Positions 1-64,000 of a stretch of DNA of 64,000 nucleotides are shown piece after piece (positions within the stretch are counted from its first letter, which is position 1; the number at the start of each line of letters is the position of its first letter). The DNA comes from Bispira polyomma (taxonomy: Eukaryota), in NCBI GenBank assembly GCA_965649765.1, contig OZ287748.1, forward strand, positions 8,246,001-8,310,000, read 5' to 3'. A model generated the notes under the pieces. The model saw only the letters and a program-made list of their open reading frames with translations. It ran no database searches and had not been told where the DNA came from. The position numbers and the translations under genes are program-made.

Positions 1-1879
1 AAAATCTGAAATGTGAAACAAATCATTGATGTTTTATTACTATATGACCACCACCTGACATATCAGCACCAAGTCTCAGAACCTTCTAATCTAATGTAAT
101 CTAATCAAACTTTTGTAGTGCTTAATCCCCATTAAGGTTGATTCTAAGGCGCATATATCATGATCATATGCAAGTCATGTACTGTCCATTTCTGAAATAA
201 ATATGTAACTAGGGAGGGAAAGCCCTGGAAAACAACAAATGTTTTACCTTCTGATAAATGTATTGTATTTAAATTTATACATTTAGTGCATTTACCTACC
301 TTTATCAAGTATTCAAGAAGCTAATTAACCAATTTCGTGACTGCCTACTTACAGCCGACCAGCACCGGGAAATGTCATTCCTCTAACTACAGAACATTGA
401 TTGTAGCACTATTAAAGTTTATCATTAAATTTATCATTAATTTTAACATCAAGTGATTAATGGTTCCTCAGTTTTGTAAATAAAATGCAAGCTCCTTTGG
501 TATAAAATTTCCCCTAAAATCAAGATGGCTACCATAAAGTTTTGTGGTTTCAGCTGATTTTACAGCAAAATAAATAAATAAAGATACTTTTTCTATTTTA
601 GCCAAGAAGTTTATATTTTTTTACTTCATAAAATTTAATAATACCATGAAATTTTCCCAACATTTTAATAATATAGTTACAGTCATTTCTTGACATATTA
701 TGCGTGGTACTTGTAAATGTGTATCATGTTTTTTGTGAGCAGTTTTATATACATATTTAATGGTCTGTTTATTTATTTATATAGTACGAAATATATGAAG
801 TACATTGTAAAAGCATATATTTATTTCATTAACCTGTGTGCTGTATATGTATGTTTTCCACATGTACTTCTCAAAATAATTTTTCATAAATGTCAAATGG
901 AAAAATACAAATCAATACTCATTATTAGCTGATACATATATACAGTCTTTTTTTTGTTTGTATTTATTTTCGATCATAAGCAGTTTATAATGAGCAAGTG
1001 TTAAGCATAGCAGTGTTCAATGGGTGAATTATTCAGAGAAATACATCCTTACATTATGACCATTTAAACAGTGTATTTTATCAAACAGAGTATATAGTAC
1101 AAGTTGTAGAGTTCTTTGAAAACTGTGTTTTAATCCATTTGTTTTGTTTTTTTCATGATTAATTGACTATTAGAATATAAATTCTCTTTCATTTTAACAC
1201 CTTTTGAAATAAAATCTTTCAGTTGAATCAATACATATAATTGTTAAATGATCAAGAAACATTTTGTAACTAAATTAAAACTGAACATTGCACAACAACA
1301 CTGCAAGCACATTAACAACTTAATACTTTTTTCTTTGTTTCTGTAAATAAATTATAAATATGTATAATGTTTATAGCAAATGCAGTTTGATATTAAATAA
1401 ATAGAATCTAGGTTCTTACGAGTCTTCATGAGACATGTAGTTCTTGTCGTATGTTTTGTGTTTATATTGTATAATATAACTTGATCATGTATAAAATCCA
1501 CCTGAGGCTAGAAAATGTCACCCTAAAAGATGATATTGATTTTATTGTTGATTAATAGTGTTTTCAGTTTCAACTTGTGTTGAACTCTTTATGATATTCA
1601 TGAAGGTTTTTTTGGGGGGGAACTTTTAATGTGAATTGTGTTAATCCAATAAAAACACAGCATATTAGATCATGTTCCTGGGAGGTAATGCAAAACCCTT
1701 ATTATATAAACACAACATCTTAACTTGGCTGGTATTTACAAATATTGATATTCTTAAAGTTTTGCCTCAATCAATTTGATAGGCTAATAATATGGTGTCA
1801 ATGGATCTGATTTGCCGAGACCAAAAAATGCATTCAAACAATAAATCTGATTTGCAGACACCAAGAAATGCATTGAAAA

Positions 1880-2051
1880 GAGCTTTACAGACTGCCCACG
1901 ACACAACACAATGTTTTTTTTTAGAGGTTTATCTAAGGTCGATAGCAGTGTCGTGCAGTGTCATGCTGGGACCAGTCTGAATAATCAATATATATATTGT
2001 CTTGTTTCTATTTTTATGTAGTGTCGTGTCGTTGGCGATCTGTAAAGCCCT
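1880..2051. mobile_element. MITE with terminal inverted repeats
   Basis: AGAGCTTTACAGAC...CACGACAC at the left and GTGTCGTGTCG...TCTGTAAAGCCCT at the right. A matching half-end lies at ~46530-46560. Confidence 0.65.
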
Positions 2052-2783
2052 TTAGAATGTTTGTGAATATGGCCTCGGAATAATAGAAAAGGTTTAAAAA
2101 AAATAGAAGAGGCAGTTCAGTAGAAAACAACAGTAAAATAGAAATTTGGTGGAGTGAGAGAATGACACCCAGTAAAATTGATCAACTATGGTCTCTACAG
2201 CCTAGCGGTAATGGTGTTGGTTATGGGTTTGATCCTCACTGCAGGTTCAGAGATAAAAAGATTGAGTCCTTGGACTAGATATATATTAGACATACAATAA
2301 AACCCCCATATAGTGAACACTGACAGGACCCAGATCAAATGTTCACTATAAAAAGGTGTTCACTTATTGAGAAGTACTGTACAATTTACTTGTACAAAAT
2401 ATTTAATCATCAGAATAAAATTCTAAAATTAATTCCTGTATTGTGTACAGTTCTGTAAATATCTGGGGAAAAGAGAATTACTAGGAAGGTTTTACACACT
2501 TAAACAGACTTTACAACAGACTTTGGTTTCCTGTGCAAGTGAGTGACCATGTGTTCAGTCACCTAATGCTTTGGAAACTGTATACATGAATAGACATTCA
2601 CCATATATGGACCAATAGGCTGAGGAATACCTATGCTAAGCCAAGACTTTGTCTTAGATCTAGTATACGTTTGTGCTAGATTTAGGACAATGTCTAGACT
2701 TGTAGTCCTTTTGTGAGTACCGCCCCATGTATTGATTTTTGTATCGTTGTATACCCCTTGTGTTTTTTATATATATATATCAG

Positions 2784-2950
2784 CACTGAGTGAGGACGAC
2801 ATGATGCGTCTGCAGACTGACACAGTGTTTGTGAAGGAGACTCTGAAGTACCACGTGGTACCTGAGGTACTGGCCACACAGGACATGAATGAAGGTCAAG
2901 TGATGGACACTCTGTACAAGGCACCACTGAGGGCACATGTCTATCAAAAT
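2784..2950 (+). CDS. Fasciclin (FAS1)-domain protein, internal coding exon (first visible in the window; upstream exons not found here)
   Basis: AG acceptor at 2782-2783 and GTAAGT donor at 2951. Encodes LSEDDMMRLQTDTVFVKETLKYHVVPEVL...LRAHVYQN, including the FAS1 'LKYHVV' motif. The phase-0 end matches the next exon. Confidence 0.9.
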
Positions 2951-3251
2951 GTAAGTGTATGGAGAACCACTCAGGGCACATGTTTATCAAAATGTAAGTG
3001 TATAGAGAACAACTCAGGGCACATGTCTATCAAAATGTAAGTGTATAGAGAACCACTCAGACCACATGTCCATCAATATGTAAGTGTATAGAGAACCACT
3101 CAGGCCACATGTCTATCAAAATGTAAGTGTATGGTAAACCACTCAGGGCACATGTCTATCAAAATGTAAGTGTATGGAGAACCACTCAGGGCACATGTCT
3201 ATCAAAATGTAAGTGTATGGAGAACCACTCAGGGCACATGTCTATCAAAAT
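2923..3251 (+). repeat. 43-bp tandem repeat (7 full units plus a partial exonic copy) reiterating the exon end and GTAAGT donor
   Basis: Unit GTAAGTGTATGGAGAACCACTCAGGGCACATGTCTATCAAAAT starts at 2951, 2994, 3037, 3080, 3123, 3166 and 3209. Confidence 0.95.
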
Positions 3252-3343
3252 GTGTTGAACCCGAGACTTTCTAATGACCAGACCAACTCCCTAACCATGT
3301 TAGACCACCAGACGTCATTGCCTTGTATGTTCTTGGTCTGTAG

Positions 3344-3480
3344 GGCTATGGAGTGAACTCTGCCAAGATCTTGAGGCCCAACCATGTGGCCAGTAATGGA
3401 GTGGTGCATATTGTAGATAGAGTGCTCTTCCCTCCTGTTAAAAGTGCCATGGACATCATCAAACAAGACGCCAGACTCAC
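3344..3480 (+). CDS. FAS1-domain protein exon carrying the H2 motif
   Basis: TGTAG acceptor and GTAAGC donor at 3481. Manual translation GYGVNSAKILRPNHVASNGVVHIVDRVLFPPVKSAMDIIKQDARL contains the FAS1 H2 motif NGVVHxVDxVL. 137 nt, phase 0 to 2. Absent from the ORF track because it has no start codon. Confidence 0.93.
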
Positions 3481-4024
3481 GTAAGCCAATCAGATTGATT
3501 AATACAAATCTAACACCAGCCAATCACATGTGCTGAAATCAAAATTTCCAAAATAGTATTATATTGCTGACTTCAGCCAAGGATCTTTGTGAAACAAAAG
3601 TCTGTCAATTAATATAAAAACTACTGGTTAAGGGATTGGGCATGTCCGAGCAAGGAAAAATCTGTTGATATTTTAGATTAGGGCCCGGGTTCAAAAGTCG
3701 GATAAAAGAATTATTTTTCACTTCTCTAGCACCTTGGCAGAGTATGCGCTCTACTGAGTGCAATTCTAGTTTTATCTGTTCCAAGTGCTCATGATGTAGT
3801 GAGTTTTCAGATGTGTTACTACATTCTCTAGTGTGATTCCAAATTAAAACAAATCTGCTATCTGTTTTCAGAACCTAAAGTAAGCAAAAAATATCAGTAA
3901 ACTAAGTGTAGTTTTTGCAAAGATACTTTGAAAGTTACACATTTCACATATATATCCTTAATTTCTTTTTCGAGCCTTTTTAATGCCAATAAACACTTTG
4001 TGACTAACAACAAGGAATATATGA

Positions 4025-4203
4025 CAGTAGAACCTCTATTATCCAAACAAACTGGGAGAGCAAGATATATTTTGTTCAGATAAGAGAAGGTTCATTTAAA
4101 TAGAAGAGACATTACCTTATAAACAGTGAGAAAAGATAAATTTGGGAAATGATAAATTCAAATATTTGGATAATGCAGGTTCAGATAATATAGTTTCTAC
4201 TGT
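4025..4203. mobile_element. Tc1/mariner-pogo-like MITE family with CAGTAGAACCTCTATTATC termini; representative copy
   Basis: CAGT...ACTG termini, usually in TA context. Further copies or ends at ~7377-7690, 22682-23196, 24640-24816, 29801-30005, 40410, 58830-59008, 61110-61320 and 62927-63112. Confidence 0.7.
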
Positions 4204-4989
4204 ATGTATTAATACAGGGCTTATATAATTTATTATGTAATTTAGTGAGTTTGAAGTTTCTGGCCCTTTATTTCTTAAATTCTGCAAGATGTATTTTAGG
4301 ACTTGATAATAAATACAGACACAAAAGTATATGTTTGTTTACAGTCTTTCTTCCCTAATTTTACTTCATCAAAGATCTTACGTGTGGAGAAAATATATCA
4401 ATAGACTAAAAAGGTTACTTTCAATTATTATTCCCTTTCACAAATGTTCTTGATAATGCTACATGTGTTCCAATTTAACATCTTATGCACAGTGAAATGT
4501 TCATCTTGTAACTATATACGATTGAATATATTTGTGTATAATTTAGCAAAGCAGGCAAGAATAACTCTAACGCTTTTATATGGAAGAAGAAACCCAGTTT
4601 ATAAAAAACCTAGAATAGAATTCCATATCTCCCTATGTGGTTTATGTGTCTGTACAGACAGAAAGAGATCTGATTTCACACATATAACCTAACCATAACA
4701 ATATGTAACAATTGTAGTTTTTATTTAGACTGCTTAAAAATAGGAAATTTTTTATTTATAACAATGAATGTTTTGTCTTCAATGAAACACTTGATGAAAT
4801 ACTTTGCGTACCTTATTTATTACAAAAATCTAATAAATATAAAGTGTGATGTGTACAGTATCTTTTTTCATTACTTTTCCTCACTGAAATGCTACATGTA
4901 ATTGTTAAACCCATAGAAATCTGTATGATATGTATTCAATTTACATGTAATTCAATTTACTCATTTCTTTTTCCGTTAATGCGGTAATC

Positions 4990-6868
4990 GAAGTGTCACC
5001 GGCCGTTTCGACAGCAGGTGATTCAAATCTGCGGCCCCTAAAAGGTTTGCCGTTTTGACACCCAGCCCCAGTGATTACTTCGCGTGGTTATTATGACACC
5101 AATAATAATTTTAATAAAATCATTATCTCTTGCTTAATTTAACGAATAAGGTATCATATTAAAGTGTACAACACAAAAAATTTAAATACTGCATAATTGT
5201 ATCCACCGGAAAACTCCAGTGGATACTATTGATTAGTCATCATTATGCCGCTGCCGTGTTAGTGTGGGTAGAGATATTACCGTTACCGCTCTCCTGAGAA
5301 AACTTTTACACCTAGGCTCTTCAAATTTACTGAAAATGTTCTTTATTACAAAAGCTTGCCTGGGAGTAATTTTGGCCTTATTTTGACAAACAAGATTGCC
5401 GCCACGGGCGTTTCTTTTAAAATAATCAGGCTTTTAACTGTGTCTGTTTCTTAGCTGCAGAAGGTTGGATCTCTTTACGGGTGATATGTTTAACAGATAT
5501 ATATGTCCTTTATAAGCATGCAGACATTTAACCTTGAATCTCCTCCTCATCGACAGAGTGCCAAAGTACCCCAAGTGATCGATTTTGGCCAAACTTTTCC
5601 TAGTGCCTATATCTCGCTTAATATTGGTCCTAGAGGTTTGTGATCTAAAACAAACCTATAGGGAATCATGGGCTGGGAATCTTTTCATGTGGTCTGATTT
5701 GACCTTGGGTCCCTCGTTCAAGGTCAAATGCGGATGGCCAAACTTAAAAGTGCCTATATCTCGCTTAATATTGGTCCTAGAGGTTTGGGATCTGAAACCA
5801 ACCTATTGGAAATCATAAGCAGCGAATCTTTTGATGTGCTCAGAATTGACCTTGGCCCTCTCCTTCAAGGTCAAACAGGGATGGCCAAACCTAAAAGTGC
5901 CTATATCTAACTTATTTTTGGTCACACAGGTTTTGGATGTGGGCTGGGAATCTTTTAATGTGGTCCGATTTGACCTTGGGCCCCTCGTTCAAGGTCAAAT
6001 GCCGATGGCCAAACTTAAAAGTGCCTATATCTCGCTTATTATTGGTCCTACAGGTTTGGAATATGAAACCAACCTGTAGGAAATCAAGGCCAGGGAATCT
6101 TTGGATGTGGTTCGATTTGACCTTTGGCCACTCGTTCAAGGTCAGTCTTGGTCAAACTTAAAAGTGCCTATATCTCGCTTATTATTGGTCATACAGGTTT
6201 GGGATGTGAAACCAACCTATAGTAAATCATGGGCTGCTAATCTTTTGCTGTGGTCAGATTTCATCTTGGATCCCTTGTGCAAGGTCAAATGGGTAGGCCA
6301 AACTTTAAAATGCCTATCTCACACTTATTGATCCCATATGTTTGCAATGTGAAACCCACTTGTGCGATTTGAGGCTTTAGCATAAATGCCTTATAGGAAA
6401 TCTTAGGCTTCTAGCTTGGGTGCTAGCTAGGGTGCTTGCTACCTAAAGTGCTTGCTGCCTAGGGTGCTTTGTCTTTCTGGTAGATATAAATATGCATCAG
6501 TTCTCCGATGCGCTAGGTCTAGTTACAGCTGGTTTGCCAAAACAAATACACAGTAAATTGTAATTAAAATGAATTTATAAATTTAAACATTCCAGCAGGT
6601 TATTGACATAAGGTTAACAGCGATTTACTTAATACACCAGCTATTTTGTAATATTTAAATCTCTGTGTTGTAAACTTTAAAATGATACCTTATTTGTTAA
6701 AAATTAAGCAAGAATGATGATTTTTTAACTAAATCTCAAACATTTATTCCTGTTGGTGTCAAAATGGCCACGCAAACTATACACCAATACAAATATATAA
6801 GGGTGTAAAAACACCCTCCCCTAGCCAATTAGAAATGGCAAGGGTGTTGAAACGGCCCTCAACAGAAG
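4990..6868. mobile_element. Long-TIR MITE interrupted by a Helentron-like insertion
   Basis: 5111-5175 is the approximate reverse complement of 6662-6725. The termini GGCCGTTTCGACA and TGTTGAAACGGCC are inverted. Confidence 0.7.
5196..6524. mobile_element. Helentron-associated non-autonomous element (HINE/DINE-like) with an internal ~147-bp satellite array
   Basis: Subterminal hairpin GTATCCACCGGA-AAAC-TCCAGTGGATAC (5199-5226). About 5.5 tandem units with TGACCTT/AAGGTCA motifs (5587-6360). Short terminal hairpin followed by CTAGTT at 6524. Confidence 0.7.
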
Positions 6869-6976
6869 CACTGTTGTAAGCCTTTTCTTTGAGTGCCTAT
6901 GAACAGCCAGTACTCTCAACTAATCATCACAGCTTTACTGCGTGAAGTATGACAATATGATAATTGTTCTTTTCAG

Positions 6977-7130
6977 AACACTGAATTCCCTGCTGAAAGT
7001 GTCTGGACTAAACAGTAGGCTAGACGGTAATGGACACTATACCTTGTTTGCTCCATCTAACCGAGCCTTCAGCAAGTTACCACGGGAACAGGTCGAGATG
7101 TTAACTGGAGACGACCAACAACTCAGACAG
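6977..7130 (+). CDS. FAS1-domain protein exon carrying the H1 motif of the last repeat
   Basis: TTTTCAG acceptor and CAG|GTAAGA donor. Encodes TLNSLLKVSGLNSRLDGNGHYTLFAPSNRAFSKLP, the FAS1 H1 motif TxFAPxNxAF. 154 nt, phase 2 to 0, consistent with both neighbouring exons. Confidence 0.93.
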
Positions 7131-7397
7131 GTAAGAACAACACAGCTTCTGTAATACACAGTAATACCTCTACTACATCTGTAAGTTACCACGGGAACAG
7201 GTAGAGATGTTAACTGGAGGGGACCAACACCTCAGACAAGTAAATAACAACACTGCTTGTGTAATACACAGTAATACCTCTAATGTATCTGTGAGTTACC
7301 ATGGGAACAGGTAGAGATGTTAACTGGAGACGACCAACAACTCAGACAGGTAATAACAAATTAGCTTCTGTAATATACAGTAATACCTGTACTATCT
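7074..7397 (+). repeat. ~109-110-bp tandem repeat (3 copies) of exon 3' end, donor and MITE terminus
   Basis: (A/G)AGTTACCA(C/T)GGGAACAGGT... starts at 7074, 7183 and 7293. Confidence 0.93.
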
Positions 7398-7970
7398 GAA
7401 CTTTTTTTATACAAATATCTTGATTTTATGAACACACTATATTGCTGCTCTATAAACTGTCCCAAACTGGCCATAGATGGATATATCTGTAAAAAACAGT
7501 AAAACCTCTATTATCTGAACATTTTTATCTAAATATTCTATTTTATGAACACACTCACACTCTCAAAAATCTATGTTTTCCTATAATTTTTTTACCAAAA
7601 ATATGACTCTTCCATTTTTGATGAACCTTCTATTATCCAAACAAGATGTCGCTGTCCCAAACATGTTTGGATAAGAATGGTTCTTTGGTTTACAGTAAAC
7701 TTTGATATAAAGGCAAACTTTTGTTTGTATATTTATGTCGGTTCAAAAAATCAGAGGTATTTTAGAAAAAAATAACTATAATAAAATATGAATATAGGAA
7801 AGTGGACATAAGCTAGTAACATTGAATACTTAGTTAATGGTGGTTTAATTGATACAAAGACAAAGAACATCCTGATTACAAGACAGATGAAGCTATTTTG
7901 CTTATATGCAACTAGATCCTCCCCCCCCCTCCCCTCCTCCATTTACTAAACATGTTGGGATAGCAAGATT

Positions 7971-8555
7971 TAGAAGGTTCATAAAATAGAAATTTTGGTA
8001 AAAAAAGGAAAACAAAAATTTGATAAACTGAAAGTGATCATAAAATTAAATAATTGTATAACAGTAGTTCAGATAATAAAGGTTCTAGTGTGTATTTTCT
8101 TTCCAAATAAACCAAACTTAACTGACAAAGTATGTGCTCATTTATGACACAATCATGATGTCCTCATAACTGTTATGTTGGATAACTGCATTTTATTGTT
8201 TGACAAGTATAAAAGACATGCATAAGTTTATTTTTTGACTAGAAAGAAACTATGTTGAAGATATTGAATTATTTTAGTTAATAGAAGGTTCATAAAATAG
8301 AAATTTTGGTATGAAACAATAGGAGCACAAAAATTTGATTGACTGAAAGTGCTCATAAAATGTTCGGATACCAGAAGTTTAGATAATAAAGGTTCTACTA
8401 GTATGTGTATTTTCTTACGAAATAAACCAAATTTAACAGACAGAAAAAAATGTGTACTCATTTATAATGCAATCATGATGTCCTCTTGGCGGTTATGTTG
8501 GATAATTGTATTTATTGCTTGACAAGTATAAAAAGACATGCATAAGTTGATTTGT
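7971..8555 (+). repeat. ~310-bp diverged direct duplication (MITE end plus flank) in an intron
   Basis: TAGAAGGTTCATAAAATAGAAATTTTGGTA...GACATGCATAAGTT occurs at ~7971-8229 and again at ~8282-8548. Confidence 0.8.
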
Positions 8556-9479
8556 TTTGCTAAAAAAAGCTGTTTTGAAAAAAAATGAGGTGATTATTTA
8601 ATCCTTGGTGATTCATACTGCCTGTATGGTTATATTCTCCTTATGGAATGACAATGTCTTTATTTTAAAATTTTATGCAATAAACTTATTGAGATAATAA
8701 GTTGACAAAAAAAAATAATCTTTTTAAAGTTCAACTCTTTCCGTATGTAGCTGCAAAACCGTCTTTAAGAACAAATCTTGTTCATTTCCTTTCTAATATT
8801 TCATAATAAGATTTCTTTTGAAATAAAATTTCTTTTTATCAATTTCTGTTTCAAATTTAAATTCGCATTATAAAGGTTCTACTGTATTAACATAGATAGG
8901 ACTAAATTTAAAAGAAGAACAAAATTGATTAAACTTCCAGTATTATTTTAAATTTCTGTATGATACCAATTAAATCAATTACTAAATAGGGACTAGTGAT
9001 ATTAATATAATTTGTATTCGACGCATTGCATACATTTATTGTGCTTTGTTATGGTATAGGAGAAGCTTTAATGGTCCATATTAGTACAATCAAACAACAA
9101 GAAAATGTCAGTTTACAAGAGAATAACTGTGTTTATCAACTTGAATATTTAGATGATAGAAGTTTGAGTAATTAGTAGAGAGTTTACTGTAATAGAACTT
9201 AAAAGTCTAGGCCACACATCTAAGGTAGGGCAACAAAGACCCAGCTAGGGATTAGCCAAGAATATCAGTGATTTTATATGTGTGAGTAAGTAGGGGTAAT
9301 TGTTAGAAAATGACCAAAATTTTGGGAAATTTTGGTGTTAAAATTTTAATATAATTATGCAAGAATACATTCGGTTTTATTTGAAAGTTTTAAAACAGTT
9401 TAAAACACCAATAGCACCACAGAGAATAAGGACAAATATTGGTTTATGTCTCCAAGGTTTTTTTCACGGATCCTCCACA

Positions 9480-9782
9480 GTTTACTACAAATTTAAACAA
9501 TAGTTTCTCATATCATATGATGGTCCTAAGCTGTGGAATGATCTGCCTTATGATATGACTGCCTCCTCACTTGCCTGTTTTGAAAAAAGCTCAAAACCTA
9601 CCTATTCAGCAAGGCTTTTATACCTTAGCTTGCCTACCTTTTTCTGGCGTCTTCATGGTCATGCTCCCATGTACGTCCAATGGCTATATGAAATTGTCAA
9701 AATGATTTTCTGTCTTATGCACCTTAGAATCTGGTAGCACAGTGGTAAGCGCTATAAAAGTTTGATCAGATAAGATTAGATT
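9480..9782 (+). mobile_element. L2-clade LINE 3' end fragment
   Basis: Reads DGPKLWNDLPYD, like the L2 C-terminal 'P.LWN.LP' motif, followed by a GCGCTATAAAAG...(ATTAG)-type tail. Reverse copies of the tail lie at ~87-152 and ~31085-31150. Confidence 0.55.
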
Positions 9783-9910
9783 CTGATGTTCTGATTTGTG
9801 AATGTGGGACACCTCAGAGGCAATACAATAACCAATACGAGAAACAGCTCACCTCAGTTATAACTATTACCATGTTCATCTCCATCTTCTTCTTGCAATT
9901 TTCTCTTTAG

Positions 9911-10180
9911 GCCCTTGGCTACCATTTGCTTCCCAAGCAGGTGTTCAGTTCCGGGATCAGTAAGGGGCTGACCTACCGTTACCATACCCTTGCCAAAGAA
10001 TGGCTGCACCTGAAGAAGGAGAAGAAGGATGATCCCATTCTGGTGGACGGGCTGGCAGCCATCACTGAGGCGGACATAGAGACCACCAGTGGAGTCATAC
10101 ATATCGTAGACAATGTACTGAAATGTCCCTGTGTACCAGGATTCCACGAGGATGAGGAGGATGACCGGGCAAGAGGTTGA
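9911..10180 (+). CDS. FAS1-domain protein terminal coding exon
   Basis: Polypyrimidine tract and TTTAG acceptor at 9910. Encodes ALGYHLLP...ADIETTSGVIHIVDNVLKCPCVPGFHEDEEDDRARG*, with the YH and H2 motifs. TGA at 10178-10180. AATAAA candidates at 10279 and 10571. Confidence 0.93.
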   Translation, partial: ALGYHLLPKQVFSSGISKGLTYRYHTLAKEWLHLKKEKKDDPILVDGLAAITEADIETTSGVIHIVDNVLKCPCVPGFHEDEEDDRARG

Positions 10181-11994
10181 AGGGAGGGCTGAAGAAGAAA
10201 CAAGAATCTTCCTGCCAGTGCTTAAAGTTTTGTGAGGGGGAGATTTTGGTTGATGTCTCTAGATTGATTTAGTTTCTTAATAAAAAATGGACTTGGTGAG
10301 ATTTTTAGGGGAAAGGGCCTGTGTGGCAAGTGTCTTATAAGGATTTATACATAAAATATACTGAGGAAAAACAATAGGTTTGTTTATACAGTCAAACCCC
10401 TTTAAGTTTGAACCTAGAAAGGAACACTGTAGGGTAACTGGCTCTATTTAGGCAGGATTTACACTTCTTACACAGTCTTTTTAAAAACTGAGACAAAGGC
10501 TTTTGTGGGACTACATGTGTTTCTCCACACATAACATACTTTAGTTCCACTTAAAGGGGTTTGCCTGTAGAATAAAGAAAGCGAGTTGACATTATATTGT
10601 GTTTTGTTTTTACTTCTGATTACCCATTTCTTGTAAACATAAATATGACAAAAATTTTCAGTGGAATCTTCATGTAAATCATCTTTGATGTGTGTTGTTT
10701 CAAAAAATATACACTGAAGAATTATATCTTTTAAAAAAATTTGGAGGAGTGATTACAATTCTCTGCCCTCAGACTGTAAAGATAATCAGGAAAGGTACCT
10801 ATAGTGATACATTTGTTTATTGCAAGTCGATGTGGTGCTACATCTTTTTTTAAATAACCTTTTTTCTTTATTCATCTTTTTATTGTTGTTCTATAAATAA
10901 AACATTTTTAAAGGTACAGGTACATGTTGTACAAACGTTAGTAAGTTTTGTTTATAACACACCAGTAATGAATAACAAGTGGTCATCATACTCATTACAT
11001 GTGAAACTTACAAAAGATCCCACAATGTCTCATCTGGGTGCTGTAGTATTGTTTGAAGAATTTTGATCTAATACATGCAATGATTTATTATGTAAAAGGG
11101 TTTTTATATGCAGAATTTCTCCTGAAACAACATTATTATTTTACCAAATATTTTCCTGTTATTAAATACGATTACACGTCAAAAGGACTTCTAAAAGTGG
11201 AATTTAGAAATTATTTAAAGGTTGTCTTTGTTAAAACATGCTTCTGCTAGGGTAAAAGTAGATTAACTTGTTGATGACTGTAATATATAATCCATTGTAG
11301 AAAGTAGAATGAATTTAGTGCTTGCTAAAGTTTGACCTTGCTTGACCTTTTGACTCAAATCAAGTGTGAAGGCTATGTTGTCTGACTTATGTATATGGAA
11401 ATAACCTATACTTGTGAGCATTCATTTTAATAGAGCTTTCAATGCTGAATTCAAATATGCAGCCAGATTTTATGTATTTTCGCCAGAGCTAAAACGACCT
11501 TAGCTGGAGATTTTTAGGAGAATACGGCCCCTGTACAGGACTGTCTGTATTTACTACTATGTATTTAGTGCATTCAGCAACATTTTGCTTGGCTGCATCA
11601 TGAAGATATATGTTACATCTTAAATGGTTAATTTTGCCCGGATTTTTCACCAGTTTATGCAACTTGTATTCAAAGGTGTATTTATATCTATTAAATCTAT
11701 ACCTTCTATCCAACTTTTAAAATTGCTTTTGTATTATAAATATTACATAAAAGGTGCTATTTGTATTTTATATTTTGCTAAATTGTCTAACAAGTTTTGC
11801 TACAATTTAAGACATTTTGAAAAAATTGTCTAACAAAACTGCAAACTTTGAGCTTCAAATTTTAAAGTGCCTTTTTTTGTGTCTTAAAGTTTTCATCATT
11901 GTGTAATGTATATTCTGCTAAATGTATCCATATGTTGTGAAAAGCTATATCCTGTTGGTATACTGGCATCCTAAATTTTAAATCTTTTTGTTTA

Positions 11995-12328
11995 TGAAAT
12001 GAAAAAAAAATGAAATAGTACATTTGTTATAGCGCACTTATAGAACACAGCGTCCTTTCAAATGCGCTTCCTCATGGGCAGCCACTATGGGTGCTTGAGG
12101 ATGACCATTTATCAACGTCCCCAAGGATGTTTAATCTGCCACTGGAGATATTACTCAGTGACAGAGGACCACCATTTTAAGTGGTCATCCGAGCCACTAG
12201 GCAAACTTCTGTTCACATCTTGCCTGAGGATGTTATCCCATAACTAAAACTAGCGGCTGGTACCGGGACTTGAACCGGGACCTTCTGATCATCAGACCAA
12301 CACCCTAACCACTAGACCATGGGGGATC
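11995..12328 (-). mobile_element. tRNA-derived SINE, near full length (family A)
   Basis: On -, A-box TGGTCTAGTGG and B-box GGTTCAAGTCC. Colinear with the copies at 22751-23090 and 30354-30580. Confidence 0.85.
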
Positions 12329-13959
12329 ACATTTACATATAAAGCCATACATATGAATTGCTTAAGTTTCCATCAGCCAAAAAACGCGTCTTCTTTGTAC
12401 TTGGTTGACTACTGCTATCCTGCACATTTTGTAGGTATACTGTTTGTGGTTATAATTCGGCCGCCTGTCGTAAATTAGCCATCATACAATAAAGATGTCT
12501 TATCTTCAAATTAATGTAATTGATTGGCCTAACAATACTGTACTTTCTTGAATATAGTATTGTAATTGTTTTACTTAAATCCTATGGTCCATTTTGTACC
12601 TAGATTGTTGAAAATTACCATTTAAAATGTGACCGCCGAGTTACAACTGGCGGCCGAAATATTACCAGAGGCAGTATAGGTGTGCAATATGGGCATGCCC
12701 AAAATGATGTCCTGTTTTGTTTATTTTTTCTTGATGAATGTCAATGGATTGCTTGACTATTTGTATGTACAATAAATGTTTCCAATAGTATATGCCATTG
12801 CATACCGACCAATTTACTGCCAAGTTACAAATTAATTGTTTAAAAAATGTTAGTATATTGTCCATATTGCACAGGATAGCAGTAAAACATGAATGAGGTA
12901 CTATATTCACACAATCTGATCAGCGCCTGGATTGATTAAAATGTCTTTTGTGCTTGAGTCTGAATTGAGCTGGAGATTTTTGTAGGAGAATATGACCACA
13001 GATAAATTAAGGTTATTAGGTGGTCTCTCCTTCAGGACTGGTATTCACAGAGAATCTGATTCTTGAAATTTTTTGTCGGAAGCAATTTGATTGGCTGAAA
13101 GTACTTTTGCAAAGAATCTGATTGGCTAAAACTAAGAAAATGCTAAGAATTGCATTTTTTAAGAATGTTTGTTAATACAGCCCATGTCTGTGTCTAGACT
13201 TTCTCTTTTCTGAACCTTTTCTCATTTTCCTGAGCTGTTTTGACTATTAGCAATCAACTGAATTGATTAAAGAGTGGTTTTCATCCATGCGGCATGTGGT
13301 ATACAGTATTCAATGAATCAAAATCATCAAAATAGGAGTGGTTTCTGCATTACTAAACCACATATTTACCATATGTACCGGTAACATGCACACAACAAAA
13401 CAGTTCTTATGTATTTCTAGGAAAGATATGATAGCCGCATACCATATGTCGGATGTCATATGCCGCATGTATGGAAACTGTCGTTTAATTCCAAGAGTTC
13501 ATTCTTGACGTTTCTAATCCTGCTAATGGGTACTATACTATCCCCCCACCCACACCCTGGCGAAAACACAACACAATGCATCCCACTCAACACTCTGCTA
13601 TTTCCTGTGGTAGTAATATGCACAGCTCTTGGACACAGCATTTAAACACCCACACTGACATTGTTTTTGGCCAACACAATGTCTGACTTGCATTAATTTT
13701 GCACTAAAAACCTTAGCAATGCATAATACAAGTAAGGTAGTAACAAAAACCCAGGGGTAACAGATGCCGAACCATGTGGAGAATTTACACAGGTTTTATA
13801 TTGGGTGTTTGAACACAAAAAAAAAAGGTTCAAAGGAAGGACAAGTTTGGGGCTAATTCTAGAATTCACTGGACAAAGGGCACGGCTATATTGACATTAG
13901 TTTTACCTACTGTCACAGAATTGGGGGTTATACTTAAGGATTAGCATTCTGTATTCATA

Positions 13960-14985
13960 GGGGGCCGCGGTGGCCTAGTGGTTAGCAAGCATTGCGCTTC
14001 ACAATCACTAGTCTCTCACCTCTGGGATTGACTGGCGTGAGTTCGACTCCCGTTGATGCTAAAGGGGGGGTTCCATATCCAAGTTCGATCGGCAAAATGG
14101 GCCCAAGTCGGGAAGGTCGGGGCGAAAAAATTAAAAAAATCCACTTTTTGGGCGGGAAAATGACAATGTGTCCCGACCTTGGCGATCGAACTGATTGCTC
14201 CCCGTTTTGACGGGCCCGCGACCCCGATCTTACTTTACTGGTGATAGGATCTGACGTATCGCCCTATGATCGAACTTGTCAGCAATACGATCTGACGGAT
14301 TTATATCCCCGACCATGGTATATAAATATAGATGACAAATGAGGTGTATTTTGTGAAATAAAAAAAATAATACCTGTTTAGACCTCATTTTTGATGGAAG
14401 TTTGTTGTAAATAACAGCAAATAAATTCATCGTTCGCGTACATGAACTGTACCAGAAGTGGGTTCGATGTCGCAAAGGTAAGGTAAACTTTTAAACTGAT
14501 TTCCGTTATCGGGACTAACAAAATGACAAACTGGGCTTAAAATGTGTCTATAATCTTCCTGACCTTCCCGACCACCCCGTTTTTACCCCCCGACCTATAC
14601 GTTTCGACGGGCCAGCATTAGGACAGGCCGGCAGTGCGCCCCGACTGAGCCAACAGAATGTATCGCCAATAGGATCGAACGTATTGATGGTCCCGATTTT
14701 GAGGTCCGGGACCAAAAGTCGGGACTATTTTCAAAATTTCTAACTTTTTTGATATTCTTCCCCACCTTCCCGACCACCCCGTTTTTGGTCCCCAACCTCC
14801 CTGTATGTGTCCCCGACCTCAAAATTGGGAGGGTCGGGGAGCAAACCCTGAATGTGGAACCCCCACTTTATGTAGGAAAGGTGGTAGTTCCTTACTGAGG
14901 GCCGCTGGTTTCAGTGCAGAACCTTGATCAACTGTATGCAGTCTTTCCTCCAGCTTTTCCAACTTCCCGTCCCAATATAACCTAA
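13960..14985 (+). mobile_element. tRNA-derived SINE (family B) split by a DNA element
   Basis: Head GGGGCCGCGGTGGCCTAGTGG...GAGTTCGACTCCC. The body resumes at ~14866 with CCTTGATCAACTGTAT, which recurs in reverse orientation at ~26327-26344. Confidence 0.65.
14063..14867. mobile_element. ~800-bp non-autonomous DNA transposon (Kolobok-like termini, tentative)
   Basis: TIRs GGGGTTCCATAT and ATGTGGAACCCC, with many internal GTCGGG/CCCGAC motifs. A second partial copy at ~45135-45638 ends TGGAACCACCAT-TTAA. Confidence 0.7.
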
Positions 14986-15233
14986 ATTATGTATTCATAC
15001 GCATAAATCCAGCTTAGCTGTGCCCTGTCTACTGAATTCTAGAAACATTCCCGAGTTTGGTTGTAGTATGTGTCCAAGAGCTAAAAATACTTCTTAATAT
15101 TAATAGAGTTCACTTTTGTCTTTCATTGTCAATATTGACATTTTTTGTAATATGTATCTATATATAAAGATATTGATGATATGTATATGTTGTTTTTCTC
15201 TTTTTCTACTATGTATGTAGTTGTCCTTATATT

Positions 15234-15265
<32 letters not shown>

Positions 15266-16963
15266 TGTAATATATGGTATTAATAACCAACTGTTTATAT
15301 AGGGTAGCATAGGTTTTTGTGTTTACTTAAATTGAACAACTGTATGTTGTCATTTTGTATAGAAAAGTGTCTTTGTAAATTGTATTGATCATCCCTCACA
15401 TCTGGTGATATAACATTAAAAAGAAATTAGCAAATTGCCCTTTTAGAATAGAAATATATTCAGTTATCTTTATTTCAAACAACCAGTTGCTATCAAAATC
15501 AAGATATATTTGAACTTCTTCAACCAGAGCCTTCCAATTGGTCTTTATAACGGTATCTATAAGAATAACATTGGAGCCACGTTTTGAGTGCTAGCAATCA
15601 TCTGACATAAATAGGCTATTTTTTAAGTAAATGCATTTACCAAACTAACAAGGCATAGTATCAAATCATGATGGAAAAATTCATATTTCCTGGGATTTTT
15701 GGCCAATCTTCAAAATGTACACATTCAGTACAATTTCCACATGTTATGTGTTTGGGAATCCGTGAAATATTAGTAGATGATACATCAAATGTAGCTCAAG
15801 ATATAGCTATTTCAAATATCAGGCAATGCTAGGTATGTTTAGTCCTATATATACAGGTTAATCCACCTTTAATGGGCTCTATAAAGATTTATAGATTTTG
15901 GCAATATACAGGCTTTTGGATAACTTTTGCACCAATGGGAAGCTATAAATCCCCTTTAAGACCCTCAAAAGAGAATGTTAACCTGCTGCTTTTTGTACCA
16001 AAAAACATCCTTAATTGTCATCATGTCAAGTATTATGTAGAGATGTACAAATACTTATAAAGGCCAAACTAAGTCCATTTGACCGAGGAGTATTTTGCAG
16101 TTTATCTGGTTCTGTGCCTCTGAAAGTATAGTAAATGTCCCTGTATATAGCCATTCCCCTTTGGTTTTCAACCTCATATGATATTCCAATTCTGACATGG
16201 CGCATTATTATCGGTAGTATGAACCAATTCTTGCTGTGATTAACACTGATTCATATTTCTTGAGGAGCTATATTTAACCAATGACATCAAAATTCATCTC
16301 ATGGATAGAAATAGTCCTGGCTGTCCATACAAGTTGGTTGCGGATTTGACCATACTTTTGAACTGATCAAAATCAAGGACTCAATTAAGCTTGTCACATT
16401 AGAATAGATTCTATAGTTTGTAAGCCAATAGATAGTTTCATCATAGTTTTTTGTGGTATAAATGTTACCTCTTTTTATAGCTTGAACTCCAGAGTTCAGT
16501 TTAATACCATGACATAGTGTGCTTGTACCTGTTGAATTAAAATAAAAGGGCTATGTTTGGTGACTGTGTTTATCTTTTGGTATATCCAGGTGTTGTTATT
16601 ATCCCCAGGCCTGAATACGACAACGTTGTAAATTTGAAATAAATATTGGTTCTGCGGGGTTTCGAACCAGGGCTATTATGGATCTTGAGATTATATAATA
16701 GTTGAGTACACTAACAGTTGAGCTAAAGCGGAAACCCCAGAAGCCTGAGTGTTGTAATGCGCTGATATACACAGATATTACAACATTATGCTCTTCATGC
16801 TACAGTTTTAATACAATATCTGTAGTGGCTTCATCTCCAGGGCAGTGCCACATGGCACCTTTTTACTGTCATTTTGAAAAAGAAGATGACCGACAGGGAT
16901 GATAAATCGTAGAAAAAGTGTAAAAAAATCATGGGTGCTTTTTTCAGCAAGTGACACCTTATA

Positions 16964-17187
16964 CAGGGGTGGACAGCTTAGCAGACGGCACAGAGATAGC
17001 AGACAGTAACCTAAAACATAAAATTTGTTGCATTTAATAAGCCATCTGTAAAATATAAAGTACTTAACCTACTAATTTCATTGTAAATACAGATTTTGCA
17101 TCCAAAACAAGTCAGATTACTTGTTGAATGGATAAACGGTGTGCATTTTAAGTTACTGTCCACTGTCCGATAACCTGTCCACCCCTA
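16964..17187. mobile_element. hAT-like MITE
   Basis: TIR CAGGGGTGGACAG / CTGTCCACCCCTA. No clean 8-bp TSD is visible. Confidence 0.55.
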
Positions 17188-17799
17188 CATTTTTAAAAAA
17201 GTTTCCTTATTTTATATAAACGAAGAATACAAAATACTCTTTCTTTTAGGAATTCGTAACTTTAATATTTTTAAAAATAAGCCTAGGTTTTGTATTATAA
17301 TAGAAAAAAATCATTCATTCAAAACAGTGCCAAGGTTTTCTTAAAGTATTTGAGTTTTTCTCACCTAAAATGATTTATTTGTGTGGTTCAACCCTCTTGT
17401 TATTAAACTTACTTGTTTTGTTTGTCTACCAAATAACTAATCGATGTTAATATCTGAAAGGTCATTGTCTGTATAATTGGGAAACTTTCAGTATGTTACA
17501 ATTTCATTGAAATACATTTCCAATTTTTCATTACTTAAAATATAAATTTCATTATATAATGGGGAGAAGGATTAAAAAAAAAAAGAAATTTTGTAACATG
17601 TCAACATTCTACAAAATATGCATTATGATAAAACTAATCCAGACGAAGCGTATAACTGCATATAATCCTGATCTGTTGGAATTGATGAGAGCATCAGTAT
17701 ACATCTTATACATTGAAAGATTGATATATATATACATCATACAGTCAAACATCTTTAAGTAGAACTCTGTTAAGTCAGTTTCACTTTATGTTTTAACTT

Positions 17800-18350
17800 C
17801 TATAGCGCCACAATCAATGACCAGGCTTCCTCTGTGGCGCATATCCAAATAAGTATGCAAGAGCATAGTCCGGTAGATGGAAAAAGGTTCGTGATCAGAG
17901 AATCAGTTGTGACCATCTGACGCAAGCTAGGGTGGAAAAGCGAGCTGATACAGATGTGTTTTGAGACTTTTTCTGAAATCCATGATGGTCGCCTCAGTTC
18001 GAAGACTGGTAGGGAGGCTATTCCACTCAGCAGGTGCTGCAACTAAGAATGATTTTGAACCAGCTTGTTTTTTTGGTAGGAAACCAGAGGTGGAGAGACG
18101 ATTGCCTCTGGTGAGATTGCTGAGAGACAGCATACAAGATAAGTAGGCAGGTTGATGTACATGGACTGTCTTAAAAATGAGGACAATTACCTTAAATTTA
18201 ATTAGAAACTCAATAGGTAACCAATGTAATTGTTTCAGCAGGGGAGTAGTGTGAGTGCGAGGGCCATCATGGCTTACTATTCTGCACTGCTTATTTTGTA
18301 TTTTCTGTAGTTTGTTTATTTGTCCCTTTCCAATTCCATATAGTAGTGAG
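17800..18350 (-). mobile_element. L2-clade LINE 3' fragment
   Basis: LLKQLHWLPIEF...KSFLVAAPAEWNSLPTSLR...FRKSLKTHLY matches the L2 ORF2 C-terminus. Nested in a MITE. Confidence 0.85.
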
Positions 18351-20065
18351 TATTTTTATGTAAAAACAAATCTGTAGCTTCAAAGATACCCTTGGTAAAG
18401 CAGCAAATCCTACTTTAAGAGTTTTGGCTATTTCTTGTCGTACCTTGAAGTTTAGAGTTTAACTGTATATTCCTTTACTAGTGATATATATCAGTTAGAT
18501 GTAATGCAACTACAGTAATATATAGTACTTTGGTCTATTATTGCTATCTATATAAATATTCCTCACTGTGTAATATTTCCAGTGAAATTAATATCTCCAC
18601 CAGTACACATTTTCTTAAATAGTTATAATGATAATCCAGGTCACTATACTTCTATGTTCTGTGAGGCTCTTTTTATATTTACATTTTTTTTTCTTCTTCC
18701 TTCGTGTAATGAATCCTAAAGTTCTTTAGGGTTTTTTTGTTCTTTTTTTTGCATTGAATATCCAAATAAAAATATATGTTGTTCTGTGAATATATTTTAT
18801 TAATGAAAAAAAAAAAACAGAAAAAAAATTGGAAAACACAGCTAATAAAAACAATACATTAGTTTGCCAAATATATAGAGAGAGAGCAAGAACACACATA
18901 AAGCAGTTCGGTCAGACATGTAATAAAACTATGTTCAGAAGAATTCTATATACGATTATATAAAACACGAGTAAAAAGTCAATGAGTATTATATCATCAG
19001 CCAGAGCTGTAGTCACACATCAAAAAAGCCTGTTCTGCCACAGTGTTCAAAAATACATTAAATAATGTCCCAAGCCATAGAGTAGTTATATACTAGGTCC
19101 GTATTCACAAAAAGTTTTAGTCTTAGCTTGGTCTCAAATCTTAACGCTGATGTCTCAAATATTTACCACTGCCTAGCCACTGTTAGGCTTAGCGTTAAGA
19201 GCAACGTTAACACTAAAACTAGGATCTTTTCTTATTATAATTGGGGCTAAGACCAAAATGTAAACCCTTTTGGCCAAAATCAAGGACTAAAATCTTTAGA
19301 CTAAGTTAAGACAAAGACCTTTTGTGTATACGGTCCCTGATGTACAGTGTTGTTTATAGAAATCTTAGAATGACAGTTCCAACACGAATACTGTCCAATT
19401 ATGCATGGTATGCACATACACTTACCCGTGTAATAATAAACATTGATTGTCAAAAAGCAGCTGAATACTGATAGTGTGTATATGTAATGTACTAATTTTA
19501 CCCATAAGAAAAGTTGTTTGACAATTTAATCTTTTTGAGGTTTTAAAGGTGACAAATGGCATCATCCATCAAAGGGCTACTCAGATGAGTGTATATGATT
19601 ATCAAAATGGCTATATATATTGCAGAATTCATTGGACAGGAAAAGGTAATATTGAAAGTAGTTAGCTATTCCTACTATCACAGCATTAGGGTATTATGGT
19701 ATCCTTTAATAAGGTGTAGCATTATGCATTCAAACATGTCAAAATTGCACAAAATATAAAAACAGCTGTACATATGAAGCTGCCCGATGAATTCTAGAAT
19801 ATTGTTCCATTAAATATATTCACACTTTGCCATGTTATATCAATCGATGGCATAAATAAGCTAAACATATTCAGACTATGCCATGTTATATCATTGGATG
19901 GTATAAATAAGCACTTCGGACAGAGATAAAAAAAAGCTCATTTCAATTTTTATAAAGACTAAAAGAGTTTCAGCAATTAAGTAAATTTGGTGGCATATTA
20001 TATCAGTAATTAGAAAGCGGAGGGATAAAAGCCAAACTGTAATGTGTAGGAGCTGGGAGTTTGTA

Positions 20066-21358
20066 TCATATAATCGATGGCCTAACCACCCTACCTAATA
20101 ACCAGATAGCCCCAGTTCTGTCATCCTGGATGACGTACACAAAAGGATGATCAGCTTTGAAGAGTTTGATATCCTTGGGATCCGTTGGCATACTGGAAGG
20201 CACACATAGATGAGCGATATTCGAGGCAGAAGCGTGGCAACTCTCTGATTCTTCAAATTCCAACTGAATATGTTGGTAGACTTGTGACACTTTCAGCTTG
20301 TCGGCTGCACTGAGCACTGAGAAATCAGCCCCTTTGGCATTGAAGATGTCTTTAATCCCAACTTGCTGGAGCTTATCCATAACTGGGCAAGACGTTTCAT
20401 AGGCAAACCTTGGCAGGTAGACATCAACAGTTTCGAGTTCCATTTCTTTTGCAGCTGCTTCTAGAATAGATCGTGTGAGATTTTTCTCCAGCTTAAACAA
20501 ACCATCGTTTTTCTTTGGGAGAAGAACCAGCATTTTTGTATAGTCATTTGCAAAAGGGATCTCCACTAAATCACAGTCCAGCCTACTGTTGTGTCCATAG
20601 AGGAACTTGCATTGCTGATACATCATTTGCACTTGTATGACCTCCTTCATCTGCAGGTAAAATGGCATATGGGTAGTCTTTCTCGACTCAAAGGCATGTT
20701 TCCAGCGTACCTTAATGTACATAACACAGAGAAGAAATAACTTGGTATCCCTGTCCACAATGCCCATGGGTGGGACTACTTCCTGTAGCAAACCGTGAGT
20801 GGCTTTCGTCGCCCAGTCGTTGATTTCTGCTCGGGCCAGGTCAAATCGCCGGACCAGGTCCACGTTCTTGAGTGTTGTCAGGTGGTACTGGTTACAAATC
20901 TCCTCGTAGTCGTGAGTCATGCTACACTCCACCGGGGCAAAGAGCCTGACCGCCATCTCCACCGTACAACCTTTAGGCGAGGCTGAACGGAAGGCATCCC
21001 AGTGCATGGCAGCAAGTCCTACCAGTAGTTCGTGGTCCATCAACTCGGACATCTGTAATACCTTGAGCAGTTCATCTCTGGTCTTGCCCTGGACACCGAC
21101 GCACAGAAGGCCTAGTCCTAGAGACAAGCCCAAAGAGCCGACCAGCTGGTTCCCAGGCTTCTTACCATCCTTCGCGAATTCCTGGTACAACATGATGGAA
21201 AACTTATTGTGAGCACGGTTCAGGTAGATGAGGTTGGAGCGTGTGGTGCGGAGAGGTGTACTGCAGGAGGTGTCCTCAGTGGCTGTGCAGGGGTTGTCCT
21301 CCTCACAACCTCCCCCTGCCCCTCCTCCAGGGCACTCCTTAGATGTAATGCTACCCAT
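20066..21358 (-). CDS. Serpin-family protein, 430 aa, single coding exon, probably intracellular and atypical (possibly non-inhibitory)
   Basis: Serpin motifs ARAEINDWATKATHGLL, VQMMYQ, VEIPF, VYLPRF, ADFS and the signature FKADHPFVYVI...LLGRVVRP. ATG in strong context (AGGATGG) with an upstream in-frame TAG at 21400-21398. No hydrophobic signal peptide. Confidence 0.95.
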   Translation of the reverse strand: MGSITSKECPGGGAGGGCEEDNPCTATEDTSCSTPLRTTRSNLIYLNRAHNKFSIMLYQEFAKDGKKPGNQLVGSLGLSLGLGLLCVGVQGKTRDELLKVLQMSELMDHELLVGLAAMHWDAFRSASPKGCTVEMAVRLFAPVECSMTHDYEEICNQYHLTTLKNVDLVRRFDLARAEINDWATKATHGLLQEVVPPMGIVDRDTKLFLLCVMYIKVRWKHAFESRKTTHMPFYLQMKEVIQVQMMYQQCKFLYGHNSRLDCDLVEIPFANDYTKMLVLLPKKNDGLFKLEKNLTRSILEAAAKEMELETVDVYLPRFAYETSCPVMDKLQQVGIKDIFNAKGADFSVLSAADKLKVSQVYQHIQLEFEESESCHASASNIAHLCVPSSMPTDPKDIKLFKADHPFVYVIQDDRTGAIWLLGRVVRPSII

Positions 21359-21403
21359 CCTGTTCTGTGGTGGAAGACTCTGTGAGGAGGCCTCTTCCTA
21401 GCC

Positions 21404-21421
21404 CTACAAAATAGAAAAAAA
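21404..21421 (-). promoter_or_regulatory. Splice acceptor of a 5'-UTR intron of the serpin gene
   Basis: TTTTTTCTATTTTGTAG| on -, 45 nt upstream of the ATG. Base composition switches to AT-rich at this point. Confidence 0.75.
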
Positions 21422-21483
21422 CACACAACTATACTCATGCTACTTTGTGTGGCTGTAGATATATATGTATATACATGTATATA

Positions 21484-21710
21484 AAGTAAGGAATCTAAAG
21501 TTCGCCACTGTATCTGAAATTTGCCACCCGTAAAAATATTTATGCCAAATCAATAAATAAAACTGGGCGAACAATAACTGGAATTTAGGTAAGCAAGGCA
21601 AAATAGCCAGAATTTCAGCTAATTAATTACCCACAATTCTACCAAAAACATAACATTTTCTAGGTAGTGGCGAATTTCGGATACAGTGAGGGATTTTAGA
21701 TTCCTTACTC
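21484..21710. mobile_element. MITE just upstream of the serpin acceptor
   Basis: Inverted pair AGTAAGGAATCTAAA...CACTGTATCTGAAATTTGCCAC and GTGGCGAATTTCGGATACAGTG...TTTAGATTCCTTACT. Confidence 0.75.
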
Positions 21711-22750
21711 TACATACATGTACATATAACTGGTGTACAGCTTTTTGATGTGTATTCTATGGCACACAGCTGTTTCCTTTGATTGTACAACTAGGCCTTT
21801 GTCACATTATATATACAAACATGTAAATTATACACAGATAAAACCAACTCCCCAGCATTTGTATGAAAAAAAAATCCATGCAGATAATCTTGCGAGTAAT
21901 AGTAGAATAAAGCGGTATTATAACCAGCTAGAAATTGCTTCTCTTCTTGAGACCAAAACAGATAACACGACTACATGTGCCTTTATTTTTATTTTAAACT
22001 TTTCATTCAACAAATTTGACAAAAGAGAAGTAAATACTGTTTTGTCCCCTTACTTTGCCATCAAAGCTGTTCTTCTGTAACATAATTTGTAAACCCCAGC
22101 ATCCTATAAGCACCACAGAACTGACAGTAAATTGCTTTATATTTGTGTTGCACTTGTTACATGGAAATCCTATAATCCTATGAACAGGAAGTTATTGATT
22201 TTTTACATATCAATAAAATATATGTTGTGTGTATCCCTTTACCGGACAGATGAGCACAGTACTGCACTTTGTGGGTAGTGGATGTCAGTTGAACTTATTG
22301 AAGGATTAGGATATCAGGCTGCAACATGTTTCACCATAGCTAGACGAAACTTCCAGCAACTATTGGCGGGGCTGTTGCGTATCTCATATTGTAGAATTTT
22401 ATTTGATCATTCTAAAACACACTAATGCTGTCCATTTACAGAATATAAGGGTGACTTAATCAGAAATTTCTGTGGCAATGTTAATGCTTCTATTAATTAC
22501 AACTCATGTCACGTGACCAGATCTGAGGACACTACACTACTGGGCAATATTTTATATTTGCATTTCTATGTTTCCTAAATTGAATATGTTAAGTGTTATG
22601 CTTCCCACATCACAAAAAAACATTAAAATTAAAATACTTTTAAGCCGATGCTTCTTCCATTCTCATGTGTTGACTGATATACAGTAGAAGCTCTGTTATC
22701 CAAACATGTTAGGAGAGAAGGAGAGATTTAGTTGACATAATAGATAGTTC

Positions 22751-23090
22751 ATCCCCTCGTAGTCTAGTGGTTAGGGTGTTGGTCTGATGATCAGAAGGTC
22801 CCCGGTTCTATTCCCTGTACCGATCGCTAGTTTTATTTAGTGGGATAACATCCTTGGACAAGATGTAAACACAAGTTTGCCTAGCGGCTCAGATGACCAC
22901 TTAAAATGGCAGTCCTCTGTCACCGAGTTCTATCTCTAGTGGCAGATTAAAGATCATTGGGGATGATGATAAATGGTCAAGCACAAACTGGCGTCCATAG
23001 TAGCTGCCCATTTGGAAGTGCATTTGACAGGATACTGGGTTCTGTAAGTGCATTATAACAAATATCCTATTTCATTTATTCATTCATTTC
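22751..23090 (+). mobile_element. tRNA-derived SINE (family A), inserted inside a CAGT...ACTG MITE
   Basis: A-box TAGTCTAGTGG, B-box GGTTCTATTCC, central GATGACCACTTAAAATGG...TTAAAGATC segment (reminiscent of Deu/Nin-type cores, from memory), and a (TTCA)-like tail. Confidence 0.85.
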
Positions 23091-26000
23091 ATGTATTCAT
23101 AAAATATAAGAAAACATTTGCATATTTGTTTTTTGCTGTATAAATAAAAATGGAATATTCGGAGACTAGAAGTTTAGGCAATAGAAGTACCACTGTATAT
23201 TATCAATTATTAAAAAATCAAATGTGTCCACACATTTTTTTCTGACATACATAAATGTGACAAATAAAGTGTCTAACTGTATATATATTACATAACACAT
23301 CTACCCCCCCCCCCTCCCCCTTACATAAACTATACAGAAGAGAGAAATAGGATAGAAAAAATGGCCCAAAAATATATTGTTAAATATTGATGAGCGAGTG
23401 AATGATAATAAAGAATGGTGAAGCCTTTGGCTGTCAGTGTGAACTGAGCCACTTCTGTGTTCTATATCCTGCCACCATTACCCAGAGCCCCATACCAAGC
23501 AATAAGAATCACTGGGGAGCTCACATAGGCCTTCCATCACCCCCATACGCCCCCCCCCCCCCCAACCTCCACTCCTCACACACAATACCAACTGCAAAAC
23601 TACTGATACTAAAGTTGCCAGCCCTGTAAAATAAGATAATATACAATTGTAGTTCTTTTTATTTTTGAGTGACTATACACACAGTTGCAATTTTAAATTT
23701 TCGTTGATCAACAACCAATTTAAAACAAGACAAAAACCAGCAATACTTCTCCAGATTTTTGGGTTTTTTTTTAGAAAACTATGATATACACCATCTTTTC
23801 TAGCTCTGCACTAATGCACACATTAAGATCTGGTCTAAGGGTGCTGCTTGCTATCCACTACTACCAGCTTCTGAGCCAGAGTTCTGTTAACAAACTGTGC
23901 AGCCCAGCCGTACCAGATGCCATACTAATAGCCCCCCGCCCCCCCCCCCCCATTTCTCCCCATTTCTCCCCATTTCTCACTGTGCAGCAGCCAGACTTTA
24001 ATGTCAGAATAAGGGATATGTATATGTGAACAGTCAGCACACCAATGGTCTACACACAGAAAGTATAGGCTTAAACACCCCCCCCCCCCCACTCCTATAA
24101 CAAAAGACTGGCTTTACATAAAGTCATACAGTTCTGTAATGTGTATAGCAAAATATTGCATTTTTAATTTAAAGCATTTTATATAACAGCCAATTCATGA
24201 ATGTATCATTTAATGTCCTTCTCCAATGGCGGACAGTAGTCCTACAACATAGCATAGGTTGTAAGCATTAAGCAATAGCATGTGCACATCCCCTATTTAC
24301 CACTATGCCATTACCAGGAGTGGAACCAAGGACCTTATGATCACCTGACCAACTCCCTAACCAATAGGCCACAAGAGACCTGGGCTGGTATTTTCAAAGA
24401 TTCTTATTCTTAAATTGTTGTGCCAATAAATTTGATTGACTGAAAATATATTTTTCAGTGATTATGTTTGGCTGAGACTAAATTGTATTCTAGGAATGTT
24501 TGTTCATACCTTCAATTCTGAGCATTTTAGTTTTACATCTTTTTCTGTATGTTGTTTCTTTCAGTCATGACTGGCAAGTATTTTTCTTATATAAAAACTA
24601 CATGTAATGAATTCCTTTGAATACCTCCATGTTCAATGTTTTAATGGACATCTTGGGAGAGGAGAGAATTTGTTTGGATAATAAAAGGTCCGTAAAATAG
24701 ACGTAGGTGGCATGTTAGTAAAAAACATAATCCCAAAAATAAGTTTGGGAGAGGAAATTGAGTCCGTAAAATCAAATAGTCGGATAATAAAAGATCGGGT
24801 AATTGAGGTTCTACTGTATTATTATGTTTTATCATGACGTCACACTAAATTAGATTGGTAATTTCAACACTATTCCAAAGATTGCTATTCCAAAGATTGC
24901 TAATGATGTGTTACAAAATATCAATCTTCGAATAGCCAATTATGGTTATTTACTTATTGGGTTTAATATTGCTTTCAACACCTTCCTACTGTATGACGAC
25001 AGACAGTTCACGGCTTAAGGACAACCAGTTCAGGGTGTTTGTTCAAGATTTTCCTTCTGCAAATATGAGTTTTCTAAAGGCCTGGTTCGCTCACGATTTG
25101 AACACTGTATGGATGGAAGGCATGAGCATTATCCTAACACCACAGAGATCCCAATAGCATAAATGAGCTGAAACAATGACTGAAATCAGAATTTAGTATT
25201 ATGTCATGCGATGCAAATTAACCATAGCAGGTTTGTTATGGTTTTAAAGTTCGTCGATACCATGCATTGCCTTACCAAACTAAAGCGCCACTCAGTAGAG
25301 AGTCAAGATACACACAGTGCCAAGAAGTAAAAAACAAACCCACCTGGATCCAGGTTAATAGATTCTTTCATGGCCCTTGCCCCATATCTTTACCAAATGT
25401 CTTTACCAAATATCATGTTAATCAGTCCAGTAGTTCTTTGATTCCGGTAACAAGCAATAAAATACAAATATATCAACATAACATACCAGATGTAGGCCAT
25501 AACAAACAACAACCAACTAACCAATGGACTTGGGTGAAAACATAACCTTCTTGGGTGAGGTATCTATCTATTAGTAGTCAGGCAAAAATTTATAGTTTGA
25601 CCTTGACAAGAGCTTAAACAATTTAGCAAAATGGTCAAAGTTGCGGCTATTTTGTAGTTGTATAATGAAGCCAATGTACACCTGAAGCATCAGCTTTCCA
25701 GGTATTACCACTGTTCCACTGCGGATCATATCCCCCCACCCCCAAACCCTAACGATTATAACTTCGAGGGCCATTATCGTGAACGATTCACCCCAATAAT
25801 GACTTATCTCTTGATGAAAAAGTCTTCTCTTTTCCAATTGGAGGGGCTGCAGAGGTTTTCAAACATGTTAGAAAACCTCTGCGAGTGTGTATCAGCCAAT
25901 CAGTCGGGCCCCCTCCAGAGTTATCTTTGACCTTGTAATGACTTATCTTTTTCAGTTGAGACTTTTTTTTGCTTCAAATGACTTATCTTTTCATTCCAAA

Positions 26001-27879
26001 TACTTATCTTTTGGGGGCTGCAAATTTTCCCGCCTTTTTTTTCAAAGATTATGGGGAAATGCCAAGGATTGGCCAGGATCATATAAACAGGGCCCCTCCT
26101 GACTGTAGTGTTGACAATGGAACAGTCCTATAAGTCTGTCTCTTCCAGGAAGGAAAAAAACCTTGATGATAATATCATTTTACAAGTAAACATATATTGG
26201 TGGTGTAGACATGTCTTTAAGGTTATATTTTAATAATCTCCACTACAATATGTATATATAATTTCAACACATTTTTTTTTGTTGGGTCACATCGCAACAG
26301 CTAGACAGTTCACTGGTGAAGGAAATCAATACAGTTGATCAAGGTGTTCTGCTCGGGAAACCACCGGCCTATGGCCAACTTGCCATATACAGGCGTAGCT
26401 GAGCCTAGATTCGAACCCATGACTGCTAGAGGCAGGAGACATGCGTGTTACCTTACCACTACACTCATGGAAGCACCCTATATAATTAATGTAGTAAAAT
26501 AGGTTTCCAGATACAAGGTGACTGCAAGGATAGCATTTCATAAGATGAAACCTCATACTTTTACCATTAAGTCAGTTAATAACCAAATTGTATTTTGACT
26601 GCATGTTTAAAATCTAATTTTTTACGTTTTAGTGGCTTTTAAAAAAAATATAAACATTATTATGTGGTTTCATGTACTCTTTTAAGTCACTTCCAAATGT
26701 AATAAAGCTGACAAGTATCCGATTTAAAATCATTACTTTTTCACAAACTATGAGACTAAAGAATATAATATATCACTGTTAATGACAAAGCCACAGCTTA
26801 AGACAGAATGTGAATGTGGTAGAATGTCAATTCTGTTTTTTGCATTTGCTATGGCCCAATACACTGACACTAATAAGAATTACACATTTTTGAAGGGACT
26901 AAAAAACTAAAAACTAACTAATGTTTCCTCTGTAAATATTCATGTTTACATAAACTTTTGGCTCCTCTAATCATTAAAAGGGTATATATGGCAAGGAAAA
27001 ACAAAAATGGTGTTAAGGCATCCCACAAGTACAAATATTACCGTGGAAACCGGTGAGGGGGGGATGGTGGGGAGGACGGTTTACTGGTGACTTTAGAGAT
27101 AAAAAAGAGGATTTCTCCAGGACTTAGTTTTTTCTCTGTATGTATTGATTCCATTGGTCGCTGCCTGTCGTCTGCCAGCCTCTTGGACTGTGTGGCTGCT
27201 TTGCTTTTTGTAGCCCTATTTTCATTCTCTACCCCCCTCTATCCCCCATCACCCCCCCCCCCACCCCCTACTTCCATGCCCCATTGTTGTTTGCATTTCT
27301 AGTCTGGTTGCAAATATCATCATTTTGTCTTTGTGGAAACTATAACTTAATTGCATTTGATTGTTCAGCGCCATTTGTGAAAAAAACACACAGAAGAGAT
27401 GATTTACAGATATATGGCCCCATCAGGAAGTCGATTGGTTTGAAAATGGGCCCCAACATTTCAGGATTTCCCATCATTCAGCCCTGAATTCCAGTACCAC
27501 AGAGCTTCCCAGTCTATCTCTCTTGTGTTGGCATCCCTTCCTTTTTATAGGGGCTATGTGTCTATATCTTCATTCAATGCATATTTGTGGAGATCCAAGT
27601 CATCTTTTTTTTCTTATTTTTCTGTTTGCTTTTTTCCCTTATGCAATAAAATATACATTACTAAAAACTGGGCCCCATACCTGGTATAACTATTATTTAA
27701 GGGTATTACAGTAAGTGGAAAGAAGAGAGCTATTCATACTTTATATAGTTCAATAGAAAGTAAATAGACTCAATGTAAATCACATTGTTTTTTAATCATT
27801 TAGTAAACGCTCATGGGAGCCAGCCCATTTGTTCACTTTAAAGAGGTGTTTACTGTTTAGTATACATGTACTATTATTA

Positions 27880-28535
27880 TGCATTTTTAACACGCTATAT
27901 TGATGCTAGGCATCTTCTAAAGCGCAACAGCAGAATCAGTGATCAAATCAGGTAAGTCCATGGGCATAGCAAGGTCGTAAGGAAGGATGTGGGGATGTAA
28001 CTTTGGTGGGAAGGCCAGGTTAAAAAGGTTTTCCTAAAACAAATAAGTGTATTTACTGATCTGAGGCCAACAGGAAGACTGTTCCATAACAAAGGAGCTG
28101 CAATGGAGAAAGCTCTGAATCCCGCCTTCCTGGTGGGTCTAACACAAGAAACAGAATCTATTGCCTCTCTTCAAATTACTGAAAGAGAGAAGGGAAGCGA
28201 GGTAGTGGGGCTGATAAGTGACTACAGCCTTGAAAGTGGTAACGTGAATTTTAAACAAAGTTCTAGAGTGAATGGGCAGCCAGTGTAGTTTTTGAGGTGA
28301 GGAGTGACGTCAGTGCGACCGCCCAGGTAAAAAATCAATCTGTATAGGTAGTTTTAAATTGACTTTTTAATCTGGGACTTGTTTCCCCAAACGAAAGAGA
28401 GTTGCAGTAGTCGAGGCGGCTACTCATAAGGGCGTTGCCACAGTTGTACCAGTGTCCCGTGACAGGTGATTTCGGATTCTTTTAATCTCATGAATGTGGT
28501 AATAGCAGAAGCAACAGATGTTGGCAATGTGAGTT
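27880..28535 (-). mobile_element. L2-clade LINE 3' fragment
   Basis: Translates on - as CYYHIHEIKRIRNHL...NALMSSRLDYCNSL...RAFSIAAPLLWNSLP. A further fragment (SLVSSRLDYCNSLLFG) lies on + at ~59025-59150. Confidence 0.85.
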
Positions 28536-30353
28536 TCAGTAGAGTAAGTTTTACTGTATGTATTCTTGTTTTGTACAATCAATTCCAACCATCAAGCTAG
28601 GATTCAAAATATTAAAAAATAGTTAATTTTTGTATACAGTTGAACCACTTTAAGTCAAGCCTGAAGGAACCAGTAGAAATATACCTCTACTTAAAGCAAG
28701 ATTTCCACTTAATAGGGCAGATTTTGAAAGAGTAAATGATGTTCTATGTAAAGGGGTTTGATTGTTGTTTATGCATATGATAAGACACTCACATGTATTA
28801 TATGAGATTTTAAAATATGACAAAATGATATCCCTGTTTTATCCCTGTACTACCACCCACTTGCTAAGTTGGTGAGGTCATATATCTGGTAACACTTCCA
28901 CAGGACAACTCAACTGCAAATACCTTGTCAATTTAATGTCACAGGTTAACTATTATTAATATATTTCTTGGAGACTAGGTAATATTTTGATCTCATAAAT
29001 ATTTTTACAGTTACAAAATGATGACAGCACTGCGCATGTCTGCTATAAATTCTGGGAACTGGTTGCTGCCTATTAGCTTCAGTCTGTACAAAAAATTACT
29101 TGAATCTTTTTGATATTCTTGCATTTCTGAACATTCCAATGTTGAAGTTTGAAGACATTAGTAAATTTAAAAAACCAATTTTTTTCTTTTATTCTTAAAG
29201 ACATCTGTGAGCTGTTTTCATAAGAATTAACTATAAAATATATACTGGTAAGTACTGTACGTTAAAAAGACAAACATTTAGATTAACTGCAATAGAAATT
29301 GACCAATGTTTGCATGTATGCAAAATAAGGCACGGGTGGAGGGGGGATGCTTTACCCACAATGCATCACACACACCTAATGACCCCTCAACTGTAAAAAG
29401 GTCTGTTTTGAATAAAGATGGCTTTCTTGGCCAATTTTCTTCAATAGATATTTGAGGTTAACTTTGCTTTAGCTGAACTTTGGCCTAATTTTGTGAAACA
29501 AATAGCTGCAAAAGTTACAGCTCATTTCGAGTTAACTTTAAATTTTTTTCTACTACAACACAGTCCTTCTAGGAGGAGGCCCGATTCTGGGAAAAAAACC
29601 CAAAATGGCTGCCTCACCTACATTTTGACCAAACTTGGCTTATTTTAAATCTACACTTTCACTCATATTCTTACGCATAATTAATGAGGTGACGGTTTAT
29701 TAATGCTAACACGTACTTACTTTTGGTGAAATTTTGATTCAACGCATACACCACAAACTAACAGTAGAAGTAAAAACCATTTTGTTCTTAAAACATAATA
29801 CAGTAGAACCTCCATTATCTGACCCCTCTATTATCCGAACCCTCTATTATCCGAATATTTGATTTTACGAACTCATTTTCACTCTTCAAAACTTATTTTT
29901 TTTTGCATTGTTTCATATTAAAATGACACTTCTTATTTTACAGACCTTCTATTATGTGAACAAATTCCCACTCTCCCAAGATGTCCGTCAAATAGAGGTT
30001 CTAATGCAATAACATTTGGGTAGCGTGTAGATTTAATAAATTATAGCATTCACTATATATTTCAGGCTTAATAAAATAAAGAGAACAAAATCACCTCTCC
30101 ACGCAATGTGGCCTCAGGACCCTTTGTTTTCATCAAGAAAGTTGATAGAAGTGTAGAAATGTGCTGTGGGATGGAATGATCATGAGGGTGCATTATAATG
30201 AGAAAAAACAGCCAAGGTCAAACATAGGACACACTGTTTTCCTTATTAGTTTTTCTCTAAAAAAACTGTATTTTTTGTTATTATTTAGTTATTTACCGGT
30301 ATTATAGTGATACAATAAACATGTAAATTACAATAATAATAGAGTAAATATAA

Positions 30354-30580
30354 GATCCCATGACCTGATGGTTGGGGAGTTGGTCTGATGATTAGAAGGT
30401 CTTGGGTTCTATTTCTGGTACCGGCTGCTAGTTCCATTAGTGGGATAACATCCTTGGGCAAGATTTGCACACACTTTTGCGTAGTGGCTCGGATGACCAC
30501 TTAAAATGGTGGTCCTCTGTCACTCGTTCCTATCCCCCAGTATCAGGCTAAAGATCCTTGGGGACGTTGATAAATGGTCA
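30354..30580 (+). mobile_element. SINE family A, 3'-truncated copy
   Basis: Colinear with 22751-22980. Another partial copy at ~58470-58650 and a head fragment at ~24315-24372 (-). Confidence 0.8.
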
Positions 30581-30990
30581 AACCCTAATGGGCTTATTCG
30601 TTACTACTAATCAAGTTAAGGTAGCAGTTAAACGAATACACAATAAACTTTAAAGCCTAAATACCTGTATTTGAACTTTTGTAGTTCAATAACATATTTT
30701 AATTCCCCTACATGTCTGAGATAAAATCAACCACTAGTTTGACTCTATAAAAATTATGTTGATGGTTATGACTTTTACTTAAATCTAGTTTATAATAAAA
30801 AAAGTTTATCAATACTTTCCAAATTAGGACAAACACATATAAAGTGGATTTATCTTGAACACCTGCATTCTGTATACAGGTTTCGTTCAAAATGCTCCTC
30901 TGACTGTCTATGATGGTACACATGTGTACAAACTCATTGGTATCATTAATACTTCTTCTATAAGATGTAATAATAATTTTTTTTTTTTTT

Positions 30991-31021
<31 letters not shown>

Positions 31022-31321
31022 GGGGGGTTGCTACAGTTACTTAAACATTATTGACATACATTTTAATTATTCTCCATTTAATAATCTCTAATCTAATCCA
31101 ATCAAACTTTTTTCAGCTTAATCTTCATTAAGGTGGATTCTAAGGCCCATATATGATCATCCTATTCATGTTTCGTAATGTCCTTTTCTGGAAGGTGGTC
31201 GTATCACAGGGGACGCCATAATGCATGTATTTAAGTATATACCCAGTTTATATTGAATACATTTCCACATTTATGTTTACATGGCAAAAAAAATTGTTTT
31301 TTTTATAGAACTCACAACATG

Positions 31322-31949
31322 ATTTCCTCCTCCAAGGTGGTTATGTTTTTAGTTCATGTTCCGTGGTTCGTTTGTTTGTTTGTCACCCCAGGTGCCGGAA
31401 GTATTCACGAAATGGGATCAAATCAAGATCAGTTTGAATATTTGAGAAAAAAAGATTAACTTTTTTGGGTTAAGCTCACTGACAGGTTGGTTATTCAATA
31501 AAGATTTGATCTGATTTTTTGGATATTTGTTAAATTACGGATTAACTGTGATGATTCTACCAAGTTGATGGATTAAATTTGGATCAAGACAGAACAAATA
31601 TGGCTGACAGGAGTTATTTGAGTGAAGAAGAATACAAAAACTAAACAGATCAAATATTTCATATTTTCTGATCAAGTGATCCTTGTTTTGTAAATACTGA
31701 TTTCATCCACTGGATCACTTAAAACTTTTTTGATCTGATCCGGATCCTTGTTAGCGAATATCACCCTGGGATCCACTAAAAAAATTAAACGGTATTTCAT
31801 GAAAATTGGTACAATGATATGGGTCAAGAAAGAATGTATTATATATTGAAGTGGATTGTAGTTGGGAAAAATTATGAATCCAAAATTTTCTGTTTACTTT
31901 TTTTTAACCTTGGCAGAGGTATGTGCCTTACTGAGTGCCCTTCTAGTTT
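31322..31949. mobile_element. Helentron/DINE-like element with a nested palindromic MITE (~31388-31770)
   Basis: CCTCCTCCAAGGTGGTTATG start, (GTTT)n, and a CCTTGGCAGAGG...CTAGTT end. The same end occurs at ~3731-3771 and a reverse copy at ~58660-58810. Confidence 0.6.
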
Positions 31950-32382
31950 TACCTATAGAATTAACAATTACAGTCAATAAAACAAAACCTGAACCAAATG
32001 AGACATAAGAACAGGCTAGAGAAGTTGGTGACATCCCTAAAAGAAAAAAATGTAAGTTTCTTTTGGAGTTTTTATGAATACTGAATCACAATGCATCATT
32101 ATAACATGGTCCCCTCCCACACAGTATATAAAAGATCTAAAATAAAACCATATATTTTGTTGTATACTTCGATCCATGATGTGTAGTATTTAGTAAAAAA
32201 AAAACACTATTTTTTTTAATGTAGGACACAGATGTACAGGGAATCAAAGATTAAAAAATAGTACTGAAGATGTGCATCTTGAAACATTTAAAAATACTGT
32301 CTATAGTGAACACATTTTTCTTAACATTTGGAACCATATAATACACATGTATATCCAAATCTGTTTTAAAAAGGAGGTAAAG

Positions 32383-32754
32383 GGGGCTAATATACCTGGC
32401 TGATATTGCTTCCAAATCCATCATCCGACATCCGTTTCCATCATCCGAAAAAAATGGAAATATCATAAAATAGAGAAGTAGAATACACCTGGCCGATGGC
32501 AACTTCGAATCGGGAGCCGAATTTTTAAAATCAGTCAAAGACTGGTTTATTTCGGATGACGGATGAAAATGTGATGTAAATTTCATTGATTTTGTGAGGT
32601 TGGTGATACTTTTATGTAATAAACAGTAAAACTCAATACTAGAAAACTCGGCCAGTTTTCGAATGTAGTGTTTCTGCAAATTCGGACATCGCATGATGGA
32701 AACGGACATCAGATGATGGATTCAGAAGCAAAATCGGCCAGGTATATTCGCCCC
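32383..32754. mobile_element. MITE with ~60-bp TIRs (GGGGC.AATATACCTGGC...GCCAGGTATATTCGCCCC), TTAA at the right flank
   Basis: Inverted termini seen directly. A second copy lies at ~61537-62168 and an internal fragment at ~60418-60450. Confidence 0.75.
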
Positions 32755-32787
32755 TTAAAAGAAAAGCCAAGATATATTGGAAGAATT

Positions 32788-35700
32788 TTTTTTTTTTTTT
32801 TTTTTATTTCCCATATCTATATTTTACAATATTTTACAATATTTAGTCATAATGGAAACAATTAACATAAAAATTTACATTCAAACACAATATGTTGAAT
32901 ATAAAAGTCAACTTAACGTTGATAATATTAGTCACATTAAACATTTACAGAACCTTTTACAATTTAGTTCTTTCTTTTATAATGTCACACACAATTTACA
33001 AAAATTGTTTCATTTTATAACAGTAATTATTACTCTTTACTATATATCTATGTCATGTACCCCAATGGAAACACTGAAAAATCCATCATAAATTTTATTT
33101 GGATAACACACATTATTGTTGAAACACTGGAAGCCATCGTTGCCATAGTTTCATAAATTTTTCTTCTGTTTGGATAGTTTTAGATATGAAAAATTCATCT
33201 GTATATGTTTGACAAAGTTTATATTTCAAGGCTAGTAGATTTAATTTGCTCATAGATTTAATCGACTCGAATATATATTTTTTGGTAACTATAATTAGCG
33301 TATTTATTGGAATATAGTTTTGATCTTGTAAATGATAACCGAGAATAATAATCAAATCTGTAAATTTTATTTTAAAATTGTTTTTGCCTAAAATAAATTT
33401 TTCTATTAAAACCTAAAAATATTTAACCTCTTCACATTGGGTAAACATATGCAGAATGGTGTCTGGCATGCTTTCACATCTAGGACAAATAAGAGTACTA
33501 GATAATCCCACTTTATGTAAATATTGTTCTGTACCCAAAATTCTATACAAAATTTTCATCTGAAACCATATTAGGTTATAGTTTTGGAGCGTTTTGAAAC
33601 ATGTTTTAAACGTCAAATTCCATTGTCCTTTGTTTATATATATATTTAAATCGGTGCTCCACCTCTGTTTAATAATGTGGTCATTTTCTGTCTTGGATAT
33701 TAAATGTTTATAAAAAACACTAGCCCCTTATTTGACTTGAATAATATCTTAATATGATTTGGAATAAAAGGTCTTACTAAAATGTCGTTTTCTGGTTCCT
33801 TGTGATCTTTTAGATTTTTTTAACATTTAATTTAACTCAAAGATAACAAAGAAAGTTTATGTTATTCAGATTATATAGGTTTTGTAACTGATCACAGGTC
33901 ATGAATGTACCGGTCTCATCTAAAATATCACTTATTGTTGCTATACCTTTGGAATGCCAATTCGCGAAGAATAATGGTTCATTTGATATTTTATTGTTGT
34001 ACCATATTGGAGTTGTTAGCAAATTGTCACTAGAATCAATCACTTGGCTATTTAAAACCTTATACCATGCATCAAAAGCATTTAGCCAGAATTTATTTGA
34101 GGTCATTTTTTTCATTGTTTTGATATATTCTTGAAGCTTGAAATAGTTTCTTCCACGGAGTATTGTTTTGCTTGAGGAGTCTACGAAGCCAAGTTGTTTT
34201 GAGGGAACTTATAAACAACACCACATTTATCATTTTTAATCCACCTAATCCATTTTCCAGCATTAGAGTCTTTCTGTTGATTTTGTCAGGTTTATTTGAC
34301 CAAATAAATTTAAACAATAAATCATTTAACTGCTTAATCCATGTTTCATTTGGATTCGGTAAGGTCAAGAACAGATGATTTAATTTTGATATAAGAAATG
34401 TCTTTATAACAGTGACCTTGCCTAAAGGGGTCAGATATCTCCGACTCCATATATTGATAAGTTCCGTAATTTCCAATAATTTTGGAGTAAAATTAAGTTC
34501 TGGCATTTTATCGAGATCAACAGAAAAAGTCAATCCTAAGAGATCAAATTGAGTACATCCCCATTGCAGCCCTTTAGCAATTAGTTTATCTGTACAATGT
34601 TTCTTCTTCCCTATCCAAATTAATTTTGTTTTATCTTTGTTGACCTTCAGGCCAGAAATGGAACCAAAAATCTCCAATATGTTAAGTGCAGCTTGTAGAG
34701 AGGAATATGAACCATCTAAGAATAAAGTTGTATCATCAGCATATTGTGTAATTTTGAATTCCAATCCAGTTTATGCCCTTTATATTACCACATGCTGAAA
34801 TAAGAATAGATTGTATTTGGCCTATTATTATGTAGAGATAAGGAGAAATTGGATCTCCTTGTCTACATCCACATCCTATGTCTAAGAATTCCGAAGTGAA
34901 CCCACATTGTATAATTGTTGCTGTTATATCCTTGTTAAATAACTTTATCCATTGTATCAATGTGTCACCAAAGCCCAGGTATGTCAAAGTTTTATAGATA
35001 AAGTTCCATGAAATAGAATCGAACGCTTTTTTGAAGTCTATAAGCATCAAAAGTCCAGGTATGTTATCTGTGTTTGCAAAATTCATTATGTCATACACTA
35101 GTCTGGTACTCTTGCCAATGTATCGGCCGGATACAAATCCGTTCTGCGAGTCGCTTATTAAGATGCTTAAATAGGGTTTGATTCTATTTGCAATTGAAGT
35201 GGATGCGATCTTATACAGAACAGAAAGCATTGATAATGGTCGCCAATTTTTAATCAATTCTCTTGGTTTGCCTTTCTTGGGAAGGCATGTTATGATACAT
35301 TGCCTTAATGATACAGAGAGAGTACCCTTTTCAAAACTTTGATTCAATGCTTTTAGAATCCAGATATTGAGATCTTTCCAAAAGACTTTAAAAAACTCTG
35401 CCGGAAACCCATCAATTCCTAGTGTTTTGTTGTTTTTCATTTGCCTTAATGCCAAACTTATTTCTTCATATGTCAGAGCTCCCTCAAGACTGTCAGATTG
35501 TTCAGCATTGAGTTTATTAACTTGATATCCACTAAGTAGTTCGTTCAGGTCAACATCATCAAGGTGTTGATCAATTGATTTAAATAACTCTGAATAAAAA
35601 TTCTTTAATTCTGATAAGATACTTTTTTGATCTACCAAACTGTTCCGTCATTTTTAATAATTTTTTTAACAGTTTTTTCGGTGTAATTATGATGTTCTAA

Positions 35701-36903
35701 TGAGCAAAAGTATTTAGTTGGTCTTTCTCCCTCACCTAACCATTGCACGCGTGAGCGAATTTGGTGACCCTTTAGAATTTGTGCTCTTATATTTTCTAAT
35801 TCTAATTTTTTATTGTCGAGAAGGTCGAAAGTTTGAGGTAAGTTGTTCTGTTCAAGTATATCGATTTCAGACGTCAATTTTTTCTCAGTTTCCATGGTTT
35901 TCTTTTTGTTATAACTAGCGTATTTAATGGTTTCATCTCGTACTCGGAGTAAAATTATTTCTATAAAAATATCGTAATCTATACTTAAGTGAATAAGTAC
36001 ATCGGAAATAGTATTTAAGTTATCCATATTATAGACAGGAACTGCATATTTACGTTTCTCATCCATGATACAGTCTTTGACTAGAGTTAAATAAGTCAAG
36101 TCTTTCAAGAGGGCTGTGTTTAGTTTCCAAATTCCTCTACCTCTTTTAAAGTTGTTTATTAACAGTGACAAAAATAATATAGAGTGATCTGATTTGTAGC
36201 CAGGCCTTATTTCAACGCTAGAAACTATATCTGTCAAGGAGGAGGTGATTAGAAAGTAATCAAGTCTGGCTTGTTTAATGGGATTCCGTCTACGCCAAGT
36301 ATAACATGTACGGTTTGGATTAAAGTATCTGTATGTGTCAACCAGGTCAAATTCTTTAATGAGCTCAAGCAAGCAATTTCTGGATCTTGGATTATTCAAA
36401 TTTACATAGTTGTAACAATCTAGGTCAGGATTCAATGTGATGTTAAAATCGCCACACCAAATTAAATAGTCCTGTTCATTTTGACGTAAGAATTTTTTGA
36501 TATTTATAAAGAAACTTTAATCATCAGTGTTAGGACCATAGATATTTATGAGACGAGTCTTTATATTACAAATTGTTAGGTCAAGTAGTAGCATATTACC
36601 ATCTAGATCACATTCGGAATGGGATACTTTAAACTCGAAAGTGTTACTAAGCAAAATTGCTACACCTCTAGCATTTGTTCTAAATCCACTTAGATAAACC
36701 TCTCCATTCCAAATATTTTTCAAACTAGACAACTCTGACTGAGTAAGATGAGTGTCTTGGAGACAAATAATGTTTGCTTTAGTATTTTGAAGATAATTAA
36801 TGACATCAAATCTTTTATCCTTGTTTCGTAATCCTTGACAATTTAACGAAACTATCGAAACAGTTTCACCTATTTTTAAACTCATTTTATTTTTAAATCA
36901 CAA
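32788..36903 (-). mobile_element. L1/Tx1-clade non-LTR retrotransposon, ORF2 only (APE endonuclease, RT, CCHC), multiply frameshifted
   Basis: ORF pieces from 36885 to 33113: NCQGLR, CLQDTH, ARLDYF, SDHS (APE); KNWRPLS, DFKKAFD, GCRQGDPISP, YADD (RT); CPRC...H...C. AATAAA and poly(A) at 32786-32808. Candidate TSD GGAAGAATT at 32779-32787 and 36904-36912. Confidence 0.93.
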
Positions 36904-39566
36904 GGAAGAATTGGTTATAAAGGTTTACCTCTAATGTCAAAAAAAAACTGGGTCCGTATTCTCCAAAGAAACTCAAGTTAAAATTCAGACTCAACTTAAA
37001 TGAGGTATGTGGAAGCTCTTGTACATGGATTAAACTTATTCTTGAAGCAATTTATTTTGATAGATATTTCATCACGGGATTCAAAAATGCAATCAGATTT
37101 AACTTAACTTTACTCTAGCCAAAAGATATGGGAACTTCAGATTTGAGCTTGAGACCTTTCGAGTACACGTCAACCTGTCATATCAAAGCACATACATACA
37201 TGCAAACTCATGACAACGAGAAACAAACACGCACGCATGCGATAAAGCTCACTAGAATACACTTTAAAAAAAGCAAAGGTTTCAGAAAAGAATCAAAGGC
37301 CATATTCACTACATTCGTAGTCCATTTTTTTTTAATTTTTAGCCAATTAGATTGCTTCAGGCAGTTTGACCAGCCAATTAAATTTCTTGAAACAATAAAA
37401 ATAAATTTTAGGGACAGGATCACTCCTCTTAGGATGTCCATTTACTGGTGTCCCCAAGTCTCACCTACAACTGGAGATAGCCCCAATAGCACCGAGGGCC
37501 ACTATTACGTACATGCATATATATGGCCAATAATATACTGTACATATGGATATTTTCACTAACTATAGTGTTAACCATTTTTAGCTTATCAGCTTGAATA
37601 GTGAAAATCATTTCCTAGTGAAAATATTATTTTTATTTATCTATTAGGTAAAAAAATGTAAAATTGTGAAAAAAAATGACAAATTAATAAAAATTTCATC
37701 CTCTAGCTTCTGCTGGATTCAAAAGTGAGGCCGGGATCTTGTTATGTATGAGGCAAAAGTGGCAAATATGTTGTCATACGTGCAGTACTGTAATGGTCAG
37801 AGCTCATATTCTCGAACGTATATTCAGCTGAAACTCATACTTAACCTCAATCCAGATTCTCTGTAACTTTGGATACACTAAACCTGTGTAAACTCTGACT
37901 CTATATTTAAATTCAGTGTTGAAAGCTAAATTAAAATGAATGGTCACAAGTATAGGTTATTTCCATGTGCAAGGATTTCTACGTATGTGGCCTATTTTTG
38001 GAATTGAGTTTAAGTTTATTTTGAGAATACCAGGTAGCCTAGAAACCAAAAACATTCCCCAAATACAAAAGACAAAAAAGTCAGCAATAACAGTACCTAT
38101 AATAAAGTTGAGAAACCTTGAGCAAGATTATACAGTGCATACAAATGTGTGATCCTCAATGATGAGGTTTTCCCCACTCAAAGGCTGGTCTGACACCTTG
38201 CAGTTTGATGTTAATCAAGCATCACCAATTATATCATTTCCATGGTATGCATAAAACCACAAAAACCCTGAACCCACAGGATGACACAGGCTTTATAGAA
38301 AACAAAAGACATCATACAGGTGGCCTTCAGTATAATAGACCAAGGGCTCTATTTAAGTTTAAAAGGCTTTAACTTAAACTCATGTGCTTAAACTCGTATA
38401 CAACATGTCCTTATTTAATGGCAATAATCTAGACATGCTACCATTCGTTTTAATAGAGCTTTCAACCAGGAACTCAATTGTGTAGTCAGATTTCAGATAT
38501 GTTTCTATTAAACAAAGATATAGACAAAAGTGACATTAATTGGGGGAAGTTTATATTATATCGTTTGATACCATTATAGATCAAATATAAGCCATAGTGT
38601 ATTACACACACAACAGTATAAGCAGCAGAGTAACTGTTAATACCATATATACACACAGCCACACAATGGCAGAGGGGTCCCTCTACTTTATCGCCCACCA
38701 CCAAAACATCAGGGTGAAGCTCTGAGGCCCATTTAAGTGACAACAGCCACTGCAATAACCTCCGGAGAAATCAATTCTGCCATATGCTGGTGACTATATA
38801 TCCCACCACAACCTCACTGAATATATATATTGCACTTCTACACAAAAAAAAACAAACTCAATGGGCGATATTATAGACAGTAACTAAAGGAACTTCACTT
38901 CCTGTGTCATCTTGAGAATGATCATTTTATCTTCTGTGGTGAAATGCTATTTTGAAAAATCTGAAAATGATTTCATTTGTTTCCATCTTTGCATTACTCA
39001 GGAAAAGCTACATTCAAATGCATTTTAACTCCCATATAATTGATATCGTAACATCAACATATTACCACGGATGCTCACTTCACTAGATACAGTAAAACCT
39101 CTATTATCCGACCTGCTCTTTAATCCGCATATAGTCTGACCCCTTTAAATAGAACTCTGTTAAGTCAACTTACCTTTCTGTGGAGAAAAAAATCTGTTTT
39201 TCGACAAGGACATTTTTTTTTTAAATCTACCCCATTAAGTAGAAATCTTGCTTAAGTAAGAGTATTTATCCTGGTCTCTTTAGATTCAACTTAAATAGGT
39301 TTAACTGTTCATGTATTTGATTTTGTGAACTCTTTAGTTTTATGAACCTTCTAATATATGAACAAAATCTTGGTTTCCTAGAATGTTTGGATAACAGAGG
39401 TTCTGCTGTATTGAAGACTGTAAGGGGATGACACTTAATGGGATGGCTATCGCTTTACTTGTACTGGCCAGTATACTTTTGTTTTGTCAGTTTTTGTAGT
39501 GTAAATTTTTTATTTTGTTATACATTATTTGTTTATCAGTGTGTCAAGAAAACAATCTTTATTCGC

Positions 39567-40340
39567 TGTTACGGTCATGGGAGCAAGCGCGGTAGCAATT
39601 ACCGGTTGCTTTGAGGTTGTAACAGGAAAAGACAAAAGTTTCACTTAACAAATTTATTTAACAAATAAAATAACAATTACAGAATTACAGTCAACCAAGA
39701 TACTCTTAATGGTTCATACAATAATACAATAATGAAACCAATCTGACCTGACCACAGTCCTGTCCACATAAATAACAATTAAACAAGTTTGTCCACTGTA
39801 TCCAGCAATCTGTCTTGAAATCCGCTCGGTGTCCACACAATGCCTGTATCCTGTTATCCGTTCGGTGTCCACAAACACAAAATGTATATATCCAGAGAGT
39901 CTGCACAACTAAGCTATCCAGTCCAGGATGCAAACAATATCCAACATGCAGTAAATCCAATCTCTGGTAGATCCACAACTTTTATCTAGTTCACTCCAAT
40001 GAGTTCACCACAAAAACATATATAGTAATCAGTTTATATCCACAGGAAAAGAAATAAAATGTTTCACAGTATAGCAGTTCATATAGCACCCCAACTCAAT
40101 AATCTCTGGTCTGTGGCCAGGCTGTCAATCCTTATATATACCACTGCTGGAGAAGGTTGCTAGAATATGTGAACAACTGCTAGAATGTTCCAGATTGAGA
40201 AGTAAACAAATAAGGACAGCTTCAATAACAACAGAAACAAAATAGAAACAGCTTCTAGAAGCTTAAGGGTTTCCCCAAATCTATAAATAGATCATTCTAG
40301 CAGAGTGCTTTAACATACCACAATGTCCTTATATGTAACA
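39567..40340 (-). mobile_element. Solo LTR (774 bp)
   Basis: TGTTAC...GTAACA termini and a perfect 5-bp TSD TTCGC (39562-39566 and 40341-40345). TATA-like (~40132-40140) and AATAAA (~39653) on the - strand. Strand is inferred. Confidence 0.85.
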
Positions 40341-40610
40341 TTCGCCTTATAGTAAAATAAATATTCAGATAGTAGTTGATTGACTCATGGTTTTAGATAC
40401 AAAGCAAATACAGTAGATTACCTCTATTATTCGAACTTCTATTGTCTGAATTATTCCATTTTATGAACTTTACTTTTCACTCTCACAAATTAATATTTTC
40501 CTATTGTTTTATACGGAAACATATGTGCTAGTTTAAGAACCTTCTATTATCCAAACACAATCTTGCTCTCCAACTTTTTCATATTGTATTGTGTTGTATT
40601 GTACATTTTT

Positions 40611-40821
40611 TTTTTTTTTTTTTTTAATTTTTTTTTTTTGTACATAGTATACAAGGACAGAACAGTACTCACAAAATGACAAATGAAACAGACATTACAT
40701 AATTACACAACATTTACAGTAAAAAAAACCAAAAAAAACCAGTTATTATACACACAGTATTTTCTCTTTCACAATATATAAATCAAAATTACCATGTGTT
40801 ATTTGTGGCTATGTTGAAATG

Positions 40822-40855
<34 letters not shown>

Positions 40856-43800
40856 TCTTTTTTTTTTTATTATTATTATTTCAAGCTTTAAATTTCTTGA
40901 TCCAAAATAATTTATCTTCTTTTCTTTTTTCCTTTCCGTACATAATTTTCCTAGTGTCTAAAATAATTTATTAATTAGATTCCATTGCTTATGGAATATT
41001 TCATACCTTTGTTCTAGTCTGGCAACACATTCCTGTTCTAAATAAATTTTATGTAAGTATTTACTGAAATTTTGTACGCTTAATTGGCTTGTAGACTTTG
41101 ACGTCCAAAATATGTAAACTTTTGCGGTAATATAAACTATGTTTACTACAATGTTTGAACTTTGTGAAAACATCCCAAAAATGATATATTTTCCATTTAT
41201 TGGGAAATCAATTTTAAGATTGACCTTTATTAAAGTTTCAATATCTCCCCAAAATTTTTTAACCTTTTCACATTGGACAAAAAGATGCAGAACTGTTTCT
41301 ATGCCTGTTCCACAAAAGCTGCAAGTTCCATCTGTTGCAATTTTTACTTTGCACAGATGACCCTTAGTTCCTAAAATTCTATACAAAGTGCGATATTGTG
41401 ACCATATGAGGTAGTTGTCTTTAACTGTTTTAAAGCAGATTTTATATATATTTTTCCAGTCTGCACTAGTTAAAGTTATTCCAAGATTGTCCTCCCAGTA
41501 TGAGTAGAATAACTCATCTGGACTCTTTGCATCTATCAGAATTTTGTAGAAATCCTTACTGCCACTGTTTGACTTGTACAGAAGTCTAAAATTATTGGGA
41601 AAGTTGGGTTTTACGTTTTCTGAATGCAGTAGCTTCAGTTTTTCTAGATAACCTTGTATACATGTTATCACTCTATGATATTCTAAGAAGTTAGTTTTAA
41701 TGCCATATACACTCTGTATTATTTCCTGTGAAATAAAGTCGCCATTATTATACATCAGATCACTAGGGGTTAAAATGCCCCTTTTATACCAATGTGGTAA
41801 ATACAGTTCGGCCTTTGAAATATTCGGGTTATACCAAAGAGGATTCGCTAAAGCTGCGGTGATGTCCTTAATCTTTATATTTGCTTGTACATTACTCCAT
41901 GCACTTAAGACCTCTGACCAAAATTTGTTCTTGCATTTCTTTGAAATATTTATTGCATAACCAGATCCTAACATTACAAGACTAGGAGGCGATTGAATAT
42001 AGGATTCTGCTGCCTTTACCCAAGGTGCATCCATATCTGAGTTCGCTCTACGTATCCAAGTTGATTTTAGAGCACTTATATAACTATTAATATCAATCAT
42101 GTTAAGTCCACCTTTGAGATAACTCTTTTTTAGTGTTAACCTTTTAATTTTATCTGGTTTTTTATCCCATATAAAGTTAAAGAACATTTTCTCAAGTTTC
42201 TTCACAAATTCTTTTCCAGGGGATGGAATTGACAAAAAAATTTAATTTTGACAAAGCTAAAGATTTTATAACAGTAATCTTACCAATAGGGGTAAGATAT
42301 CTTCGGTTCCCAACATAAAGGAGTTTCCGAATGTTTTCGAGAGTAGGATTGTAATTGAGTTCTATCATTGCGTGAAGATTTACAGAAAAACATATACCTA
42401 AGAGATTGAAAGTTCCTGATTCACAATCAAAATTCTGGTTAATATTGAGTTTTTCCTCTGAATGAGTTTTGCTTCCAATCCATACAAGTTTAGTTTTGTC
42501 AATATTGATTTTTAACCCTGAGATAGATCCAAATACTTCTAGAGTACTAAGAGCAGCGTCTAATGAGTGCTTTGATCCATTCAGTATCAAAGTGGTATCG
42601 TCTGCGAACTGAGTAAGTTTGTGCTCAAAACCATTGATCTTAATCCCTTTAATGTTTTTATTATTTGTTATCAAAAGATACAAAATTTGGGCACAAAGTA
42701 TAAATAAATAGACTGATATCGGGTCACCTTGTCTGCAACCCCGCTCAATATCAAAAAAACTAGACAGAGTTCCACACTGGAGAACGGCTGCTTTTACATT
42801 AGTGTTCAAGACTGTTATCCGTTTTTTGAAATTTTCTTTAAATCCAAACAAATCCAAAACTGAATTTAGAAATTTCCAAGATACCGAATCAAAGGCCTTT
42901 TCAAAATCTATAAGCATCAAAAGGCCTGGAATGTTTTCTTTTCCTGTGAAGTGCATAATGTCATAGATTAAACGAATATTTTCACCAATGAAGCGATTAC
43001 TTATGAAGCCTGATTGAGTTGGTGAAATAATTTTCCCTAGGACACGTTTAAGCCTTGCAGATAAAGCAGCAGACGCAATCTTATAGAATACTGATAAAAG
43101 TGAGATAGGCCTCCAGTTTTTTAGAAATTGTCTTGGTTTATCTCCTTTTGGGAGACAAGTAATAACACATTGCCTTAAGGATATAGAAAATTGTCCAGTT
43201 TTGTATCCCTCATTTAATGCTCGCAAAACATAAAATTTTAACTTATTCCAAAAAACTTTCAGAAATTCGGCTGGAAAACCATCAATGCCTGGGGACTTGT
43301 GGTTTTTCATTAGTTTCAATGCCATACTTATTTCCTCTAGTGTTAAGAGACCTTCCAGTAATAGTGCATCGGCCTTGGGCAACTTTTTAAAATTGATAGA
43401 GGATTTTAAACTGTTAAATTGAACTTCCGAGTCTTTACCTTGCCTGTATTTGAAAAGATTCTGATAGAACTGTTTTACTTCTTCTAAAATTTCAAATTGG
43501 TCAGTGACAGTTTGCCCATTTGCCTTTACAATTTTCTTTATAGTTTTTTCAGTGTAGAGTTGCTTTTCTAATGAGCAAAAAAATTTAGACGGCTTTTCGC
43601 TTTCTGAGATCCAATGTGCCCTTCCTCTAATCATATGGCCTTTCAATTTTTCATTTCGAACACTTTCGAGTTCTTTCTTTTTTTCATTCAAAAGGTCAGG
43701 GTGAATGGTATCATTTTCATTTTCTAATGATTCAATTTCCTTAATCAGCATTTTTTCTTTTTTGCAGGCCTTTTTTTTGAATTCTGAGGAAAATTTAATG

Positions 43801-44897
43801 GTTTCTCCTCTTATTTGGAGGAGTAGTACTTCTAAAAATTGATTATCTGAAATAGTGAAGTGAATTTCAGAATCTGATAGTTGGTTTACAGTACAAGGGT
43901 TATACACAGGTAATGCATAGTATAACTTTTCTCTATCTATCAAATTATTAATTTTGATTAAATATTCCTTATCTTTCAAAAGAGAGCAGTTAAATTTCCA
44001 TAAACCACGACCTTTTTCAAATTTGCAAATTGTTATTTCAAGAGTACAAATGGAGTGGTCTGTTCTGTAGCCAGGTTTTATCATACAACTACTTATCAAA
44101 TCGGTCAGGTTATCAGATACAACAAAATAATCCAGACGTGCTTTTCTGATAGGATTTTTTCTATGCCATGTATATCTTCTAAGATCCTTATTTATAAGGC
44201 GAAATGCATCTATCAGACCAAGGCTATTCATGGTTTCTATAAGTACATTCCTTGCTCTAGGGTTATTTAGGTGTTTATAGTTATAACAATCCTTTTTAGG
44301 GTCCAATATAAGGTTAAAGTCCCCACATATTATACAATAATCATGTTTAGAAACCTCAATGTCCTGTTGTAGGTCATTGAAAAAAAGAGGGCAATCTGAA
44401 TTTGGAGCATAAATATTTATCAAACGAATATTGTGCTCCTTCAATGTCAACAGTACAGAGATATAATTACCATGACTGTCCTTTTTTATGGATGATATTT
44501 CATATTCAAGATTCTGACCAATCATAATAGCTACTCCCCTTGAATTTGTCTTACTTCCATTTAAGAAACATTCGCCATGCCATATATTTTTTATATACTT
44601 TTCGTCCTCTGTAAGCCAATGGGTATCTTGAAGACAGTAAATTTCATTATTCATATCACCAAGATATTTTAAGACATCTGTACGTTTTTTTAAGTCTCTA
44701 AGACCTTGGCAGTTAACTGAAAGAATTTTAATGTTTGTCGCCATTATACAATTTTATAAAATATGTTGAAACTGTCATTTTTTAGGAATATGAAGCCAGA
44801 CTTTGAAACCATTATTAAAGGCGATGGTCTAGCCATCTGTGTGCTCCAACAACGTGATAAAATTTCTACTGTGATCTTAAAAATATAATTCCAAGAA
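40611..44897 (-). mobile_element. L1/Tx1-clade non-LTR retrotransposon, ORF2 only, nearly intact (one frameshift near 42235)
   Basis: 850-aa and 425-aa overlapping ORFs with APE, RT (GCRQGDP, FADD) and CSFC...H...C. Poly(A) tail present. 15-bp TSD GTATTGTACATTTTT at 40596-40610 and 44898-44912. Confidence 0.96.
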
Positions 44898-45134
44898 GTA
44901 TTGTACATTTTTAACGCGACTTATTAACGCTAGGCATCTCCTAAGGCACAAAATCAGAATCAATCGGCCAATAAAAAAATCTATAAACATATTATAATTG
45001 TATAACACATAAAAGTGACAAAACTTAATCAGCAAAACTTAATCAGCACCAGTACTATATTACTACTAAAAAATGCCTCAAATGACAAATGCTCCCAGTT
45101 TTAACCTATTAGTCTGCAAAGAACATTAATTTCC

Positions 45135-45638
45135 CATACTTCCCGATCCAGGTTAGGATCAAACTTACTGGCGATAGGATCTAACGTATCACCCTAGGAT
45201 CGAACGTATTGCCCATAGGACCTGATAGATTCATATCCCCGACCATATGGATTGACGTCTAAAAGTCAAAGTCGGGACTAATTATGGTAAAATAACTGAC
45301 AAAATGGGCTTGTATATGTTTTCTCATACATATATTCTTCCCGACCGCCCTGTTCACCCTGTTTTCGCCCCCCAACCTATACTTTTTGAAGAGCCAGTGT
45401 TAGGAGAGGCCATAGAGTGAGATAAGACCTATCAGACAGAACGTATTGATAATAAAATCGACTTATTTGTGGAAGCCAACCTCCCCATTTTTTGAGGTCA
45501 GGGAGGCAAGTCGGGGGACTTTTACAAAATATCAAACAAGTTGGATATCCTTTCCGACCTTCCAGACCACCCTGTTTTTGCCCCAAGACCTCAAAATCGG
45601 GAAGGTCGGGAACCAAATTGTCAATGTGGAACCACCAT
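45135..45638. mobile_element. Partial copy of the 14063-14867 DNA element
   Basis: Shares TTACTGG(T/C)GATAGGATCT, GATCGAAC and ATATCCCCGACC blocks and the right TIR. Confidence 0.7.
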
Positions 45639-48600
45639 TTAAGGCAAATCTCCAAGGCCTGTATTTACCAAAGAACTTAAAAGTAAACTCACAATATCAT
45701 CAAAAAAATTAGTCCCTCTGTGGGTTTGTGTACAAAAAGATATCTAAAATCTGACCCTATATCTATAACTTCCTAGCTGTCTAAAAGCTCCAAATAAAAT
45801 AGATGGGTAGCGTGTACAGGTTCCTACTACAGGTTGTTAACACTTTAAGTCGAACCTCAAGGAACCATTAGAAATACCTCTACTTAAGCAGGATTTCTAC
45901 TTTACTGGCTAGATTTTAAAGGAAAAAAAACTAAATTTTTGTGCCACATATAAAGGGAAATGGAGTCAAAAGAGTTTGAGTTAAAGGGGTGTGTGACTTA
46001 TAGAAAAATTCATGGCTATATCAGTTTAAGCATGAGATCAAGTTTAAGTTTAGGACCCCCCCCCCCCCCACACACACACACACACACACACCTACCTCGG
46101 CCGAAATATATAGCCTAATGTCTATGAAGCTGCCTCGTTAAAGTTCCTTCTAAAAATAAAGGTAATTTCTTCAAAATACATCACTGTAATTTGTGCCCAG
46201 CATCAGACAACAAAGAAGATTTAAGCACGGCTTTTTCTCCCTCCTGAACATTAGACAAATGGAGGAAGGATCTAACATTCTTCCATAAACTGTTTCCTGA
46301 TTTAACATGAGAACGGATAGTAAAAAAAGAAAACCTTTAATTACAGAATTTTTTTGACATTGTACAAAAACTACCTTGTCTACAAAAGCATAACATCTTT
46401 TACCAAGTGGTAGAATTTATCTTGTGAATAGCTTTATAATTTGACCATAACATTGTGTTTTTAGTCATTTTGTGTTTTCAAGCAGGACCTTTTCATGATA
46501 CATATATATTACCGTAAATAAGAATATACTTGTCGTGTCGTGAGTGGTCTGTAAAGCCATTTAGATTAGTCGTAGAATATTTGTAATTAATAAGGGTGCT
46601 TTAACTGTAGCATGTATCAGGTGCATGAAAACTTAGGTAAGGTCAGTGTAAGCTTAGTGGACCTCATGCTGTGGTCACACTGGCCGTATGTTTCGATTAC
46701 GCACAAAAAATGGCTAACGTAAGGTAAAACGTAATGAAACGTAAGCGAAAGGTAATAAACGTAGGTGTAAGATGGTCCCTAATATCACGTTTCTTCAAAA
46801 ACGTAAAAAAAATTCGGACTGCTCAAAATTTGTCATGTTTTCAGCCGTTTTCCTGGAAATGGGTGGTGCGTTCGCAGGAAACGTATTCAATGCGTATTGG
46901 AAGGGGAGTCTTCCAATTATTATAATTATAATCATTTCCTTTACAAGTATAAGGGCCAGGCAATAGATGCTAAAAATACACATATATTTGTAACAATATG
47001 GTAACAATAATTTCCAGAGTAGCAGGTATGGTGACATGGAAATAAATCTATATTTACCTGAACAAATAACAAAGTTATATAAACAGTGTTAAAAAAACTC
47101 GTAGTGTCCAACTGCTTAAAGTATTAAGCAATATACATCCAGACAGACCTAACATTTTTATCACCTTCAGGAAACTGGCTATTATTAATGCTTAAAAGCC
47201 AAGGTCCCACATTCACGAATAAGAACTTATGTGACAAATGTCAAACGAAAGGAAATTCTTAGTAGTAATTCTTGGCAGTTTGGCAGTCGTCATCAAAATA
47301 CCAGGATATTCGGCTTGATTGGCAAGTGATACCAAGAGTTTTAAACATGTCCAAAACTGCCATTGTTTCTAACAAATTTATGACAAATTAGCAGTTCCAA
47401 GTAGGATTGTGTGACATGTGGGCATTCTTGGATAAGAATCGCCGCTATTTATGACCTTCAGAGATCAATCGCCGGTATTCGTGACTTTTTGTAGATCAAT
47501 GACCTTTATTCATGACACATCATGAAGTATTCTTTCATATTGTTGGTTATTTGTCATGTTTTTTTATACAATTCCCCCTGATTTGTAAAAATTACTACTT
47601 GTGCTTGGTTGATCATATTTTTGGCCATTCTCTTTTATGATAAGGCTACCAAAGAACACTTTTTTTGAAAAACTGTGCCACGAGGCGCCATTTTTTTATC
47701 CGCTCACTATCATACAGATTTTGAAGTTGAGAATAATGGTTGGGATGGTCTTGAGTTTGGTAGTAAATTATGGGACAACCTGGGACCAAGCCATTTGTAA
47801 CATCAAGAAGACTATCAATATGTTACACATATCTATTTCTCCCCCTTAGTAAACCCTACATCACATATTCTCTTTCCATAATTCCCCCCCCCCCCAAAAA
47901 AAAAAAAAAAAAATTTACTTAACCTATGCGTTAAATAAACCTGTGTGTAATTCATGTCCTCCTGATTACAGGGGAAAAAATCATTACATGTAAAGAAACG
48001 GTGAATGATACAATATCCTACGGATTAGCTGATTCCTTTCTTAATGCTATAAAAATTGCATGAAGCCTCTGCAAGTCTTTCTTTGCTTATCAAGCAACAG
48101 AAGGAGTTGGACTGACTGTAGATTAATAGTGATTATTTGCTCACATAATAACTTTTTATCGTGACAAGCAGAACGGTTCCCCATTGCATGATACCCCAGA
48201 CTTCAAATATGGAGCCTTACTATATCATGTCCTCATTGCATTAAGGCCAGTCTGGTAGTAGACTATCGGCCCCCATATTCGCCAAAGAAACTCAAAATTC
48301 AACCTCAACTCAAGTGACGTCAGTATATTTAACTCCTATATATGGAAATAATAACCTATACATGTGACCATTCATTTCAACAGAGCTGTCAGTGCTCAAT
48401 TTAAATATGGAGTCCAATAATTGTGTGTGTGTGTTCCCTCTGACCAGAGATATAAGGTGACCTTAAAGTTGAGCTTGAGTCTGAGTTGAGAGCTTAAGTT
48501 TCTTTAGAGGAATACTGAGCCCTGGATCAATAACCTCTTTTGACAGAACATGCAATAAAATAAATTATCACCCATGTATATCTGTATATCACAGGGATGT

Positions 48601-49490
48601 TGTAGTAAAGATGGATATGATAAGGAGATGGATGGATTTTTGTAGTTTTATAGGGGCTGGGGGGGCGGAGAGGGGGAGAGGGGGGAGGGTTAGAGTTGCC
48701 TCTTAAGTCAGAAGATTGATGCAGAAATGAACCATTTATAGGTTGTCTACATCTACCAACAGCGACTAAAATAGGATGTATAGGGACTGAATATTGACCT
48801 TGAAAGAAGAGCTTTTCTGGTTTATCTAATTTTACTTGTCAAGTTAAATAACAGAAATAAAAGGATGGAAAGGATAGTATAGTCCATTTGAATGTAGCAT
48901 GCACAACTGAAAAAAATGATAGAAGTGTAAAATAGATATACAGCTCTAGAATAACATATGGTCTAAAGCTTTAAACAGTCAAAGTCAGAAAGCAATAATT
49001 TTCATTACCTGTCAGAAAACAATACTTTCAATTACCTGCAATGCCTGTGGCAGTTTTACTTCGAGGGACAGAAATAGGTTCCAGACATGTAATTATTGCA
49101 ATGACTAATAAATAAGTCAAAGTTTATTATCTAATTTGTAAAACTGCACTTAACCATGCAATGTTTTGGAAACAAATATTATAAAATCTAGTTTATTTAG
49201 CCAGTGACAGTAAACTTGGCATGCACAGAGTTGCTACTGAATGCTCAAGCAGCCAACATCCTTACTACATTTGGTCATTGCTTTTCTGAAACTAGTGCAT
49301 TGACTGCTATCAGAATTGGAGAGTATAAATTATTTCTCACTTCCAGTAACTTTATCCTGACACAGATATTTACTAACATTCAGAGATATTTCCTTATTTG
49401 GTCAATATGGAATAAGATCACCTGCTTATTGAAGTAAGGAATAAAAGGGGGTGTAAGGACATAATTACACCAGTAAGAGGGGAATATAAT

Positions 49491-49649
49491 TCATATATAT
49501 TTGTTTATGCCAATAGGGTGAATGGAAGGGACATTCCAGATGTATTATAATTCCTTTCTTCTGCGAATGGATGTGCTATCAGGAATGTTTGGATTTCCCA
49601 ACCATTCTATTACACTGAATTCCATATCATTATGGGTATGTTTTTTCTG
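49491..49649 (-). pseudogene. Penelope-type GIY-YIG endonuclease C-terminal remnant
   Basis: Manual translation QKKHTHNDMEFSVIEWLGNPNIPDSTSIRRRKEL*YIWNVPSIHPIGINKYI* fits the PLE pattern H..D..F..IE...R..(R/K)E..WI..L....P.G(L/I)N. One internal stop. Confidence 0.7.
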
Positions 49650-49872
49650 GGTAGAATATTTAGTAGTTGGAGTGTTTCATCACTGAGATTACTTTTGGGA
49701 AAAGGAGTCCCTGCTCCAGGTGTAATATAGGTGGCTGATTCTACACCTTAGGTGCCAATGGCTGAAATCAAGGTTTCTTGTGATACACTAGTAGACATGG
49801 TATGTTCAGAGGTAATAAAGCATATAAGGGTTTATGTCTTGTGTATGAACAAGTAGACTAAATAATATATGT

Positions 49873-49940
49873 AGCCTGATATATATTTCTTTTATCAATA
49901 TATATTTCGATCTATTCTGTAGAAGATCTCATCAGAGGCT
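49873..49940 (-). ncRNA. Type I hammerhead ribozyme (mirror copy)
   Basis: Reverse complement of 52359-52426. Predicted cleavage after 49878 on -. Confidence 0.9.
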
Positions 49941-52358
49941 GAAATGTTAAAACAACTTATTCTCCTAAGGTATGTTTTATAGCCCCGGTTGCTCCGGTGG
50001 TTGCCCCTGTTGCCCCTGTCATTTAGGGGCTATTTATAGACAGCAAAGTGTTATAGTTGTCCATTTTGTTGGGATATATGGCTATAGGGTGTGTATAAGA
50101 AATATGATGATTTCTTCTGACCTTAGATTAGGGAGTTACCATTTATATCAACTTGCATTTCACTCAAACCCATTGCCCCCTACCGATTTAGGGTGGTTGG
50201 GTGTGATTTATATGGTATACTGTAAAACATGGATAGTTTTAAGAATAAGGCATGATCATATTTGATGAATGGAACTTTATTTATATTAAAAGTTGTGGTA
50301 TCCATATGATCACTTAAATAGTGGTATCATAGTATTTACTGCATCAGATAATTTTAATAACTCAAATTGTAGTTTATTAAAATTAGATAAAAATAATTAA
50401 TGTAATTTTTATACAAAAAATGCCAAACAAAAATGTATATATACAAATAAAAAGGATTACTTATTGAAGAGTATAGATGGGTAGCTTAGGGTGAAAGCTC
50501 TCCATATAGGTCCCTCATTTTCATGATGAAGGAGTTGTCCTTTTTTACCAGTGGGTCTTGCTTCCTCCAACTGGTGCTTAGTGGTTTGTCATGGGTCCCA
50601 TCAATGATCACAGTGTTGGTGGTCAGTGCTGGTTTGGTAGGGGAGTATGCCTCATTCACCAGGCTAGACCAGTAGTTGTGCTGGTATGTGCATAGGTAGG
50701 TGTGGTTCTGATCTGTTGATGTTCCATAGGGAAGTATTCTTTGGATAGTTTGAGTAGGTGGTTCTTAGTGTGAACTTTATTAGGGGTCAGTTTGGGCGAA
50801 TTTTGAATGATGTGTTTTGTTTTCATTAGTACTTCTTTTTTGGCTGTTTGTTTACAATTGGTAGGCCAAGCTATTCTTGGCTTGCTCTGGCCTATATTTG
50901 GATCAGAGAACAGATTTATTTCAGGTATAGGCTTTGATAGAGCCTTGGGTGTTATTTTGTTGTTGTTTTTGGCATTTCGGATTTTTTGTGGTGGAAGCCA
51001 GTTCATTGTTGGCTGGGGTGGTTGCTTTTTTTACCATTGGTGGTGGTAATACTACTTGTGGTGTGGTGGGTTGTATCAGACTGTTGTTGTTAGTAATGTC
51101 CACTGTAACAGCTGATAAGTCAACAAGTTGGTTGATCAAAAGTCCTCAGGATTTTACTTTTGATCAACCAACTTGTTGACTTATCAGCTGTTACAGTGGA
51201 CATTACTAACAACAACAATCTGATACAACCCACCACACCACAAGTAGTATTACCACCACCAATGGTAAAAAAAGCAACCACCCCAGCCAACAATGAACTG
51301 GCTTCCACCACAAAAAATCCGAAATGCCAAAAACAACAACAAAATAACACCCAAGGCTCTATCAAAGCCTATACCTGAAATAAATCTGTTCTCTGATCCA
51401 AATATAGGCCAGAGCAAGCCAAGAATAGCTTGGCCTACCAATTGTAAACAAACAGCCAAAAAAGAAGTACTAATGAAAACAAAACACATCATTCAAAATT
51501 CGCCCAAACTGACCCCTAATAAAGTTCACACTAAGAACCACCTACTCAAACTATCCAAAGAATACTTCCCTATGGAACATCAACAGATCAGAACCACACC
51601 TACCTATGCACATACCAGCACAACTACTGGTCTAGCCTGGTGAATGAGGCATACTCCCCTACCAAACCAGCACTGACCACCAACACTGTGATCATTGATG
51701 GGACCCATGACAAACCACTAAGCACCAGTTGGAGGAAGCAAGACCTACTGGTAAAAAAGGACAACTCCTTCATCATGAAAATGAGGGACCTATATGGAGA
51801 GCTTTCACCCTAAGCTACCCATCTATACTCTTCAATAAGTAATCCTTTTTATTTGTATATATACATTTTTGTTTGGCATTTTTTGTATAAAAATTACATT
51901 AATTATTTTTATCTAATTTTAATAAACTACAATTTGAGTTATTAAAATTATCTGATGCAGTAAATACTATGATACCACTATTTAAGTGATCATATGGATA
52001 CCACAACTTTTAATATAAATAAAGTTCCATTCATCAAATATGATCATGCCTTATTCTTAAAACTATCCATGTTTTACAGTATACCATATAAATCACACCC
52101 AACCACCCTAAATCGGTAGGGGGCAATGGGTTTGAGTGAAATGCAAGTTGATATAAATGGTAACTCCCTAATCTAAGGTCAGAAGAAATCATCATATTTC
52201 TTATACACACCCTATAGCCATATATCCCAACAAAATGGACAACTATAACACTTTGCTGTCTATAAATAGCCCCTAAATGACAGGGGCAACAGGGGCAACC
52301 ACCGGAGCAACCGGGGCTATAAAACATACCTTAGGAGAATAAGTTGTTTTAACATTTC

Positions 52359-52426
52359 AGCCTCTGATGAGATCTTCTACAGAATAGATCGAAATATATA
52401 TTGATAAAAGAAATATATATCAGGCT
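52359..52426 (+). ncRNA. Type I hammerhead ribozyme
   Basis: AGCCT (stem I) - CTGATGA - GATCT/AGATC (stem II, 10-nt loop) - GAAA - TATATATT/AATATATA (stem III) - TC - AGGCT (stem I). All core nucleotides are present. AUC triplet with predicted cleavage after 52421. Confidence 0.9.
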
Positions 52427-52577
52427 ACATATATTATTTAGTCTACTTGTTCATACACAAGACATAAACCCTTATATGCTTATTGAAGTAGACAGTATGC
52501 TAGCGGATCTATATTCCGATGAAATGTTTGATGAACACAGGGAATATTAAGGATTTGTTGAATATGCGAGATCTCAA

Positions 52578-53343
52578 GCCCCCGTCACACAGACCTTTTG
52601 AAGATCTTCCTTGAAAGGTCTTTAAAGGGATTTGTAAGAGTGGTATGCGACCGGTGGCCAACCCCAAAAAGCTCAAAATATGTGTAACTGCTACCAATAA
52701 GTCTTGCAAAGATCCCAGGGAATCGCTAGTGATCGTGGTTTTTCTTTGATTTTAAGGTAGCAGCAGCTTTCTAACTGGTCATGGGCGCTGTGTGACTGGG
52801 GCTTTATGAGACCCAAACGTCAGCAGTACAGCCTGCTTGTTGCAGGTAGTTGCAGAGTAGTTGTTTAGTTCTCACACCAGTGGCATACCAATGGCATATC
52901 GACAAACACTAACAAACACTAACAGTAGATTCTTGTGACACTGATCTGGAATTGATCCACAACCATTATTGGGCAGTCAGTGACTAACTCATCGCTGTCC
53001 ACCAACTTACAACACAAACAATATCTTTTCTTTATGACAGTGCTCGGGGATCAATCCCCAACAAATGGGGTATTACTGGCACAAAGTATAACAAGTCTTC
53101 AATGATCTTTAAAATATTTGACTAAGACGTACAATGGTCTGCAATCTATGTTTAGTCGTGTTACACACTCGCAAGACCTCTGTAAGACCAATCCTTACAA
53201 ATCTGACTGGTTGTCCATAGTCGCCGCCAAATGGTCTTACGATGATTCTGCGACTGGTCGCATAATAATCGGTGACCACATTTCTGTGTGACTGCCACTT
53301 ACGATTTTGGTCAGACCTTCAGGTCTTCGGTCTCATACAGTCT
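52578..53343. mobile_element. Two adjacent MITEs (AGCCCC..TCACAC/GTGTGACTGGGGCT and ATGAGACC/GGTCTCAT termini)
   Basis: Inverted termini at ~52578/52802 and ~52800/53343. Confidence 0.5.
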
Positions 53344-55929
53344 TTGATGTTCTTGATTAATATGAGGATGTAGATGATCTTTAAAAGTTCTTATCTCTGT
53401 GTGACTCGGACTTTTAAAGACAGTAGATTTAGCTGAAGAAATTAATACCATGTTACCACTGCTCTGTACAAAATAGTGTTAAATGGACAACCTTAATTAG
53501 TTTGTTCTTACACTGTGAAACCACTTTGTGCTAGTCCTTGTTCCTTTAGCTTAGGCTTCCATGGCGCCGATTTCGATGTCTGTAGATTGCATATATGTGT
53601 ATCGATTCGATCAAGTTTTTTTTATTAAAGATGTCAAGTTGATTTATGCGTCCATGCAGCTGATAAACAGACACTAAAATCTGGCACAATAATGCTAAAC
53701 TGTTTACATATATATTGACTAATCTGAGTTCCTTTGTCAAGGAATCACTGTCAATTTCAGTATCTTACAATAGAATCATTCTTACAAAAACAATGTAGAT
53801 AACACAGTGTGTTTGTCAAGTAAAACCTTCTTTTTTTATCGCTATTGTGTGGACTTTTCTAAGGAAGCAGTGCTTTAGATTTTCTTGATAGATGTATTTT
53901 TTTTCTCTGTTTCCTCCTTTAGAGATCTATATACGCAGAACAAAATCATTGTTGGCAGCAATAATCTGCTTTTTCAGCTGAAAACAAATGGCGCTATTGT
54001 ATTGAAAACTAACAGGAAATAGACTACACCTCCTCCCCCGACCCCTACATTGTTTTGGCTTGAAAAGACCTGAACACAAGGAAATACCAAGAAACACTTA
54101 AAGAACAAGCAGGGGCAATGCTCTGAATAAAGCACCTTGTTTATTTAAAAGAATACAAAATACAGACAGATACAGGAAACATTAGTATTGTTAATGCCCT
54201 TGCTAACCGGCTCCGGTGCGGTACAATCCGAACAATTACGTTTGATACGATCAGACCATTTCGGATAGTGCTTTCCCACTGGATCCGATACTGGCTATGT
54301 GATAATGTCATATATTAAAATATTTAAAGATAAAAAATAATGTGTATTTTAAGTATTTTAATAATGAAAATCAAAAGCAATTGATTAGTGGAGTGTAGAC
54401 ACCATAATATCAGCAAGTGCACTTGTGTTTAAAAATTCAAATTTTGCTATACATTGATTATTCCTAATTGGGTTAATGGTCAGTATTACTAACTGATTAA
54501 GTTTAGGGACAGACACAATAAAATCTGCAAGTATTTGCAGTTGAAAGTTGCACTCATAGTTGAAAGTGCACTTATGTTTAAAACTTCATATTTTACTAGC
54601 TATATTGTATGTGGGGGTTATGTTGATTGAGTTTGGGTGCTTAACTACTAACTGGGTTTCATGGACCTGACTTGATATTACATTAATTACTAACTGGGTG
54701 TTACTGGCTTAAATATTCTTGATTGGATATTACACTAACTGCTAACTTTGTGTCATGGGCTTGAATATTCCTAGATATATCTTATACTAATAGATTATAA
54801 TAGGTTGATTGTCTGTATCATTTGATCTGCGTATTTCCACTACATTTCTGAGATTTTTACAACATAATTTCACAAAATAGAATTGTGTTCCATGATAGTG
54901 TTTTGCAAACTATATTTAAGCATCACAACGTCTGGAAAATATATTATCTATACTTAATGTGGTAATACTAAATAGAATTTCTGATTTTCAAATTCAACTT
55001 TAATGATTCTAAGGTACATATATTTCTGACTAGAAAAATCATATCTAAAATCTGACATTTTTTTTAAATTTAATGTTAAAAGCTCTGAAAACATGTGTGT
55101 GTGGGTTGCCCTTATTTAATGTAGTCGCACGAAAATACAGCGAACCAAAACAATATGTGTTCTCATACACATTTTAATGCAAATTGAAGTTACTTAGATG
55201 TGAAAGCAATATGAAACCACTCGCCTCGATGGTGCAGCCCTCAGTAGTTCTCGGTTTGCACTAGTCGGCAAACAACTTAAGGACACTTAATTTTTATTAT
55301 TTACATAAATAATGGATCCACAGCGAAATAAATTTTTTTTAAGTTTGACTAGAATGTCTTTTTAAATATTTTAGCACTTTTCTAAAAAGTTAATGGCCAT
55401 ATTGGATGCAGCTTCAGTAAGACTTTCCCTGGGAACCAAAATAGCAATAATTCTAAAGAATTACAAAAGTACCAAATATTTACCACATAGTACATCTTAA
55501 ACAACCATTGTTCAAAAGTGGTTCATTTGTCAAAATGCAAATTCAGCTGGCTGACTGGTTTAGACCAGTTCTTTCCCCCAAAAATTGAAACAGCAGTGCA
55601 TTGTGGGTATTATTGGGTTATCTCACCCTGTGCCACAGAAGTAACATCAGTCTGATCAAATTACTCCAAGGCTTTCTAACTTGATTTGGTCGCTGTTTAA
55701 AACTTGCATGTAGAGCTTTAAAAATTGCCACTTTAATTGTGAGTCTCACTCGTACGAACTAAAATCAAATTTTAGCACAGCTAGACTAGTTTTTGTCTTC
55801 AATTTTAGCAAAGGCTGCAATTATTTTTGGCATAAAAAACATTTAAATATTTTTTTTTTGTCTTTATTAAAGCTAAAGATGAATTTTCCTTGTAAATAAA
55901 CCCAAAATAGAATTTTCTTCAAATAAATA

Positions 55930-56103
55930 CAGTCAAACCCCTTTAAGTAGAACTTTGATAAGTGGAATTAACTGTTAAGTAGAAGTTAATTCAAGGTCCC
56001 TTTGCAATATTTACATTTAATATCTACCCTGTTAAGTAGAATTTCTGTTAAGTAGAACAAATTTATATGGTCCCTTTAGATTCGACTTAACAGGGTTCCA
56101 CTG
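55930..56103. mobile_element. Tc1/mariner-pogo-like MITE, second family (CAGTCAAACCCCTTTAAGT...ACTTAACAGGGTTCCACTG)
   Basis: TA-flanked inverted termini. Related copies at ~10389-10567, 17742-18465 (split by an L2 fragment), 28637-28765 and 45830-45995. Confidence 0.7.
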
Positions 56104-56912
56104 TAGTTATAATTGCTATTCATGACACTTAAGTCCAACCCTTTTTGATTGAAAAAATGTCATTTAATATTTGTAAAAGATAGTCAGCAGCCCTAACTCA
56201 GCTCTCAATCTCAGCTGTCTTTGTAAATTGTGCTCTAGATTTTCCCAGAGTAATGAAGATATTATTCATAGTGACACCCAGAAATGCAAATATCATCCAC
56301 AAATGTAATAGCAATATTTTCCATTTTTTCCCAACTATTCTACAGCCAGTTGTCACAGGAAGTCAATGTACTTCGGGGTATTATTCCCTCAACACTTTCC
56401 CAGTGCAAAAATAAACCCCCCATACAACAAATCCATTACATTATATAGGCTTTTATAAATCACTAGCGACTATTTCACAACAGCAAGTTGCTTGAGTTAA
56501 AATTTGACATTTTAAAACTATTAAACATCAATTTACTTGATTTGTCAATGAAAAAAAATGTTTAACTCACAATGTAGTGATTGATAATCTCTAATTTATG
56601 TTCAACATCTGACTAATTTACTGCTAAACAGTAAAAAATATTTGGTCGAAATCAACTATTTCACTAAGCCTTAAGGCTTGGAACAATTTTATTAGAATTC
56701 ATATCGCTGATGGTTACTTTCTAATTCATAGGTGAATGTGTATCTAACATTTGCACTTTTAAGATTAATGTTCTCCACGCAACCCCCACTTTTAAGTCAA
56801 TGTAGTTCAGCATATAAGAAAAAAAGGATACCATAACTTATTTGACCAAAACACCCTTTTCTTGTAGTTGTTTTAGGAATGGGGCAAGTACTGATATAAG
56901 TACAAATTAAGA

Positions 56913-57027
56913 ACAGGGCCTGTATTCACGAAGGGACTTAGCCAAGTCTTAGGCTTAAATGTAGCACGAAAGTATACAGATTTAAGCCTAAGACTTGGCT
57001 AAGTCCCTTCGTGAATACGGGCCCTGT
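56913..57027. mobile_element. Tiny hairpin MITE (PIF/Harbinger-like GGCCCGTATTC termini in CWG context)
   Basis: 48-bp arms (56913-56960 and 56980-57027) with one mismatch and a 19-nt spacer. Similar termini at ~19096-19339, 36950-37175, 48268-48524 and 11530. Confidence 0.85.
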
Positions 57028-59585
57028 AGTACTATATTAGTTTTTTCCAGATCTGCACCAAAACTTAATGGTTACTTAATATATAGTATATTTTGAAGTA
57101 CTGTAGATCTAAAAGGTAAATACCTAAAAAAGTACACGGTATATTATTCTTCCCTTAATGTTTGCTTTGAGTACTTTTAGGGATACCATTACCAAAGCTT
57201 GGTTCACCCATATCAATTCTTACACAAGATGATGATGTAACATAGGCAATAGGGGTCATCCATCTTATTATGGGAACAAATGGATAACTTTCAAACCAAA
57301 TTAAGCTGTTTCCCCACTCCCCCCCCCCCCCCCCCCCCCCGCCAAAGAAAAAAATCCCCCAAACTGCACACAGGCAATCGAGTTTGGCTGTAATTGTGAT
57401 AAATATGAGGAAAAATGCTGTCTCTGTGTTTGCTCCTTCTGGGAGAAGAACATTTGCAGCATATTCATCTCCCAACCTTAACCACTGACTGTGACCCCAT
57501 TATTTTCTTTTGGACTTATATAGGCAATAAAGCATGTCAAACATGTGAAGAGAATTTCTGTATTTTTGTAAAATTCACCTAAAAAGCTTTGTTAATTGAA
57601 ATATTTATATTATGTAATATATTATATACAAGTGTCACCAAATATAAATACCTTTTTATTGTTTTTTGTTTGTATTGATTATTAAGCTTTTTACAAGGCT
57701 GCAGGTGTGGATTGTAGAACATAATAATTTTTTTTTTTGTATTACATTTACAACACTTGATTACTTCCAGTAAAATACCTGTCTCTCTGTACAGAGAGAT
57801 TCATTATATGCTCTATTTTATAGAATGTATAAACTTATTTAAACTAGGCAGATTCAAACCGATATAATAGTCTATTATTATAATGGCTTCAACAAACTGT
57901 TATAAAATTGTAAAATCATTCAATAACATATAAGAAATTTGTTTTCTGAGATCAATATTTTGTTTATTTACATAAAAATACTTTGATTTTTATGTGCTGT
58001 TTGAATTCTTTACTTATATTGAGGCCTGTTTACCAATGTTTTTTACAGCAAAAACAGACACTACATTGTCATTGATCTGCTTAAGCACTTTAGGCTTTTT
58101 CTTGTGTTTTCTAGAGACTGGGGTATTTTATTACTGTTAAAAAAGTGTTGTTTGTTTTTTGTTTCAGTGAGAAATAAAGAGGTCAATTTTTTTTCCTTTC
58201 CTTATAGGATTTATGCTATTGTTTTGATTGTGTTTTATTTGCTTTTCAGAAATGTTATCGAACCACTTGTAGTAATTGAGCTCCCCATAGTAGTAACCCA
58301 GTTGAGCTGCAACAATTCAGAATTAAAAGATGAACTGTCTCAACTATCACTGGTATAGACAACTGTAATAGCTTTATCACAGAATCAAACAGTCTGACGC
58401 TAATCAAAGTAATTGTTTAACCCAATAAAGTGGCCTATCTGTGGCCTAAAAGGTATAACACACCCATTCTCAGGAATTCATAAGATCTGGGTTCGATACC
58501 CTAACCTGAGGGACCTATATGTACACAGGCAGTTAGATACACAGTGGCTCAGATGATCACTTCAAATGTCGGTCCTCTGATATTGGGTCCTGTCCCCAGT
58601 ATCAGGCTAAAGAACCTTGGGGGACATTGATAAATACTCATCCTCAAGCCTCTCTCTTCTAATATATACAACCAACTGTCATTGCCCTGACTTTGGCCCA
58701 TGCTCTAGCCCTCCACCAAATTTGATAAAACTGGTTTTTGTGTGATGCAGGTGACAAAGAAACAAACCAATGGACAAAGATAAAAACATAACCTCCTTGA
58801 CGGACGTAATAACTTCTGGACTGGGGTATTACAGCAGGACCTTTATTATCCAAACATGTTGGGAGGCCAAGATTTTGTTCTGATAATAAAAGGTTCATGA
58901 AATAGAAGAAGCATACCTGTACAAAAACATGAATGTGAGAGACTTAAAAGGACGTCATAAAATCCCAATATTCGTATAATGGATGTTCGGATAATAGAGT
59001 TTCTACTGTACTTATCATATACTGGCTCCATATAATCAGAAATCCTTTTGTCACTGGATACTGCTATCACTGTGGCTAAGTCCCTAGTAAGTAGCCGTCT
59101 TGACTACTGCAATTCCCTTCTGTTTGGGGTAAAAAAGTCTCTCATGCACAAGTTATTCAACTATATAGGTAGAAACATTTTTTGGTCATTTTGGGTACCA
59201 GTGTACTGATGTCTGTCCATACCTCAAAACATTACATTAACAACCTACTAAGATGGCTAGATCTAGAGCTTTTTAAACTGCCCTATGTTTATAGAATAGT
59301 CTCTCGACATTTATCATTGGAAGCACCTTCTGGGTTCAGGAAAAACTTTAAACCTATACAGACACACAAACTCACGCACATCTCACAATGTACATAAAAG
59401 TTGAGACAGTACATAAAAGGGGAGACAGACAAAATACAAACTATTTTCTCTGTTAATAGAAGTTATATTACATTTTTACCCCAAAAAAGTTAAATCTTGG
59501 TAATCATGACTTAGAGATGAAAATACAATATTTTTTCTCTAAAAATAGTACTTACATTACACTTCACTAAAAAAAATTCAATCTT

Positions 59586-59677
59586 GGGTTACTTTTGTCC
59601 TAGGCCTGATTTATTTGGGTTACTTTTGTTCCGGTTACTTTTGTCTTGGTTACTTATGTCCCGGTTACTTTTGTCCT
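59586..59677. repeat. ~15-bp GGTTACTTTTGTCC short repeat cluster
   Basis: Six imperfect copies, probably subterminal repeats of a DNA transposon remnant. Confidence 0.8.
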
Positions 59678-60480
59678 ACACCCACATAAAAGAACCCTAA
59701 GCATAAGACAAACAAACTTGAGTTAAATGTCATGTGTGTTGTTTATTCATTGTTGTAATTATTTTATAATGTGACATTGTGTATTGTTTACTATATTTAT
59801 TTGAGAAGATAAACAAATGAAGAAAAGGTATAACATCTGTCTAAATTTTCCCCCTATCACTTGTCTTTTACTGCCACCCATCTTCACCCCCAACATGGTG
59901 AATAACCTTGACCTGTCACAATGAAATAGTGGTTAAAATTGAGCATTTCTTATGCATAACATTTTGAAAGGAAGCATGGAGATGGGAGGATTGATGGTGA
60001 TAGTAAAGGGCAGATGATTTTTTGCTGTCAGTTGTGTCAAGAACGTTTCTGTTTTTTCTTTACACAAACCACTTTACGCTGCAATCTCTATGCTAGCAGA
60101 GAATAACTGACAACATAAATATGCCCAGAATTAAGAGGTCCCTGGACAGAAACTGAGGCTTGTTGCAATACAAATTGTATAAGACAAGAAGGATATGGTT
60201 TTGCAAGTGTGATATTCACAGATTTACATTTTTTGTAAGAGTGATACACAGTAGAACCTTTATTATCTGTACGTGCTGAGAAAATAATCTTTTGTTCAGA
60301 TACTGCAAGATTCATAAAGCACGAGATGCACCTTTGTGTAAAACAAGCGCCTTGAGCATGCCCAAAATTCCGCCTTGCAGGCCGACTATAGAAGGTTCGG
60401 GAAAGAAGCTGAAGAATGGCTCCCGAATCTGAGGTGACGTCAGCCAGGTGAGTTACAAGGCAATTTCCATAAGATCTCTT

Positions 60481-60650
60481 ACTGCCTATACCGTCAAAGT
60501 GTGGACCCCACAGAATAAATAAATACGATAGTTGATGTACTGCCTATACCGTCAAAATGTGAACCCCACAGATAAATAAATAAGATAGTTAATGAACTGC
60601 CTATACGGTCAAAGTGTGAACCCCACGTAATCAATAAATAGGATAATTAA
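60481..60650. repeat. 57-58-bp tandem repeat, 3 copies
   Basis: ACTGCCTATAC(C/G)GTCAAA at 60481, 60539 and 60596. Confidence 0.9.
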
Positions 60651-61779
60651 TAGTTAATATAAGATAGTTAATGCACCATAAACCAGTCCATTCCAATTTC
60701 CAATCTGGACATTTTTTCATCACAATTAAGATGCTTTATACATACATGAAAATGCGAATACAAACTTTACAATTTTGAAATCGAAATGTTAGTTACTAAA
60801 ATACACTTTTTGGTGAGAGATAAGTGCTCTCAAATGTTTTTAAAGTAATTTGATATCAAAGGCCTCGTTAATTAGCCTCGTTACAATTTAAAAATATACC
60901 ATACTACCATAGTGTGAGAATCTGTTTATTATACGGAGACAGCATTTATTATCAAATAGAGTTGTCAAATATGTTGCTACATGTACATAGATATAGAATC
61001 TACAGTACTCCAGAGGGCAGAAAGAAATCCATATTGCCCTGGGCTATATATATATATTTATATATACCACCAATTATAAACATTGCCTTGTGACCTTTTT
61101 AATACATGTTTAGTACAACCTCTATTGTCTAATCATGTGGGGAGGGAAGATTTTGTTTGGATAAGAGAAGGTTAATGACATAAAAGAAGTCGAAATAGAA
61201 GAAATTAAATAAGTATGGTTCAAAATGAGAATAGGAAAATATAAATTTGGGAGAGTGGAAATGTGTTCATAAAATCAAATATTTAGATAATATAAGTTTG
61301 AATAAAGGAGGTTCTACTGCAGTTTGAATGGTAAGTGTAACCTTGTCTTTAGTATTCATATAAATGTCTTTATATAGCAGAAGTGGACGTCATTGTAACA
61401 GTTAACACATCATGTATCACAAAGAAAGTATTCACAAGTCTATTGTGGTGATAGTAGTGCTATCTAGGCACAGGTAAAAACACAGGAAAATAGGGCATAA
61501 ACTAACCTTAGTTATACATTTAGTAGTAAATTAAATGGGGCGAATAGACCTGGCCGATTTTGCTTCCGAATCTGTCATTCAACGTCTGTTTCCGTCATCC
61601 AAAATGCTGTATGTATATCTATACAAACTCCCTCATTAGAGAGACTACCAGGAGCATGTCATAATAATAAGAAGCATTAATCATTTGATATACTTATTAG
61701 TGCACTTATGAACATCACTGTTATCTAATGGACTTTGACATTATACCCCAGCCTGTATGAGTCCTTCCACTTGTCATCA

Positions 61780-61960
61780 ACCAATTGTTTAGTCTCCGCT
61801 CCCTCAGGAAGCATACTATCCATGCTGCCACATACAGCGCACAAAGACTAACACCCATTAGCAACCAGGTACCCATTTATACACCTGGGTAGAGAGGGAC
61901 AACTTTATGCAAAATACCTTGTCCAATATGGTATAATCACCAGGCCAGCAGCGAGGATCG
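61780..61960 (-). mobile_element. SINE fragment (family C) nested in the 61537-62168 MITE
   Basis: On -, TTGGACAAGG...TTGTCCCTCTCTACCCAGGTGTATAAATGGGTACCTGG, resembling a conserved metazoan SINE central domain (Meta-type, from memory). Confidence 0.5.
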
Positions 61961-62640
61961 TCATATCATTATGTCTTATTGCTACTAAAAACCCTGGGAC
62001 AGTAGTTGGATATCTAAAAAAAATCGGCTCCCGAATCTGAGATGGCGTCGGCCAGGTGTATTCTACTTCTCTATATCTTGATATTTTTATTTATTTATTT
62101 TTTTTTATGACGGAAACGGACGTCGGATGATGAATTTAGAAGCAAAAACAGACAGGTGTATTCGGCCTTAAGGCATTGTGTACAATATTCAGATACCTTT
62201 ATGCCTAGGTCACACATTTCCGATTTTTTTGTTTCGTTTACCGCCACCTAGGGGGGACTGCTAAGTACTAAACCTCACCATCGTAAATAATTACGAGTTT
62301 TAGAAGATAGCATCTCGTAGTAACAGGACGTCTCCAACCGTATGACACAGAAAGCTAAGGCAGTACTATTTATGTTGTATATTTATGTTTACACAGCTGT
62401 ATACAATAAACAGGTACTTTATACTAAAACATTGTGTCTATCGTCCCACAATCTACAATGGCAGCCTTCAACACTTTAACAGGATGAATATGAAACAATG
62501 TGTGATAATGTGTGCAACATCTTGATCTGCCTATTCCTATATGACATTAGTTTCAACATTCCGACCCAAAATAACCATATTTTGTAGATGATTTGAAATG
62601 CCACTTTCAACCATCAAGGTATCTGGATGGCTGCAGTTGT

Positions 62641-62832
62641 ATGAGTATAATGATAATAGAGTATCATAATGACCTCGGAATTGACCAATGAGTATAACGA
62701 TAATAGAGTATCATAATGACCTAGGAATTAACCAACGAGTATAATGATAATAGAGTATCATAATGACCTAGGAATTTACCAATGAGTATAATGATAATAG
62801 AGTATCATAATGACCTAGGAATTAACCAATGA
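62641..62832. repeat. 47-bp tandem repeat, 4 copies
   Basis: Units of ATGAGTATAATGATAATAGAGTATCATAATGACCTAGGAATT..CCA. Confidence 0.92.
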
Positions 62833-64000
62833 AAAACCAATGACATTCAGAGACCTTAAAATTTAGATACTGTACAAGGTATCATGGCTTAATATAGTAT
62901 GTCATGTTTGTATGAAAAAAGGCAGTACAGTAAAACCTCTATTATCTGAATGGTCAATCTTTTGAACTTGTATGCATTCTTCTAAAGTTATAGTTTCCTT
63001 TTTTGATTTTATACAGAAATTCCTTTTTCTATTATTTTATGCACTTTCTATTATCCAAACAACATTTTGCTCTCCCCAAATATGTTTGAATAAAAAGAGG
63101 TAAATCTACTGTATTTACAACTCATTATCAGAGTTTTTTATTAACATATGTATGTGTAACACTATCAACACATATGAGTATTACAGTCATCACGTCTGTG
63201 GGCCATTTGTGTGCCATTTTTTTTACAAAAAAAGCTCAGGTTGGCTGAGAAGAAATAACAAAGACGCCAGAAACACATTCTATATAACCAATAATACATG
63301 TGTACAAGCGTCTGATACTGCTAATACCCCTGGACATAAGGATAATGCAATTAGTGGCCTTTCCAAGCCTGACTTTGAATAAATGATTCCTGATCCATTT
63401 TCTATTTCTCACCACCAAAGGGTGTCACTTCTAGGAGGGGAGGGCCCAATTGATAAGATTACTGCTGTTATTGGGTGACCAATACACTTGTATACACAAA
63501 CACTGCTGGTCATATCAAGAACGGCTAAAGGACATCAACTCATTAAGCCCAAAGGACACATGACATCAACTCATTAAACCCATGTCAACCAATACACAGG
63601 CCAAATCTGACCTCTCTTCTTGATATAACAACCGTTATTAAGGTCTTGAAGGGTAAAGCATATACATGGCCTTCTTTAATACGGGGCACTTAATTAGAAC
63701 TGTACCATATGATAGACAGATTAAAGTAAAAGTAGAAACTCTTATCCTCCAAAATTCTGGTAACGAAATGTTTGATTTGACAAACTCATTTCCAATCGCC
63801 CAAATTGCTGTATTTTTATTGATTGATACAAACATTGTTTCTTCCATTTTATGAACCTTGTAATTGTCCAAACAAAATCTTGTTTCCCCCTACACATGTT
63901 TGGATAATTGAGGTTCTAATGTCTGAAAATTCAACTCTTTACTGGGTCATTACAAATCAGCCTGTGTATATGTGTGCAATTAGTTGATTTGCACCCTCCC

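What the first reader, a model, noticed from the sequence alone, without database searches (positions are those of the whole stretch)
49423..52490. TSD-bounded fold-back retroelement: 2.66-kb palindrome with twin outward-facing hammerhead ribozymes and a GIY-YIG stub, but no RT
Seen in sequence: a 14-bp direct repeat (TGCTTATTGAAGTA) brackets 3040 bp made of a 381-bp unique segment and two 1326-bp inverted arms separated by 12 nt. Each arm carries a complete hammerhead, and the unique segment encodes a PLE-like endonuclease C-terminus in the same sense as the adjacent hammerhead. Established: Penelope-like elements (PLEs) carry hammerheads in their pseudo-LTRs, encode GIY-YIG endonucleases, can form inverted structures and leave TSDs of roughly this size; retrozymes are non-autonomous hammerhead retroelements. 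Inference: this is one insertion of a non-autonomous PLE derivative arranged head-to-head, with both outer ends being RNA 3' ends. Transcription across it in either direction would give a ~1.3-kb dsRNA hairpin with a hammerhead near its 3' base. That makes it a possible self-processing siRNA/piRNA source or an unusual replication intermediate.
Basis: partly seen in the sequence, partly recalled or inferred. Interest (0 to 1): 0.88.

Follow-up and report, generated by a model that had tools for sequence, protein, structure and literature searches.

The report
Head-to-head insertion of a gutted Penelope element
This is a real, very young insertion of a protein-less deletion derivative of a Penelope-like jumping gene, laid down in the two-inverted-arms form that is already typical of that class, so it is a clean example and not a new kind of element.

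Summary
There are two 1326-nt inverted arms with 2 mismatches, a 381-nt one-sided segment, a 14-bp target duplication, and a canonical type I hammerhead in each arm facing outward.

It is one copy of an abundant family, 97-100% identical, in this 1.04-Gb animal genome. The family unit is 2079 bp and often sits in tandem arrays. It is a double-deletion derivative of an autonomous Penelope-like element (PLE) found in the same genome. That parent carries ORF1, RT/GIY-YIG ORF2 and a two-finger C2H2 gene. The "stub" is 88% identical to the parent's endonuclease C-terminus.

Six TSD-verified family insertions, plus one read from coordinates only, all have two head-to-head arms. One arm ends 59 nt past the hammerhead cut (T2). 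The other ends about 60 nt past the ORF2 stop (T1). The 12-nt "spacer" is element sequence.

The best reading is that both nicked target strands primed reverse transcription, one at T1 and one at T2. In this copy both cDNAs ran to nearly the same RNA 5' end.

Inverted 5'-truncated copies, a one-sided "tail" and 8-14-bp TSDs are published PLE hallmarks. The unusual point is that the two ends lie so far apart. This scan had already noted that feature for the autonomous family on other DNA. The hairpin-RNA idea is untested, and this copy lacks the family's promoter segment. No read-level check was possible.

The parts
49423..49436 (.). Left copy of the 14-bp target-site duplication TGCTTATTGAAGTA. 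Its last 2 nt (TA) could equally be unit positions q1709-1710.
49437..49817 (-). One-sided 'tail' of the left copy, unit positions q1708 down to q1327. It runs from end T1 (about 60 nt past the ORF2 stop) back to site T2.
49494..49676 (-). Decayed C-terminus of the PLE endonuclease ORF. There are two open pieces, 49548-49676 and 49494-49544, separated by an in-frame stop. The internal-deletion joint to the ORF1 start lies at about 49658-49661 (q1483-1486).
49751..49798 (-). Remnant of the ORF1 start (MSTSVSQETLISAIG...), homologous to the ORF1 starts of autonomous PLEs in this genome.
49818..51143 (-). Left arm, unit q1326 down to q1, sense on the minus strand.
49873..49940 (-). Type I hammerhead of the left arm. 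The predicted cut lies between 49877 and 49876.
   Evidence: mirror of the right-arm motif
50486..51139 (-). Frameshifted C-terminal half of the parent's zinc-finger ORF. The fingers and the start codon were removed by a 780-bp deletion at q50.
51144..51155 (+). 12 nt that continue the right copy upstream (unit q2068-2079). This is not a foreign spacer.
51156..52481 (+). Right arm, unit q1 to q1326, ending at site T2 (...CCCTTATATGCTT). Its last 5 nt are shared with the TSD.
52359..52426 (+). Type I hammerhead of the right arm. The predicted cut lies between 52422 and 52423, 59 nt before the arm end.
52477..52490 (.). Right copy of the 14-bp target-site duplication.

Best explanation
Window 49437-52476 is one recent insertion of a non-autonomous Penelope-like element. 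The family unit is 2079 bp. It derives from an autonomous PLE of the same genome by two deletions. One removes ORF1 and ORF2 from about codon 47 of ORF1 to about 60 codons before the ORF2 stop. The other removes 780 bp, including both C2H2 fingers of the element's third gene. No reading frame remains intact, so the element must be copied in trans by the parent's RT/GIY-YIG protein.

Proposed mechanism (inferred): the target was nicked on both strands 14 bp apart, and both 3'-OH ends primed reverse transcription. One primed at site T1 (unit q1708, about 60 nt past the ORF2 stop). The other primed at site T2 (q1326, 59 nt past the hammerhead cut and about 20 nt before the ORF1 ATG). The two cDNAs ran toward the RNA 5' end and were joined head-to-head. 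In this copy both stopped within 12 nt of each other (q1 and q-12), just downstream of a TATA-like box. That looks like run-off at the 5' end of a transcript started at the promoter of the zinc-finger gene.

The templates were not cleaved by the hammerhead, because both arms cross the cut site. The copy lacks the unit's CRE/TATA segment and is probably silent unless read through from outside.
For: Family and parent
- The own-genome search gives at least 200 candidates at 97-100% identity and tandem arrays with a 2079-bp period.
- L028-L030 carry the same sequence plus 780 bp that restores a 417-codon frame with weak Pfam C2H2 hits in the two finger-like stretches (E 3.6e-4 and 1e-3, both below Pfam's cut-offs). 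They also carry an intact endonuclease C-terminus, with ORF1 and the start of ORF2 after T2.
- Stub homology is shown. RVT_1 and GIY-YIG are found in a sister PLE ORF2.

Architecture
- The window plus five other insertions (C7, C5, C9, C10 and a 24-kb C6 array) have TSDs of 10-14 bp, with one arm ending at T1 and the other at T2. A seventh locus (C2) shows the same by coordinates.
- 7 of 7 heterotypic insertions has p = 0.008 if the two ends were chosen independently and equally.
- A single-arm copy has an 8-9-bp TSD.
- In two other PLE families (L061, L062) the inverted arm ends at or near a T1-like site (by the BLAST boundary, 64-73 nt past the ORF2 stop; by the motif in L061, somewhat less), while the sense arm reads through it.
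- T1 and T2 share an ACCCT...TTAT...C(C/T)T|TAT motif.

This copy
- The 12-nt centre is unit sequence oriented with the right arm.
- The two arm mismatches are private singletons against 43-48 other copies.

Literature
- PLE insertions commonly have an adjacent inverted 5'-truncated copy, a one-sided tail and short TSDs (PMC8557442, PMC3846280).
- A purified PLE protein cleaves and extends both target strands. It starts reverse transcription at two internal RNA sites shortly downstream of the hammerhead and uses uncleaved RNA (PMC11167929).
Against: No empty allele or paralogous empty site exists in the assembly.

The two-primer mechanism is inferred from end structures only. The transcription start near q-12 is inferred from a TATA-like box and from a small post-hoc cluster of inner arm ends: 4 of about 24 lie at q-12..25, and a second cluster lies at q163-179.

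In the published in vitro system the two start sites are only tens of nt apart and show no strand preference. Here they are 381 nt apart (kilobases in the parent) and strictly paired, which that system does not predict.

The near-perfect symmetry of this particular copy is also what a snap-back would give.
Confidence: 0.75

Rival explanations
1. Snap-back (self-priming). A single cDNA folded back on a 12-nt loop and copied itself, giving the palindrome. This is the reading of the sibling note s1-627101, and self-priming has been proposed for PLE inverted junctions (PMC3846280).
For: The arms start at q1 and q-12, a nearly perfect palindrome with a 12-nt loop. PMC3846280 argues for self-priming from palindromes at inverted junctions.
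Against: The loop is oriented as the continuation of the T2 arm, so only the T2-primed cDNA could have snapped back. Its copy would then end at T2 and run into flank. It could not carry the extra 381 nt up to T1.

Snap-back of the T1-primed cDNA predicts the opposite loop orientation, plus trimming at exactly the recurrent T2 site.

Sister insertions with the same T1|T2 ends have non-mirror junctions, for example q897|q163, q179|q1498 and q1|q848. Self-copying cannot give these.
Confidence: 0.12
2. Assembly fold-back artefact: a chimeric long read or a mis-join created the palindrome.
For: PLE tandem and inverted structures are known to trouble assemblies (PMC8557442). One sister locus (L027, C6:45.04 Mb) is a palindrome that includes its flanks and may be such an artefact or a true inverted duplication. 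No reads could be laid.
Against: The two flanks are different single-copy sequences sharing only the 14-mer. The arms differ at two private sites and in length, by 381 nt and 12 nt. Five other loci show the same T1|T2 design with their own TSDs.
Confidence: 0.04
3. Two independent insertions in opposite orientation, or a later inversion or recombination, produced the pair.
For: The family is abundant and active, so nested hits are possible.
Against: One TSD brackets the whole structure. No second TSD or target sequence lies between the arms. The arms differ only by two private changes. The same pairing recurs 7 of 7 times.
Confidence: 0.03
4. The locus works as a hairpin-RNA source for siRNA or piRNA. 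This is compatible with any origin.
For: Read-through transcription would give a ~1.3-kb perfect hairpin. Small-RNA profiles that switch polarity across inverted PLE halves are reported in a rotifer (PMC3846280).
Against: The CRE cluster and the TATA-like box of the unit (q1709-2067) are absent from this copy. No ORF of 110 codons or more, apart from those of transposable elements, lies between 44.5 kb and the window's end. No RNA data could be consulted.
Confidence: 0.1

Closest known systems
Canonical endonuclease-positive Penelope-like elements and their insertion form: pLTRs, an adjacent inverted 5'-truncated copy, a one-sided 30-40-bp tail and short TSDs (PMC8557442, PMC3846280)
   Same: Both have a head-to-head inverted copy and TSDs of 8-14 bp. 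One end is longer than the other, a hammerhead lies upstream of the ORF start, tandem and partial-tandem copies occur, and the parent encodes RT plus a C-terminal GIY-YIG.
   Different: The extra piece at one end is 381 nt here (the whole ORF1-ORF2 span in the parent) instead of 30-40 bp. The reason is that the two ends lie on either side of the coding region. The hammerhead has a full 9-bp stem III rather than the minimal PLE variant. This copy has no RT at all.
PAc (Poseidon of Anolis) in vitro system (PMC11167929)
   Same: Both target strands are used as primers. Initiation is internal to the RNA, a few tens of nt downstream of the hammerhead cut, in an AC-rich context. Uncleaved RNA is the template. 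The target is AT-rich.
   Different: In PAc the two start sites are adjacent and show no strand bias. Here the two sites are far apart and always paired one per arm. A few nt of target/end microhomology are seen at some junctions (TGCTT, TA).
Metazoan non-LTR retrozymes (PMC7229834; bioRxiv 10.64898/2026.07.22.740005)
   Same: Both are non-autonomous, carry a type I hammerhead, form tandem repeats, are AT-rich, have TSDs longer than 4 bp, and are presumed to be mobilised by PLEs.
   Different: The unit is 2079 bp (a 1670-bp variant also exists) against about 170-400 nt. It still carries recognisable ORF remnants and its parent is identifiable. Insertion ends lie at T1/T2, not at the ribozyme cut. 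circRNA was not tested.
L1 twin priming (from my own knowledge: Ostertag and Kazazian 2001)
   Same: The second target strand primes on RNA instead of on the first cDNA, giving an inverted 5' part inside one TSD.
   Different: In L1 the inverted and direct parts are different, non-overlapping RNA segments. Here the arms cover the same 1326 nt, so two templates or two passes are needed, and the second start site is fixed.

Membership tests
Penelope-like element (as a non-autonomous derivative) | PLE-type reverse transcriptase ORF | tested here: not met
   No RT lies in 49437-52476. The parent copy L028 continues into ORF1 and ORF2, and a sister ORF2 has RVT_1. This is therefore a derivative, not an autonomous member.
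Penelope-like element (as a non-autonomous derivative) | GIY-YIG endonuclease | tested here: inconclusive
   Only about the last 60 codons remain. They are 88% identical to the parent's C-terminus, and 48% (E 4e-13) to residues 751-792 of an ORF2 whose Pfam GIY-YIG spans 709-786. The stub alone gives no Pfam hit.
Penelope-like element (as a non-autonomous derivative) | Tandem or partial-tandem copies (pLTR formation) | tested here: met
   Arrays with a 2079-bp and a 1670-bp period, and partial tandems inside TSD-bounded insertions. The window copy itself is less than one unit per arm.
Penelope-like element (as a non-autonomous derivative) | Adjacent inverted 5'-truncated copy with an extension at one end only | tested here: met
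   The window plus six other loci. The extension is 381 nt, not 30-40 bp.
Penelope-like element (as a non-autonomous derivative) | Short TSD of variable length | tested here: met
   TSDs of 14, 11, 10, 14, 11, 13 and 8-9 bp at seven loci.
Type I hammerhead ribozyme | Conserved core (CUGAUGA, GAA, cleavage-site H) with helices I-III, open at helix I | tested here: met
   Read directly from the sequence. The MFE fold reproduces the junction. The homologous motif of another PLE family keeps stem III through a T-A to C-G double change.
Type I hammerhead ribozyme | Match to a curated Rfam hammerhead model at its gathering score | tested here: not met
   Only RAGATH-1-hammerhead at 25.9 bits against 56.3, E 0.36. 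Sister PLE loci give no hit either.
Type I hammerhead ribozyme | Self-cleavage | not testable with these tools
   Needs an in vitro transcription and cleavage assay.
Metazoan non-LTR retrozyme | Tandem repeats, each with a type I hammerhead, with no coding capacity | tested here: met
   One hammerhead per 2079-bp unit in the arrays. All frames are broken.
Metazoan non-LTR retrozyme | Small unit (about 170-400 nt) expressed as circular RNA | tested here: not met
   The unit is 2079 or 1670 bp. circRNA is not testable here.

The most novel reading that the evidence does not exclude
In this PLE lineage the two nicked target strands are extended from two different, fixed and distant RNA sites. One lies just before ORF1 and one just after ORF2. 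They are strictly paired, one per arm, which points to a concerted and asymmetric two-strand target-primed reverse transcription by a dimeric RNP. The gutted 2-kb, tandem-forming, canonical-hammerhead derivative would then be a caught-in-the-act intermediate between autonomous PLEs and small retrozymes. Its near-symmetric copies would mark the template's 5' end.
Probability: 0.45. Interest if true: 0.6.

Novelty: new variant of a known kind. Interest (0 to 1): 0.38.

Why it matters
The PLE transposition mechanism is still poorly understood. The only biochemical system reports extension of both strands and internal initiation at two adjacent sites.

This young family offers natural products of the reaction in which both primer-extension starts can be read off: the ends, the TSDs and the head-to-head joints. 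They show a strict one-of-each pairing of two distant start sites.

The family also provides a clear parent-to-derivative pair that links an autonomous PLE to a retrozyme-like tandem repeat carrying a canonical type I hammerhead. That bears on the proposed PLE origin of animal retrozymes.

For the window itself the practical message is annotation. This is an ordinary non-autonomous PLE insertion, not a new class of element.

Tried and rejected
- Rfam at E up to 1 on the region and on three sister loci: no hammerhead family reaches its threshold. The call therefore rests on the motif and the fold. The miRNA-family hits at the palindrome centre are just the inverted repeat.
Assembly validity, the empty allele, RNA starts and small RNAs remain unchecked.
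- Paralogous empty site: the left flank is single-copy. The first 157 nt of the right flank are single-copy, followed by a dispersed ~175-bp repeat. No empty site exists in the assembly.
- Census of ends with short queries spanning q2079/q1, T2 and T1: the tool lists only the best full-length matches, so truncated ends could not be counted.
As a result the far ends of L061 and L062, the full-length parent, and the short-arm loci on C5, C8 and C12 were not read.
- Pfam on the stub alone and on the parent's 80-aa C-terminus gave no hit. Homology was shown by pairwise comparison instead.
- I first read 'YITPGAG' in the tail as a decayed YIG motif. I rejected this because that stretch is the ORF1 N-terminus upstream of the deletion joint.
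- A DIRS-like or DNA-transposon reading was considered and dropped. The TSDs, 5' truncations, PLE parent and hammerhead all fit a PLE.
Full report
**Observation**

The region was read and its repeats were computed.
- The arms are 49818-51143 and 51156-52481, each 1326 nt. A direct comparison finds two mismatches, at 50553 and 51081.
- The 14-mer TGCTTATTGAAGTA occurs only at 49423 and 52477 in the 64-kb window.
- The window has 34.9% G+C and no N.

Each arm carries, facing outward, AGCCU-CUGAUGA-(stem II)-GAA-(9-bp A/U stem III)-UC^AGGCU. The minimum-free-energy fold of 52352-52432 is exactly the type I three-way junction. Rfam gives only a sub-threshold match to RAGATH-1-hammerhead (25.9 against 56.3 bits). 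The hammerhead call therefore rests on the core, the helices and homology, not on a curated model. The predicted cut is at 52422|52423, 59 nt before the arm end.

**It is one copy of a large, young family**

The window lies at C1:8246001-8310000 of a 1.035-Gb, 75-contig genome.
- The arm finds at least 208 candidates, and the scored ones are 97-100% identical.
- The 381-nt one-sided segment finds at least 166 candidates.
- On C6:738-763 kb the copies form a head-to-tail array with a 2079-bp period: arm (1326), the 'unique' segment (381/382), then 371 more nt.

I used one genomic unit (L003:1501-3579) as the coordinate system, written q1-q2079.

The last 12 nt of that unit are CCTCAGGATTTT, which is the window's 'spacer'. 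The right copy is therefore q2068-2079 plus q1-1326, and the left copy is q1-1708. Variants exist: a 1670-bp unit lacking q183-587 (arrays on C13), and a form with 780 extra bp at q50.

**The parent**

The 780-bp-longer copies (L028-L030) are copies of an autonomous PLE. They contain:
- an intact endonuclease C-terminus (L030:2-241);
- a cluster of TGACGTCA sites;
- a 417-codon open frame with two C2H2-like fingers. The Pfam zf-C2H2 hits are weak (E 3.6e-4 and 1e-3) and below the cut-offs;
- the hammerhead, and then ORF1 and the start of ORF2 (L028:2930-4278).

The window's stub piece 49548-49676(-) is 88% identical to the parent's C-terminus. It is 48% identical (E 4e-13) to residues 751-792 of an 810-aa ORF2 from another PLE family, in which Pfam finds RVT_1 and GIY-YIG at 709-786.

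The tail also keeps the ORF1 start (MSTSVSQ..., 49798 downward), which matches the ORF1 starts of other PLEs here. BLAST boundaries place the deletion joint at q1483-1486.

The element is thus the parent minus ORF1/ORF2 and minus the zinc fingers. The remaining zinc-finger frame is split by frameshifts into 72-, 116- and 57-codon pieces. The genome holds at least 775 GIY-YIG candidates, many as minus/plus pairs a few kb apart. PLEs are therefore abundant and active here.

**Two fixed ends**

Mapping 63 fetched loci on the unit and reading the flanks gave six TSD-verified two-armed insertions.

| Locus | TSD length |
|---|---|
| Window | 14 bp |
| C7:8.86 Mb | 11 bp |
| C5:45.86 Mb | 10 bp |
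| C9:57.89 Mb | 14 bp |
| C10:43.29-43.30 Mb (about 3.5 + 1.1 units) | 11 bp |
| 24-kb array, C6:738595-762788 | 13 bp |

C2:10.68 Mb shows the same design by coordinates only.

In all seven insertions one arm ends at q1326 (T2, ...CCCTTATATGCTT) and the other at q1708 (T1, ...CTTTTATTCCT). If each arm chose its end independently and equally, 7 of 7 heterotypic insertions has p = 0.008.

Single-arm copies can end at either site. L011 ends at T1 with an 8-9-bp TSD, and L029 and L030 end at T2.

T1 lies about 60 nt past the ORF2 stop. T2 lies 59 nt past the hammerhead cut and about 20 nt before the ORF1 ATG. The two sites share an ACCCT...TTAT...C(C/T)T|TAT motif.

In two other PLE families (L061, L062) the inverted arm ends at or near a T1-like site. 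By the BLAST boundary that is 64-73 nt past the ORF2 stop, and by the motif in L061 it is somewhat closer. The sense arm reads through that site. My result for the non-autonomous family is independent of it.

**What is known**

- Craig et al. (PMC8557442) state that PLE insertions are often partial tandems. [quoted passage not shown]
- Arkhipova et al. (PMC3846280) describe the typical form, pLTR-ORF-pLTR plus an adjacent inverted pLTR. It has 8-10-bp TSDs and a 31-bp tail on one inverted pLTR. They propose self-priming.
- Frangieh et al. (PMC11167929) show that a purified PLE protein cleaves and extends both target strands. It initiates internally at two adjacent RNA sites about 90 nt past the hammerhead cut, equates the tail with the interval between those sites, and uses uncleaved RNA.
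- Non-autonomous PLE relatives are known: retrozymes (PMC7229834; the 2026 preprint) and non-autonomous Chlamys elements.

The window's architecture is therefore the class norm.

**Mechanism for this copy (inferred)**

In the product, the plus strand runs left flank, 14-mer, then antisense of q1708..q1. The minus strand runs right flank, 14-mer complement, then antisense of q1326..q-12. This is the geometry of two 3'-OH ends at nicks staggered by 14 bp, each priming a cDNA. The two cDNAs were then joined at their 3' ends.

Snap-back is disfavoured for three reasons:
- The 12-nt centre is oriented as part of the T2 arm, so only the T2-primed cDNA could have folded back. Its copy could not contain the 381 nt beyond T2.
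- Snap-back of the T1-primed cDNA predicts the opposite loop orientation.
- Sister insertions have non-mirror joints, such as q897|q163, q179|q1498 and q1|q848.

Both arms here stop at q1 and q-12. This is 20-30 nt downstream of a TTTAAAATA box and about 270-310 nt downstream of the CRE cluster. Another locus also has an inner end at exactly q1, and one has it at q25. I read this as run-off at a transcript 5' end. That reading is post hoc, and a second cluster at q163-179 is unexplained.

Both arms cross the ribozyme cut, so the templates were uncleaved.

The two arm differences are private singletons against 43-48 other copies. The arms were therefore identical at insertion, and the event is very recent.

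**Function**

The copy lacks q1709-2067, which holds the CRE sites and the TATA-like box. It has no intact frame, so it is most likely an inert product. A read-through transcript would fold into a long hairpin. Whether that feeds small-RNA pathways could not be tested.

**Limits**

This stopped a wider census and the reading of several short-arm loci.
- The flanks are single-copy, so no empty site is available.
- The organism was not identified.

**Verdict**

The family's widely separated, strictly paired ends and its clear PLE-to-retrozyme-like derivation are the modestly new points.

Noticed in passing
L027 (G000:C6:45040964-45045269): Two arms of the same family both run about 9 nt past T1 (to q1717), and their flanks are reverse complements of each other. 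The palindrome therefore includes host DNA. This is either an inverted duplication or an assembly fold-back, unlike the TSD-bounded insertions.
   Followed up: partly
G000:C6:738595-762788 (L006, L034, L035): A 24-kb array of about 2 units in minus and about 9 units in plus orientation (2079-bp period) is bracketed by one 13-bp TSD, TTAATATAGATTT. Either multi-unit tandems are made within one insertion event (multimeric or circular template) or the array expanded later.
   Followed up: partly
G000:C5:22880505-22880554 (coordinates; letters not fetched): The T2 arm is only 50 bp long (q1277-1326). Its inner end lies about 9 nt from the hammerhead cut, as expected for run-off on a ribozyme-cleaved template.
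   Followed up: no
unit q-12..25 and q163-179: The inner ends of arms cluster at two places: 4 and 5 of about 24 endpoints. These may be alternative RNA 5' ends or strong RT stops.
   Followed up: partly
L028:857-2107, L029:857-2107, L030:857-2107: The parent PLE keeps an intact 417-codon frame with two C2H2 fingers between the endonuclease ORF and the hammerhead, preceded by TGACGTCA sites. Other PLE families (L061:6039-7118, L062:7247-7957) have a gene in the same place. Earlier notes of this scan also report this.
   Followed up: partly
window 52634-52806: A ~175-bp dispersed repeat with at least 300 candidate copies at 86-92% identity starts 157 nt right of the insertion. It looks SINE- or MITE-like.
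   Followed up: no
G000:C13:2183774-2205587 (L048-L052, L060): A long array of a 1670-bp variant unit that lacks q183-587.
   Followed up: no
window 42192-44744 (-): An 850-aa open frame resembling an L1/Tx1-type endonuclease-RT protein lies about 5 kb left of the insertion.
   Followed up: no

Follow-up and report, generated by a model that had tools for sequence, protein, structure and literature searches.

Within the 64,000-nt stretch of Bispira polyomma DNA analyzed here (hereafter, the window), a descriptor search found exactly two hammerhead ribozyme motifs, with CUGAUGA cores at 52364 on the forward strand and at 49935 on the reverse strand. The two 68-nt copies are identical and sit at the outer ends of a 2.66-kb palindrome. 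Their parts are as follows:

52359..52426, forward strand: type I hammerhead, from the descriptor search and folding
52359-63/52422-26, forward strand: hammerhead helix I, 5 bp
52364-70, forward strand: hammerhead core CUGAUGA
52371-75/52386-90, forward strand: hammerhead helix II, 5 bp with a 10-nt loop
52391-94, forward strand: hammerhead GAAA
52394-52402/52412-20, forward strand: hammerhead helix III, 8 bp plus A15.1-U16.1 (9 bp in all), 9-nt loop
52421, forward strand: C17, the cleavage-site position, in an AUC triplet
49873..49940, reverse strand: mirror hammerhead in the inverted arm, C17 at 49878, AUC triplet

Both copies have the CUGANGA, GAAA, and UH elements and three helices of a type I hammerhead, with the ends of the motif in helix I. 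A preliminary description of this DNA had claimed the core, three stems, an AUC triplet, and two identical copies, all of which were confirmed by the descriptor search and by a shuffle control, as 200 dinucleotide-preserving shuffles of the window (both strands) yielded no match with stems of at least 5, 5, and 5 bp and a total of six loose matches (stems of 4, 4, and 1 bp). Its 8-bp stem III with a 9-nt loop was likewise recovered, with the A15.1-U16.1 pair in addition. The minimum free energy structure of 52350-52435 is the hammerhead fold, the energy of which is unremarkable (z -1.23; 13 of 200 shuffles equal or better). The motif had also been called canonical, which is accurate for the core and the three stems, while the extended part of helix I and its loop contact are not evident by eye. 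Canonical metazoan type I hammerheads have a 6-bp plus extended helix I, a 4-bp helix II, a loop 1-loop 2 contact, and a short helix III. Here, helix I has 5 bp and no extension in the predicted folds, and helix III has 9 bp, which sets the motif apart from the Schistosoma-like and retrozyme hammerheads. The Rfam hammerhead models, which had been proposed as a check, lent no support at gathering thresholds, where the window had no matches. At E values up to 10, the sole hammerhead family listed was RAGATH-1-hammerhead (RF03152), which matched both copies at 25.9 bits versus a gathering score of 56.3 (E 0.22). This family shares the type I form and the long stem III, but its upstream hairpin is unmatched and the score is sub-gathering, so that we speak of resemblance and not of membership. 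The miRNA-family matches in the same permissive search involve the palindrome center only and were discarded.

The palindrome consists of two arms of 1326 nt each (49818-51143 and 51156-52481) with 12 nt between them, and the arms differ at two of 1326 positions (51218 and 51746; 99.85% identity). Its components, together with two features of the repeat family to which it belongs, are listed below:

51141..52481, forward strand: direct copy of a 5'-truncated young multicopy element, from contig depth, contigs with 0-2 differences, and an upstream loose end
49818..51143, reverse strand: inverted duplicate of 51156-52481, with 2 differences
51141..51158, no strand: turn-around, a 12-nt spacer (51144-51155) within a 3-nt inverted microhomology (51141-43/51156-58)
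52427..52481, forward strand: 55 nt 3' of helix I, present in both arms
52482..52484, forward strand: right junction, beginning with ATT; the left flank read outward begins with T-ATT; an AT-rich, near-blunt site
51336..51742, forward strand: 407-nt stretch deleted in a sub-family, with a joint of 51335 to 51743 in three of three runs (depth 467, 439, and 2165)
51157..51813, forward strand: 3' end of a frameshifted open reading frame (ORF) with 217 or more codons, split into three pieces free of stops

To place the element within its family, contigs from three public runs (X1, X2, and X3; two samples from one study, with one run possibly being the source of the window sequence) were aligned to 51100-53600, and the findings on contig variants, length polymorphism, joints, and loose ends hold among the alignments listed. 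Arm-covering contigs with 0-2 differences had depths of 776-1611 (X1), 578-1400 (X2), and ~4000-5100 (X3), and the contig of the right flank had depths of 10.4, 5.2, and 77.8, respectively. The family probably comprises ~10^2 near-identical copies, depth not being a copy number. Summed depth was greater at the hammerhead and fell to background in the bin 52528-52611, with a modest 3'-ward rise in X1 (1153 to 1611) and X2 (999 to 1400). A depth step at 51743 was rejected as a sign of 5' truncation because most of it is due to the sub-family lacking 51336-51742, which leaves a 3'-ward rise of ~40%. In all three runs, one contig aligns rightward from 51141 and has other sequence before that point (at least 255 letters in X1 and X2). 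Thus, the family runs on upstream, the spacer is part of the element, and the window copy is 5'-truncated. Two frames are stop-free over the 10 visible codons of this upstream continuation; one is hydrophobic and leads into the T/P-rich ORF, and the other ends at 51179. There may therefore be two ORFs. Among the contig variants, a 1-nt deletion at 52386 accounts for about one third of the depth in X1 and X3, and it reduces helix II to 4 bp while sparing the core.

Relatives outside of this animal were also sought. Two pattern scans of viral contigs (11 and 92 loci; L001-L103) gave no blastn match to the arm at E values up to 0.01. Six phage contigs (L003, L005, L006, L007, L009, and L010) do carry apparent type I hammerheads with identical helix II letters and a 5-6-bp helix III, and these were set aside as unrelated to the window element. 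A metagenome locus (L104) and a genome locus (L105) were rejected as chance words in bacterial coding genes.

Both arms carry substitutions at 51505, 51560, and 52011 that are absent from the main family contigs among the variants listed, which indicates that one arm was copied from the other or that both were copied from one template. The fold-back point is presumably the 3-nt microhomology of the turn-around. The two arms terminate at one and the same base of the element, which lies 60 nt 3' of the cleavage site. No flush target-site duplication was found at the two outer junctions, and an 8-mer common to both flanks was rejected as a candidate, as it is not flush and would occur by chance in ~5% of cases. 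As for a 3' tail, both arms stop at one base, and the resolution of the depth bin 52444-52527 would still allow a tail on the right-hand side. An ATG located 6 nt before the element end opens a 24-codon acidic frame (52476-52550, forward strand) that runs into the right flank, which could be either the start of the ORF of the element with a right-hand tail or a chance occurrence. Since the arms are 99.85% identical and no contig among those listed spans the turn-around (one arm only was used as the alignment target), one might suspect that the palindrome is a fold-back chimera created during assembly or library preparation and that the locus has a single hammerhead copy. We consider this very improbable, as the palindrome has unique flanks on both sides, the arms do carry two differences, the inversion ends at the natural 3' end of the family on both sides, and the structure agrees with described insertions of Penelope-like elements (PLEs).

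PLE insertions are 5'-truncated and often have an inverted truncated copy at the 5' end (PMC8557442), while Adineta vaga Penelope copies exhibit head-to-head inversions in which the inverted copy is slightly shorter, an arrangement ascribed to self-priming (PMC3846280). The window locus has both the 5' truncation and the inverted copy at its 5' end, and a palindrome with an antisense hammerhead copy is known to be ordinary for PLEs. Compared with such head-to-head insertions (PMC3846280; PMC8557442, Fig. 2), the window locus similarly has an inverted 5'-truncated copy that is a few bases shorter and an AT-rich target, whereas its arms are 1.3 kb and include the ORF, with no target-site duplication or tail demonstrated.

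The three stop-free pieces of the ORF end comprise 51, 104, and 62 codons, the last of which includes the stop, while the other frames have 3-7 stops per piece. With two free frameshifts permitted, such openness was reached in 3 of 2000 shuffles. The breaks near 51312 and 51625 are the exact sites of length polymorphism in other copies listed. The product is rich in T/K/L/N/P. Neither Pfam nor word-seeded searches of longer proteins yielded a homologue of the ORF end, a tblastn-confirmed scan of viral sequences found no relative of its pieces, and recognition of the pieces in the Atlas was below threshold. A single HMMER hit (P0001, E 2e-4) was dismissed as a repeat protein whose score is summed over eight weak stretches. 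No reverse transcriptase (RT) or GIY-YIG domain was detected in the ~217-codon ORF end. In the canonical endonuclease-bearing (EN+) PLEs (Penelope/Poseidon, Neptune, Nematis, and Hydra), the GIY-YIG ORF end lies just before the pseudo-LTR (pLTR). The ORF end of the window element is not GIY-YIG, which places it apart from these canonical EN+ clades, and it may mark an uncatalogued PLE-like lineage in annelids.

PLEs encode a telomerase-like RT with or without GIY-YIG, may have a 30-40-nt tail, create short or no target-site duplications, and carry a promoter and a 5'-UTR intron in the pLTR. In our preferred reading, which we hold to be probable, the motif is a hammerhead in the 3' pLTR of a young PLE family, the head-to-head insertion was made from uncut RNA, and the hammerhead probably cuts as a monomer. 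PLE membership itself is a presumptive identity, likely but unproven because the defining protein (RT) was not seen in the ORF end. The window element resembles PLEs in several respects: its hammerhead lies 60 nt short of the 3' end, its head-to-head arms end at one base, its flanks read outward begin with ATT and T-ATT, no flush target-site duplication was found, and TATA-like boxes and an acceptor-like AG are present, with the ATT and acceptor matches being short and weak when taken singly. Of these, the hammerhead in the 3' terminal repeat is a feature that PLEs conserve, and opposite-strand pairs of hammerheads also occur in them (PMC4209133). In addition, the intron of Drosophila virilis Penelope ends at the 5' end of helix I (PMC4209133), and in Anolis Poseidon the template is uncleaved RNA, on which reverse transcription begins downstream of the hammerhead, with a preference for ATT at the target (PMC11167929). 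PLEs also form partial tandem master copies (pLTR-ORF-pLTR), and no such copy was present among the contigs listed, which are short.

The hexamer CCCTAA, the reverse complement of the telomere hexamer, is found on the sense strand at 51514, 51808, 52106, 52166, and 52271. EN-deficient telomeric PLEs have reverse-complement telomeric repeats beside the hammerhead and a telomeric location. The window element lacks the hallmarks of these elements (Athena/Terminon and Coprina), since its CCCTAA copies are dispersed and all 5' of the hammerhead, they form no array, and the insertion is internal. A possible reading, although one that we would not favor, is that PLEs mobilize the element as a non-autonomous unit or as one with an accessory ORF (similar to a Terminon, or consisting of a gene captured between pLTRs), the ORF being cargo or an accessory protein and RT/EN being supplied in trans, which would leave the interpretation of the hammerhead unchanged. 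An ORF end without RT or GIY-YIG likeness, a sub-family without 407 nt of the ORF region, and five CCCTAA copies in the arm (7 of 2000 shuffles) would all be in keeping with such a unit, as would the reports that Terminons carry accessory ORFs together with hammerheads (PMC6431247), that A. vaga pLTRs mobilize unrelated sequence (PMC3846280), and that fungal and protist PLEs without an endonuclease have hammerheads with a long helix III (PMC4209133). However, the element is inserted internally between unique flanks, the CCCTAA copies are scattered with none after the hammerhead and the hexamer was picked post hoc, endonuclease-less PLEs lack the inverted organization according to PMC3846280, and the upstream part of the element, where RT could be sought, lies outside of the 5'-truncated copy.

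It would be a good deal less probable, in our view, that the hammerhead belongs to a non-PLE element (retrozyme-like or other) and that the palindrome arose through generic fold-back repair. Such an origin would be compatible with the lack of a detected PLE protein in the ORF end and with the monomer-competent type I hammerheads of invertebrate retrozymes, including those of annelids (PMC7229834, PMC7761336). Yet retrozymes are ORF-less tandem repeats of 170-400 nt (bioRxiv 10.64898/2026.07.22.740005, PMC7229834), whereas the window unit is at least 1.34 kb, includes an ORF end, and is not tandem, and its inversion stops exactly at the 3' end of the element. Accordingly, the short ORF-less tandem units with one hammerhead each that define non-LTR retrozymes are not what is found here. 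The invertebrate non-LTR retrozymes (PMC7229834, PMC7761336) do share with the window element a type I hammerhead, predicted monomer function, and status as an invertebrate repeat, but the window element is not a 170-400-nt tandem ORF-less unit, and no loop 1-loop 2 signature was seen in it. It should be noted that the preliminary description had set this motif against animal hammerheads with a short stem III that cleave as dimers, a contrast that was overstated, as most invertebrate retrozyme type I hammerheads are already monomer-cleaving (PMC7761336).

Among PLE-type hammerheads, the length of helix III is unusual. In Fig. S3 of PMC4209133, the PDF columns of which are partly lost, all 56 metazoan rows give a helix III of up to ~4 bp with a loop of 0-4 nt, and all 26 animal rows in File S2 of PMC8557442 give one of 3-4 bp with a loop of 1-3 nt. 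Thus, the 9-bp helix III of the window motif exceeds those of all 82 animal PLE-type rows in the available tables of the two sources. A large helix III is described only for endonuclease-less fungal and protist PLEs in the available part of PMC4209133, and the surveyed literature contained no animal PLE hammerhead with a comparable helix III; Lunse et al. 2017 and Arkhipova et al. 2017 were outside of that survey and may hold examples. The metazoan PLE pLTR hammerheads (PMC4209133; Hydra clade, PMC8557442) resemble the window motif in many other respects: type I, a short helix I that lacks loop 1, G10.1-C11.1, flanks that are U-rich on the 5' side and AU-rich on the 3' side, a location near the 3' end of a 5'-truncated repeat, a second copy on the opposite strand, and, in D. 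virilis, an acceptor-like AG at helix I. They differ in having a helix III of at most ~4 bp with 0-4-nt loops, unlike the 9 bp and 9-nt non-palindromic loop found here, and the window motif is without the extra base between A9 and G10.1 and follows an ORF end that is not GIY-YIG. The hammerheads of endonuclease-less fungal and protist PLEs (e.g., Serpula lacrymans, PMC4209133) share the large helix III, the lack of a recognizable tertiary contact, and the expected monomer activity, whereas the window element is from an animal host, is an internal, non-telomeric head-to-head insertion, and has no telomeric stretch after the ribozyme.

A diverged copy of the family, visible where a single contig from X1 and another from X3 (two samples) part from the window sequence behind 52401, keeps all nine pairs of helix III even though its loop-closing U-A has become C-G, its 10-nt loop differs, and its triplet is AUA (read by eye). 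From this retention, helix III appears to be a family trait that has probably been selected. The preliminary description had named a lack of stem covariation among genomic copies, together with a lack of cleavage, as grounds for giving up the ribozyme, and one compensatory helix III pair was found; it rests on one contig per run in two of three runs. The compensatory change closes the loop and so points to an intramolecular hairpin. A recent 11-mer duplication was rejected as the origin of helix III, since 9 of the 11 letters follow from the hairpin itself and the helix persists in the diverged copy although the loop there is another. What is new here is the 9-bp helix III with its compensatory change, along with the unrecognized ORF end.

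We also examined by folding whether the motif could act on its own. For the isolated motif, the active fold is the predicted ground state, with pairing probabilities of ~0.87, 0.9, and 0.9 for helices I, II, and III, respectively. A trap helix involving the AUC and the core is minor (probability 0.02-0.08) and 3-4 kcal/mol worse. Helix III alone contributes only -3.8 kcal/mol, as it is AU-only, and its self-complementary (AU)4 tracts could pair between molecules (-10.8 versus -7.6 for two hairpins). The earlier suggestion of monomer cleavage is therefore upheld in part: the predicted isolated fold and the long helix III of the diverged copy speak for it, while the weakness of helix III and its capacity to pair between molecules speak against it. 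Monomer competence is supported on paper by these models. One might instead suppose, and we would grant this some plausibility though not the better case, that the motif kept by the family is a poor or protein-assisted ribozyme, that its long AU helix serves mainly as a surface for dimerization or protein binding, and that the upstream pairing described below is incidental. Beyond the energetics of helix III just given, helix I has 5 bp with no evident tertiary contact, the controls for the upstream block are weak, PLE hammerheads cleave slowly even when a helix III is added (PMC4209133) or need protein (PMC11167929), and in ELVd, AUC was the triplet that performed worst during transcription (PMC1636495). 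Minimal PLE hammerheads provided with an artificial helix III still cleaved poorly (PMC4209133), and one PLE hammerhead cleaved only with protein (PMC11167929). Against this stand the active ground state with its less stable trap helix, the intramolecular hairpin to which the compensatory change points, and a fungal PLE hammerhead with a long helix III, the monomer of which cleaved at a rate of 1.97 per min with 10 mM Mg (PMC4209133).

The preliminary description had further proposed that in a transcript of the whole palindrome, the hammerhead would be sequestered by its antisense copy. This is thermodynamically certain, at -112.7 kcal/mol for the 68-nt duplex, and is a by-product of the insertion of one copy, not a designed switch. 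It had also been proposed that activity would depend on where transcription starts. Such a dependence is indeed predicted, but for a different reason: it is the upstream sequence of the element, and not the antisense arm, that would block helix I when transcribed. The features involved are the following:

52290..52296, forward strand: strand predicted to block the motif by pairing with 52360-52366 (the 5' strand of helix I together with C3-U4-G5)
52261..52323, forward strand: putative promoter region, TATAAA at 52261 and 52318, GGGGC at 52283, 52292, and 52313
52355..52360, forward strand: splice-acceptor-like TTTCAG, the AG of which forms the first two bases of helix I, by analogy with the D. 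virilis Penelope intron

In folding predictions, RNAs that begin at 52300 or farther upstream formed helix I with a probability of 0-0.09, compared with 0.86-0.88 for RNAs that begin at 52320 or farther downstream, and the cost of the active fold was 7-8.5 kcal/mol with the upstream sequence versus 0-1.4 kcal/mol without it. A hairpin at 52422-52443 downstream would compete transiently. By energy, a block as strong was found in 24 of 300 shuffles of 119 nt, 117 of 300 shuffles of 199 nt, and 22 of 300 random window contexts; by pairing probability, it was found in 7 of 200 shuffles of the upstream sequence only and in 29 of 200 shuffles of both flanks. Given these weak controls, a selected lock is hypothetical only. 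A sequence scan found donor-like sites at 52160 and 52178, and hypothetical splicing onto 52361 would give a helix I probability of 0.42-0.78 with the donor-like site at 52178 and 0.02-0.62 with two others. A fourth GGGGC is located at 52120; four copies in the arm were reached in 6 of 2000 shuffles, the motif having been chosen post hoc. The GGGGC copies could be promoter elements. From these models, one could compose a more far-reaching scenario, which we regard as improbable: the element would represent an undescribed animal PLE/Terminon-like lineage with a non-GIY-YIG 3' ORF and a fast, monomeric, fungal-type hammerhead gated by upstream sequence, with a GGGGC lock in the read-through template RNA, release through a start at the second TATA box or through splicing at the helix I AG, and a ribozyme whose trimming is confined to the 5' end of the RNA that is expressed. 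If true, it would account for a PLE having an efficient ribozyme and yet uncut inserted copies.

Returning to our preferred reading of a PLE hammerhead inserted from uncut RNA, both arms keep 60 nt beyond the cleavage site, indicating that the copied RNA was uncut there or re-joined. This is the firmer part of the scheme, whereas we infer the fold-back step, the cleavage, and the dependence of cleavage on the 5' end. Under this scheme, a long read-through RNA, mostly misfolded at the hammerhead, would escape cleavage and serve as the template; reverse transcription would start at 52481, which lies 60 nt past the cut site, with AT-rich DNA as the target; and cDNA synthesis would stop at 51141. 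The new strand would then fold back on the 3-nt microhomology and copy itself, creating the head-to-head palindrome. Short RNAs starting in the terminal repeat would be cut, probably as monomers. Animal PLE hammerheads have been described as slow and as relying on protein or on a second copy as partner, and insertion in vitro did not require them (PMC4209133, PMC11167929). With its self-sufficient predicted fold and uncut inserts, this young animal family would offer a simple, protein-free test of whether and when such a ribozyme is off.

Outside of the arms, a Pfam search of 33 frames (45-64 kb; 72 ORFs listed) gave no convincing match, and thus no host gene was identified around the insertion. 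The window is AT-rich with LINE fragments. Immediately to the right of the palindrome, 52576-53413 is a MITE-like composite in which 52576-52593 pairs with 52788-52804, 53283-53305, and 53396-53413, and which is multicopy, with ~85-90% identity in the aligned contigs. Two frameshifted LINEs are found on the reverse strand (33837-36897 and 40958-44753), both of which encode an RT by Pfam, the second also encoding an AP endonuclease and zf-RVT. SINE-like dispersed repeats with a tRNA-like head by eye are present at 12095-12336, 22754-22986, and 30344-30580, in several copies on both strands. A 48-bp inverted repeat at 56913-57027, 98% perfect with a 19-nt spacer, is probably a small MITE. Finally, an intronless serpin ORF lies at 20066-21397 on the reverse strand; it suggests that the host is an annelid, as its best named relatives are annelid proteins (Paralvinella, Helobdella, and Capitella), with 43-46% identity.
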